From Ptychomitrium polyphyllum (taxonomy: Eukaryota), in contig OZ316775.1 of assembly GCA_973851085.1 (NCBI GenBank), forward strand, positions 19,034,001 to 19,098,000: a stretch of 64,000 nucleotides of DNA, given 5' to 3'. A program made the translations under genes and the position numbers. The notes under the pieces are model-generated. The model saw only the letters and a list, made by a program, of their open reading frames with translations. It had not been told where the DNA came from and did not search any database. Positions 1 through 64,000 of the stretch are shown here, one piece after another (position 1 is the first letter of the stretch; every line of letters begins with the position of its first letter).

Positions 1-2498
1 TCGAGACGGTCGCCTGACAGGCCCTTCTGGAACCCTTGATGTTCGTGCTTTTTAGCTCGTCGCGTGAATTGTTCAGCTCGCGATACTTTTGGGTTTTTGT
101 ATCTCTGGGAGAATGGAACAGATACGCGGTTATGGAGTGCGTTTGTTGGGAGCCTTGAAGTTTGGAGAGCATTTGGAGTATTTTAATTCGTTCAAGATGG
201 CCGACATGCGACTGACAGGCTTTTTTGCAACCTCTTACACATCTTGGTTCAAAATTATCGCCCGCGTAGACTATTGACCTTTCATTCTGATATTGTTCGG
301 CGAAGCTAGTTGCTTCCCTGGAGAACTGGCTTACCTTACGAAGAACTGGCTTTTCTGAAGAACTGATTTTGGTTCATGCATGAACTTCTGATTGTCAGAG
401 TCGCACAGATTTGTAACGATTCGAATGTATCTACTCTTGGGGTGTCTGGACTATTTTAATTCGTTCAAGATGGCCGAATCGCGACTGACAGGCTTTTCTG
501 AAACCCTTCACATACTTCATTTCAAGCTTCCAATCTGCGTTTTCCTTTGACCTATCGCAGCAGTCCGTTGATTTGTGAAGATCGGACTTATTGTTCTGCG
601 TGATGCTGGTTCATGCGTGAGCCTTCTGGTTGGCAGAGTAGCCCACATCCATCAGCTTATGGGCGCATGCATGTCTTGGGGGCGGAGGACGTACGGAGTA
701 TTTTAATTCGTATGAAGATTTCACTCCTTCCAGACGGCTGACTGCCAGGACTCCACGAACCCCTTCGCCCTTCTGCTTCTAGCTAATCGCATGCGCTGCT
801 TCATACATATGTCCCTTGCGTTGTGATCTGGTTCATCGTTGAACTTCTTCTGGTTGGCAGAGTTGCGGAGTTCCGCATCAGTATACATCCGACACTCGAT
901 GTGCGTATTCCTGGAGTTTGAAGGACGTTAAACTCGTTGCAAGATCTAGCCCGTGCCAGTCGCTGCATCCAGGCTTTTTCTGGAACCCTAATCATGATCC
1001 TTTTTGGTTTTAGTCGAATTGATCTTTTTATATAGCCCTTTCAGTACTTTGTATTCATCGATAAGCTGTATTTGACTTTCGTTTTCGCAGTCGGGCGTGA
1101 ACAATCTGAAGAACGCTAGTATTTAAACTGAATTTACTCGTCTGGAGTTTAATTCGCTTCTGACGGTTAACATACAGGGTTTTTTTGAAACCCCCTTAGA
1201 TTTAGCTTTAAGCATGTTTTGGTCTTATAGTTTTTTTCAATAGAAAATGACGGGCAATCTAGTTCATTGGTTATCTGCTTTTGATTGGCAGACGCGCTCT
1301 AATATTCCAAAGATGGCGAGTACTTTTTGTACGCAGCTTGTACCGTGAAGGAGATTTGAAGTTCTAATTCATACACGACGGCCTACGCACAGGCTTTTTT
1401 TGAAACCTTTCCCTTTGGATTTTAATCATAAACCTGTGCTCCCTATGCTCCCCATGCTCCCTTACTACTGTGGTTTATCAACCATGTTATGCTTTGCAGT
1501 TTACCGAGTTCTGTGATGAGTTACAATACGAAATGTGATGGTGCTATCCAAAGAGCGATTTTCTGATTTTATTTCGTTAAAAGATTGATTAACAGGACAT
1601 TTTGAATCCTTGATGAATCGTTGAATTTCTAGCTTTTGTAACCTTTGAGCATATAAGGGGTGATAATTTATCGTGAGTTGCTACAAGTGTCGAAGGTGAC
1701 TGTCTGGCAGAGGGGCATAGATCTACGCTTAACGGGAAGTGCGACCTGGAGCGGAGAAATTTTGAAGTATTTTAATTCGTTGGAAAATATTCGTTTGACA
1801 GTCGATGGACTCCTGACAGGCGTTTTTGAAACCCTTTACATACTATTTTTGATCACTTCATTTCAGCTTCCTGCACCAGTTAATTGGATGCACATTTGTA
1901 TGATGTGTTATTATCAAGAGTAGCTGGAATCTTTCTTTCACAAATCCTCTGCTAGTGTTTCTGGTTCATCCATGATCTGCTCTTGGTTGGCAGAGTCACT
2001 CAGTGCCAGTGTTGTGGAGGCATATATCCCTGAGCGAGGACTGGATCGAGCATTTGGTTGCCTGGAGATTTTACTCGATGAAGACATCTAAATGACAGGC
2101 TTCCTTGGAACCTTATTACTTTAACTAGCTTTGAACTGTATTGCTTCGTTTACGGATCCCGATTCCATGTGGTTTGCTTTATTGGTGAGGTGCTCTTGCT
2201 TTGACAGAGGTGCACAGATATTTTGGAGATTACTTTTGGTATGCGTTACTCTGAAAGTATCTGGAGGAGATTTAATTCGCTTCCAACGGTCGACAGACAG
2301 GCTCTTTTGAAACCTTAGTCAATTGCTTTATGCCTCTTAGAGTTTCGTTCTAGCTATAATATCTTATGTGGTTATTCATTGGTATACTGCCTTTGGATGC
2401 AATTAGGGAACAAGAAGCATTGTCAGCTTTCACTTTGACGCACGACTGGAGATTTAATTCGCTCCGGATGGCTGTGACACAGGCTCATTTGAAACCTT
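1..2498 (+). repeat. Tandem array of >=12 diverged ~220-bp units with conserved motifs and variable segments (candidate structured ncRNA array); truncated by window start
   Basis: Motifs recur in the order GGTTCA..TGA / YTGGTTGGCAGAG / variable / CTGGAG-TTTAATTCG / GAYGG / CAGG-(Y)n-GAAACCYT / TAGCT. CAGG anchors are at 18, 216, 489, 746, 970, 1175, 1390, 1593, 1817, 2096, 2298 and 2480 (spacing 182-279 bp). Strand is assumed. Confidence 0.9.
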
Positions 2499-3520
2499 CC
2501 TCTGTTGAATATTTATCTTGGTGTTCTATGTGATCTACATCAGATGTTCTGTTTATACGGGAAACGCATTTACTAGGAAACATCTTTAATAGAGGATGGT
2601 CATCTAGAGGATTGGTTTATAGGACAACTAGTCTTTTGATGCTCAACAGGGAATTGTCTGTTCAGATTCGCATGTGTCAGCACTATATATCGGAAAAACC
2701 TACAGCTCTGTTGTTCATACAAGTGACATTTACGCCAGTTTCGGGAGTATTTCGATTCCTTTATTTGGTCTAACTGAGATTAGTTAGGCTTCTTTAGGTT
2801 GTAGGTTCTTCTAAACGCATGGTTGTCATCTGATAAATTGCTGCAAGTTCTTTCATATGTTTAAACAGCTTTAGTGATGTCTGTTTGTCAACAGCGTTCT
2901 TAGTTTAGATGTTGAATCCTTTCAAATTTACCCGAATTACAAATTACAGCATTTGATCTGAGATATTAGAATTCAGCACGTTTGAATATTTCGTAACCGG
3001 GATCTCTTTGAATTACGTTAGTATAGTGGGTGAACAGGATAATTTGAAGTGTAAACTGCGTACTCCGAATCATACATGGTAAGGTTCTGCCTTGAAATTT
3101 CCACATGTATGTATCGTCATATTACGTGATTGAATCTGTACTATGTGCCGCGAATATTGGGTTTGCAACTCGCTAGTGGTTAAGGACTAGATGTACTGTG
3201 GCGTCGTTGTGTCGAAGCTGTTGAGTTGATAGAGAATGGTGCAATTTTTAATGAAACTATGCATCCAGGGTATTTGATTGATGTGATTTTCTTTTATGGG
3301 GTTTTGAAAATCTTCTGGTGAATCCTCATACTGTAGTATAATTCAGTGGAATTTTATGTTTAGTTTCATGTATAGATATGTCATCAACCTGATGAAGATG
3401 ATTCACAGCCTCAATATTATATGGCCTTTACGCCAGAGAAAGGTGGACTAAGGATAAAGGTAATGCCCGGTGCTGGATGTATCCGATAGTAATGATGGAT
3501 TTTGCATATCTGTACAGAAC

Positions 3521-3690
3521 GAGGAGCTTGAAATCTGGATGTGAAGGATTTAGAAGATTTGGATGTTGCGAGAAGGAGAATCTGGGCGCTGTTGGGAAGA
3601 GCTGGATCTGGGCGCTGCGAGGAGGAGCTGAATCTTGGTGCTGCTTGGAGGAGCTAAATCTTGGCGCTGCGAGGAGGAGAAGCTGGATAT
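3521..3690. repeat. Degenerate ~25-bp minisatellite (GGAGCTGAATCTTGGCGCTGCGAGG-like), about 6 copies
   Basis: Repeated GGAGCT(G/A)(G/A)ATCT(T/G)GG(C/T)GCTG visible at 3575-3690, with looser copies upstream. Confidence 0.75.
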
Positions 3691-5062
3691 TAGAAGTGTA
3701 TTATTTAACGGCTATCGTGCTGTGCCATGTTTAATTATCATGGTTGTATTTTTATTATACACTAAATACACTGATACCGCAACTTAATGTTATGTTTAAA
3801 CATTTCTGAAGTGCTTTGCTATACTTTGATATGTGAAGTACTTTGAATCTTATTAATTACCCCATGTTTTGTCTTGTTTAACCATCCTCCGTAGATTATA
3901 AAATAAAAGTACAAACTACGTCCTTTAGTGTTTTAAGGAAATGCTTCACACAACCCGAGATATGACATACAAGAAATGCTCACTGCAAAGAACAGCTCGC
4001 TTTTCACAATTTCCACCTAATCGCGAAATCGGACCAATTTCCTCATTCCGAATGTTCAAAAATGTTCTACCCTAGTATCTTCTATTCTACGAGTGAGAAG
4101 AGCAGGCGACGCTATGTTTTCCTTTACTCCTTGTAAACAGGACGCACGGAGATTCATGACGCCCTTATCGTCTTCGATTCACCCGCAGTGGAAGTAGCGC
4201 ACCACAAATGCCTGGTTTATCCCGCTAAAAGAAATGTAATTGATGTAAGATTGAGGTCAAATCCATTACTGAATAATCTAGGTCATGTGCGCCAGTAATT
4301 TCTAGTTGTTTGCGTCAGGTAATCACGTACAGCCGGCCTGGTTTTCCATTGCTACCCCTGTCTTTTCACCTTAGACCATTCAGAACCTAACATCAACCAA
4401 AAGAGAAGTTAAGGTGCAGCACAAGCTGACATCCACAGGAGTCATAGATTTACTCCTCCATGGTTCTAAGTGCGCTTAGGGTCGTACCCAAGATTTAACT
4501 ACTTTAAATTTCAACAATCTGATAAAGAACCTTAGAAAATTTGAAAATCGTGTTTCCATTACATTAAAACATCTTTCCGAATTTGGAAATCCACAGAAGT
4601 TTGCTTTTCTTTAAACTTGGATCTCCATGCCCCATTGCAGAAAGTCATAGTTATAAAGAATCTACTTCTCCTTGGCTACAAATGACTCTGATAAGGAAAC
4701 TCATTGTCATTACGGAAGTGTAACTGCTCAAATTCAAACACCGACCATCACATCCTTCACAGTTTAACAGCTGCAGCAGCAATCCCAGCACCACCTGCTC
4801 CAGCGGCTGTAGCAACTGTGGGAATCATCTCAGTTGAAGGTCAATTTCAGGACTACCGTTGCCATAAGTGCAGTGAAATCATTGAAAACATCGGTGTGAG
4901 GAGTCGGGATGCGTACATGAAGATTCGGAGATCTTGATCTCGATCTCCGAGGACACTTCAATCTTATGTTATGTTGTGCAATCACTGCCAATCGTTAAAG
5001 TGATGGGATTTTGAAGTAACACTCTCTGGTTGCAAATGTGGTGTGATGTTGAAGCTATGTCG

Positions 5063-5071
5063 AAACCCTAA
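5063..5071 (+). promoter_or_regulatory. Telo-box (AAACCCTAA) upstream of centrin ATG
   Basis: Exact motif ~70 bp 5' of the start codon. Further copies at 8603-8611 (reverse) and at 24335-24358 near other gene starts. Confidence 0.4.
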
Positions 5072-5140
5072 AATTCTGTGGAACAAAGGAACCTACCGGT
5101 CGGCAGCCATCAATTGAAGTTGTGCGGTTAGGTGTTGGTG

Positions 5141-6793
5141 ATGGCGAGTCTAGAACGGAACAGGAAGTGGTCGGCTTCTTCGCCTCTGTCCAGGCCTCTC
5201 CCCACACCTGCATCCGAACCGACTTCACGCATCACCACGTCTTTACCCCTGCCTTATGTGGGAGTCAACCCCCGGAGTTCCATCAGTGGGAGAGTATTCA
5301 GAAAACATGCGTTCCACAGGATCACTGAGGAGCACAAGCAGGAGATACGGATGGCATTCGAGTTATTTGATTCGCGGAAAGTTGGAAAGCTCAATTACCG
5401 TGAACTCAAAGTATTTCTTTGTTCTCCCATGATTCAGTGGATGTGTATCTCAACTCAGTTGCAGCGAAGTACTCACCATTCATGTGGTGTCTGTTTCACC
5501 TCCTGGAACTGAGTGGTGGTTCATTTTGCTTAGCAACTGTCAAAAGTTTGAGTGTTGTTATCACTGAATCTGCACATTCTGAAATTGAAAGTGCATTTGT
5601 CGCAAGAAATATGCCTTGGTTGGAGTAGTACTCTAAGGAGTTCTAAAAATCGAATTAGACCAGACTAAGCTATGCTTGATTGTACCTCGATTCAGGTGGC
5701 AATGAGAGCACTGGAGTTTAACGTGAAAAAGCCAGAGGTGAAGATGCTGCTTGAGAAATTTTCTAAAGATGACAATGATGAAGTTAATTATGAAGAATTC
5801 ATGGAAATTAGTAACTAAACCTGCTCTCTCCACTATTTGTGGTCATTTGCTCATCCTCGGCCGGTCCTGCACGTTAGGTCAAGAAATTCATGTGCATTCA
5901 CTCAAGTTTTGCAACCTTTGAATACGGATTGGTTAATCATCACATATGTGCTAGGTGGCAGCAGTGTTGATATCCTCATCTAACAAAAGTGCCTGCAATT
6001 AGATTCAATCCTAGTCGAATCCTCATAAACTGCATTCTTTGGTGCCAGTGGTTCATAAATACAAAGACAGAGACCCCAATGAAGATGTGATGAAGGCGTT
6101 CCGATATTTCGACGAGGACGGGACCGGGAAAATTTCTGTAAGTCTCTTTATGCTCCATTGTGGCTCATATATGCTAACAGTCCATTAACATTCATGTTAG
6201 GTCTTAGGCCTAATCCTTCTGGTCCTTGAACGTACTACAAAATATTCTGCCATCTGCAGAATGATAGATCCATTTTCGCTTGTAAATTCTCTTTACAGCT
6301 CAAGAACATGCGTAAAATCTCAAAGGAGCTTGGTGAAAACATCACAGATGAAGAACTTATAACTATGATTGATGAATGTAAGCTTTCTGCGAAACCTTGA
6401 ACTTCTTGAGAATCTGTAGGTGCTGAATTGATGGGTATAATCTGTTGTTCCATTTGCTGCTCTCAATCTATGAGTTTCCGAATGGAGAACATTTATGAGT
6501 CACAGATTACGAGAAAATAAATACTGTGCTGACCGATGTGTTCCACTTTATGTCTTGCAGTTGACAAGGATGCGGATGGAGAAAGTAAGTCTCCTCATGC
6601 TCAGCACCAAAAAAACCATTTCCTTCCCTTCAACGGCAGTCTAGATCATCAGCTTTGTTGTGAGATTGTGGCCATTTCCATAGAGAACCTAGTACCTAAA
6701 TCTTCTGTTTTCTGTTGCTCGTGTTTAGTAAACATGACCGAGTTTTTTGAAATCATGAAGACGAGGCACAAAGAAGATGACCCGAGTCACTAA
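5141..6793 (+). CDS. Centrin (EF-hand, centrin-3/Cdc31-like), 6 exons: 5141-5410, 5696-5810, 6049-6137, 6299-6377, 6561-6584, 6729-6793
   Basis: GT-AG introns join in phase to give ...ITEEHKQEIRMAFELFD...ELK|VAMRALEFNVKK...DPNEDVMKAFRYFDEDGTGKIS|LKNMRKISKELGENITDEELITMIDE|FDKDADGE|INMTEFFEIM, the centrin signature. Confidence 0.92.
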
Positions 6794-7974
6794 GTTTCTG
6801 CACTGAGGTCCAAGAAGGCATAAGAACGCGGTGTTTGTGAGACTGCTGACTCTTTCCGACAGAGAGATCGAGCTTCATTAACACCATCCTCTAAAAAGTT
6901 TTCTCTGCTTGCAATACCGACAGAATTTGCAACGTTCCGATGCTGACAATCAGCAACCAGCTATCCTTGGTGACAATACACATGTACATGCGTAGTGTCC
7001 AGTATCTAGCTGATTCAGCGTTTTCAGCAGTGTATAATATCAAAGTTATGATTCTGGACACTACGTCAGTCGAATGGTTGGAATAACGATTATGGTCATA
7101 ATCAGTGCTCCCCTAGTTCATGTCTAACCATTCAAGTACTGGTGATTGATTATTTCAAACTCAGAGCTCACAGAGATTTTCACCTGTTGACAACTCCCTG
7201 GAAAACTCAACTCTGCATCCAACTGTGCAGACCCATTTTGTTGTTAATTGCATGTAAGTATACAATAAGTTTTGGACGAAGAAGAGCAATGGGCAAAAAG
7301 ATGTGCGGACAAGTAATGGCACTATGAGACAAGCGAGAAAGGTTTAGCAGCAATGCGAGGCATGTATAAAATAGCTAGAAGCGGCATGGGACCGACAAGA
7401 GAATGTTGGCAAATATAAGGAATAAAGGCAACCTTGATGTTTTCTTTGCTCACCATGCACCTCTAGGCTGTTTTGTCATGTGTTTTTTTCTTTCATTATG
7501 TAATTAAACATGTAGCTTCTTGGAAGTATGCATTCTTCTTTCTTGCTAAGAAAATTCTGGCCCCATCTTCTTTAAATTTTTCCAAAAAAATATGGGCACC
7601 TTCTGCACGCTTTAATATATTGCTAGGTCATAGAAGTTGTTTTTGTTCTTTCCAAAAATATATACATCAATTCCTAAGAACCTTCCAAATTAGTTTTGTT
7701 TCACTAATGCAATGTGAAAATAGCTACTATGGACTGGATAAGCTCTTACGGGTAAAAGCTACCTATGTGACCCTGATTGAAATATACTTAATTCAACTTC
7801 ATAATCTAAAACCAATCGAACAATATTCTGTTGACTATGGGCTTCAAAAATGCATTCAACACCGTTCTAGCTATTTCAAAAAATTCTTTACGTCTATATC
7901 TCAGAAAGTTCATCTCTGATTGAAAATACGCTTGCACATTTGAAATCAAAATGGCCCAAACACATGAAGGAATA

Positions 7975-8250
7975 AGATGCACTCCCACAACCGTCGTGCC
8001 ACCCAAGATCGTTACTGCACCCAAAAAAGCCACTGCATCCAAAACCGTCACTGCATTCGAAGCCGTTACCACATTCAAAATCGAGACTACACACAATTTC
8101 GCCACAGCGCCCCAAACCGTCGCTGCACCCCAAAAATGTCACTGCACCCCAAAAATGTCACTGCACCCCAAAAATGTCACTGCACCCCAAAAATGTCACT
8201 GCACCCAATACCGTAACGGCACCCAAACGCGTCGCCGCACGCAAAACCCA
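7975..8250. repeat. 19-bp minisatellite CAAAAATGTCACTGCACCC (4 perfect copies 8131-8206) with degenerate flanking copies
   Basis: Direct repeats read from the sequence; they explain the overlapping low-complexity ORFs at 7806-8408. Confidence 0.9.
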
Positions 8251-9127
8251 TCGATTAGACACCGAGGACGCGCACAATGCGCAGAACGAAATGAGCAGAG
8301 GGCGTAGATAAGGAGGAAGGCAGCGGACAGGGGGTGGCACGGTGTGGGAGCGTCGCACTGAAAGAGCGTGGACTGCACTGCACTGCACTGCTTTGGACTG
8401 GACTGCAATGCAGTGGACTAGCCCGCAGGACGTCGCGAGGGTTCTCCAGGCTTGGGCCTCACTTACTGCCGAGTGCGGGCGCTGTCAATCCCGCGGACTC
8501 CAACGACGCCACCTCCGTCATAGTCCGGGTTCGTTTTTCCCCTCAGTAGCCATCGCTTCCATCCGCAGCTCACTCCAGCGCGACTGCTTCCGTCTTGGAG
8601 TTTTAGGGTTTGACATGCCCGTCATTGTGTCCTGTTACCGGTGGCGTTGAGGTGGGAGGTTCTCCGGTAGATTCAACGGATTGGATTCCTCTCTTGAATG
8701 CCACCAGCGTCGGGTCGTGGGTTGATTGGGTGGGGAGTAGATTCTGGGCGGAATTTTGGGGTTTTTCATTTTTAGGGTTACGGAGTTGGGATTTCCGGTG
8801 GTGAGGTTGCGGTGCTGCGTTGCGTTGCGTTGCATTGCGTTTCGTTGTAGTGCGCGTGATGTTGCGTTACGGTGATACGGCAAGGTTGTCTGCAAGATGT
8901 TTGGGGTTTTTTCGTTGTTGGATAGGTTTAGGATTTTGAGCGGATTTCACCCATTTCTGCGGATTTTTTACTTCGAGCGTAGGATTTTGAGTGGTAGGTC
9001 GTAGGGTGATTTCCGTTTACTTGACGAGGAAGTTCTTTTTCCCTTTTTCTTCATTCCTGGGATTATTTCAGGGTTTGTGGATTGAACAGCACTTGGCAGA
9101 AGTCCAACTCTAAGCACACTGTCAGCA

Positions 9128-11683
9128 ATGGAACGATTTAGTATGGATAATGAATTTGAAGAGGGAATTTGGATAGACGACGAATTTTTTGCCCGGAAGC
9201 AGAAGACGAAGAAGCGACAAACGAAAGAGGAGGCGTTGTATGGAGTGGAAGACAGTGATTCCGATTACGAAGACTCAGGGAAAAGACGGCGTCGAGGCGA
9301 TAATAAGAAGAGCGACTTGACGAAGCCAATAGGATTCGTGTCAAAGGGGACAGTCATGCCATCGGAAGAGATTGATAAGGAGGAGAAAGAGAAAGAGGGG
9401 CATGCGAACGGTGTCGGTGCTGGATTAGGGTTTGGAACCGCAGGCCTGGGATCTGCTGCTGGTTTGGGGTTTGGCGCAAAGGGGAGCGGGAAACAGTTCG
9501 AAGAGGTTGAGGAGGTTGAGTTGCTTCCTACAGCGTTTGGGAGGAGAATTAAAGAAGGTGCGGAGCGTAGAGAGATGGAGAGAGAAAAGGGAAAGAAAGC
9601 TGCCACGAAGGCGAAATCATTGGCGAGCGGAGGTCCAGGTTCTGTCGCTGGTTTTGAAGTGCACACTAAAGGGATTGGGATGAAGCTGCTAGAGAAAATG
9701 GGTTACAAAGGTGGTGGTCTGGGTAAAAATGAACAGGGTATTGCGCAGCCAATTGAAGCCAAGCTTCGACCCAAGAATATGGGTATGGGATTTAATGAAT
9801 TTAGGGAAACAATGACTGGGTTGCCTCCTCCTCCTGGGATGCAGCAAACAGACGAAGATGTTGTGGTCGAAAAACCTAAGTCCAAGGAGAAGCTTTGGAT
9901 GAAAAAGAACAAAGGGAAGAAGAAAACAGAGCTTCGCACTGCAGCTGAACTTATAGCGGAGAAAGAGGCACAGAATGGAGGGATTGTTCACCAGACAATT
10001 CTGGATATGCGGGGCCCCCAGCCCAGGGTGTTAACTAATTTGGAGAGTTTGAATGCCGAGCAGACGGCAATTGAAGACAATACTCCGATGCCTGAGTTGC
10101 AGCATAACCTACGCCTGATTCTAGACATGACAGAGGCTGAGGTTCAAACGTGCAATCAAAAGCTACAAAGCGAGAGGGACACGGTGTTGATTCTAAACAA
10201 AGACAGAGAGAGACTGGAAACCGCAGTTAGCGCACAGGAGAAGCAGATTATTATCATGGAAGCTGTGATGACCTCTCTTCAGCAGATTCGGAGACAGGTT
10301 GCGGAGGGAGGAATGAATTTAGAAAATTTAGCCAACGTGTTTGCGAGGATTAAGCATACATATCGAGAAGAGTACAAGTTATTCAGTATTGGCCTCATAG
10401 CCCTTTCATTTGCATTGCCGTTGATGTCTAACTTGTTTAGAGGTTGGCAACCGTTTCTGCAACCGCAACATGGTATCGAGGCTATTGCTGCATGGCAGGA
10501 GCTCCTGCAGGGAAACGAAGCAAATGATCATGCAATATTCCAAGATGTTGATAATTCACCTTATGTTCAGCTAGTCCTTGAGGTCATATTCCCACATATT
10601 CGATTGGCCACTACTAACGTATGGCAACCTCGAGATCCAGAGCCGATACTGAGGTTTCTCGAAGCTTGGGATAAGGTGCTTCCTGGAGGTATTAAACAGA
10701 GTCTTCTTGAAGGACTTGTAATGCCAAAGCTAACTGCTGCTGTAGACGCATGGGATCCCCGGCTTGAAGAAGTACCTATCCATGCATGGCTTCATCCTTG
10801 GCTACCTTGGCTAGGTACGCGAATGGAACCTCTTTATGTTCCTATTCGATACAAGTTGAACGTAGCGCTGGTAAATTGGCATCCGGGGGACTCATCTGCT
10901 CTTGCCCTCCTCTCCCCTTGGAAAACCGTGTTTGATCCTGCCAACTGGGAACTGCTGATTGTGCGATCAATAATGCCCAAGCTTATCCAGGCAATGCAGG
11001 AGTTTGTAATAAATCCTGCCAATCAAATTTTGGATCAGTTTCACTGGGTTATGGCTTGGGTTTCTGCTGTTCCTGTGCATCATATGGTTAATCTTTTGGA
11101 AATACATTTTTTCCCGAAGTGGCACCAGGTTTTACATCACTGGCTCAGTGCTAGTCCTGATTATGACGAGGTTACTGCGTGGTTTGTGGGTTGGAAGTCC
11201 TTGCTTCCGACGGAGCTTTTGGCTAACGAGAAGGTACGACACCAGCTTAGTTTAGCACTAGAATTAATAAATCAAGGTATGGAGGGAACGCCAAGCGTTC
11301 AACCAGCAACACGAGATAAGCTGACATATCTTCGAGCCGCAGAACAGAGATTATATGAATTTTCCCAGCAAGCTCATGGAGCCGCATATGTACAACCGCA
11401 GAAGCAGCATGCACCAACTTATATGGACGAGAATGGATCTGCAGCAGAGATGACTTTGAAAGAAGTGGTAGAAGTGTTTGCCCAAGACAACGATGTCCAT
11501 TTCATGCCTAAACCAGGGCGCACACATGAGGGTCTACAGGTCTACAGCTTTGGTGCAGTCAACGTGGTTGTAGATACTGCGAAAGAGAGTATCTTGGCTC
11601 AGACCGGAGATGGGTGGAATCCGGTCCATCTTGAACAGATCTTGGAGATGCATCGCAGCCGTGGTGGTAGCCGGTGGAAGTAA
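9128..11683 (+). CDS. NTR1: TFIP11/STIP/Ntr1-like spliceosome disassembly factor (G-patch + GCFC domain), intronless CDS, 851 aa
   Basis: N-terminal MERFSMDNEFE...TKEEALYG; G-patch HTKGIGMKLLEKMGYKGGGLGKNEQGIAQPI; PMPELQHNLRL; IHAWLHPWLP; C-terminal FMPKPGRTHEGLQVYSFG. Confidence 0.93.
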   Translation: MERFSMDNEFEEGIWIDDEFFARKQKTKKRQTKEEALYGVEDSDSDYEDSGKRRRRGDNKKSDLTKPIGFVSKGTVMPSEEIDKEEKEKEGHANGVGAGLGFGTAGLGSAAGLGFGAKGSGKQFEEVEEVELLPTAFGRRIKEGAERREMEREKGKKAATKAKSLASGGPGSVAGFEVHTKGIGMKLLEKMGYKGGGLGKNEQGIAQPIEAKLRPKNMGMGFNEFRETMTGLPPPPGMQQTDEDVVVEKPKSKEKLWMKKNKGKKKTELRTAAELIAEKEAQNGGIVHQTILDMRGPQPRVLTNLESLNAEQTAIEDNTPMPELQHNLRLILDMTEAEVQTCNQKLQSERDTVLILNKDRERLETAVSAQEKQIIIMEAVMTSLQQIRRQVAEGGMNLENLANVFARIKHTYREEYKLFSIGLIALSFALPLMSNLFRGWQPFLQPQHGIEAIAAWQELLQGNEANDHAIFQDVDNSPYVQLVLEVIFPHIRLATTNVWQPRDPEPILRFLEAWDKVLPGGIKQSLLEGLVMPKLTAAVDAWDPRLEEVPIHAWLHPWLPWLGTRMEPLYVPIRYKLNVALVNWHPGDSSALALLSPWKTVFDPANWELLIVRSIMPKLIQAMQEFVINPANQILDQFHWVMAWVSAVPVHHMVNLLEIHFFPKWHQVLHHWLSASPDYDEVTAWFVGWKSLLPTELLANEKVRHQLSLALELINQGMEGTPSVQPATRDKLTYLRAAEQRLYEFSQQAHGAAYVQPQKQHAPTYMDENGSAAEMTLKEVVEVFAQDNDVHFMPKPGRTHEGLQVYSFGAVNVVVDTAKESILAQTGDGWNPVHLEQILEMHRSRGGSRWK

Positions 11684-14600
11684 TAGGTGAAGCTCCTGTT
11701 GCAATAAAGTCGTGTGAACATATGCTGTGTGTTTACCCATTTGTAGAAAACATGTATAGTACAGCTTTACTTATCATAGTTTCTGAGGTTATTTAAAGGG
11801 GTCTACATGCATATCAAGGTTTTTGTGTCTTTTATGAACGGTCTTTATGCCCATGGTACTGCCCAGCTGTATTTAAATTTTTCTTCCAGTATTGATGCTC
11901 TCCCATCGTTCAGGTTGAATAGATCTGGAAGCTGCAACTCGAAACAGGTTACAAGAATTTGGAACTCACATAGACGGTCCACCGTCGTGGGAAATATTAT
12001 AACTTCATCCTTGGTTGGCGTCTGAGGACAAGGACAACCTCATCCACAGTTCGCACTCTTTTTTATCTGCTTGGCTGATACCAGCATGCAAACGTGACCG
12101 GTATGTGTACATGGTATTTTGGTAGTAATGCTAGTAGTTTTTCACTTTTGGCAATTGCAATTTTTGTGGAAATGGTAGCATATCTAAGAATGAGGCACGG
12201 CCGGATTATCTTGTTTCTGTATTTTGTCTTTCTGCCTTTTGACTTTGTCGTCGTGTCCATCCGCCGTCAAGGTAGTAGGTTTGCTTCCATAAATTAAGGT
12301 CACACGTTGTGCATTGGGATGTTGATCGGTAGATTCGGTTTTTACTGCATTATTGAAGATCAATGTATTTCTCTAATCTGTGAGTGTCACTTTGAACTTT
12401 ATATAACGTGACAACTTTTGTGCCATTGCAGGCTGTTATCAGGGAGCTTTTTGATTAGATCCCAAACTAAAGTTCGGTGAATCTTCTCGATCACAAGGAT
12501 GATTCTCTTTGTTATCAGACTAATGGGATTCGCATGCAGTAGCAGAGGCGTAGATCGAGCTATGTTGAGTTCAGGCTTTGTGATGGCCTAGTTGAGTGGA
12601 AGAAATTCATCGATTAAGAGGAGCCTCTCAGACGTTGGGTCAGATTGCTGTCAAATTTCTCCAGGCGGAGTTATGTACCTACATGTATTCCATAACTATG
12701 TTGGTGAACATGCCTTCAGAATAAACGCTACCATTTGAGTAAAGTAATGTGAAACTTGATATTGTAACTTAACGTGTTTTGGTCACACGTTGTAAACTAG
12801 ACTTTGCCAACTGAGCATTGTTAAGATGTATTTTAGTTCCACTTCTAAGATTTCAAGGGGAACTGCTATCCTCCATACTTTTAGTGCAGGTCTAGATTTT
12901 CTTGGAAGACCTGGCACGTCGTCTGTCCATGTGTGACAGTATATGCTGCGTTTGTTACTGGATGTTTATTCTTTGGGCAAATTTTGTTTACAGAGGATTT
13001 GTTTTAAACTACAAAGGTTTCATCAACAAAGTTGATGGCTCTGTTTGGCATATGTCTTCAGAAGCCGAGCTTGTGTTGTGTACTTCAAAATCGGTTTGAT
13101 ATCACCCTAAGTTGGTCAAACCCAAACTCAACCATTGTGCATAGCATAGCAGCTTGCAAATACTTGCAAAAGTTGGCTGGCTCTTAGGTTTCAATTTGCA
13201 ACGTCCTCTGATGCAGAATGCAAAATAACCAGGATAATCTGCAGGCAGATTGGGTCTCCAGCCTTTTTATATCTTTTCATTTAATGTACTTTTTCTCTCA
13301 TATGGTTAATTACCACTGAATATCTCAGCACATGTAATTCCAAAACTCTCTACACTATTTCCAATCGCTGCCAAATACCTCGAGTGCTCAACATGTCGGC
13401 CTGTACGGGTACATCATGTACTGTATAGTGTTGATATGCCCTGTCTGTTGCTTTTGAAAGCACATCACGGATGGCCCCATCTACTTTTGGTGACACCAGA
13501 AACAACTGGTTCACCTTCACTTGGAGACTCCAATGTACCCCTTGCATAAAAAATATTCCTAGGGTCTTTTTCCTTCAACGGATTGGTGGGTGGACCTGAC
13601 TTAATATTCCAATTCGTCTTTTCATGTGGCCCTAGTGAATGGAGTTTGCAGTAATTAAAGGCTTTGTTTCTGCCTGTCAAGGTCCTAATTCTGAACCTCA
13701 TTCTCCTTGCCACTAATAGAAGAGGCTAGGAGGTTCTAGTAAAACTCATAGTTCCCAATTTCTGATCACCTCCTCAATCAAAATGAAAGTTTAAGCAAAT
13801 AAGAAGTGTACATGAAACATGTATTAGCATTCATAATACACTAATTATTCCTATAATTTGATTTTATAGAAAGATAATCTAAAAGACCTATTGTTACCAA
13901 CCTATTGGATGTTATACATAGTACTACCATACTTCTTCGATGAATTTTCCCCTATCAATACTACTCGACATCTTTCAATAATAACTATTAGATGATAGTA
14001 CTAGTCTATTAGTTCAAACAACGGATGTAGATCCATTATTATAGGATCTGAAAAATATTATTTAAACCCTCAACCAAGAAAATTGATGATGCAATATATC
14101 TTATTTTCTATTAATCAAGTTGTATTCTTCAAACTAATGGAGTATAAATCGACTATATCTTAGTATATCATAACTCTTTTGTATGTTCTTTTATTGTGAA
14201 AAGTTTTCAGATATTTTCATATCTTAGTTTTTTGAGCTACCATTACTCTTCTATTTGGTAGTTATCAACTATAGACTTGTCCAAGTATCCTTTCATTGTA
14301 AATTATCATAAGTCAGAAACTACTAATCTTTTGTTATTTGGTAATTACGCACCATAATACCTACTTTACAAAAGTTTGACTTTAAAAAGTTTGCCATGTG
14401 AATCTAAAACAATATTTGGAATTAATTGAAAAAGAATAAGCATGGTTGAATAGCACATCTAGCTAAAACAATTTTTTTACAATTCATTTTCAATTTGATT
14501 AAAGTCTATGGATAAGAGAAAAGTTCTTTAGATGAAGAGTGCTTCACGTTATAATTTGTTCAATGCAAATGCTTGTCACCATCCAAACTTAGCCAATATA

Positions 14601-14899
14601 AGTCTTTGTCTTCATAAATGAGAACATTCCCCAACTCATCTTGTTTAATACACTTGGAGACTTGAAGATCTTCTTTACTCTTTCACTTTTTAACAATACT
14701 TTGTTAAGAAAAATACCTCCCAAACTTGACAATTGTACCAACCTTCTTGAAGCTTGGCTTTGATAACATGTTGTCTCACATAGAAATCTCAAAAACTTAA
14801 ATAGCCTGGATCAAATCTTCCATTTACTCATTTTACTATCTAATAGATTAATGCTTACAGAAACAACTTCAACACAGCATCCAAATAAATCAAAATCTA

Positions 14900-16396
14900 T
14901 GCATCCAAATAACTTGAAATCTCTGTATTTTGGATTTGTCCACGAACAGTTTCACTTGTGAGATCCCAATAGCCTGCTCCATGTGCAAATTTAAATCTCA
15001 TGTAACCTTAAGCCACAATTCTTTCACAGGAGCTGTTCCTCTTATCCTTGCAAGCCTTCAAGGCTACAGATCCTGCTTGTGCACGGCAACAATCTCATGA
15101 GGATTGATCCAAGCTTATGACTGAGGTTTGAAAGCTGATGACCTCTCGTCTCTGTCAACATTTCATACAACCATCTGACAGGCTTGTTGCCTCCCGCATG
15201 GGTGAAGCTCGTCCAGGCAAATCCAGGTTCTTTTATTGGCAAACCCGGTTTTATGTCCACGGCCTTGGTGCATACGAGCTTTTGAGGTGAGGTAAGATGA
15301 GATAGAGACGTTGGAAATGTGAAGCACAAAAACCTGGTGAGGTTGATGGGAATCGTAAAGGTCAGAGAGGTTAGATTCCTATTGTACGATTATATCTCCA
15401 ATCTCCATTCTGCCCTACACAACAGGAAGGCGCAAGCATGTAACGTGAACTTGACATGGAAGGCAAGGCTTCGTACTGCAGTAAGTGCGGCTCACGGACT
15501 AGCGTATCTTCACCATGATTATAATCCTCCTATTTTTTACCGACACATCAAATCCAGCAATGTACTTTGGGACAACAAATTAGGGGCCAATGTCTCGGAT
15601 TTTGGTCTCGCAAAAGTATTGTTGGTCAGTACCAGGCAACCAAAATCCCAAGAGCAACGGCTATCACTCCCAATGTCTCAGGAACATATGGCTTCGTTGC
15701 TCCAGATTCGTTCTCATTGAGGTTACACCTTCATCCTTTATTGATGTCCTGATTGTGGTTTAAAGGATGGCACTGGTGTTGTAACAGATATCTCCCTTTG
15801 CTTACACAGTAGATTTTTCTATGGTGAAAATTGGTGGAACCCGGCTGTAAAAGTGTGGGAAAGTGAGCTTCTTATGCTTGGATGGAGTGATGCTTCTTGC
15901 GACTTAGCATAGACGTTACTTTGGGACTAACGTAGTGTGGATCCGATGTGTTCTTTTTTGTCACAAAGGTAGGTACGGGACACTAGTGACGCCAAAGTTG
16001 GACGTGTACTCTTACGGTAAGGAGCTCTTAACTAGAAGAAAACCAGTTGATGTACGCCATGGGGAGACCTGGCATGTGGTTGCCTGGGTGAAAGGAAGCA
16101 AATCACGACAAAGGGAGTGAATTAGTACTTGACCCATCGCTTCTAGATTCACAAATTTGGCTGGTAAAGACGAGATGCTCTTTATGCAAAGAATTGTCCT
16201 GCTCTGCACAAGGAAGAATCCAAGAGATACGCCAACAATGAGAGATGTTGCTGAACTGTTGAAGTGTCGCTCACAGAGAAAGGAAGCGAGGAACAAGAAT
16301 GGGGACAATCATGAAGGGAAGAATCTTCGTCTCAACAAAATGAAAATGGCATTCCACTATTTGAAGTTTCAACTAAACTTCAGGAATGCGTTGTAA
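14900..16396 (+). pseudogene. Degenerate LRR receptor-like kinase
   Basis: Broken LRR remnants at ~14950-15200, then kinase motifs HKNLVRLMG, AHGLAYLHHD, HIKSSNVL, DFGLAK, SGTYGFVAP, KLDVYSYG and PTMRDV spread over different frames with stops; catalytic HRD altered and subdomains missing. Confidence 0.8.
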
Positions 16397-16917
16397 TGGT
16401 CTTCTAAATAGCACTACTTCCTAGACAATCAATTTCTTCGCCAAATCTATAGTAGTGAAACTTCTTAAACTGTTGGATTGAACGCAACCGTACTGTAGCA
16501 ATCACAAAAAGACCTCCTCCTCTTGAGGACTGCTAATGGACACATAACAATCTCATGTACATGTAGACCTTTATAGGCAAGATACGTCGCACTGGATAAA
16601 GTCACAAATGCCGGAAGGTGAAGGTCAAAAATATTTGAAATAGACCGTGATAAGGATTCTTCATCTGATTCCATATACTCTTTGCATACCGGCGCTTCCA
16701 CGCAAATAGACAATTAACTCAGTGAGCTTTCAAAAACCATGAATGCAAGGAGAGAGAAAAAGCCGTATTGAAATACCTCAAGGGACTGACTTGACGTGAC
16801 ATTTCTGTCCTCGTAGCCATCAGTTTAGTAGGCTCCTGTTCAGTTTCTAATCTGCTTGCAGAGCATCCTGGCATCCACGAATTCTAGTAAACTACCAAGA
16901 CGCATTAAGAACAAGAA

Positions 16918-19080
16918 TCATTGCTTCTTCGCTGTTTGAACTTTCACGTTGACGGGTTTGTCAAGAACCTCAACTGCCACCGTCTCCCAAGTAGTTGTAA
17001 TTGTTGGCAACTCTGTGAGGCTTTCTACCAGCGGCATGTCGCCCTCCACTACAGTTGCGAAGACCGTGTGCTTACGAGGCCACTCGTGATGGTCTGCTAA
17101 GCTGATGAAAAAGTCAGGTCCTCCATCCACCCAGCCTACCATACCTCTTCTTATGGCAGGCGCAAATTCTTTGGGAATTTTCTTGAAAGAAACGTGCTGA
17201 GCCTCTAGTGTGCCTTGCAACACCGCGTACGGTGGACCGGTGCTCATCTATAAAAGAAGCGCATGTCATTAGTCTATCTCTTGACTCAACACTTACAATT
17301 CCTCAATATAGAACGAAGAGAAAAAAAACTTCCAGCAAGCTCAATATAGGTTGTTTACCTCGGAGATATGGCTACCGTTAGAGTCCCACATATTACCACG
17401 TCCTTCCGCACGATAAAAGCGACAACCCGAGCAATGGGTCAACTTAGCAAGTTCCAGTATACGCAACACTGACTGTGGTGAACAGTCAGGTAGCAACTGC
17501 ATTCATTTTCCAATACGCCAACTCAAATTAGTTAGAGAAAGAGACATAAATTTAGACGCGAGTCGGAATGAAGGAATCCAATACGTCATCACGTGAACAT
17601 GAACACTTTTTTCTCAATGAATGATGCGAAGAATAATGAATCATTTACATTAAATGAGTGCTCTAAAGAAGTTTAAATAAGCATCAATCGATTTGCGCAG
17701 TTCCATATTAATAAGTCGAGACAAATGGGTAACTAGGGCACCACGTATGGATACACTCTCAATTTTTGAAGATACACACCAAGCTTTGCAGGAAGACGAT
17801 GAGGTCTCACCTTCATATGTATGACCTCTCCACTCATCGTGCCACTGTTGATTTCGAGCCCCAATGTTCCCTGGTACAGAGACAAGATCATCTCAACACT
17901 ACATCATACACTTTTAAAGGACTGGTCATTACCTCATGCAGCTATATCGAGTGCAATAGAGAGAGCAAAACCATGCGACCTCAATGATGTCTGTCCTGAA
18001 CATCTTTCTAACAGAAAATTCAGCAATCTAATATGTTTGATGATGATTGGTAGGTCCAAGATGCCTGATCTCAAGCTCCCAGATTTACCAGAATTTAACT
18101 TAATGCGTGCTATGGATGTATTCAAAGGTGCTATGAAAAACAGAGCAGCTGAGAGAGGTGAGGGTGTCGTACAACATCTTTGTCAAACACTAAACCAGAG
18201 GTCCAAGCATTAGATGGGCCGGAGTCATGAATTTCGGGATCAAGAGGATCCTTCTGTCTCTTCAACCAGCACTGCCAGATCAGCAGAAAGCCAACAAGTT
18301 GTATTTCGTTAGTCTCTGAAAGAAAGGAACCACACCTTGGAAAAGAAGCTAGAAGTTTAGCACTAAGATCCCATAAAATCAATGAGCATGTCTGCTTGCG
18401 TCATTCCAGACTTCGAGACAGGAGGTGCACAATTTTGCTTAGTTTAAATAAGATGGATTGCGATGGTTGCAATGTTTGGTTATGTGAAGAAATAAAAACC
18501 GTGTGCAGGTGCACTGACCACCAGAATGACTACACTTATAGGTTAACAGTGAATAGGTGGCTGAAGAATATTCGGGACCTAAAATGTCAACATGACATTA
18601 TTGTAAAGAAAGGCCAACATCCCAATGTTTGCAACATCAAACTCCCAAAAAACATACTGCTACTTTGAATTAGCAGACCTAGAAGAGCTACAAATTCCAC
18701 ACAACTGCCGTAACAAAAACTACCTGACGATAATTACTTCCACAATTCTCTTGATTACCGCAATACACCCACGAATTGCACTTTAAATTTGCTTTACAAG
18801 CATCGCAACACTCTTGCGTTGAATCGACAAGAAAATCGCTACCCCAATTCACTGCTTCGCTCCACAGCTCCGTGTGCTCAAAACCCCTGCAGCACCCAGT
18901 TCCATCTTCATGCACAGAGCTCTGAGCTACATACGCTCCAAGTGCCTGTGAAGAAGAATGGGAGGAATCATGGAGAAGAGGGGATATGCATAGATAGGCC
19001 ACTACACAAGTGCAGGTCACAGTGACCAGAATGAAAAAGGATCGCCATCGACTTCCACCCTCATGCAGCCGCTTCGCCAT
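16918..19080 (-). CDS. Membrane-anchored PAN/apple + cyclophilin-like domain protein; exons 19080-18724, 18271-18173, 17870-17811, 17496-17359, 17247-16918
   Basis: N-terminal TM segment; PAN-like Cys pattern ECCDACKANLKCNSWVYC...CWLK; C-terminal cyclophilin-like LLPDCSPQSV...FYRAEGRG...RRGMVGWVDGGPDFFISLADHHEW...HTVFATV; all four GT-AG introns are phase 0. Confidence 0.85.
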
Positions 19081-21723
19081 GGCATCAACTTCTGATGCTT
19101 ACGAGCAACCGGAGGTATTAAATTCAATTTTGCCCAAGCTGTGTGCCCTGTTATCTCCCCTGTTCCAGACTGTTACAAAAAAAAGGCTCATAGAATTCAC
19201 AAGCTACTGATGCTCGTTACATCCACAACAAAGCATTAAAATTTCCAGGGTGCGTTTCAAAGCTTGAGAAGAGAAATTCCGAGTAACGATAGAACGCATT
19301 CTCAAATTCGCTCCACAAGAACCCATCTGCTACGCCTCCATTCTTACAGTGATTTGTCACAGTCCGGTTGCATGCGTAGAATCATCCTCAAATCCGTTCC
19401 ATCAGCTAAACCCAACTACGAAACTCTCTTTCGCAATCCTTGCATGATCTCGCTCCTGTAAAATGTCCGATCGAGAATAAGCACTAGGTCGGTATCGACA
19501 AGTAATCTGAAACTACCTGAATTGAAAGGCAAGATCGTAGTGCCTAAAACCTGAAATTCAGACAGAAGATAATCCACACAGAGGGATGGGTAACCCATTC
19601 CTGAAAAGAGAGAGAGAAAACAAGGACACAGAGAGACGGAAGCGAGGGGAATATCGTAATACAGTTACTGGGAGAGAAAAGAGGATGGAAACTCACGGTC
19701 ACAAAACCGCACCACTGCGCATCCTCAACACACACAACGGCAATCAAACAACCAAAACACCATGATAATTCGATACTCCTAAAAGCCACTCCAGTGTTTA
19801 CCGACAAAACGGCTCGAAAGCACACAAATCGGCTCCAAATGTCCTCAACAGGGATTCTCTGCAACAGTCTCTTCAACCACAACCACAGCCTTCTTCCTGG
19901 GAAAACCAAAGAAAAGAAACGACGAGAACACGTGAGCACGACGTGCAAAACTCGATCGCCCCCAGCATCCTCACAACACGAAAAATCAACCCATCCTCGC
20001 AAAACCTGCGCAATCCTGCTCACAACGTACCACAAAGAATGGCGCCGCCACACACAACAGACGAAGAAACGTCGACTGACCGTGTAAATTTAAGTTCCGG
20101 ATTCAAGAAACAGGAAACTCGACACGAACGCATTCGCCCAAGCGCTTCTAAATGGGAGCCTAAAAGCGCATGTGGTGATGGTTACGGTGAAAGATGGCAG
20201 GAAATCGCCGAGCTTGCTCCTCACGCGATCAAGTTGACCCTTTCCTTTCCAACTGATTCTTCTTTTATTCCCAGCGAGGAATCGGTTGTAGCGTCAAAGC
20301 AACCCACGAGTGGACAACCGAAGGTGCTCGTACGTCGTGAAGAGGCCACTGATGGGATCACGTTGACTATGGTAACACTCGCAATCTCTTGAAGGCTGAC
20401 ATGCCCTGCGGCGTTCTGAGCGTGCTCTACTGGACTACGAAAATATTATAATAATTGGACGACGCCGTTTGTATGTACAGAGTACACCTAGTTCTCAGGC
20501 GCACCAGAAGTTCATATTTTGCGCGCTGATACTCTGTTCCACGAAAACCTTAACGAACTTCGATTGCGTGTTTTCATTCCTCAGCTCACCTGGACAGCCA
20601 GAATTTGCATTCTCATCGTTTCACGAACTCAGCCTTAAAATCTTGCTGCATAATCTGCACCCACTTTCGTATTGGCGAGCTCTATTTTGAAAGCCATCAG
20701 CGCTCTGCAAGTAAGATTCTGACAGTACTGAGGCTGCTCATTAGGTCTTAACTTTCTGATTTCAATGTAGCGGTTTTATATGGGCAGAAAGACTGTCACC
20801 TCGTCGTCCATCCGATGTACTTCCGTTCACGTCTGTGATTTTCTTTTCAGTCATTGCATGCCGCGACGGGCGGCAGTATCATTCAATAGATCAGCGCACG
20901 GCGTTTCGATCTAGTGCATACTGAAAGCGTCCACTGTTGTTCCTCCTAGGAAGCATCAACTGACGTCGTCTCTACATAATCTCGTCTGCATGTACCTACC
21001 GAAAAGTCGTATCTCGTGCCTTGTTGTCTGTATCCAAGTAGCGAGACATGTAGGAGAGACTGGAACTGATTATAATCCGAACCAAGCTTTTTAGCTTGAA
21101 GAGTTCACGTCACCCACTGTTTAATCAATCGCCTCTCTAATACGATCCGTGCAAGCTACTGCATATCCTTGAGAACCTACAATGGCTTTGAGCTTCTCTC
21201 TGGCTATAATTTAGATGTGCTCGAGATCTGCACAGCAGAGCTATGTCACTAAATTCTTTTAAACTGAACAGTTCTGCCACAAGAGTCCAAGCTCGTTGGT
21301 CAAGTGACTCGAGTGTTCCAGGTCATTGTGCATGACCATTTAGCAGATACGTATATGTTGGTCTCTCCTGTTGTTCCTACCATTCAAAGTTCGCAAGTTA
21401 ATCATTTGTAAAACAATGCTGGCCCTTGGAACACGCAATCCAATCAGATGAGCGTGTTCTCAAAGCACTGTTCCCACATTCATACATCATCCAATAGCTT
21501 CAGAATGATTCTCCATTCCATTTCAGTAAATATATAGTGATACTATATTGGTACTGTTTAATATCAAGAAGCCATAACAAACGAAGGTAGAGCATTCACA
21601 AGCACTGAGGGCATACACATATGTTGCAGCTTTCAAAATAGGATGGACTAAGCCATGACATAGGCTTACATTAACAGCAAACGCTGATCGTAAACCTTCA
21701 CCTCATGTCCACATCCGAGCTGC

Positions 21724-21820
21724 TGCAGAAGCAAGGTTGCATGGGTGAGGCGGCAGAGACTTTTCCATGGCATAGATTGCATGAAATTGTCTATGCCGCC
21801 TCATCCATGCTTTTGCTGCA
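21724..21820 (+). ncRNA. Candidate miRNA-like hairpin precursor
   Basis: 21739-21760 GCATGGGTGAGGCGGCAGAGAC pairs with 21789-21810 GTCTATGCCGCCTCATCCATGC (1 G:U, 1 mismatch), with additional inner and outer pairing. Confidence 0.5.
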
Positions 21821-22363
21821 TAACCTCATATTCCTAACCCCCTCAAGCGATAATTATTGTTCCTGCAACACATAAAGGCCCGACAAAGCCCTATAAGAAT
21901 GCAATGTAGACACTCAAGAACACAGGAAAAAAGAGGAAAATCCTGTGGGTCATAAATAGAAGAAACTTGCATACCTAAGATAAGGCAAAGGCCATCTCAG
22001 ATGATACAAAATGCGGCACACATGAAAAACACCGCAGACTAAACAATGAGAACTTTATCACGAGAAGCATACCGGCAACTGGTGAAACAACGTATGAAAA
22101 TTGCTGAAGTCACACTCTTAAAATTAACCCTCCCGCAATGCGATGCAGATTACGTGCAATAAGAATCGATAGGAGGAGAAAAAGGAGCACACATGAAACT
22201 TCTACTTACCCAAAAGAGAAGCCTGCGGAACTCAAGCTTGGCAGTGAGCTCCGCGGTTTTGACGTGGAATTGACGTAACGGGAAGTCAGGTCAGGTAATA
22301 TATCCCTGTCTTTCATGTAATTCGGCTATTCAATGATCTAACTCACAGTCAGTGATGCTCGAC

Positions 22364-24286
22364 TCACACAGACAATATTGATGGACTCACTTGTGGCGAA
22401 AAATCACCCGTCTCTTGAGGAGCAGACTCCTGGAGAGGAACGGGATCAGTACTCTGCTGTGTGGCAGGCACCCGCTTAAGATCCATGAGCGATAAATACT
22501 CTTCTTTGAGATTGACTAATGGATGCTTCTCTTTCAGAACATGCCGCTGCCGTTGACCAGGAACACGGATCCCCTCGTAAGCCTCTCGCAAGAAGACGGT
22601 ATCACGAGCACCTTTTCTGGAGACATAAAAGTGCTCTGGGTGGCGGATTAACACACCTCGCACCTGCAAGAAAGATAATGCCAGATGCTCAAAATCCCAA
22701 AATTGATCGTTCCTTGAGACAGCTCTCTGCAAATAAGTCTATCTAAAAATAAAAACAAAACAAGAGATAAGGAATTCAATGAGAGGAAATGCCATAAACA
22801 ACCCAGGCAGTACCTGATTTGAGAACTTGAACTCTTTGCGGAAGTGAGTTAGATGGTCCACATAAATTCGCTTCTCTAATGTAAGAGACAGAAGTTCTTT
22901 TATCAAAAGCACAGCACGTTTTTCAGCCTCCGGCGATGATGGGTCAAGGTAGTTTGAAGCTTCGTAAGGTGACGGACATTCAAGCTCGTGAAATTTGTAT
23001 AACACAAACTTGTCTTTATTCGAGAGCCGATACCTCTTTGGCAGTTGAATTTCTAACCTTGGAGGACTATCTGTAAAACAAAGCCATGACTCAGCAATAC
23101 AAATTCAAAATGGCTTAAGAGGTCTACAAAAGAAGGAGAATCAGTCGACACACATAATTACTAAAAAATTAGAAAACGTGCCGAGTTTATTCTCTTCCAT
23201 GATATGTCGAACTCTCTGCTCCTCTGCGGTAACGGCCAAACGATCGCTCCATTTAACAAGCTCCAAAAAGCGGCCATCCTCATCGGATACGTCGTCACCC
23301 TCAATTACATGAAAATACTTCGGGTATTTGAACACCAAGCGCTTCCTGAAATCTTCAGGGAGACCAATATCCTTCGCTATATGTGCAATCTTCCCGAGAA
23401 GAAGACGTTTGTCATTCGACATCATGAGAATCTTCCTCAACTTAGTAACAACTTCAACCTTCATTCCTTTCCGAATCTCTACCTCTTCTTCACAGAGTGC
23501 TTCCGCCTCTGATGAAAACTGAAACCAAGGCAGTCTGCCCGGCTCGGGATTCTCATGAACATCAAAAACACCTGGATACCTCTTCAGAAATGCGATGATT
23601 CGTTTATTCCCTGTCAGCCCAATGTAGTCCCTACACTTACCCAAATCTTGAAATGTCATGAAACTCTCGGGATCCGCAAGAAGAAGCTCTTTCACCTTCA
23701 AAATGATCCTCAGTTTCTTTTCCATCTCAATAATGTCATCGAAATCTACTTCTTTCATTTGCTGAACCCTCAAACTCGTAGGGTAGAGCTTATCAACGTG
23801 CCACTTCACATTTCGATCCCTCGGCCTCGAATCGTCTTCACTCCTTCGTCCTTCATCATCAGACCCGTCATCTTCTTCTTCTTCCGCCCAGTTCTTCGTA
23901 GCAAAAGACCGCGAGCGGCTTCGCATCGGAACCTCAAAACCTTGGAACGATACCCTAGCTCCGGACACCCCACATTTGTAACCATTTCCACAATCACTCA
24001 CTCGACCGAAAGAACCCGAATCGGACGACCTGAAAGCTACCCGAATACGCTCTCGAAAGCTAAACCCCAAACCTCGAGCCTCACCCGCATTACCAACATC
24101 TTGAGGTCCAACTCCCGATTCTCTTTCAGGCACGAGAAACAACTTCGAAGACGATGGAATAAGACCACAACATGATCGGCAACCATAGTTTGAGAAACTC
24201 CTTTCTGCTACAGTCCACACGAACCGGAACCTCGACCTCAAAGCCATGGCCGCAGAGGACACGGCACCTCCACCTCCAGAGATCAT
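22364..24286 (-). CDS. PORR-domain (plant organelle RNA recognition, WTF1/RPD1 family) protein; exons ~24286(or 24247)-23182, 23070-22814, 22663-22364
   Basis: Organellar-transit-like N-terminus; FLKRYPGVF, KLRKILMMS, DIGLPEDF, SPYE...AEKRAVLLIKELLSLTLEKR, LIRHPEHFYVSRKGARDTVFLREAY. Start ATG and final exon end are uncertain (possible extra donor near 22390). Confidence 0.88.
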
Positions 24287-25499
24287 ACACTGTGCACACG
24301 CACTCCATGAAACCAAAAATCAAATCCTAATCCAAAACCCTAAAATTCCAAACCCTAAACCCAAATCACTCATATTTCTCAGGCGAACTGTAAGTCCTAA
24401 TCGGAAACACTCCAAACACGAGACGCATTCACAAAAACCAAGTCTGCACCCCAAAACCAGCACCCCCGACGGAAGGCATACAGCTCCACTCCTCGAAGTC
24501 TTCAACTTCCATAGATGAAGCTGGAATCAGGTACACCGACCTGCTTCAAACATGATCAGAAAGTTTAGAATCGTTCACGATTCGGGGTGTACGCCCATGG
24601 TAGATGACGAAGGATCCAGGTGCAGCGACGGTTTTCGGTATGCATCCTGTACTGGAAGATACGAGTCCACTTGTTGAGAAATCTTCGTTCCTGCATCACA
24701 CGCTGTAGAACCTGCACCTAACCAGGGCTTACAGGTGTGCTTCCATGCATTGCTGGGTGGTCCCGAATCCATACAAGCAGGAAGGACCAGGAGCTCAAAA
24801 TCGCTCCCATGTGATCCCCAACAGCGCAAATCGGGCACATTGTAGGTGCTGGAATCTCGCAATCACTTGGACGCTCGATGAGCGGTTTGTCATCTTGTGA
24901 AGCACTCTTGTCGTTTAGCTCTAAAATTGGACCACCACGGTTGCACGGAAGCAGGGCCTAAGACCGTCAGAAAATCGGGAAATATTAATTTGGTGTGTTG
25001 TCGTGTAGGACCTATGACCAATGTACGGGCGAAATTTCGGACATTCTAGCCAGCCAGCTGGCCTCAGAGACATTCCAGAATACACAGGCTCTCTCCTTAT
25101 TGGTCAGGACTCTCAAAATAGATATTTCTGGTGACTTTTGTTGCTCAGCAGACTAAAGAACTGCTTTAAAGGCGAAATTCCACACAAAGGCAATGAGGAT
25201 GACTCTGGATGGATCCTACATTGTTATAAGCTGGCTCAGCGTCAGTTTCTATAGTGAGTACAGATATTCACGTTGGGAGAAAGGTCAACTTTAAATGAAT
25301 CTTCTCTTTTTGGGTATTCTAGAAAACAGATCTAGGCCAAAGAGGGATTGATAACCGCCATGTCACGGCTTTGTCAGTTGGGTCCCACTGTTTTTGCGCT
25401 ACTACATTTTAATTAGTGGATAGCTTAGTATTTGGCCTTATTTTAGTCAACCGACTGAACCCCATTTGGGAAGCATGGAAAGTGGGGCGAGGATCATAT

Positions 25500-27100
25500 T
25501 ACATTACTTTAATACACATGAGATTAGCATAATATTTGTATCAACCAAGCACAGTGACATATCATATTCTTCAGGTACTTAATAGTGATATCAATTTAAA
25601 TTTTAAAGTTAAAAATAGAAAGAAGAAATTTGATGTGAATATAACATATTTTATCTTCAAATTTATTTATACTTATATTATGATATTTTTGAAAAGCATA
25701 TACCATTTAATGGAAATATCATTTGTAGTTAAGACTAGTTGAAACGACATATAAAAAATGTTAAACGAAATATAAATTAATATTTATATTTAATACTAGT
25801 CTTAATCGTTTTATTAATGTTTAATAAAAATGAATATAGTATTTTTAAGAAGCATAAACGATTGAAACATTCTAAAGCTAAAATTTGAAAACTAAAGAGT
25901 TGATTGTTAATATTTAAAGTTGAAAGTTGCACAAAGATTTATAAAAGTTATTGATTTTTGTTACTTGGCTAATTATTTCTTAATATATAAATTTGACAAA
26001 TAATAAGTATTTAATCACTATTAGCACATAAAGCTTTGAATAAACTTTGGAAACAAGTTGCAATAGTACGGACAAAAAATCATAAATCTATTCAAATAAA
26101 ATCTAAAAAGTCATAAAAATTCTACCATTTACTTACAATTGGAATAATTGTCTACAATGCTTTTTATATTTTATAATATACAATAATGAAAAAGAACATC
26201 TCCAAAAAGATTTTCTTTTGACGAACAATAATCATTGCAAATTTATTGTAATTAGCCAAATAAATTATGATGATAGAAGAGATATATAATATTTGTCTAA
26301 AAACCAAGCTAAATTCATTGACAAAAATGAAATTACAAGATAACAAACATGGATTAAATAAAGATAACATAATTTAATCCTAAATTTATCCTTCTAGTCT
26401 TTTGAGATGTTTCTATGATATTGTATATAATTCTCCATACCTTGTTGATGATTTTCAATCCCTCTTTCACATTGAGAATTTTGGAAGTTTTATCAATGGG
26501 TTTTTTCTTAATAATTATGTAATAGTTTCAAAAATGTTTTATGTGGATTTTTGATTGTAATATACCTGTACAAATGAACCACTTTAAAGTGTCACCTGCA
26601 AAAAAATTTCTATTAAAATTTGATTTATATGAACAAGATCTATTAAAATTTGATTTATATGAGCAAGATATTCTTTGTACAGAATAAGTGCAACATAAAA
26701 GCCTATTGACTATAGTTTCTACTCAACTTGAAATCGTAAAACTCCATAAAAAGGAACATTTTATTGCACTTATAAGTTCAAAACCTATTCCCATAAAGTA
26801 CTACATTTGCTAATTTTAGTGACACAAATGACCTTCATTTATCATGATGTTTATAGATGTATTTAATCTCCCGGTTGATATGAATTTTCATTGCCATTAC
26901 TTCAAAATTGCAACAATCTCCATGACCTTTATTTTTCTTTTATTTACAGTGATAAATTTGATTATGAAAAGAAGTTGGAATACATGTTTGGAAGTCCATG
27001 GTTTAGTGGCTAGTCTTGACAGAAATACAAATGCAAATTTCTTCATTACTCTCAAAAATCATACATCTTGTATATAAATTACTTTCCTTTTAATTGCACA
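25500..27100. other. Very AT-rich intergenic tract (probable decayed TE sequence), including a 30-bp tandem duplication at ~26609-26669
   Basis: Abrupt compositional shift, no credible ORFs. Confidence 0.45.
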
Positions 27101-28227
27101 TAGGATTTTACTGTCTACATTTGATGTAGACAATAGATTTGTGTCACTTAAAATGCTCACGGCCTAACATTCTTTAGCAAATCCTGGAATCATGGATAGA
27201 GTCCCTTTACTCCTTTCTTCACCTAGAGTTGCTGCTGAAGAGTCTGTTAGTGAAGGGTGAGGTTCCCACTGCTAAAAAGTGCTACGGAGGCACTGACCAA
27301 AACGATCAATTAGTTAAAATGAAATAAGCGCACACAAGGCAGTGGTGAACAAACTCAGCAAGAAATAGTCCTTTCAGCAAATATGTCCAGAACGGCTTCA
27401 CATCTAAATCACAGAAAGTTCAAAGTACCAATGAGTACCACATGCACAAGGCTCTCCAAATTATCCCCCTCATGTAAATGCATAAGCGTTTGAACTGGAC
27501 ATCATATGCTATACATGGGCAACCCACTACCTGCACATTACACGTTCTCGAATCAGCATGGACACCACAACTAACACATTCTAAGTCCTACAACTTGAAC
27601 ATACATCCACAACAGGACCACAACATTCTGTCAAAATACGTTGTCATAAATAGAGAACAGTTAACACGTATATCACCAAGATTTCATGAAGGCATGAAGC
27701 ACGTAGCTTCCTTTTATAAAATGATCCTCTTGCCATGCAGCATTGAACAATCACAGTCTAGAGGCAGTTTAAAAGTTACATATGAATGGGTTGAACTCAA
27801 TTCTAGTATTGGCTGTATACAATACACGTGGGATAACTCTCCGGCCAAGCTTTCATCTTGCTGTTGGAAAAAATTGACTCTGGAAAGGATCGACTTGCCT
27901 TAACAGCCTACTCGGCTTCAACCCTGCCAGAGGCCCAGACATATCATCTCTCATCTATCAAGGCCATAACTACAATTGCTGACATATGCCTATTCAATTG
28001 GTGGTACGATACAGTGAGGCCCATTTTCAAGGAGATCAGCAATTATTTGAAACAAGACTGGATTGCAACGAAGTGCAAGCGGGTTACCAGACCCTGTAGT
28101 CCAGGCACACACTGATGACGAGACTACAGAGGTAGCCCTTGAAGCAGGCAGCCCTTTAAAATCAGAGTCCACCTCCTTAACTGGCTGCACGAAGCATCAG
28201 GAGACCTCGCTCCAAGTAGCAGCAACT

Positions 28228-31200
28228 CTATTCGTTGATGTTGCACTGCTGCAAATAAGGGTGGTTATATTTCACATACTTCGACCAGTACGGCCTAAAT
28301 TGGGCCATTCCGATCTCCAACCATGGCTTCATGTTCCCGTTCCAGTGAATCACAGCAGCAGTCTCGATTTCTGACTCCTCAATCGCTGGGTTGTACCCCA
28401 AACCCAGTACGTGCCACGACTTCTCCAAAGGATGTGTTAAGTTGTAGAACGTGATCAGCCCCGGTGGTAGTGTCCCGAGCTTCCACAGTGTTCTATCCTC
28501 ATTCTGGAAATCCAACAAGTGCAATATTTAGACTCATAATCAAACACTAACAAAATAAATAACTAAATTCTCAAGTAAGTCAACTTCTTGAACCTGACGA
28601 GTAGACGTAGACTACTAGGTGAGACATGCTACTAGGTGAGCGTACTTACCAGGCTTTGCCACCTATGATAGATACCAGTAATGTCTTGCTTCTTCCACTG
28701 CTCCAAGTCAAACACATTCATTCCATATGCCCATCCGCACGCCATGGGGTCGAAATTATTTGAGATTAAAGGATTGGAGAAATTCAAGTACTTGTCAAAC
28801 CGATGGAAGGTGGCCCCGCAAGTTTCCACAGCACCGTTCACGTTACCATTCAGATCAATCTCCCACAGTGGAGTCAGATCCTTTTGTACAACAATGTCGT
28901 CATCAAGAAACACAACCTTGTTTAATTTCGGAAACACCTCTGGTAAATAGAAACGCAGATGATTCAGCATGGATAAATATTTGGGATTCCTATATTTCAG
29001 GTTTGACGTCCCTGCTGCGAGGGGATTGGCCTGATCAGCCTTGAAATAATAGTCCTTCATAGAAGAGGACTCCAGCTGCTTCAACACGGGGCAATACGAC
29101 GAGTTCAACCATTTGAAATCGTCCACATTTTGAACTTGAACAGCGGCAGCACCAGGAGGATTTGCCAAGAACCACATCTTCATCGCGCCATAATTCAGCT
29201 TGTCTGTCACAATATGGAAAACGTGCCTCTCTGGATCCTGCAACAAAAATCAAAACTCTCATAGGTACTCCACGTCAACGGATTCGTACACAAGCGAATC
29301 AGAAGTAAACGAAACGACGGCTGATTGACAAAGCGGTAGGAATTGAGCTTGCTACAGAAAATGTGCTACCTCAACATAGCTTCTACCAGTAGAGAAACCT
29401 GGTTGCTGACATAACAAATGGGACATCATACCTTGGCGTTGTAGACAGTTGAGTTCACCACTACTGCTGCTGCCAGAATGTTGTCAGAAAACAAGGCGTA
29501 ATGATACAAACTAGGATCCTCAAGCTTTCCCTTGTATTTGAATATCTGTTCATCAGATGACAGCATATGGTATTCAACAGTCAGACGCATGGAGAAGCAA
29601 TGAAGCCCTTTAGGAACGGTTTTAGCTGCCAACTGGCTCAGGAACGTGCTTTGTTTCTTCAGCATGCGGGCATTATCCTCTGTTGATTGGAGCATAGCCC
29701 TGAGTTTCTTCACCATTATACTATTATCATAGTGCTTTTCACGAGCCTCTGCCAAAAGCTCGCTCATAGTCTTCATTTTTTCTTCAGCTCTGCAATATTC
29801 AAGTAAGACAATCAGCAGCAAAACGTCACTGGTAGAGATGCCACGACAATTCTAATAAGACAGAAAAGGGCAGAAAAAGGAGATCAAGGATCTGAGGAAA
29901 TACCCTGCTGGCAATTCAGCATCCACATTTGCATCCCCTACTATACTGGTGTGCTCCTTGATTCGCAGCTTCAAGTCACGAACTAAATCGTAGTGACCTT
30001 GACCCTGCGCAATATTGGCATAAGCTCGCGCCATGATCAACTGGTCCCGCATCAGCCGCACTAGAGCATCTGAATTTTCGGTATCAGAATCTCTCTTCCA
30101 TGTATTTGCGCTGCTAACAACTTCCGTAGCAGAAGTTTCAGACTTAGCAGCACCATCATCCTTGCTTTCGACAACCTGCTTAATAGCAGCATCCTCTGGA
30201 ATCACAAAAACAGTAGCGACATGTCAGTAAATGTATGAAAACTACATCTATGAAAAGAGATCTGCGAATAACCAACAAAAAGCTCAAAAGTCCCTGGTAA
30301 ACTAGTCTGTATAATGAAATAACAATGTTTGAGACCATGGATGATTCCCTTTCTAAAGCTTCTGACCCGTCTATAAGCAACTACGAAGAAATATATGCAC
30401 AACAGCCTTAATACATGTGATCCATTCATATTTACATACCAGTTTTATCAGCGACTAACTCCTCATTTCCGAGCTTATTCCTATCTCCATCTTCTGAAAC
30501 TATCCTGGAATCCTGCAATTGACCATAGATACTTAATAGTTGAGTATTGTAATCATTGAAATAATCATGCGTAAACACAAAGAACATGATGCTTTTCAAA
30601 TGAGAACTTCGCAACTGTGCTGAATCATGTGAAAACCCTTGTATTGGACGCTGGGCTCAATGGTCAGTCTTACAGCCCAAAAAACGACTATACTACTGCC
30701 AACATTCAGGAAATAATATGATCTAGTTTACATTTAGTTACATCTCAAAAGCAAATGCAGGAAACAGCAGACTACAAGGACGTGCTTGTGCAGAGCACCC
30801 AGATCATGAACTTACCTGATAAGACTTGGACTTCCTAGAAACAAACCTGCCCTCTTCTTGCACCCAGGACGAGGACTCGTCTTTACGGGCAACAACATTT
30901 AAATTCAGAGGCCCAGAGCCTTCAGAATTCGAATTAACAATGTCCAATACCTGGAAGGAGCGAAAATTTGATATATTTCAATAATAGCCCCACCTCACAT
31001 TTTTCATGTTTGCAAAGATCACCACCAAGCACATATATCGAATCCAAAGATTGAAATACCCTTACCAATATTATGATAAACAATCTCCTTAGCAAAGACA
31101 TCAGCCTACTTACTACATGAGAAGATTAAGATAACCATCGACCAGACATGCACAACCGCCCCACCCCACAAAAAACTTTGGAATGCACTAAGACCTTTTG

Positions 31201-32217
31201 AAAACCCGAATTCAGAAAATAGAATTTACCTCTCTAGGAATCAAAGCCTCTATGCCCTCCAAAGCACTGCGCCTTCGTGTATCCTCTATCTTTGACTGCA
31301 ACGCACACACAAAAAGATGACTCAGACAACGACGTCGCATACAAATCACATTACACAAACACATAGTGAAAATTTCAAAGTCAATTCATGAAAACGATAG
31401 GAGCAGGCCACGCACCAAAAGAGACGAATGTTCAGTGGCTACACCTGCACACAAAGCAACCAGTACAACGGCACCACCATCATTAATTCCTTGGCCACGA
31501 TTGAAAACGGACATCATTTATGAGGGGATTTTCATAGACCCGACGCTACGACCGTGAATATCAAACATCTCATGATCTCGATTATGAACATAAAGATGGA
31601 CCATCTGCAAACCATCTTCCTAAACTTCGCCGGTTCACTGAGCATACCAAAGTGGACAACACACGCATCTCATCAGAATAACAAACGGGTTTAATTTGGA
31701 CCAAACCTCATTCAGAAGAGGCTAAACTGAGCTAAAATGTGAAATTAACTACTGGCTGCAGTAATTCTTCCCACGACTGCCACTTCAACTTGTCACAATT
31801 CAGAGTCCAAGCACGGTCTACGACTTAACATTTAACTGCACTTCAAAATAACTTTGTCTGAATCTGGTCAGATATATTGTACGTACCAATGTAACATCCC
31901 ACCAACCTATTCAATTGACCAACTCGGTCCTTCATCCCACGATGCAACAGATTTGAAAGAGATGGTAGCCGATAGAGAATGTTTACGACTGAGATACGTA
32001 CTTTACAACTTCCAACAAGACACACCCAACCAAAGATCTGTCCACCAATCAAACTCGAAGCAATACCTGTAGAGAGAAAGCTTGTTGTCCTGGTCGCCAA
32101 GATCAAGAGAGGAGCCACTACGGATATTAACAGCAGGGCGATGACAGAGACGCGGTACCCGCCATTCCTGGCATTGTTCCGCATGGGTAGATTCGTTGCT
32201 GTCTTCCTAAACGCCAT
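28228..32217 (-). CDS. GAUT1: GT8 galacturonosyltransferase, GAUT1-like; ~9 exons (approx. 32217-32067, 31444-31416, 31295-31230, 30950-30816, 30512-30439, 30196-29904, 29789-29432, 29238-28660, 28504-28228)
   Basis: N-terminal TM; WKRDSDTENSDALVRLMRDQLIMARAY; QLAAKTVPKGLHCFSMRL; YHYALFSDNILAAAVVVNST; YRNPKYLSMLNHLRFYLPEVFP..FLDDDIVVQKDL; LWKLGTLPPGLITFY; IHWNGNMKPW. Some exon borders are approximate. Confidence 0.9.
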
Positions 32218-34699
32218 TGAGAGATACTCTCCACCACCTCAAATATCTAGTCTCACGTGCGTATCAGCTCAACTTTCTTCAAATCCTGTTGACACTACAT
32301 ACATCGCCACTAGTTCACAACAACTGCTGTCATGAAAACACACTCCCTAATCCGCTGGATATCGCCATCTGACACTGTAAAGCAACCCAATCCAAGATAA
32401 TGTGCTTTCGAAGAACCGCCTAAAACCAGCTCATCATTGCACTTGCCAATATCATGACGACCTACGAAGGCCTCAGTTCCATTCCTCCATAGCCAACCCC
32501 TGAGTTCGGGAGTTGGAACGTCACGCTTCAAAGCCACAACGCAGTGTACACGAGCATGCTCCGGTCAAGACATCCACCTGTGAAAATCACAAGGAACCAG
32601 AAAATCAGCAACGAACTCTGGAATGTACGCAACAAGGAAGAAGCTGAAATCCCCATATCCACGCAAAGCGTTCAACCCAGTAGGTTTAAGGGGATTCGAA
32701 CAAACACAACATCAGGATATGAACACTAACAATCGCATCAGAACCCTTGGTCCTTGGAACAAAATAACCGGTGCAGTTCATGCGCTTAAATCTCTTCCAC
32801 AAAAGTTGCAAAAACATCTCATAAGGAATGCCACCAGACAGCGAGCAGGAGCAAAATCCAAGAGACACGTGATCACAAGTTGACATGGCCACCCAGTCCA
32901 AGAAAACACAAGATGCCATACCTAGGTCACACTCGGCCTGCGGATCTAGCTCCTCTAAGCCTCGTTTCTAAGGAGAAATAGAAGAGCAACAGGTCTCGCT
33001 CTGATGCCAGAGCTTCAAAGAAGAGCCCAAATCTCTCACGACTTCCTAAGCTCCTAAGAAACCACAACACACAGCATGCAGCAACTTGCGGAGAAACCAG
33101 AGTAAGTGTTTATGTGTTGAGAACGCAACAGTGCGTTTCAGTCTAAGCATTGAGACATTCAAATAAAGGCACCGTCGCTGCAAACGCGACTGCACTGAGT
33201 CACCGATATCTCCCGAAAATCACATCACTAAATCGGTATACACTGACAGGTACAGAAACGAACTCCACCATCACCAGAGCAACCGCATTTCTGCGGCAGT
33301 CACATTCTCACCACAAGAAACCTCGGAACGAAACAAACACGCAACCAAACATCGCCAAAAACAACCGCATGCCAATCCCGAAAGCTACATTCCACGAACA
33401 CACATGCAAGAGAATCTCAAAACCGAAAGACCATCACCAGTACACAAAACTAATCTCCAACCACGCACCGCCCAAATGCAAGATAACCTCGACAATTAAA
33501 AACGCGAACACCCAACCTACATACAAAACCACGAAAACCACAACCACCTCGTGTATGTACTCACCACATAACCCAATGTCACCCAACCTGAAACTAAACC
33601 ACAACACCCACCAGAGAACAGCCTCAAAGCTCTAAACCTCCGAAAACTCAACCACGCCGCGGACAGAAACGCTCACCACGCAACGGCACCTCCGGAAGAA
33701 GACGAACGCAGAACTCTCTATGTCCTTCAACCTAGGTCCAGACCCGAAAATCCTGCACACAGGACGAGAGTTCCCCTGAATGCGTTCGTTCTAGAGCTGT
33801 GGTGGTGGGAGAGCCGACCAACTGCCAGATCGTGAGGCTGTAGCGGAGATTCCAAGTGCAGGCACAGAGAAGAGTTGGCGATGGCGGAGAGGGGTGTTTC
33901 CGGCTGCAAATAAGCGACTGCTCGTCTCTCGAAACTTGACCCCGTCCGTGTCCTCCATAATTGGCCCAAATCTACCCTTTTGCAGGATCTCACTTACTCC
34001 GGCTCTCTCCGTTAAAAACCGTCGCCACGCTGTACCGAATGAGTACAGGAACTAACACATAATCTACTCAATCGAAACATGATGCAGTCATCCCTCCTCA
34101 GCACGCGCTTCTCGTTGGTTTCCGTAGATTTGCGTGGTATCAAAATTACAGTTGGTATGTATTGGGCCCCGCGGATCTACCCTATTTTGATGTTGCAGCG
34201 TGACGCGTGGAGGTGTGGAGCCGACACTAGGGCACAGGTTAAAAGCAACTGGCCGGTGTTACCCGCGTGGTAATATGTGAAGACTTGGTGGATGAAGGTT
34301 GGATGAATCACTCGGCTCGAATTGCTGAGATGGCAACGCAAGGGGAAGGACCACATAGTAATAACCTGCGGGGATGGATATCAGCTTAGGGTGCATTCTT
34401 TGAGATTGAACGTGGCTTCAGGTGATTGAGCGAGTTTCCGTAACAGGATTTGATTGAATTATTTTCCGATATATAAGCCACGTTGTCTGCTGTCATGTCA
34501 GCCCGTTGATGGAACTTTCTGTCGATTTAAAGAGAACCTCTCCGAAAGGCGTACGCGTACGCAAGAGAGCCTTCCCAAGAGTGCCCTAAACCATCGAGAG
34601 AGCAAGTACATGTAATGTGTAAGAAAGGTTAAACTTGAGGCACGGTTTAAGCAATAGAAATTCATTATCAGATCATGGAGTGATAGTTCATGGGGATAT

Positions 34700-37600
34700 T
34701 GGTTCATGGAGCGATTCATAATTAATTCACAAATTCATAATTTTTGAAAAATTTATAATTAAGTCACTGTATCTATAGACGAACTCAAAAAAAATCTTTT
34801 TCAATTGTTAATAAATTTATATTTGTAAGTTTATTAGGAAAGATAAGCATAGAAGACTTAAATATATGAGAAGAATTTTTATTTTTTGAATATAAAATAT
34901 ATATTTAAAACAAATAAGGCAGCCATCATATCTTCATGATAGCATTCAACGCAAGTTTTTGTTCCAAAAAGTGAAGTCTTAAATAAAGTCCTAGAAAATG
35001 TCTATACAGATATGTACAAACAATCAAACATACAAACAAAACAAGTCTATAAGGTTTCTTTTTGTATATTAAATATAAAAATTAAAACGTGCAATATGCG
35101 TTAATTTTGTCATAATGCAATTTCAATATATTTTAAAATTTTGTTCAAGTTTCTTGATTCTCTTTGATGTATTGAAGAAAAAAATTCTTCAATTCAATAC
35201 CATCTAATTTAATTTTAATTTGAAAAAAAATTAATTTTAATTTGAAAAAATAACTATTTAATTAATTCCTAAAAGACCTCTTTTTATAAGAAGGTTTTTA
35301 AATTTTGGACAGGCTTAAATATTGACAATTTTAAATGAATGCTTTTTTTTATAAATTAGAAGTATAGGCATATATTAGCTTTGCATTAGTATAATCATCT
35401 TCTTTTTAATAACATTAAGACCAAAGTTATAGTGCCTTAAATAGTTTTTGCCACTTATTAGGCAATTTGGAACATTTTATTATGTTAGTGTCTTACGTTT
35501 AAGATTTATTACAAATACAATTAATATGATATTATTTGGAAATTTTATAAATAACTTTTTTCCTATGTTATAAAATTTTTATTCAAATAAGAATCAAAGT
35601 TGAAAACATTACAAAATAGGATGCAAATATATCAATATCTTTTATTAAATTTAAGAAATAAATGTTAGAAGTTTTGTTTGTTTATTATTTATACTATTTT
35701 ATTTTTTTCAAGAAGCAACTATCCTTGTTTTGAATGTTTTTTTTTGACAATTTATAATGAATAAAATTTACCAAAACAACATTGTCTCTATTAATTATAT
35801 TATTTTTTTTCTTTCATTGCAAAGTAATCTTGAACATGTTATATTCCTTAACTACCTTTCAAGTTTAACATGCAAAGTATGTACTATGGTTAAAAAACCT
35901 CAACTTTTGCATAGCATGAAATTTTATTATAATAGCAATCAAAGTTTGTTAATCTTATTTTATATAATGCAAAAAACTTCCAGATGCTATGATTCTCAGA
36001 TAATGTAATCAACTTTGCTATAATCAAATGTATACATTATTCTTATAATATATCTGAAGATAATATGGCTGAAGGTGGTTAAAATTGTTTTTTTTGGGAT
36101 TTGTTTCTTTTTATTAAAAATAGCATTTCTTAATGTTTTTCTTTTATAAAATATAGTTAAGGGATTTTAGGAAGTAATAGAAATTAGCTTGAAAAATTAT
36201 GAATTTAATATTTATACTTCAAATATAAATATCTTATTATAAAAAATCACTTTGTTTAAAAGAAACTAATTTCATTTATATTTATTGATTTTTTTAAAGG
36301 CATGATATGATTTAGTATACTTGATAATAGATGTTTTAAGTCCATTTCTAATATGAAACAAAGAAATTAAGAAATTATTCAATTTCTAATAAGAAAAATA
36401 AATTTTTGTTTTATTTGATATTAGTAACAAGATGCAAGTTTTGAATGGGCGATTTTGCGTGGATATACCTTACTCAAAATAATATTTGTGTCTACATTAT
36501 AGTAAAATGGCATATTCCAAATGTTGTTAATATCAAACAAACAATTGTTAAACTATAATAGTTTAACAAAATATTTTTAAAAACTTTAATTAATCATTAT
36601 GATGATTCTATCTTCTAATAAATTTTTAATAAACTATATTCACAACATGTAGTCTTCAATATTAATTAATTTTGACAAAAACATAGATTTATTCATGACC
36701 ACATTATATATTATTTTCTTTCAAAAGATTTTAAAATATTTGCTTTAAAACAACATTAATTGAATTTTTTTGTTTTAAAGGAAGAAAATTTAATCAAAGC
36801 TGCATTCAATTCTATATAAAACTAGTTTGTGATTAATTCAATGAACGTACAAATTTTTTTAATTACAAAGGTTATGTATTTTTATATCTTTATTAAAAAG
36901 GTTCTTTTACTAAGTTTTTTTGTTTACTAAGAAAATTCAAAAAAGTATTTTGCATTATGATAAAATTTTATATATTTTGTATAAATATTGGTTTTTTTTT
37001 CAATGAATAAATATTACTTGAATTAAAAAATTAAAGAACCAATGAATTACGGCTCAAGTTTTCTAATCTAGAACAAAAATATTAATATTTTTTTAATGTT
37101 GTAAAGGCAATGATATTAATTTTATTGCAATTATGCCATTATATATTTAAAAGACATATTTAAAATATGATTCACTAATAAAAAACACTAAAATTTTTAA
37201 ATACATGCAACTAAAATTTTGGATATGAAAAATGAACTTGTAACTTTGAATTTTATGAATTCTATATTGAATTGAATAAATATTTTCAATTTCAAATCTA
37301 TCAACATTGACAGTTTCCATTAGACTATAAATGTTTATTACTTTACAATTGACAAATAACATTTCCTCTTAATCTATTATTAACAATTAGTATGCATTTG
37401 AATATTGTATTTGTTTTCATGTACATGGCCTAGAACCTTAATTACAAGGGTCATCATTATTCTCTTATGTACCACATGGCTATAAATAATACATATAATA
37501 CAAGCATGTATATGGTAACCATTGAAAGTTTTGCAATATACATCTAATTTTTTATAATATTAGTGTACAATCTATGATTATATAGTTTTCTTGATATGCC

Positions 37601-38450
37601 ACTATCTTCTAAGACTATTAATAAACTACATATTTATTTTCAAAATCACAACAAATCAATTATCTTCTAGCCTTTTTATCATTACTTATTCCATTCAAAT
37701 TTGGTTTGTTCAATTAACAACAAAAAACTATATAATAGCACAAGGCATTGAATTCAACTTAAAACATATAAAAATGAGGGAATTGAAATGTATAAAAGAA
37801 ACTCAATAAAAATTATAACTTTTTCACATTAATTGAATCTAGTATTATATAATTTTTATGTGGCACACAAATAATAAATGTATATTAATATGTATTAATA
37901 AAAAAATGTATACAAATACACATAGATAGTTGAATATAAAAATTTTATAAATTTTTTATAAATTTTCATTTGGTTAAAAATCAAGCGCTTTGATTAAAAG
38001 AAATTGATTATTTTTAGCATGCCAAATTTTTTTTGATAAAACTTTTATCTATTCAAAATTATATCTAATCTAATTTAATGTTCTTTATTTATTAACTAAT
38101 TGATTTATTTTTGGTTGTTTATTTGTTTTATAAGACAATAGTGTTCAAGCTAAAAATTGTTAAATAAAAAACTTAATTACGGAAATTATTAAAATGTTAA
38201 AATTCAAAATTGATCCACATTATACATTGTAGGTATTTCATAAAATTGTTTGGTTGGGTTTTCCACATTCACTTCCATTTACACTTATAAGACTTCAAAA
38301 GATCTGATAAAGCTATTAGTTCCTTTTGAAGTTTATACAAAATCACTGAATTCACAAATGCTTTATGAATGGATAATTCACATTTCAAACTTTGCATTAA
38401 AACGCCCTAAAGAGTTAAAACGAAATAAACAAATCATGTTTAAGGTGAAT
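34700..38450. other. Extremely AT-rich non-coding tract (probable ancient TE relic)
   Basis: Long A/T runs, almost no CpG, only spurious ORFs. Confidence 0.5.
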
Positions 38451-41400
38451 CATAAATAAATGATCAGTCAGGCAGTAGCATGCTCAAATAGACTAAGTTA
38501 ACATAAAATGGTACATGTGTGTAATTCATTGAATAAAAGAACGTGTAACATTTGCAAAATCATGACAAATTCTTGGCTGTGAAGACTAAAGTTTCTTCAA
38601 GCGACGTCCAAATAAATATTGATTTGTTGTGTTGCAATCCTTCTGGAATTGGAGATAAAACCCTTAAAAATGAAAAAAAAACTTCAACCACAGAGTCTAA
38701 CCATACTCAATCTTTGGAAGTCCCTAAAACGGATTCCCTGTGCTCCAGTGATAGCACCCTTCTGCTACATACATTCTGTCAAATGTATTTGGAGAGAAAG
38801 CCCCTTCACAGCTGTAATGTTTGGCAATGTGTTTGAGAGAAACTCCACCAGGTGAGAGCTCTTTATTGTGAATACACTACTCCCAGAAAGGCTACTACAT
38901 GGCATAAGGCCTGTGGGTTTGGAGGTGGGGCCCAGGGCAGGGGCTGGCCCAAGGACCACACAAGGGCAAAACATGAGATCGCTGGCCACGTGGAGGGTAC
39001 TTGAAGCTCCTCATGGATTCATTATCATCTAGTCTTCCAGTACACTTGCTACTAAGCTAGGCAATGAGTAATGGTTGTATACCAGGTACGCCCTACGCTT
39101 CAATCAGGTGACCACTCCATGTCATCATCATAGGTGAATGAGTTAAATGATCCTCTACTTCTAAAAGAGAATCATCTCAACTTCTTCTTAGTGAAAACCG
39201 TTTTACTACTGTTTAGCATGCCTGGTGATTATTACCCAGTGGATCTTACATGAGGGCCATCTGCAGTGCATGTGAGGGCCTTGCGACTCTGGGAGAGGCC
39301 TACCAACTTCCTGCCTGGCTGAGCTTTGGCAGTACCAGCAGCCTCAAAAAAAATTGTTTTTGCCTCCAGTGTCACACTATCTGTAACCATGGCAACACTG
39401 AGGTTGCAAGTTCCTGCCCTATGCCAACCTCCAGAAACACCAATCCAGTATTCTCAATTGCAATGATATCTTTGCACTGGGTGGACATTGTTGGGAATTA
39501 TGATTTGGTGATAAATGAAGACCTTCTGCAACTGGCCAGTATACAAGAATTGGATCCTGTGTTTCATTCTAACCTAGAGGTTTGAACTAGATTCATTGGA
39601 GTCTCTGTTTGCGGAATGATTCAAGAGATAAGTTGCTTTGAGTTCAGTGCCTGGCATGAGCTCTGAGCCCTTGAGCTTTCCTCTAAAACCCACTTTGTAG
39701 TAGCTGTAGGAAATGATTGTAGTAGTGGTATGAATGGGTGGGACATTCATGTTAATATTGTGTTGTTCTTTTCATATCCTAGACTGTTGAAGCTGTCCGA
39801 TGTATGATTATTTGTCCCATTGAGCAGTTCCTCAGGCTGTCTTTTCTTAGCTACACTGGCAGAAATGTTGTGACTTGTGAATTTACAGGTAGTGTAGAAT
39901 GGCCAAGTCTTGGCAGGAAGGAGACCCTAGAGATAAAATAGCCAGCAAATTAATGCTGTTTGTACTTTACTTCACCATCCTTTTACTTTTACTTTTTCCC
40001 TCTCCTAATTTTTGGCTCTTGGGAAATTTACATATTGTGCCCCCTACTACTCATGGATTTCTTACCTATACAAAAATGCCATATCTGCTGTCCTTTGTAG
40101 TCATAGTACAGGAAAGATAAATACATCAGCAGTCATAGGTCTTGAAAAACATGGCACACCACACATATCACATTCTTGAGTAAATTTATATGTAGACTAT
40201 CTATCAGACCAACACTGGTATTATATGGAATCAACATTAATGTCAACATTCTTCATGTCCAATAAGTTTTAACATATCTGTGGAGCTGGCATAACATACT
40301 TCAACAGTGATGTGGCTCTGGTTTTTGAATCTATGAGAAAATATCCCATGTATAGCATGAAATCTCAAAGAGCTGTATTGTTGCAAAGTAAACTGTTAGT
40401 AAAGGATTTTTAAACTAGGTAAATTTATACTTGCCCTCTTTATACAAGACTTAGTTACAACTACTAACCAAAAAATAGTCCCATCCACTGTTTAGTGTAT
40501 GTTACAGTCAAACTGCTTAGCCAATGTTAAATTGGAAGAAAGCAAATAGGGTCAAAAAAGAAGAGATGTGGAAGGAGGGGACCTGTGCCAACTGTTGATG
40601 AATGGTCTAGAGCCATGGAACACAAATGTGGTGAAGGATGGGCTGTCACACAGCTTCTTGCCTTTGGACTCTCACACTCCCACAAACAATGAGGACTCCT
40701 GAAACTTAAAATTTGTCTCCAAAACAGCAGCACTCCTCTCACAGTGCACTAAAAATTCTAATTAGTGAGGTTCCACTATTTCATGATTCTGAGCAATCAC
40801 TCAATTTACATGTTATGATTTGAAGAGAAATCTCCATTTACTGATGTTTAGAGTAGTGAAACTATGAATCTGAGAGTTTCATACTGAAAACTTTGAGTGC
40901 AGCAATGTGGCATGCTTCATATCACTGCACTGCTTATAGTTGTGGCATTCTTCTGATTATGTCCAACATTCTTAAGTTGAAAGGACACTTAAATCATGCT
41001 AGTGGTAGATAAATGCCAGAGCTCAACACTAAGTGGTATGCTTAAAATTGTTATGCACTCCCTGTAAACTGTGACAATATTTGGTGTTTGTTTGAATTCC
41101 ATATGATGTGGTGCAAATCAATCTAGACTTACATCAATATACATGCTCCAATTTATAGGTTTTGTATTTTTTAAGACTAATTTCTGTAATCTGTACCTGT
41201 TTTCTTCAATTACTAATGTTTCACTTTTAAATACAATTATTTTTAATATAGTGTCATGGTAAATTACTATGTAAATGACATTATTAAAAATCAACTTTAG
41301 ATATCTTTGTTTTTTAATAAAAAATTTATTTTTAATTAATGTTGGTTAGTTTAAATTTGATGTTCAACTTTGTATTTAAAATTGGTTACACTAATTACAA

Positions 41401-43551
41401 TAATTTATGCTTCAAGAAGGGTTTTGCTGTGAGTTTATCAAATTTTTTCTCTTTTAGCTGAGTTTATGGTTAACTCTATCTTCAATTATTGTTTACATAG
41501 GGTAAAAAAATGTTCAAAAAACGGATAAATGTTATGAAATTTCCTGTTTAAGCACAATATTCAAATGCAAGAGGCCTTTCACTGTTGAGGTAATCTTTAT
41601 TATAAACTTTTTCAAAATTTGAGAAATGATGATCATTTCTATAGAAGGTCCCTTTCATGATTTTAAAGATCTTCAAACTTGTCGGATGTGATGCCTCAGC
41701 TAAGTACTGACTCTAAGAGGGAAAAAGTGATGGGAGTTTTGTGGCTCTAGTCTCCAACACCTACAAAGCTGTGAATCCCTCAGCTCAAAATGATACACTG
41801 TTCCTAAAAGTTCATTCTTATTCACAAATGATTCAACAGCAACAAAGGGTTTGTCACTGTCAATTATTGAAGTGCATCTTTGGGAACCAAAGTAGGGCCC
41901 AAAGATAAATTTGATGCAGGATACATGCATCCCTTTGACAACTCCACAGTCATGCTTCATACTTAAGAGGCCTATCCTGAATCTTTCATCATCTCTTGAA
42001 TTGTGACATTCAATTTCATGAATACTGGAAATTGAGGCATGGAATAAGTTGAGGTGGACCTAAATTGAAAAGTGTCTGGCAGTGACTTAATGAGGCAGTC
42101 TCCTCTGTGAGAAAAGAACTCAATAGCCCCATGCTGTACCTTTCAAAAGCTTTTCCAGAATCAGGGATCTTTGATTTTTGTGTTGGACATGATCCAAATA
42201 GGATCGATGCTGAGATTCAACAAAGAAATTGATTCTTCATCTCTGTTGGTTGAGTTCCAATGGGCTTACCTGCCAGCATCCTTGCCAAGTGTTTTTTCTG
42301 ATGGAGCTGATACTTATTTATGATGATTCTGGGGCCCTAATTGGATCGAATCAACTGTACAGAAAGGCCAGTACAAGAACACATACAGTGCAGATACCCA
42401 GGTGCTACAGCTCTATCTTCACCAGTTCCTGTTGAATCACGGTGGAACAAAATTCCTAATTGCTAACTGCAGAGACCGTTTTACTTTAGTCAATCCCATG
42501 CAACTGTAGCAACTTTGTTATTCATTTCGACATTACATTTCCAATGCAAAAACTTTCTTTATTTCCTTGATTCAAAATGGTTTAGAATACAACTGTATTA
42601 CAAAGTAATGAACTCATGAGATACGATATTCAAATATAGTTCATCAGAGCACAGTATTGTCTGGAAGCAGACCTTGCAGTGCAGAGTGAAAATCGTCCGT
42701 GCTGCAAAAATGGAATGAATCCAACTTTTCCAAAAAGGTTAAACATATCATTGACTTATCATTGACGTAACAATTGCATCAATATGTGACATCAGGATGA
42801 ATAATAACTGGTTACTTCTCACCGATAAATCTATCAACGGTGAACTTCAAAGCATACTTCTGTTATTGACATACCACACTTCTGAACTGTAACAGAAAAG
42901 TGGGACTCTCTTGTCCAACCTCAATATGTGTGACATACATCAAAGAAGAAGCTGAATGTCAGTATCTAGATATTAACGAACTTGGAGGGCAGACATACAA
43001 ATTGTCAAATTATAATTCCAGAATGTGATAAACTCTTCTCAGTGCAATAGCATAAAAAGATCAAATCAGCATTTCCATCAAGAAAATAAGCTCTCAAAAA
43101 TCCAAAGTTTGGCACAAGAACCTAACACAGGATCGTCTAGTACAGATGAGGTTGCTACCCAATAATTGAGCTCTTTCAAGAGTGTCGGATGATACCTAAT
43201 TTAGGTTGAGGAATTTTGGTACATGAGCTGAGGAGTCTTCCCGAAGACATGCTCGTTACTCGCACGTGGAAGCCCTAGTACAATCTTTTGAAAGTAATAT
43301 AATACTTGGAAACCCCAGAAGGAACAAAATTGGGCTAGCTCACTAATGTTGATGCCCGTTCCGTTAATTCAATAAGAGTCCAAAAACAAGTATCAGTCTT
43401 CTTGAATTTGCAAAGCTCTAGTTCTAGTACTGGTCCACGCTAGTGGATGTGCAATATCTCGGTGGTAATGAAACGGGAATAAGTCACAAACTCGTATTTA
43501 CGATGTTAAAGACCTTCTTCCTGATGATGTCCCCATCTATTTACTTGATTT

Positions 43552-44290
43552 CTACACTCTGTCAGCAGTAGGGTCCTCTTGAACACCTGCAATGTCCGCA
43601 TCAACACCTGACCTTTCTGCAGTGACATCGCCCAACCCTTCGTTACCTTCACTAACGGGGGCTACATGTTCGCCGTAAACGTCAGAAGCTCTCGCAATAT
43701 TAGGGCTGAGCGGGGCAGCTTTGTCAAGCGAAAGCGGGATTCCCTCTTCTTCAAAATCCATATTTTCTTCACGGTCGTACCCTTCCTCGTCATTGACAGC
43801 GTCTGGATATAAGTCGAGTTTAGCTTGATCCCTCTTTTCTGAATCCAACGTCTCAATTAGGTCTGGGGTGGAGGGCGTTACTCCTTTCATGTGACCTGCA
43901 GTAAGGTAATAGCAAAACCATCCGAACACAAGAATCATTGGCAACCTTACATGAAAGTATTTCATAAAAGTCACTATTCTGGCAAAGCTGAAAAATCAGA
44001 ACATGATGCGTATGTGAAATGCAAGCCCAGCAGTACGGGACAATATACTCACGTACTCGGCGCTTCTGCTTCCTCGCTAGAATTTTATCATAGTCTCTCC
44101 GAGATCCGCCGGACGAAGCTCGACAATCTAAACAAGCACATGCTTTCCAATCTCTACGATATTGACGCGGACGGAAAACCAAACCCCCTGAGGACGATGC
44201 CACGTTCCAGTTGCTGTAGCTTTTGGGCTTAACGACACCAAAGCTTAAACCAAACAAACTCAACTGTGCGTTCACCACCGCCATCGACAT
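43552..44290 (-). CDS. Unknown 193-aa protein, 2 exons (44290-44053, 43895-43552); plastid-transit-like N-terminus, acidic C-terminus
   Basis: Donor C|GTGAGT and acceptor CTGCAG|G join in phase 1 to give ...ARKQKRRVR|HMKGVTPSTPDL...; Ser/Arg-rich N-terminus. Confidence 0.6.
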
Positions 44291-46720
44291 GTCACAAACA
44301 ACAACACTCCACAGTCCTCTGCTAAAACACCAGACAATCACATCGTCGGCTTTAGCCCTACAAAAAAGAACGCAAACATCCTCGACAAGCAGAATCTTCG
44401 TCACAAACAAATAGCATCACAACCTCCATCCAATCACTTCCAATGCACAAGCGCGGCTAGGGATGCATAAGCTCTCACGACACATGACTTCACAAGCTAT
44501 GAAACCCTACCCCTCTAAACACTCATCTAAACAATGGCATACCTAAAGGAGAAACGATCTCTTATTCCAATGCACTCTCAAGTAGAAACTCAGCAACGAC
44601 AACCTGGTAGCTCACACAACCCCTTCCCGTGAGAAGATGTTGCACAACTGTCACTTCCGTGCGACACCTCTTGCTAAAACCTCCGACCCTGAACCCACAG
44701 AAGCGCACAACCAGTCTCTTCCGGATCCTGCTCCTGCTAATCCTTCGACTCTAAATCCCCACCGAACCACCGAACACTCACAGCTACATTCAAAACTCGA
44801 GCAATCACAGCGCACCTTCGAACTCACGACAGACCGCCACCGCCTCGACACCTTCACGTCAGCACCAAGTATGTCGATGTTTACCCGGGGACGGTACTGC
44901 GGCGATGCGAATCCTTTATCTCAGCTCGCAGAGGTTCTGGAGTGTCGTCACACTCGTGAAGTTTCTCCACGGATGGCGGACATCACGCAGGAACGTCGTG
45001 CGATGTTTTGGTTCAGGGGTTTCGGTGCCTAACGAAAATAGGAGCCCTGATCCTTTGCTGCGGCCATGTCAGCATCCCATCCCCAAGCGTGGCCCACATG
45101 CGCTCGCCCATGCGTCGCCTGCACACAATCGGCCGCTGCCAATCTCTTGTGCCGGGTTGGCACGCCATCGCTCTCGTCAGCCCTTGCGGAGCTCAGCTTC
45201 TGCGTGCACCCCTGCGAGGTAACGCTCTGTCCACCCAGCTTTGCAGCTCTCGTTTGGTTCTCGCTTCCTCTCTTTCCTTCCTGTCTGCTGGATCGGTCGG
45301 TGGAGCTAGAGTATCGCAAGCAGTTGACAGCAGCTTGGCAGGTGACGGTCTGTGGGATTCTACAGATGGGGTAGCTGGGGGTTGCCAGGGTTTCACGTGT
45401 CACTTTCTGTGGTTGGGGGTTCTGCTCGGGCGAGCAGTTCTTGCTTTTGGGGAGGGTGTGTGTGATTTGGAGCTCAGGTATTCACGGATCGAGACCCGGC
45501 TGAACGAAGTGGTTGTTTCGGAGATTGTGGCTCAGGCGCAGATTTCAGGGGTCCTGGTGGGCGAAGGGTGGCGATTTTGCTTTGCTAGAAAACATGTGGG
45601 TCGGATTTGCGAGAGCTGGAATGAGCAGATACTGGTTGGCTGCCGTGTGGGATGTGGATTTTGGGGTCGGTTGCATGAGGTGGATTTCATGAGTTTGGAC
45701 ATGGTTGAGGTCACGTGAAACGTGAATGTGTTCCGTGCCCGAATCCGTCGAGGATAGTTTCCTGGCGAGGCCGTGGATTCAGAGGTTGCACAGTTGGGTT
45801 CGTCTGGATCCTTTGTGTTGCCGTGGAGCTTGGGGTGTAGGTGTTTGTCTTTGGTTTGATGGATGGTGGGTTGGGTTGAATTGGTGACGCAGTTCGTTGC
45901 ATTGAGGGGGGCGCCGTTTTCACGTAGGTGGGGAGAAGAGGAGGCCGGGGAACGATATTCTGGTGCAGTTCATTGTCTACTTTCGGGCGAAGTGTTCCTG
46001 AAGGGGGAGCTGTTTTGTGTGAGAGGGGCGATGTTATACGGTCAGAACTTGTCAAGGAAGACACATCGATGTTATGCACCCTGTACCGCATGTATCGTGT
46101 GGCCTCTGGCTGCATAGTAGGCAACTAAGACGAGCAGGTCTTCAAGGCCTGTAGTAACATGAAGGTATTGGATGATGGCTTAGTAGCTTTTCGAGCACCG
46201 AATGCTGAAGCGAAGCGTCGACGTGTTTGAGTTTGTGCAGTGAACAGACCATACACGAGTGGGCATGGGATAAGTGTTTGAGGAAGAAGATTTGTTTATT
46301 TAAGACTCACAGGATTGTTGAGTTGAAAACGGGACTGCAGTACTTTAGCCGGACAATGGTTTGCCGAGTTTTGACGGAGTCATAAGGACTGGCAACATTT
46401 ACTAGGCTAGGATCTTGCTTCGGCAGACTAACGAGGTACAGTGCGTCGAACTTACAGAAAAAGCAAATTGACAAGCTTTGCGAGGGTTCAGATGGTGTGC
46501 ACGTTTTGATTGGGTAGGATGTGTGATGCTTAATGGGGTCTGTCTTAGAAGCTGAGTGCAGATGGGATAGGAAGTGATCAGGATGAGCAGCGTCTGAGGC
46601 GGGGGAATAAATGTCGGCCTAACATTCCTCGTCATGGTCGCCAACTCCTCTTCCTTTTCAATATAATTGTAGCTGCCAATTTGGATGCAGCACTATCACA
46701 GCAGCAGTGGGACGGGAGCC

Positions 46721-49700
46721 ATGGGGAGCGATGTTCGCCCTCCGAAGAGATTGTGTATGAGGGAGGATGGAGGGAGCACAAGTACCGGTGAGAGTTTTTT
46801 GTGATTTTAGTCGCCTTCTAGGAGCATCATTTACTCTCATAGGGATTTGAATTTGATCGACAATTTGAGTTGATGAAATTTGAGCTGATGAATTTGGGTT
46901 TCTTACTTTCTAAATCACTGTCGTCACCCGTTGTTCTATTATGTAGCTGGGCTTTCAAGGTACGACGTATTCATAAGCCATCGAGGCCCTGATACAAAGG
47001 CGACCTTTGTGAGCTTTCTCCAGAAGGAACTGGATGCAAGTGGACTGCGGTCATTCTTAGATTGCAAATCCATCGGTTTTGGTGAGGATAATTGGGAATG
47101 TATAGGGCATGCCATTGAGAAGACGCCCATATGCGTGGTCGTCTTTTCGGAGAATTTTGCAGAGTCGGAGTGGTGTATGAGGGAGTTGCACGTCATGTTG
47201 CGTAGTCCTGGCGTGAAGGTCCTACCCGTCTTCTTCAACGTGCGACCGAGCGAAGTGAGGTTCCCTGAGAGTGGTCAACTGAAACGCGGGTTTGAGAAGT
47301 TGATGACGCGACATGACAAGAAGGACATTGATCAGTATAGAGCAGATCTCAAAGAAGCATCAGGGCTTAGGGGATGGGAGCACTCAAGTACACAGAAGAG
47401 GTAAATGTTCTAAAATAACGCAGTATGACGAGTGCTCAGAATGAGATTGACATTGAGGATGGATATTGATGTACTGCGCATGATTTTGGTTGTAGGTTGC
47501 TTGGGGACCTGGTGACGGAGGTTGCTCGTGAAGTAATCAAACTGGCCAACAAGCCACTTCCTTTGGATGTAGGTGAATATGTCATTGGTGTTACACAAGT
47601 AGCAGATGAGATCATTGAGATCCTTGACAAGAAGGAGGTTTTGATTTTGGGATTGTGGGGAATGGGTGGAATTGGAAAGTCGACATTGGCAAGGGAGCTG
47701 TTCAACAAGTTGTCTAAAAGAGAGTTTGATTCAACATGCTTTGTTGAAGACATCGCGGAGAAGGTGAACCGAGGGGGCGTGGTAAGAGTACAAAGTCGTA
47801 TTTTGAAAGACTTGTGCAAAAATGGTCCAATGCAAATTGATGATAAATCTGAAGGGAAGTCCATTCTTGAAAAAAGGTTATGTGAGAAGCGAATTCTTTT
47901 GGTCTTGGATGATGTTTGTGACAAACATGAGAGGGAGTATTGGATATCCCGCAAAATGATGTCAAGGGGCAGCATGTGCATAGTGACATCCCGTGATAGG
48001 CGTGTGTTTGAGAGTATGATTTCATTTGATATCAGATGTGAGGTACATATCCACGATGTCCAAGCACTAAGCAAAGTGGATTCCAAATGGGTATTTGCAT
48101 CTTATGCATTTGGAGGTCATGGAAGAGTGAAGCGAGAAGTTGAAGAGTTGGTCACGAATATAAGTGAGGCATGTGGAGGAGTTCCATTGGTGCTAAAAGT
48201 GTGTGGAGCTCTCTTGAAAGGTGAGTGGAGTTTGGACGTTTGGAAAGATGTGATGAAGAAATTAAACCGTGGACGCATAATGGATGAAGAGAAGATCTTT
48301 GATTGTCTTCGAATTAGCTATGATGCTCTTCAACAAGAGCAACAACAGATGTTCTTAGATGTTGCAAGTGCATTGCTTGGAGAATCAAAAGATTTGGCCA
48401 TACGAGTGTGGAACTCACACGGGTGGAGTGCTATATTGGATGTGCGGAGCCTTGTGGAGAAGGCTTTGATCACTGTGGATTGGGCTGGGAACTTTAGGAT
48501 GCACGACCACTTGAGGGATATGGGACGTAAGATTATCATGGATGAAAGGCGGAAAAGTGGTGTTTGTAAACACTTATGGATGCCGGAGTCATTATTGATA
48601 CTTGAAGGCGAGGAGGTATGTTTTGAAATGCATATTTATTGGTCTCTTTATTTAATAACTTCATTTGTGAAGCATGAAGCATGTACGTAATGGATGTGGT
48701 TGGTAGTGTAGGGATATGATAGTGTTGTGTTTCAATTGTGCAAATTCCTTTGTGTGCATCAGAGTAATAAACATGCTTCTTGATTCATGTGATAGTTGAT
48801 GTTGGATGCTAAAATAGCTTTAATACATACGTTCTTTGCAGGCATTGCCAGGTTCTCTTGAAACAATGGTAATCTACAAGGATGGCAAAAATGTGGATGA
48901 TGAGGACAATGATTGTTTTGATGAGGAAGAAAATGAGCGGCATGGTGGTGATATCAATTTGGATGTGGTGCGTATGAAAGATTTGCGCATTTTAATATGT
49001 CATGGAAGCATAAATGTGACATCTGGGTTTGGAAAATCTTTGTGCTGGTTTAAATGCCAAAGATGGGAGCATACATATGGATGTATAAGTCCTATGATAT
49101 TGCCAAATAATAAGTTGGTGATCCTAAATTTGGTAGGATCTAAAAGATTAATTATACCGGAATGTTTTGGAAGCTTACGGAAGTTGGAAGTATTGGATCT
49201 AAGTAAATGTGGACACCTCAAAGCATTGCCCGCTTCTTTCAGGCGTTTGAGTAATTTGCAGAAGCTTCTCCTTGGTGGTTCTGGAATGGAGTGCTTGTTG
49301 GATTCTTTTGGTGAGTTGGCAAAGCTGGAAGAATTGTATTTGAGTGGATGTAGAGAACTCAAAATGCTTCCCGCTTCTTTTGGGCGTTTGTGTAATTTGC
49401 ACGAGCTTCACTTGAGTGGTTCTGGAATCGAGAGGTTGCCGGAATCTTTTGGTGAGTTGGTGAAATTGGAAGGGTTGAATTTGAGTGGATGTGGACAACT
49501 AAGAACACTTCCTACTTCTTTTGGGCGTTTGAATAAATTACAGAGGCTTCATCTTGATGGTTCTGGAATTGAGAGCTTGCCGGAATCTTTTGGTGAGTTG
49601 GTAAAGTTGGAAGTATTATATTTGAGTGAATGTGAACAACTCAAAATGTTATGCATTTCCTTTGGACAACTAAGGAATTTGGTGGAGCTTCGGCTTGAAT

Positions 49701-52438
49701 ATTCTGAAATTGAGAGCTTGCCAGAATCTTTTGGTGAACTTGTGAAGTTGAAAGAATTGTATTTGAATGGATGTGCACAACTCAAAAAGTTGCCCGCTTC
49801 TTTTGGGCGTTTGAGTGAATTGCAGAGGCTGCACCTTGATGGTTCTGGAATGGAGAGCTTGCCAAAGTCTTTTGGTGAGCTGGCAAATTTGGAAGTGTTG
49901 GATTTGAATGGATGTAGACAACTAAAAAAACTGCCTATTTCTTTCGGGCACATGAGTAATTTGGTGGCGCTTCAACTTCAACTTTCTGGAATCGATAGCT
50001 TGCCAGAGTCTTTTGGTGAGCTGGCAAATTTGAAAGTGTTGGATTTGAATGCATGTGGACAACTCAAAATGTTGCCTGCTTCTTTTGGATGTTTAAGTAA
50101 TTTGCAGATGTTTTTCCTTGGTGGTTCTGGAATCGAGAGCTTGCCAGAGTCTTTTGGTGAGTTGGCAAAGCTACAAATATTGTCATTAAATGGCTGTAAA
50201 GAACTGAAAATGCTGCAAGATACTTTTGGGCGTTTGAATAAGTTGCAAGAGCTTGTCTTTAATAATTCTAGAATTGAGAGCTTGCCGGAGTCTTTTGGTG
50301 AATTGGCAAAGCTACAAGTGTTGTCATTAAATGGTTGTGGACAACTAAAAATGCTGCAAGCTTCTTTTGGGCATCTAAGTAATTTGCGGATACTTCTTCT
50401 TGATGGTTCTGGAATTGAGAGCTTGTCGGAGTCTTTTGGTGAGCTGGTAAATTTGAAAGAATTGTATATGACCAATTGTGGAGAATTCAAATTGCTGCCT
50501 ACTTCTTTTGGGCGTCTAAGTAATTTGGAGGAGCTTCATCTTGGTGGTTCTGGAATTAAGAGCTTGCCGGAGTCTTTTAGTGAGCTGGCAAAGTTGGAAG
50601 GGTTGTATTTGAGTGAATGTGGACAATTTAGAATGCTCCCTGCTTCTTTTGGGCATTTGAATAAATTGCAAAGGCTTCACCTTTATGGTTCTGGAATTGA
50701 AAGCTTGCCGGAGTCTTTTGGTGAGTTGGCAAAGTTGGAAGAATTGTATTTAAGTGGATGTAGACAACTCAAAATGCTACCTGCTTCTTTTGGGCATCTA
50801 AGTAATTTGCAGAAGCTTCATCTTCATGATTCTGGAATTGAGAGCTTGCCGGAGTCTTTTGGTGAGTTGGCAAAGTTGGAAGAATTGTATTTAAGTGGAT
50901 GTAGACAACTCAAAATGATACCCGCTTCTTTTGGGCGTTTAAGTAAATTACAAAAGCTTCACCTTGATGGTTCTGTAATCAAGAGCTTGTCAGAGGCTTT
51001 TGGTGAGTTAGCAAAGTTGGAAGAGTTGTATTTGAGTGGATGTGGACAACTCAAAATGCTCTCTGCTACTTTTGGGCGTTTGAGTAAATTGCAAAGGCTT
51101 CACCTTGATGGTTCTAGAATTGAGAGCTTGCCAGAGTCTTTTAGTCAGCTGGCAAATTTGGAAGTGTTGTATTTGAGTGAATGTGAACAACTCAAAATGC
51201 TACCTACTTCTTTTGGACTTCTAAGGAATTTGGTGGAGCTTCGGCTTGAACTTTCTGGAATTGAGAACTTACCAGAGTCTTTTGGTGAACTCGCAAAGTT
51301 GAAAGAGTTGTATTTGAGTGGATGTGGACAACTCAAAATGTTGCCTGCTTCTTTTGGGCATGTGAGTAATTTGGAGGAGCTTCAACTTCAATTTTCTGGA
51401 ATGGAGAGCTTGCCGGAGTCTTTTGGTGAGCTAGCAAAGTTGGAAGTGTTGTATTTGAGTGGATGTGGACAACTAAAAATGCTACCTAAATCTTTTGGGT
51501 GTTTAAATAATTTGCAGAAGCTTCACCTTCATGGTTCTGGAATTGAAAGCTTGCCGGAGTCTTTTGGTGAGCTGGCAAAGTTGGAAGAGTTGTATTTGAG
51601 TGGATGTAAACAACTCAAAATGCTCCCTGCTTCTTTTGGGTGTTTGAGTAATTTGCAAGAGCTTCTCCTTGGTGATTCTGGAATCGAAAGCTTGTTGGAG
51701 TCTTTTGGTGAATTGACAAATTTGAAAGTGTTGAATTTGGGTGGCTGTGGACAGCTTAAAATGCTTCCTGTTTCTTTTGGACATTTGAATAAATTACAGA
51801 GGCTTCACCTATATGGTTCTATAATAGAAGGCTTGCCAGAGTCTTTTGATGAGCTGACAAAGCTACAATTGTTGTCATTGAGTGGATGTGGACAACTCAA
51901 AACACTACCTGCTTCTTTCGGACATCTGAACAATTTGCAGGAGCTTTTCCTTGGTGGGTCTGGAATTGAGAGCTTGCCACATTCTTTTGGTACGCTGACA
52001 AATTTAAAGGAGTTGTATTTGAGTGGATGTAGACTACTTAAAATTCTTCCAGCTTCTTTTGGGCATATGAGTAATTTGGAGGAGCTTCAACTTCAACTTT
52101 CTGGAATTGAGAGCTTACCGGAGTCTTTTGGTGAGCTGACAAATTTAAAAGCGCTGTATTTGAGTGGCTGTGGACAACTCAAAATGCTTCCCGCTTCTTT
52201 TGGGCATGTGAGTAATTTGGAGAAGCTTCACCTTGGTGGTTCTGGACTTGAGAGCTTGCCGGAGTCTTTTGGTGAGCTAGCAAAGTTGAAAGAATTGGAT
52301 TTGAGTGGATGTGGACAACTCAAAACGCTATTTGCTTTTTTTGGGTGCCTTAGTAATTTGCAGAGGCTTTGCCTTGATGGTTCTCAAATCAAGAGCTTGC
52401 CAGAGTCTTTTCATGAACTTGTAGAGTTGAAAAACTAG
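46721..52438 (+). CDS. TIR-NB-ARC-LRR immune receptor (TNL), 4 exons: 46721-46787, 46947-47400, 47496-48615, 48842-52438; ~1745 aa
   Basis: TIR YDVFISHRGPDTK...SEWCMREL; P-loop GMGGIGKST; kinase-2 LLVLDDV; RNBS-B IVTSRD; GVPL; MHD; 23 tandem 47-aa double-LRR units; introns join in phases 1, 2 and 0. Confidence 0.93.
49150..52438 (+). repeat. 141-bp coding tandem repeat (47-aa double LRR) x ~23
   Basis: Repeating LPESFGELxKLxxLYLSGCxQLKMLPASFGxLSNLxxLxLxGSGIES. Confidence 0.95.
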
Positions 52439-53480
52439 ATTTGAGGTGGTATTAACAATTCAAGATGACCCCTACTTTTTTTTGGACATTTGAGTAATGT
52501 GGAGGAGTTTCTCCTTATATTTGGTTTTGGAATTAACAACTTATTGGAGTTTCTTTGATGAATTGATAAACTTTAGAAGTTAGATGTTAGTAATTTTGAA
52601 GAATTCAAGATGGTGCTTACTTCTTCTAGAAGACCCTAAACTTTTGAAGAATTTTACTTCGTGGATCTTTCAATTGAAGATTTGTCAGAGTCTTTTTAAT
52701 AACAACTTAAAATATGCGGATAACTTATTTTCTATCCAACGTTCAAAATGCTATGTATTTCTTTTGAAGGTCTCAAAAATATGCTGAAGCTTTAGCTTCA
52801 ACATCATAGATTGGAAAGTGCTTTGGCTATTTGAAGAACTTGGAAATAATAAATATGTATCAATGTATATAAATTGTGATATTGCTCTATTAATTTTTGG
52901 AATTTAAAAAATCTTCAATATTAAATCTTTCAAAGTTTTAGAATATAATCTTGCTAGAATATTTTGGAAAGCTGAGCTAAGTAGAAATTTTGGATGTAAG
53001 CATATGTAAGCTTTAGGTCACATCTTAATTCATTTAATAGTCTTTTAAATATGAAGAGTTCATAGCTTGGTTATTGGAGAATTGGTAGCTTGCCAATTTC
53101 CTTCAAAGAATTATTTTTGTTGCAAAGATTAATCATAAGCCACTCTTGGAAGCTTATCATGCTATTATATTTATTTGTGAACCTTAAAAACCTAAAGGAT
53201 TTTAATCTTGAATGTTTAGCAGTGTTTGTAAATTTGTCCACGTTTTTGGAATACTTGAGCAACTTGGAATGTATGTATTGTGAAAAGCTCATTATGCCAT
53301 CAAATGCATTTATTTGGTTGTGAAGTCATAGAACATTGACTTTATGTAGAAATAGAATAGAAAATTTACATGAATCAATTGGATAGCTCAAAAACTTGCA
53401 AGTGGTGGATCTTTATTATTGGTGAGGCTTGAAAACTTATTTTCAATCCTTAACATAGCCTAAGAACTTGCGCATGTTAG
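52439..53480 (+). pseudogene. Decayed LRR-repeat remnants downstream of the TNL stop codon
   Basis: Sequence directly after TAG still follows the repeat (ATTTGAGGTGGT...TTTGGACATTTGAGTAAT...TGGAATT), with frameshifts and stops accumulating distally. Confidence 0.75.
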
Positions 53481-53759
53481 GTTTTCAAGATTGCCTTACA
53501 AGCACGAGCTTTGATTCACATCAATAAGAGTTATTAGGAAATTGTAGATTGAAGCTACAGTTCAACAACAATACGCTGTTACAAATTGTGGTGCAAATTC
53601 TATTTGAAAATGTCAACACATAAGGAGCTTTATTTTGCTATAAAAGAGAACCGCGTGTCTTAGACATACATAATAGAAGCTTAGGAAGGTTTCTAAGAAA
53701 TCCAAGAAGGTCAAGGAAGTTCTAAAGAAGATACTTTGGCTAAAAGAGCTTCTAATGAA

Positions 53760-54070
53760 GGTGTTAGGAACATAAGAAACAAAAAACAGGCATACGTGCT
53801 TCTTAAAAATTAGCTTCTCAAGAACTTATGGTGAATTAGAATTGATACAAAAACTAGAACAAAGGTATATTACAAGTATGGTTAACAACTTGTGTTGTCA
53901 AGACTAAGGTATACTTTGCATTACCTCCTATTTATATTCTGATGCTTCAGTTTCCTAGGAAACTTTTGAAAAAACTTCCTATGGACCTTAAAATTGTCTT
54001 CAAAGCTTGAGGAACGTTCTTTAGATTTTTCCTAAAAAGTTGAACCTTTCTAAGAAGTTTTTTAAGGAAT
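53760..54070 (-). mobile_element. Fragment of the same LTR family as 57133/62534
   Basis: ACAACTTGTGTTG...AAGG.ATAC.TTG..T.CCTC.TATTTATA is shared with ~62095-62147, followed by similar TTCCTAAGAAG-rich sequence. Confidence 0.65.
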
Positions 54071-54076
54071 TGAATA

Positions 54077-55533
54077 GTAAAGGCAGAAATTATCTTTTAA
54101 ATATTTCCTTGCCCATTGATCAATGTTCACTTAGTAATTAGCTAGGCATTCTTTATTCAAGAACTACACTATAGTCTCGACATATAGAATAGACTAAACA
54201 ATCCTCAAATCAGTCCTAGACTACCAATTCTAGACTAATATCCTATTAATACACTTGATGATTGGAATACAAAGAGGAAGAAGGCGCAAGAAAAACTCGA
54301 TTAGGATTCAAAAAGTATACAAGGAATTAACTAACTTTGGACTTTTTATTAAAAATTGTACTAGGGTATTAATTACATGCCACCTTTAAAGACAGTGCTG
54401 CTTTATCACAATAGTTTACTGACCTAATGTACATCTAAATTCAAAATTCTAATTCTGTCGGTTGTTGAATACTGATGGTCAATTACAAAGGTCATATTAC
54501 TAAGAAGAGATCATTTCTTATTAAATATTTTATTAGAAGCTTTTATATAATTCTCTTCCAATAATATCCTCTCATTATTGTCAATTACCAAGTTCTAATT
54601 ATTGATTGTCAAGTATCAGTTATTGAGCACTCAGTTGAAGGGGGTATGATTCAAGGTATCATATGGTAATTGATCCTTAATATTATCTCCATCTTATTCA
54701 AAGTATATTCTTATATATTTCATTTGGTATGGAAGAAAAAATGAGTTGAAAAACAAATAAAGAAAGAATGACATGAATCTAAAGCTAAGGTGCAATGATG
54801 CCTTGACTATTGCTGTAAGTTGGCTTGACAATGACGGAGATGATTGAAGCTTTGAGTTTGGTGGTGGCGGCTAGAGATGGAATGATTGGTGGAAGTGGCG
54901 AGGTTGCAATTATTAAAGGTTAATTATGGATTTATACTTCAGGTTGGCAATGTTCTTAATTTAAATGCTCGGTAACCAATATTTGATAGCAAATAATTAA
55001 ACATTGGTAATTGAAGGTAACAAGCAATTAATATTTAATAACAATTACGAGAAATCTTCTAAGTAACATATTTAATAAGGAATAATCCCTTCTTGGTAAT
55101 TTATCCTTGAAAACTGACTATCAATAATAAATCCTTAATAATCAACAATAAATAGGATTGAAACTTTGAATTCAAATGTACATTAGGTAAGTAAACTATT
55201 GTAATAAAGCATTGCCGTCTTTAAAGAGCCATGCAATTAAGACACTAGCATAGTTTATAATATAAAATTTGAAGCTAGCAAATTACTTGCATGCTTTTTG
55301 GACCTTATTCAAGTTTTTTTTGCATCTTCTTTTTCTTTGTATTTGGATCATCAAGTATATTAGCAGGCTGTTAGCTTATGATTGATAATCTAGGACTAAT
55401 TTGAGGATGATTTAGTTTATACTATAGATTAAGACTATAATGTAGTTTTTGATTAAGGAATTTTGAGCCGGTCATCGATTAAACAGTGAATAACAAATTG
55501 GGAAAAACTCAAACAAGTATTTTTGCCCTTTAC
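54077..55533. mobile_element. Non-autonomous fold-back / long-TIR DNA element (~1.45 kb, TIRs ~500 bp)
   Basis: 54077-~54600 is a diverged reverse complement of ~55000-55533 (e.g. AATAGTTTACTGACCTAATGTACAT vs ATGTACATTAGGTAAGTAAACTATT; CCTCAAATCAGTCCTAGA vs TCTAGGACTAATTTGAGG); no ORF. Confidence 0.8.
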
Positions 55534-55546
55534 AACAACTGCAAGG

Positions 55547-56690
55547 TGTCGCAACCCTTGTAATGCACCTTAGTAAGCGTTACGCGCGTCAACCTTATAC
55601 ACCCCCACATGCATATGATTAATCCCCATTCTCACTCTCCAAGTTTTTTTATCATTTCTCTTAGGACACCCAATTGATTGGTAACCAATGGTTTGGTGCG
55701 GACTTCCATTCATGTCCAAGGCCTCACTTGGTGTTACTCTCATTCCACACGGCCTAACCGCACTTAGTGGTGTCTCCTCACCTCCACTCATGATTCCCAT
55801 GCGATCCTAAGATCACCCCGGGCCATCATGGTACCAGCGTGAAGACACCACCCCAACTTAGTGGTAACAAGCGTATCCTTTTGAACGTGCTAGTTCCCTT
55901 CGTGAAACCGGTCATTCACCGGCTTACAATGATGTGGGAGTCCCCGTGGTGAAGCCCTAACACTAGCTCCACCAACCGGTACTCACCCTTGGTTCCTATC
56001 GAGACATTAGGGGAGTGGGGAGGGGGACCAGCCTTCCCCTATAGTACTCTCTGTGGGATTTGGCAGGCCCCCTGGCCCTCTATAGCTGGCTAAACCCCGA
56101 CACATCTAAACTTTTGGAAGACCACCCGATCTCCCTTGGGACTTAGCCGCTGGAAGCCTCCGGGATTCCCTACGGACCTTCAAGGAGCCAAATCTTCCTT
56201 GTCTGGTGCCCGAATGTATCAAGCGACCACTTTATCGTCATTTACTCTTCGCGTAGATGTCGATAGACTCCTCAAACGTCCGATTTGAGTTAGTGATGTG
56301 GGAGATACGCCTCTCCCAAGGTTTGGGACTCCCAGGGAGTCCCTCCTTGGACTGTCCCACTCCAGTACAGTCACTGTGTGGGGCTGCCACAGTCCAGAAC
56401 AGCCCCTTGGCAACCCCAACTTTGGGATGCCATAACTTTTAGCTCTCTTGTTCGATTTGGGCAATCTTTAGCATTCTAGAATCAATTCTTTGTGATTTTT
56501 CCAATGCCTACGATTTATCCCTTGTGGCCCTCGATCTACATGGACAAGGATGTTTCTCCCCTTAGGGGTCTTTCCCACGCTAGGCCCATTTGGGTCCCCT
56601 CACTATCGGTGCCACAAGTCCCGGACGTCACTCTGGGGTCCCCTTTGTGCCCTTAGTATTGCGGGCATCCTCAAGGAGAGGTGCACAACA
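55547..56690. mobile_element. Solo LTR (1144 bp) with 5-bp TSD CAAGG
   Basis: TGTCGCA...GCACAACA termini; CAAGG at 55542-55546 and 56691-56695; GC-richer than flanks. Confidence 0.8.
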
Positions 56691-57132
56691 CAAGGTCGTC
56701 TGTTTTGTCACTGGAGAAGGAATTGTCAGGGTATCGATTATAAAAATCCTCAAATCTTGATTGTACAATGCTAAGCAAGATTGCTAAATTCAACATCCGT
56801 CATGACCTTTACGCCCATCACAATGGTTTGTCTCCTAGACCTCCTTGTCAAGTTAAATTTGATGTTCAATACACAAGTGTAAATGGAATTTTACCTTGTC
56901 CACATAGTTTGGATAGCTTGTCATTTGGTAACACGCTATTCTCAAGCAATTTTAACCATGAAACTTGCAACCACAGATAGGGAGGGACTATAGATTGATG
57001 ATTAAATGTATGCAACTATAAGAAATTAGAAAATGCACTCGCCGATTATAACTTTTGGCTAGTTGACTATGATGTGTGGAATACGTAACTGCGAATGTAC
57101 AATTATAGGTCTTTGGCAACCAAGGATGTGCG

Positions 57133-58146
57133 TGTCATGGACATAGGTTATGCAACATAGTCTTTAGAACCTTCTAAAACCTTTTGGCATATTATAGTAG
57201 CTTCTTAGAATACTGTCAATGCTTTCATAGTCGTTCCACATCTTTGGAAAGCTTTTTAAAAACATTCCAAGTCCTTGGAAAATTTCCTAAGAAGGTTCCA
57301 CTTACTTGAAAAACTTCTTAGAAAGGTCCCACGTCCATGAAAAATTTCCTAAGAAGGTTTTACTTTATTAAGAAATTTCCTAAGAAGATTCCATTATCTT
57401 AAGAGGCTTCTTGGAAAAGCTATATTGACTTCTAAAACATTCTTAAGCCTTGCAACAAGCTCCTTTAGAAGTATCGTAGGAGGTACAAGCCTCATATTAT
57501 AAATAAGAGGCAAGACAAGGTATTCCTTGGTCTTGCAAATATAAATTTTGGATCATATTGTATTCTGCCTTGCTCTAATCTTTGTATCGGTTCTTATTAA
57601 TCATTAGCTCTTTGGAAGTTGTTCATTAGGAGACACTTTATCTCTACTTTTTATTTCTTATGTTCCTAATAATTTGGTAAGATTATTCTTTATCTTTGTC
57701 AGAGTTAGGGATTTTGAAGAAGCTAGTGGATTATGCATCTTTTTTGGAATTCCATAGCATCTTAGTACTTGTGGATTACCCTCTTTTATGCTGATATCAT
57801 AAATTGATTTTTTTTCTTTTAAATAGCAAGTAATACTTCTTTTAAACAATTGATCAATCTTTCAAAGGATGTAAATTATCTCGTTTTGAACATAATCATA
57901 GTTTTCTTGTCTCTTACAATCTTAAATATGGATAACGTGCAAGAAACATGAGAAAATAGGTTTGCAACTATTATAGACCTTCAAGAGTTATTAAACACAG
58001 TTTAAATAAAGTTTGCTTGCTTCAATACCACCAACAATTTAGAGCAGTACATTTGACAAGCTAAAGAATTCAATAGCAATATTCAAAGTCTACATCAAGA
58101 GGTTGTTTAATTGCAAGAAGCCAATATTAGAAGAGAAAGCTTACGT
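57133..58146 (+). mobile_element. 5' LTR plus start of gag of a gypsy element, inverted relative to 61501-62534
   Basis: Starts TGTCATGGACATA; reverse-complement homology to 61501-62534 throughout, ending at ...GAAGAGAAAGCTTACGT. Confidence 0.8.
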
Positions 58147-59150
58147 TGTCATTGTAAAAGTAGCTGCTCCCTGAAACTCAAGGCAGTTGACCCAACTTCA
58201 GTCAAACTAGAACCACGGTCATATACTAACTCCAAATGGAGTGTGTGATGGCATTTTGAAAACCTTACAAACAAAGAAAGAAAATTCAATATTAATCAAT
58301 TTAAACTAAAAAGTGTACTATGAGCTATCACCCAAAGAAGGGCTGCCTTCTTATAATAGTGGGAGAGGACAAGAGAAAAGAAGGTGGTGGTCAAACCGCC
58401 ACATCCGCCCTTCATCACTCCACATCAGCTTTATTTCTCTCCACAGTTCCTAATTTCCTTTATCAAGCCCTTGTCTAACCATATTCTCAAATTAAAAATA
58501 ACCTAAATTCTTTTCTTTTGCTTTTCTTTATTTTCTTTCCTTTGATTGAAACATCTAGGCTCCAACTTTAAAAGAAAACTAAATCAATCCTCACAAATCT
58601 AGAATAGGATCTAAAACTAAAATAAATGAAAGAAAGTGGAAAAATAATGAAGTTCAATAAGAAACGAGTTAAGAATAATATCATCGTCGAAGTAGAATCA
58701 TACACCAAACCATGAACTTGATTGACTAGATAGTAAGACATTCTAGTCTTTCGGGTCTTCCAAAAGTGGCTCTTTTAATTTTTAACAAGATGATTAAAGC
58801 GCGAGCATTTGAATCAAGATTAGAATGTGAAAAGCAACTGGCCAATACTTCTGCGCAAAGTCGTATTCAACGTGGAAATGTTCCTCTCATACCTTTGCTT
58901 AGATCCTCTGTTATTGAAGGCTGAGAAAGTTAAGTTGGCTCAACAGATTAGTTGTTAATGAAGGCACGGCTGACTACTCTTCACGCATATCCATGATAAC
59001 AGGAAGATTTGACATACTAGCTGAAATCTAAAAATGATCTATCTTGAAAATAATACTCCATATAATTGAAGGTTTGGATATCTCTCTTCCCTTCTTATAC
59101 TTGTCTATGAAAGAAAAAATTCTCAATGAAGTTAATGGCTATTGATGACA
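58147..59150. mobile_element. Probable solo LTR of another family (TGTCAT...ATGACA), no matching TSD
   Basis: 6-bp terminal inverted repeat exactly at the points where both flanking gypsy copies break off. Confidence 0.5.
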
Positions 59151-62100
59151 TGCCATCACTGACCTGGTTTTTGAGAATATCTTTGATGAGATTTGCATAC
59201 GTTTCCAGATGCATTTGTTACATTCATCAAAGGTTCCCATGTTTGGTCATTGATGCCATTTTCTAGCAAATGTATGAGGTACTCTACACGTTCGTTCTTG
59301 ATGCGTGAATCTAAGATCTCTTCAATTTCATACTCCATTTCATTATTGATTTCTAGCAGAGGAGGCAGAGGGACAATTATCTCTGGTATACATGACTTCT
59401 AATAGGTTTCCAACAACGATACATGGAACACTGAATGAACTTGCATGTTTAGTGGTAGTTTGAAGCAAAAATTGACCAGATTTATTTGTTTGCTGATTTC
59501 AAACGGTCCCAACCTTTGATAGTCCAGCTTTTTTGACGATCTTTTTATTTCTCTATTTTGTCGTAAAAGCCACACACTATTTCCAACTTTGAACTTTGGA
59601 TGGTCCTTTTGATGATGATCTGCATAAGATTTGTAACGATTTTGAGCTTGTTGTAACTGGAAAGCAATTTCTTGGTAGATTTTAGCAAATTGAGTTGTAA
59701 AATCCTCCACTGTAGGACCTCCAACCTGCTTCATTTGAAATGGATTTGTTTGATGATGATGGCCATAGTTTGCAAAGAACAAACTTTGAGTTGTTGAAGA
59801 ATGCATCATATTATTGTAAGCAAACTTTGCCAAAGGCAAGAGGTCCATCCAATTGTCACGCTGGTAATTTATGCTATAATAAAGGTACTGCTCCAAAATT
59901 TGATTGACACGTTCGGTTTGACCATCAATTTGTGGATGGTATGCTGAAGAAAGGTTGATTTTTACGCGCAATAGCTGGAATAGAGCCTTTTAAAAGTTGG
60001 AAATGAACTGCGATAAGTTATAAATAGGTCTAAAAGGTGGTTGGGTTCCTTCTTGCAACTCAATGGTACAATCGCAAGGCCAATGCTTTGGTAATATGTC
60101 CGCATTCTTTGTTTCAAAAACGTCTTTATAATCTTGATATTGACGAGATATGTTTTTATAAGTTTCTATTATAGAGCTCGACATTGGTTGGCATAAATGG
60201 CATAAATTGGTTCATGCTTTGCCGCTCTCATGAATGCCTTACCTCTAATAAATGATAGTCCAAGATTTCTCGTAACTTCACGTCTTTTCCTTGAAACTAC
60301 ATTCCGTAAGTGCCAATCAATGTCTGGATTATGTAATTCAGATTAAGGAAGGTCCAAGACAATAGGATTTGTTTGGCATTGAATGATATTAAAAACAATC
60401 TTAGATGATTGGTCTCTTAAATCAACCTCCAAGGGTTGAATTTCTTTAGCTACAGTACTAGACGCAAGAGATCGTCCATTGATAATTTCAGCAAGTGCGG
60501 GATGTTTTTTGTTCACAAGCATCATGTGTTGTTTGGTTGCAAAATCCTTGTCTATAAAACATGCCGTTGCACCAGTGTCTAAAAGAGCTTCACTAACTAT
60601 CTCATCATCTAATAATTTAATTTTGATAGGAAACTTAAAGTAAGAGGTAGGGCCTAAAGGTAGTAAGAGACCTTGATTTGATGGTCGTTTTCTTGTGGTG
60701 TCTAGTCTCATGGTCCCTATTGTGACTAGACAGCCATGTTTTCTAATTCCACCACTGTGCTTTGAACCTTAAAGGCAGATCCTTTGATTTGGCAATTTGG
60801 GCACTTTACAATACAAATATAAGTTTCCTTTCTGACGCCTTCTTTTTTCTTTGGCAGTGAAACGTCTAAATTGAGTATCATTATTTTGAATAGGTTCTAG
60901 TCCTTATGGTCAATTTTCTAATACTTTTGATGAAGTGATTCTTATAATTTGATATACCGGTTATTATGTCAAGCGTTGTTCTTGGTGCCTCTCAAATAGT
61001 GTATTGTCACATGATATTGCTTGAGTGATGAATTCGTCCAACATTTCAACCTTTGGCATTGTAAACAACAAATCCTTCATATTATCTTCTAAGCCCCATT
61101 GGAATCGTGTGACCAAGGCCTTATCATTCTAGTCAAGGTCGCAAGCTAGTTGTCAAAACTCTGCAGCATATGTAGCAGCCGAGTGCTGTCCTTGTTGTAG
61201 ACTTTGGATCTTTGTTTCAGCTATCCTCTCTCGGTAGGTGTCTCAAAAAGTAAATGTCAATGCTTCTATGAAAGTATCTAAATTCAATAATGGTAACTGC
61301 TTCTCCATTAGTGGTGCAAACTACAATCGTGTATTGTTTGATAAACGAGTGGCCACAAATCCCACTTGAATTGTGTGATCAAGATAGCGAAATTGATGGA
61401 AACTAAGGAAGAGTCTTACTTGTTGAATAAAGCCTCTCAATTTTGATCTTGATCCATCGAACTTGTTTGGCATGCTAATCTTTGGCTCTGCATTGGTTTG
61501 ACGTAAGCCTTTTCTTCCAATATTGGCCTCTTGCAATCAAACAACCTCTTGATATAGACTTTGAATATCGCCATTGGATTCTTCAGCTTACCGAGTGTGT
61601 TGCTCTGAATTGTTGGTAGTATTGAAACAAGCAAATTTTATTCAAACTATGTTTAATAACTCTTGAAGGTCTGCAAGAGTTGCAAACCTATTCTTTGATG
61701 TTCCAAGCACTTGATCCATAACTTGAAACTGTTAAAGACAAGAAGACTATGAGTACCTTTAGAGGAAGTTAATCCACGTCTTTTGAAAGATTGATTGTTC
61801 TTCAAAAGAAGAAGTACTTGGCTTAGAAAGAGAATTCAACTTTATGCTATCAATTTAGAGGAGGATAATTTGCAACTTCTAAGACGCTATGGGATTTGAA
61901 TGAAGATGGATAATCCACTATTTTCTTCAAAGAACCTTGGCTTTGACAAAGTTGAAGAGTAGTCTTGCTTAACTATTAGGAACACAAGAATCAAGAAGTA
62001 GAAACAAAGTGTTTCCAAGAATTAACTTCCAAAGAGCTAATAATTAACATGAACTTTATACAAAGATAAAAACAAGGCAGGATACAAGATGATTTACAAC

Positions 62101-62534
62101 TTGTGTTGGCACGACGAAGGAATACCTTGTCTTGCCTCTTATTTATACTATGACTCTAATATCTCCTAAAATACTTCTAAGGAAGCTTCCTTCAAGGCTT
62201 AAGAATGTTTTAGAAATCTATAGAACCTTCTCAAGAAGCTTTTTAAGATGTTGGAACCTTCCTAAGAAGTTTCATAAGGTGGTGGAATCTTTTGAAGAAG
62301 TTTACCTAGGAGATAGAACTTTCATAGGAAGTTTTTTGAGGTGGTAGAACCTTCTTAGGAAATTTTCCAAAGAAGTAGAATCTTCTTAGGAAGTTTCTTA
62401 AGGTGGTGGAACTTTCACAAGAAATTTTCCAAGGACTTGAAAACGGCTAAAGAGACATTGAAAGTATTTTAAGAAGCTACTATAATATATTAGAAGGTTC
62501 TAAAGAATATGTTGCATGATTTATATCCGTGACA
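59151..62534 (-). mobile_element. Degenerate Ty3/gypsy chromovirus: LTR, gag, protease, internally deleted RT/RNaseH, integrase, chromodomain
   Basis: gag ISMPNKFDGSRSKLRGFIQQVRLF; protease ALLDTGATACFID; PFRPIYNLSQ; integrase SSAYHPQIDGQTERVNQILEQYL, LGPFEI, VHSVFHVSLL; chromodomain EYEIEEILDSR...TWEP; multiple stops and frameshifts. Confidence 0.92.
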
Positions 62535-64000
62535 ATTTGTAGTTTATATGGGACTGGAGATGGAGCCGGAAGACCCAATTAGAGGCAATTTCTCTCGGTA
62601 ATAATATTGACGCCTAAACCTCCATTGATGAGAACATCAATGACCATTTGTTTGCCCACTCTGAGTGATATGACTAGCATGTGGCGGTCTATTGCTGTAA
62701 TTGCAACTATTGGTATAAAAAGAGAGGGTTTAGGTAGGGTTATTGGTTATAGATAATGCCGTAGATGGGCAGTTAACCTTAGAGATAAGTGAATAAGCTC
62801 TTGTAATAAAATGGAAATGGCGTACGTTTGGAGTTGTGTATATTCTCGCTGTGCAGCGGAGAGGGCTAGGCTTGTATGTTGTGGAGGTTCGATGGTCGGT
62901 TCATGATGACTTTGAAGCTCTTGAATAGTGCAGATTATATGATTGCAGATTTCCTCCGTAATCTATTGGTCGAAATTTGTTGGTAGTCTTGGTGGTGGAA
63001 TATCGGTAGCGATTGCATGACTTCAAGTTATTGGACTAACATGACAAAATCCAATTGTTTTGACATCCAAAGGTGAGTGGATTTTGGCTATTTCTTGTTC
63101 TTTTTGTATATGAAGAGTTTGACTTCATCATCTTGGTAGAGAAGGCATTAATGGCAAGGGTGATCCATGGATCCGCACATATGATATAGAAAGCGGTAGG
63201 TCGGGCGCAACAGTCAACGAATATCGGTAGTGGCATGACTTGGAAGCGACTCGATATAATGAACTCAGGGAACTTGTTGACGATGTTTTGTACAAGTACT
63301 TTTGAAATTCTTGTAACAAAAATTCCAAGTGTGATTTAAGCGATTCCAACCAATACAGGGTTGAGGAAGAAGGTATGATCAATTGGAAGGGCCAGGGAGC
63401 TAAAGAAAAGGTTTTGGAAGTCCTTCTTTGACAAGGTAAATAGATCAAACGATTTTGGTAAAGGTGTTCCTCGAAAGGCTGACCATGGCTACTTGAATGT
63501 ATTATCAAAGTTCCGCTCGGAAGGTGCTTAGCATGATCCTGTTATCAAATGGATTGGTTAGATTTTTGGCCAATTCTAATAACCGTTCAACAAAGTCTTT
63601 TATCAATTTGGAGGATTTTAGCACATAGTGTGGAAGTGAGTATAGGTTTGATCATCAGTTTTGATTAACCAATATCATTTTTAAATGCAAAGAGGAAGTC
63701 ATCTAAAGTCTCTTGAGGAAATTGGATGCGATGGAAAGTGAACCAAGTAGATTCTTTGTCAGTAAGGATACTACCAAATAGTTTAAGCTGAACATGAATA
63801 CTAGTTTTACTATTTAAAATAAGTGCCAATAAAACTTTTGACAATGATGTTTAGGACATTTTCTTGTTTGATAGTTGAAATAGGAAAGGGCTCTTCTAAT
63901 AGGAGGGTGGACAAGAGATAGTATTGTAGATGAAGATAGAACTAGTAAAGAAATTATTGGATGGTGACTTAATCTAGTGGCATCAGGTGGAAAAGGGAGG

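Follow-up and report, generated by a model that had tools for sequence, protein, structure and literature searches.

What are the short, ordered sequence islands that recur along the left edge of this stretch of DNA, and do they act as RNA, as DNA or not at all? The window analysed here is 64 kb long, and its first 2.5 kb carry 12 homologous units, arranged head-to-tail on the plus strand, of which 11 are whole and one is cut by the window edge (Table 1). We find that this is a real, selectively constrained and uncatalogued non-coding array. In good agreement with the preliminary description, which proposed a tandem array of at least 12 units of about 220 bp, the 12 anchors give a mean period of 224 bp, and recomputing the unit spacing returns the same 182–279 bp. 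Each unit consists of a body of 124–158 nt and a T-rich spacer of 54–137 nt (T fraction 0.34–0.48), the bodies being GC-richer.

Table 1. Positions of the array units and their spacers in the window (nt)
Feature	Positions	Strand	Remarks
Unit 0	1..34	+	3' end only (YGG, CAGG-Yn-GGAACC); window edge cuts the rest
Unit 1 body	90..232	+	Degenerate 5' motifs; start set by eye
Unit 2 body	371..505	+	All motifs present
Unit 3 body	608..761	+	TTTAATT enclosed in a long hairpin; core folds best of all units, z −2.4
Unit 4 body	830..987	+	9-mer variant
Unit 5 body	1052..1192	+	Short-core class
Unit 6 body	1261..1407	+	Short-core class; 9-mer variant
Unit 7 body	1471..1609	+	Most decayed copy, 4 bits leave-one-out; start set by eye
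Unit 8 body	1680..1833	+	
Unit 9 body	1963..2112	+	Short-core class
Unit 10 body	2176..2314	+	Short-core class
Unit 11 body	2373..2496	+	Last unit; short-core class
T-rich spacers, 54–137 nt	interspersed in 35..2372	+	Between bodies

The whole units share a mean pairwise identity of 0.41 and fall into two classes: units 5, 6, 9, 10 and 11 have a common ungapped core of 60 nt, and units 1, 2, 3 and 8 a common longer form of the 9-mer region described below. Within one class the scaffold copies are ~60–77% identical. In a leave-one-out test with profile HMMs, 10 of the 11 whole units score 38–71 bits and unit 7 (1471–1609) scores 4 bits. Profile searches of the window return the 12 units and no further significant copy. 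At 2744–2761, 18 nt match the long-form 9-mer region at 83%; the profile searches do not pick them up, and a 13th unit may have left its relic there. A 20-nt local duplication resembling the 3' core motif lies at 322–361, in the spacer before unit 2.

At least five motifs keep their order and spacing along the array, as islands of 60–90% identity. The best kept is the 9-mer TTTAATTCG, common to 7 of the 11 whole units (exact at 182, 455, 702, 1148, 1771, 2271 and 2453, with variants at 928, 1363, 1568 and 2069); all of these coordinates and variants had been given correctly beforehand. Another is CAGG-Yn-GRAACC, anchored at 18, 216, 489, 746, 970, 1175, 1390, 1593, 1817, 2096, 2298 and 2480. 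The assertion that this motif is present in all 12 units holds with a relaxed pattern (12 anchors), whereas a strict pattern finds 11 in the array and none on the plus strand of the other 61.5 kb. The idea that every unit carries the same motifs needs tempering, since the remaining ones are less universal: GGTTCA-N4-TGA is exact in 4/11 units, TTGGCAGAG (one mismatch allowed) occurs in 7/11, YGG in 8/11, and TAGCT within 60 nt in 6/12. The TGGCAGAG island resembles an A box. Altogether, 10 or more of the 11 whole units agree in 21 alignment columns.

The plant nuclear origin originally assigned to the window can be narrowed to moss nuclear DNA, judging from its TFIP11 homologue, an intronless gene of ~850 codons at 9086–11683, with its open reading frame at 9131–11680, in otherwise intron-rich surroundings (Pfam GCFC, G-patch and TIP_N). 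Among the best 120 of 466 matches, the encoded protein is 82–84% identical to that of Physcomitrium patens, 57–58% to that of Marchantia and ~50% to those of angiosperms. The first gene 3' of the array on the plus strand is centrin-like and starts at ~5130, about 2.6 kb past the array (EF-hand E 9e-4, under the Pfam cut-off). Two runs of one sample contain this DNA. One contig covers 1–6000 without any difference and may be the source of the window, and in both runs the contig extends at least 3241 bp upstream of position 1; the array may therefore exceed 12 units. The other contig pieces matching the array in the two runs (80% likeness) are partial, 30–40 nt, and no close second copy was found among the contigs of these runs. 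An apparent second copy joined at 2155 carries a doubled GATC at the joint and was set aside as a probable proximity-ligation chimera. Elsewhere the window holds small tandem repeats between genes (26 bp at 3567–3686; 18–19 bp at 8000–8246) and a very AT-rich stretch at 35000–42500 (20–34% GC), where several 2.5-kb bins are strongly depleted in CpG. At 46892–52438 there are open reading frames that read in translation as TIR/NB-ARC-like, followed by a 1204-codon frame read as LRR, with ~23 copies of a 141-bp repeat. Two blocks of a 31-bp tandem repeat (57265–57393 and 62221–62435), apparently mutual reverse complements, flank retrotransposon-like ORF remnants at 59.4–60.8 kb.

The preliminary description had recognised no known RNA family in the array—neither tRNA nor snRNA nor snoRNA—and no conserved reading frame, and had proposed an Rfam search as a check. 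Searching the 64 kb against Rfam 15 at gathering score returned no family; at E ≤ 10 there were just two chance-level matches in 1–6000 (E 2.5 and 9.7) and none in 340–1020 and 1940–2530. ARAGORN found no tRNA gene, and no tRNA match came from Rfam. Each of the six frames is interrupted by 35–44 stops, the longest stop-free stretch being 56–124 codons, and the conserved core contains a pyrimidine run whose length varies, which speaks against a tandem coding repeat. Resemblances to a tRNA-Sec arm, the U7 hairpin, the RNase P/MRP S-domain, an HDV-like ribozyme, a T-box, Y RNA, snR30 motifs and SSU rRNA were each rejected for wrong motif order or spacing and lack of an Rfam match. A miRNA cluster was likewise rejected: there is no stable fold-back (z positive in 10/11 units, and in 9/11 after trimming; long-arm own-unit pairing p 0.06–0.16). 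Runs of at least five T lie inside 5/11 bodies, which argues against separate Pol III genes. A sigma-70 promoter scan stayed at shuffle level, the model not being meaningful for moss. By blastn there was no match to plasmids and one 33-nt chance match to phages (E 0.06), and a literature search found no description of such an array. The letters of the 9-mer do occur in five papers, among them one with an oligo for an SAH aptamer and two with tables of small RNAs.

We then have the boxes that define the established classes of small RNA. Box C (RUGAUGA), expected near the 5' end, is matched with at most one mismatch in 3/11 bodies, all internally and at scattered places; for box D (CUGA), CTGA lies no more than 25 nt from the body end in 5/12 units, too few for a conserved box. 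An H box (ANANNA) at a comparable hinge place occurs in 2/11 bodies (166 and 2254), and an Sm site (RAU4-6GR) in 1/11. The ACA of an H/ACA RNA lies three bases from the 3' end; ACAG is present in 10/12 units, but is followed by ~15 conserved bases. Judged by these box tests, the units are not members of the C/D, H/ACA or Sm classes, with the ACA leaving a little room for H/ACA RNAs of an atypical family.

That the motifs themselves are under selection, as had been suggested, is borne out by simulation. We simulated neutral divergence along the inferred tree, with the products realigned alike and identity matched (0.39–0.42); in these runs, which leave out gene conversion, sharing of the 9-mer by 7/11 units was reached in 0/450 (maximum 5). 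The 21 conserved columns were reached in none of 300 runs at a uniform rate, and in 26 of 150 when rates varied by a gamma distribution. The motifs are thus kept beyond neutral divergence. The base composition of the array is that of unsilenced DNA: CpG and CWG observed/expected ratios are 0.90 and 1.44, as compared with 0.52 and 0.75 for the retrotransposon-like remnant at 59.3–60.8 kb, and the plus strand is T-rich (AT skew −0.21). Because of this motif conservation, the lack of CpG and CWG loss and the T-rich plus strand, we infer that the islands are under selection within unsilenced, probably transcribed DNA. A silenced satellite or transposon repeat was rejected on the same CpG and CWG values and on the absence of a TRF period, TRF reporting over the array just a 9-bp micro-repeat at 1433–1462.

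The further claim that the units are structured RNAs fares less evenly. Compared with shuffles, whole units show no excess stability, RNAalifold on the automatic alignment yields no pairs, and six fixed-register helices all fail against permutation (p 0.31–1.0). The main signal in favour comes from one plus-strand hairpin: the arms flanking the 9-mer pair better within their own unit than between units at four widths (p 0.023, 0.031, 0.002 and 0.004), a preference that relies on G-U pairs and is absent on the minus strand (p 0.17–0.43), and the TTTAATT motif lies mostly in an apical loop in 10/11 predicted folds. The windows of this test were chosen after data inspection and centred on the motif. 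When 300 window pairs set relative to the anchors are scanned, nine on the plus and four on the minus strand reach p < 0.01, and the 9-mer hairpin pairs rank just 7th and 15th, so that this hairpin does not survive correction. Two further elements were likewise chosen after inspection: in a 5' GGTTCA hairpin the own-unit preference is weaker (p 0.024), and an acceptor-like stem joining the YYTG island to the bases that precede AYGG gives p 0.019–0.075 post hoc. An outer stem, P2b and variable-arm stems give p 0.29–0.47, and a long stem enclosing the core is not significant either. A terminal stem of the sort looked for in box C/D RNAs, GGTT/AACC, forms 28 of 36 pairs and is perfect in 4/9 units, without covariation. 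RNA structure in the units is therefore weakly supported by these predictions, and since the windows were picked after inspection and rank low in the scan, the fold proposed below is a hypothetical one.

Same-strand bodies of RNA size, U-rich spacers, ordered islands and unsilenced composition are together best fitted by one precursor that is cut, and bodies of 124–158 nt with T-rich spacers of 54–137 nt suit the organisation of plant polycistronic clusters. We give about an even chance to the reading that the array is a polycistronic cluster of an undescribed RNA of 125–160 nt, organised like plant snoRNA clusters, with the islands as its working parts. One long plus-strand RNA polymerase II precursor would span the array and would be cut, in the style of plant snoRNA clusters, into separate RNAs of ~125–160 nt. 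These may share a loose fold in which a small hairpin at the 5' end is followed by a middle arm tolerant of change and by a second hairpin presenting UUUAAUU in its loop. In paralogous RNA families, protein- or target-binding parts are kept and stems drift; it would follow that the islands are functional and the variable arm tolerant, which inverts the earlier assignment of roles. The constant islands rather than the variable arm would then bind one protein set or pair with a single RNA common to all units. Decay is likely under way in some copies, most of all in unit 7, in the manner of a birth-and-death gene array. Against processed RNAs stands the fact that no end-protecting box (C/D, H/ACA or Sm) is conserved.

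Does the family have relatives outside moss? A pattern scan of metagenome contigs returned three loci, of which two are distinct. The same pattern gives three matches in 596 Gb of prokaryote genomes, which places the match count at chance level, and a looser pattern gave 17 viral loci. No array was seen at the 23 pattern loci, and Rfam returned nothing on the motif at these loci (16 of 20 covered among the later ones). One of the chance matches, L003, lies near a tRNA gene and a group II intron domain V–VI (5203–5276 and 6592–6669). A single locus, L001, stands out; it is identical to L002 over 701 bases. Its DNA is of fungal type, as inferred from gene content, and the match lies between genes of the NIF-family phosphatase and IF-2B families (Pfam), the latter of which we take to encode the eIF2B beta subunit. 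The element (4895–5085) is non-coding and divergent from the NIF phosphatase gene, ends ~20 nt before the likely start codon of the IF-2B gene and is predicted to fold with a closing stem of 11–13 bp (z −1.2); related to the moss array or not, it may be a 5' leader element. Its flank score of 6.0 is the best of the 23 (next 3.2), with p 0.001 on a flank matrix built from bases outside the pattern and, when two HMMs are used against planted controls, p 0.02 (15 bits in total); one model, R1, misses L001 yet finds an archaeal match. By sequence comparison L001 is somewhat unlikely to be a true homologue of the moss units, and we treat it as a weak lead for a relative outside moss. A long shot that builds on it is an ancient eukaryotic small-RNA class, which would exist as a single copy upstream of the fungal eIF2B-subunit gene and would have been amplified to 12 or more in moss, with a fixed protein-binding frame and arms diverged to a partner or target of their own in each copy.

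The same evidence of conservation and composition would also be produced by repeated protein-binding modules in one RNA that is never cut—a lncRNA, a long 5' leader or an intron serving as scaffold or sponge. In such an RNA the missing end-protecting boxes are expected, and the position of L001 within ~20 nt of a likely start codon is leader-like. However, the next plus-strand gene lies ~2.6 kb downstream of the array, the motif order is constant, and the bodies may be closed by the GGTT/AACC stem (perfect in 4/9), and we consider an uncut modular RNA unlikely.

Quite unlikely, in our estimate, is that the motifs act in DNA, as modules for protein binding or promoter activity that are spaced roughly like nucleosomes. 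The mean period of 224 bp would suit this, as would the missing folding signal in whole units, the weak covariation and the apparent likeness of GRAACCY to the plant telo-box. Own-unit pairing that is specific to the plus strand and relies on G-U pairs is unexpected for elements acting in DNA, and so are the T-rich plus strand and the preservation of order and spacing among at least five motifs.

An improbable reading, for which the body length speaks, takes the units to be diverged H/ACA-type snoRNA paralogues of a kind that Rfam lacks, whose end would be the ACA of ACAGG and whose islands would serve as guides for one shared target. ACAG in 10/12 units is preceded by a hairpin of ~50 nt, and plant snoRNA families show clustered paralogues with conserved targets in the sections of PMC5122169 considered. 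Yet ANANNA lies at a comparable hinge in just 2/11 bodies, the ACA is followed by ~15 conserved bases, the predictions place the best-kept 9-mer in an apical loop and not in a pocket, and no Rfam match appeared at E ≤ 10. In the portion of the plant snoRNA files of PMC5122169 that was compared, matches to the 9-mer are isolated.

The preliminary description proposed an architecture like that of a guide array, in which a constant scaffold would carry unit-specific, possibly target-specifying inserts; this we now hold to be very improbable. The variable arms do differ strongly (47/55 pairs have z ≤ 2, and most are unalignable) and are GC-richer than the spacers. They had been called unrelated between units, but 3/55 pairs exceed z 3 (top 5.1, units 6 and 10; mean z 0.59) as against 0/55 in a variable-versus-spacer control (mean z 0.08); similarity between spacers has a mean z of 0.44. 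Since the variable segments keep partial mutual similarity, they look like drifted copies descended from one ancestor rather than captured foreign spacers. With the boundaries used here they are 39–65 nt long, so that their length is not fixed, and the scaffold itself is just ~60–77% identical between copies of one class. As a group they fold no better than shuffles (7/10 z positive), no conserved guide-RNP box was found beside them in the units, and no effector gene was seen within the 64-kb window. The supposed inserts are in this way better described as diverged homologues.

A neutral old tandem duplication or transposon-derived satellite is hardly credible: the column count alone can be reached with rate variation (26/150) and the simulations leave out gene conversion, but no run of 450 keeps the 9-mer in 7/11 units, CpG and CWG are not lost, TRF finds no satellite over the array, and the contigs of the two runs hold no close copy.

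To our knowledge, new abundant small nuclear-encoded RNA classes are rarely found in land plants. If the reading as a cluster of processed RNAs is true, a single-family cluster of at least 12 copies at ~41% identity that retain the same islands amounts to a natural mutational scan of an unknown RNP, for which the islands would name pull-down probes. If the fungal look-alike holds as well, the RNA would predate the plant–fungus split and would have been missed by the motif screens examined, in the parts compared: the array's family is absent from the compared parts of the plant and fungal screens PMC12218528, PMC8216456 and PMC5640933, and the 9-mer has no match in the supplement of PMC12218528. 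One of these, PMC8216456, describes, in the parts consulted, fungal 'intergenic structures 1–4' of 92–144 nt, some with incomplete H/ACA signatures, in Ascomycota only and mostly as single copies; L001 could be among them, the comparison being by description only.

The array recalls CRISPR-type and other repeat-spacer guide arrays in its tandem alternation of conserved and variable sequence. Unlike theirs, its conserved parts are several short islands of 60–90% identity, and its variable parts are partly homologous and of varying length, with no effector gene seen. With plant miRNA clusters it shares tandem non-coding units on one strand, but its units have neither a stable long fold-back nor a conserved 21-nt duplex. 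GUT15 hosts a canonical-looking tRNA-like RNA, according to the part of PMC6152437 consulted; the moss units are not such RNAs.

Plant snoRNA clusters come closer. Polycistronic precursors with paralogous members are standard among them, and same-strand tandem units of snoRNA size, short spacers and paralogues are common to both in the sections of PMC5122169 compared, the single precursor being our supposition for the moss array. The differences are that the moss array has no conserved C, D or H box or Rfam snoRNA match, and that all 12 of its units come from one family. A non-box ncRNA does, however, occur inside a plant snoRNA cluster, namely HID1 (excerpts of PMC8053127). The Viridi-trans motif, like HID1 near snoR21, has conserved words that differ from those of the array in the rows compared by eye. 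HID1 itself, known from Arabidopsis, rice and Physcomitrium, is a structured plant ncRNA (PMC8053127 and PMC10226578, in part); like the moss units it has no established box class and is reported in moss, and as is proposed for them it lies in a polycistronic cluster. HID1 adjoins three C/D snoRNAs in the account consulted, whereas no snoRNA was detected in the 64-kb window. Likened by description and not by sequence, and within the parts of PMC8053127, PMC10226578 and PMC6095000 considered, no precedent for a non-box RNA inside such a cluster comes nearer than HID1. The moss array probably represents a new family of small RNAs, arranged in a type of cluster that is already known.

Follow-up and report, generated by a model that had tools for sequence, protein, structure and literature searches.

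The mammalian NORAD consists of 12 units of ~300 nt that carry four motifs; small stems and a stretch rich in U belong to these (PMC4947167). In plants, polycistronic snoRNA/scaRNA clusters combine small conserved cores with U-rich spacers on one strand (PMC4660826). Another plant noncoding RNA, HID1, is conserved and has a reported moss homologue (PMC10226578); it has been described as structured, 236 nt long and accompanied by a tandem paralogue (PMC10226578, PMC6095000, PMC4563214, PMC6854645, PMC9673970, bioRxiv 10.1101/2021.09.17.460835).

Here we describe an array of diverged repeats in the nuclear DNA of the moss Ptychomitrium polyphyllum, located at the beginning of a 64,000-nt stretch of contig OZ316775.1 (the window, which is the whole stretch analysed). 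The array (positions 1-2498, + strand) contains at least 12 tandem non-coding units of 182-278 nt each (about 180-280), with pairwise identities of 36-65%. A unit is made up of a T-rich spacer, motif A (TGGTTCAT), motif B (YYTG-RTTGG-CAGAG), 45-80 variable bases, motif C (TTTAATTCG), 15-36 bases and motif D (ACAGG..AACC), in that order.

By analogy, NORAD is the closest design. Both are built of about a dozen old tandem units that are no longer strictly identical, with four short motifs, a U-rich stretch, small stems and some units that are more intact than others (PMC4947167). Unlike NORAD, the moss array has units of ~215 nt rather than ~300, and no UGURUAUA or UGUANAUA element was found on either strand of 1-2520. 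Because the Pumilio element is absent, NORAD serves as an analogy rather than as a class to which the array would belong, and homology is not proposed. The plant snoRNA/scaRNA clusters resemble the array in having cores of similar size, U-rich spacers and a single strand; unlike them, the array has no C/D or H/ACA box pattern, guide complementarity or Rfam match. Three motif strings were absent from the supplements of PMC4660826, of which 12 of 13 were searched. HID1, at 236 nt, is longer than the moss core, a comparison made by description only. Gomafu/MIAT contains branch-point repeats, that is, splice-signal-like motifs in a non-coding region. The moss array differs in that TACTAAC is missing and the motifs lie within 200-nt modules.

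Layout of the repeat array

Units were delimited by the recurrences of motif D, which lies at 17 in the partial unit that opens the window (unit 0) and, in units 1 to 11, at 215, 488, 745, 969, 1174, 1389, 1592, 1816, 2095, 2297 and 2479, giving 11 whole units and the tail of a twelfth. All motifs hold one orientation (+) throughout. The cores, from A to D, span 125-165 nt, and T makes up 39% of the spacers vs 33% of the cores.

Unit 0 (14-36) has motif D alone inside the window, and in unit 1 (37-233), with C at 182, motifs A and B are unrecognisable. In unit 2 (234-507), A at 371-386 includes a perfect 14-bp palindrome (372-385) and is followed by B at 386-400 and C at 455. Unit 3 (508-764) has A at 608-623, B at 624-638, C at 702 and a second C-like copy at ~719; motif C is doubled in some units. 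Unit 4 (765-989) carries A at 830-845, B at 848-862 and a degenerate C at ~928. In unit 5 (990-1196), a weak A at 1054 and a B with an insertion precede C at 1148, which sits in a 9-bp interrupted stem, and D at 1174-1193, the sole strong D hairpin on the + strand. The next units are unit 6 (1197-1408; A at 1263, B at 1279-1293, C at 1363 without a stem), unit 7, which is the most diverged (1409-1610; A at 1474, B at ~1497, C at 1568), and unit 8 (1611-1835; weak A at 1682, B at 1698-1712, C at 1771). Unit 9 (1836-2113) has A at 1965, B at 1981-1995 and C at 2070, again without a stem, and unit 10 (2114-2315) has A at 2178, B at 2194-2209 and C at 2271. The last, unit 11 (2316-2498), combines A at 2375, a decayed B and C at 2453 in a 6-bp stem. 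In 8 of 12 units (within 50-2360), D has a further motif, YAGCT, 12-38 nt to its 3' side; this fifth motif, which the first-pass annotation does not mention, is preceded in several units by CCTT(N)AY-like bases.

The hairpins of the first-pass annotation cover 372-2498. The array is larger, beginning before base 1 and ending at ~2498. The window start cuts the array, as seen from the D motif at 17, and contigs run further upstream; thus the array start, like any promoter, lies outside the window. These contigs come from two sequencing runs of one sample (X1 and X2), perhaps the source of the window itself; they hold the array in one piece together with 3,241 nt upstream of base 1, and they match it without differing letters. 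The breaks between X2 contigs at 1612, 2155 and 2532 all coincide with GATC or GANTC sites and have the appearance of library junctions rather than of duplications. A scan of the 64-kb window with the unit profile matched the array units and nothing else, so that no additional unit was found downstream of unit 11. Among the X1 and X2 contigs passing our filter, no second copy of the array was present at >=80% identity beyond pieces of 30-40 nt.

Motif conservation and local folding

The four short motifs are kept beyond what a neutral model predicts. At a mean unit identity of 0.40, seven of 11 units carry TTTAATTCG without a mismatch, and 16 columns show the same base in 10 or all 11 units; neutral simulations (n=160, identity 0.35-0.42), which assume uniform rates and a star tree, reached at most 4 of 11 units and 12 columns, respectively. 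Simulations at higher identity (0.56-0.64) did reach sharing in 7 of 11. The unit tree is itself near a star, with none of its eight inner branches strongly supported (units 5 and 6 pair at 91/94), and so the shared motifs are not due to recent copying. In motif D, the bases CAGG, G, A and C are invariant in all 12 copies. A combined C+D pattern has five matches in the window, all within the array, and none in 100 shuffles. Motifs are lacking or damaged in units 1, 7 and 11. Selection is a plausible cause of this conservation, judged from paralogues only and against a uniform-rate model.

It had been proposed that the motifs form four small hairpins conserved by compensatory changes. The hairpins quoted in support (A at 372-385, 608-623 and 830-845; B at 386-400, 624-638 and 848-862; C at 445-470 and 2448-2465; D at 1177-1193) are all present, and each adopts the drawn fold locally (-2.1 to -6.0 kcal/mol); they represent the best cases from a larger set. 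Across the units, four conserved hairpins did not emerge. The 11 cores fold no better than 100 dinucleotide shuffles of each, with a mean z-score of the minimum free energy of -0.05 on the + strand and -0.45 on the - strand (units range from -1.09 to +0.96), and in each of the stems broken pairs are more frequent than two-sided changes. Neither the A+B block (10 units) nor the C+D block (11 units) yielded any RNAalifold pairs, the MAFFT alignment of the C+D block having motif D out of register; stem-by-stem covariation counts were taken from short in-register alignments.

In those alignments, hairpin A pairs in 42 of 60 cells, with 18 unpaired, six one-sided changes and a single two-sided one (in unit 10, at 2178), and 305 of 500 shuffles reach its covariation score. 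Hairpin B, counted in 9 of 11 units (without units 1 and 5), pairs in 38 of 51 cells, with 13 unpaired and three two-sided changes (293/500 shuffles). The figures for hairpin D are 49 of 60 paired, 11 unpaired and one two-sided change (229/500 shuffles, or 93/500 in the register originally drawn); two of its pairs are invariant and therefore uninformative on covariation. The two quoted examples of hairpin C use different registers around the loop. In one register, 31 of 55 cells are paired, with nine two-sided changes and only 4 of 500 shuffles scoring as high; C is the best case of the four, and slid registers pair nearly as often. The register of the second example gives 32 of 66 paired and 203/500 shuffles, which is chance level. 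Related sequences pass the covariation control in 5-25% of unconstrained alignments, and no stem showed covariation that survived the selection-aware control. Most of the changes cited as compensatory are one-sided G:U changes, and the A swaps cited are all one-sided.

Swapping 3' arms between units requires no fixed register. On the + strand this gave p=0.013 (A), 0.85 (B), 0.018 (C) and 0.11 (D), and on the - strand p=0.13, 0.61, 0.36 and 0.037 in the same order; a duplex version on the + strand gave 0.054, 0.97, 0.030 and 0.21. To allow for the hairpins having been picked from the same sequences, 96 loop positions per strand were swap-tested. Values of p<0.02 occurred at 3 of 96 positions on each strand, and p<0.05 at 10 and 7; on the + strand, A and C take the first two places (p=0.006 and 0.008). 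The scan yields similar values by chance, so that A and C, the leading candidates, do not exceed what it would be expected to give. Nominal support is weak for hairpins A and C and, on the + strand, absent for B and D. Long-range pairing (B with D, A with D and others) was also considered, and none of 20 segment pairs per strand was significant after correction for the number of tests.

In the predicted ensembles, a C stem of at least ~3 pairs forms in 6 of 10 units and an A stem in 2-3; B and D hardly form, and D averages -1.3 kcal/mol on the + strand. Across 10 units, the five leading bases of motif C are 0.7 unpaired on average. The U-rich loop proposed for hairpin C is supported insofar as the motif tends to lie unpaired within a stem that varies, in roughly half of the units. 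There is a weak suggestion that TTTAATTCG is presented in a hairpin loop, with the register of the stem differing from unit to unit. With 9-12 paralogues the power is low, and weak local structure is compatible with the data. The first-pass annotation had named absent covariation and shuffle-like folding energies as grounds for giving up the hairpins, and both largely apply. Taken as a whole, the covariation evidence for four compensated hairpins is weak; what the first-pass annotation had observed is partly confirmed and its interpretation partly supported.

G:U-compatible substitutions had been taken to favour the + strand as the RNA. Counts of G:U vs A.C cells (A 9:6, B 8:2, C 9:2, D 3:14) do point to the + strand for A, B and C, but to the - strand for D. 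On the latter strand, motif D forms a stem of 5-7 bp in all 12 units, at -3.2 to -7.5 kcal/mol, and is stabler than on the + strand in 11 of them. Since D folds better on the - strand, G:U pairing leaves the strand unfixed; with transitions as common as they are, counts of this kind are of little help for either strand. Base composition gives better, if indirect, support for the + strand: T outnumbers A by 861 to 562 over 1-2500, a skew that is partly pseudo-replicated within the repeat and that runs on through unique sequence to ~3750, where it fades or flips. The non-repeat flank (2499-3750, +) has the same T>A and G>C skew as the array, and the sign is shared by the region behind a + strand TFIP11 gene and by a + strand LRR gene. 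This skew suggests that the array is transcribed from the + strand, and the flank may be the 3' part of the same transcription unit.

Candidate explanations

Known classes of RNA were compared with the units. In Rfam, four matches of 12-15 bits in 1-3500 lie far under the gathering scores, and the window as a whole has none at E<=1. For a box C/D snoRNA cluster, RTGATGA (box C) is found in 1 of 11 units on the + strand and 0 of 11 on the - strand, with CTGA scattered. The two long hairpins with pockets of a box H/ACA snoRNA are absent, as is any stable or shared fold; ACA heads motif D in 10 of 12 units, and ANANNA, as read from DNA rather than from mapped 3' ends, is at no fixed place and is missing on the + strand from 2 of 11. 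The longest pairing to sense rRNA averages 8.5-9.8 nt vs 8.4-9.6 nt for the antisense control, with eukaryotic rDNA from contig L132 and others, not the moss's own, as the target, and blast matches of 11-14 nt to rRNA fall on both strands. Of the A box and B box patterns of Pol III type 2 genes (tRNA, SINE, vault RNA), the first has a similar sequence at motif B in 3 of 11 units and the second is found in 0 of 11 on the + strand; ARAGORN reported no tRNA genes. Sm-like sites are absent or sporadic in the units. A miRNA cluster was rejected for want of a long stable fold-back (z ~0), the conserved parts being loops and short blocks, and a protein-coding repeat was rejected as well: motif spacings and T-run lengths break the frame, and the array ORFs tested have no Pfam match at the cut-off. 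For Y RNA, vault RNA, hammerhead, histone stem-loop, U14, snR30 and U12-intron, judged by the features generally associated with them, either Rfam support or core bases are missing.

The locus is a repeat with motif conservation beyond the neutral model, no second close copy among the contigs compared, and no coding or known-RNA-family signal. The explanation we prefer, with a probability of about 0.38, is that the array is part of a long + strand noncoding RNA whose modules offer the same protein-binding sites through primary sequence, not through four fixed hairpins. Each module retains four short motifs while the remainder of its sequence drifts, and would present the same putative protein-binding motifs with at most loose local structure, C being held in a loop. 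Recognition would probably be of the primary sequence. We favour an RNA that stays whole, as a multivalent scaffold or decoy, over one cut to unit length, because no shared unit-length fold and no end-protecting box were found. Against the scaffold reading, Pumilio elements or other named protein sites have no match in the array, and in 11 of 12 units the fold of motif D is the better one on the - strand, where its arm swap reached p=0.037.

A cut precursor is the basis of another explanation, which we consider somewhat unlikely: the array could be a polycistronic cluster of orphan small RNAs, with the 125-165 nt cores cut out, the U-rich spacers discarded and some copies decaying. Core length and T-rich spacers fit this layout, plant snoRNAs are mostly polycistronic (PMC4660826), and there is the ACA at the head of D in 10 of 12 units; the same cluster would have to do with box C in 1 of 11 units, an H box at no fixed place, no weighty Rfam match, no shared fold and rRNA complementarity not above control, and with conservation that continues for at least 12 nt past the ACA. 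The motif pattern alone would be the same if conserved sites acted at the DNA level. They would be bound by DNA-binding proteins at roughly nucleosome spacing and act on a neighbouring gene, with the hairpins as by-products of palindromic sites. The perfect 14-bp palindrome of unit 2, which folds equally on both strands, the period of ~200 nt and G:U counts that point to both strands are all consistent with this idea; the strong one-strand skew across and past the array and the single orientation of the motifs argue against it, and we judge it unlikely.

The motifs can also be read with the plant splice-signal consensus, in which case the array might consist of splice-acceptor-like modules serving as alternative acceptors or as a splicing-factor decoy, a proposal we regard as improbable. 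The module-by-module assignment, to which we give equally little weight, takes A+B as a branch point (TTCAT) and acceptor (TTGGCAG) ~21-26 nt apart, C+D as TTTAAT ~24 nt before CAG/G, and the later motif as YAG/CT after D. The column profile of motif A (T10 T9 C8 A10 T9, of 10) agrees with such an assignment, as do the CAG present in all 12 D motifs and all but one of 10 B motifs, and the YAGCT on the 3' side of D (8 of 12 units, with a background of 0.26 per 58 nt). No conserved donor site was seen by eye in the alignment, however; bases needless for splicing are conserved too (TTCG, AACC and AG after B), D has no pyrimidine tract, and there is no homology between the AB and CD halves (score 13.4 vs 13.2 shuffled). 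A structured + strand RNA with four conserved hairpins, as originally suggested, is very improbable. It can draw on A and C as the two best of 96 + strand windows and on the four + strand arm-swap values, which combine to ~0.006 before allowing for the choice of hairpins; the equal 3 of 96 low values on each strand, unit z-scores on both sides of zero, the complete lack of consensus pairs, p=0.85 for B and the feeble D fold all weigh against it. Least credence goes to an old satellite without function whose shared motifs arose from uneven mutation or patchy gene conversion. No family, fold or relative was found, and units 1, 7 and 11 have lost or damaged motifs, as might be expected of a satellite, but none of the 160 matched neutral simulations reached the observed sharing, and the star-like tree also speaks against it.

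Returning to the + strand RNA with repeated binding sites, one more specific formulation is possible if doubtful: a moss noncoding RNA of at least 12 modules, each with UUUAAUUCG in a register-shifting loop and three further motifs, could be either a multivalent scaffold or decoy for RNA-binding proteins or a new box-less class of small RNP RNA. Should the array prove to be a NORAD-like scaffold or a new class of small RNA, it would broaden a design that has until now been described in mammals. Clear sequence-level constraint has been found in few plant long noncoding RNAs, and the array is worth follow-up for its constrained motifs. Gene targeting is routine in mosses, and the four motifs, being marked by the paralogues, are ready targets for mutation and pull-down there.

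Relatives and genomic surroundings

A search of the open literature found no paper on the array. The motif-pattern scan gave no loci in viral contigs and no match in phages and plasmids. Two loci in metagenome contigs are the same single-match stretch amid fungus-like genes, without further motifs. A looser A+B pattern has 120 single matches in viral contigs, none of which matches the rest of the unit profile. These viral, metagenome, phage and plasmid collections are poor in moss DNA, and so the lack of relatives is a limit of reach rather than a sign of rarity. In prokaryote assemblies, 36 contigs (L123-L158) match the eukaryotic 18S pattern; all six of those checked are eukaryotic rDNA according to Rfam, and contamination is the likely source.

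Several other features are found downstream of the array. Immediately ahead of the change in base skew, a 26-bp purine-rich repeat occurs in four copies (3567-3686). On the - strand of 4750-4900, short translated pieces (DVFNDF and GAGGAGIAAA) have no Pfam match; we take them to resemble malic-enzyme motifs, and they are possibly the remains of a decayed pseudogene. A centrin-like EF-hand gene lies at ~5150-6900, identified from weak Pfam EF-hand matches with exons placed by eye. The open reading frame at 9128-11683 encodes a TFIP11-type protein, with 84% and 82% identity to two Physcomitrium patens proteins and 57-58% to those of Marchantia, which by itself marks the DNA as moss. Upstream of this gene, 8000-8420 contains tandem repeats of 18-19 bp and 5 bp, parts of which also appear on other contigs from the same sample. 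The region 35000-38000 is strongly AT-rich (GC 19-21%), and a long open frame at 48824-52438 contains ~23 copies of a 141-bp LRR-like repeat.
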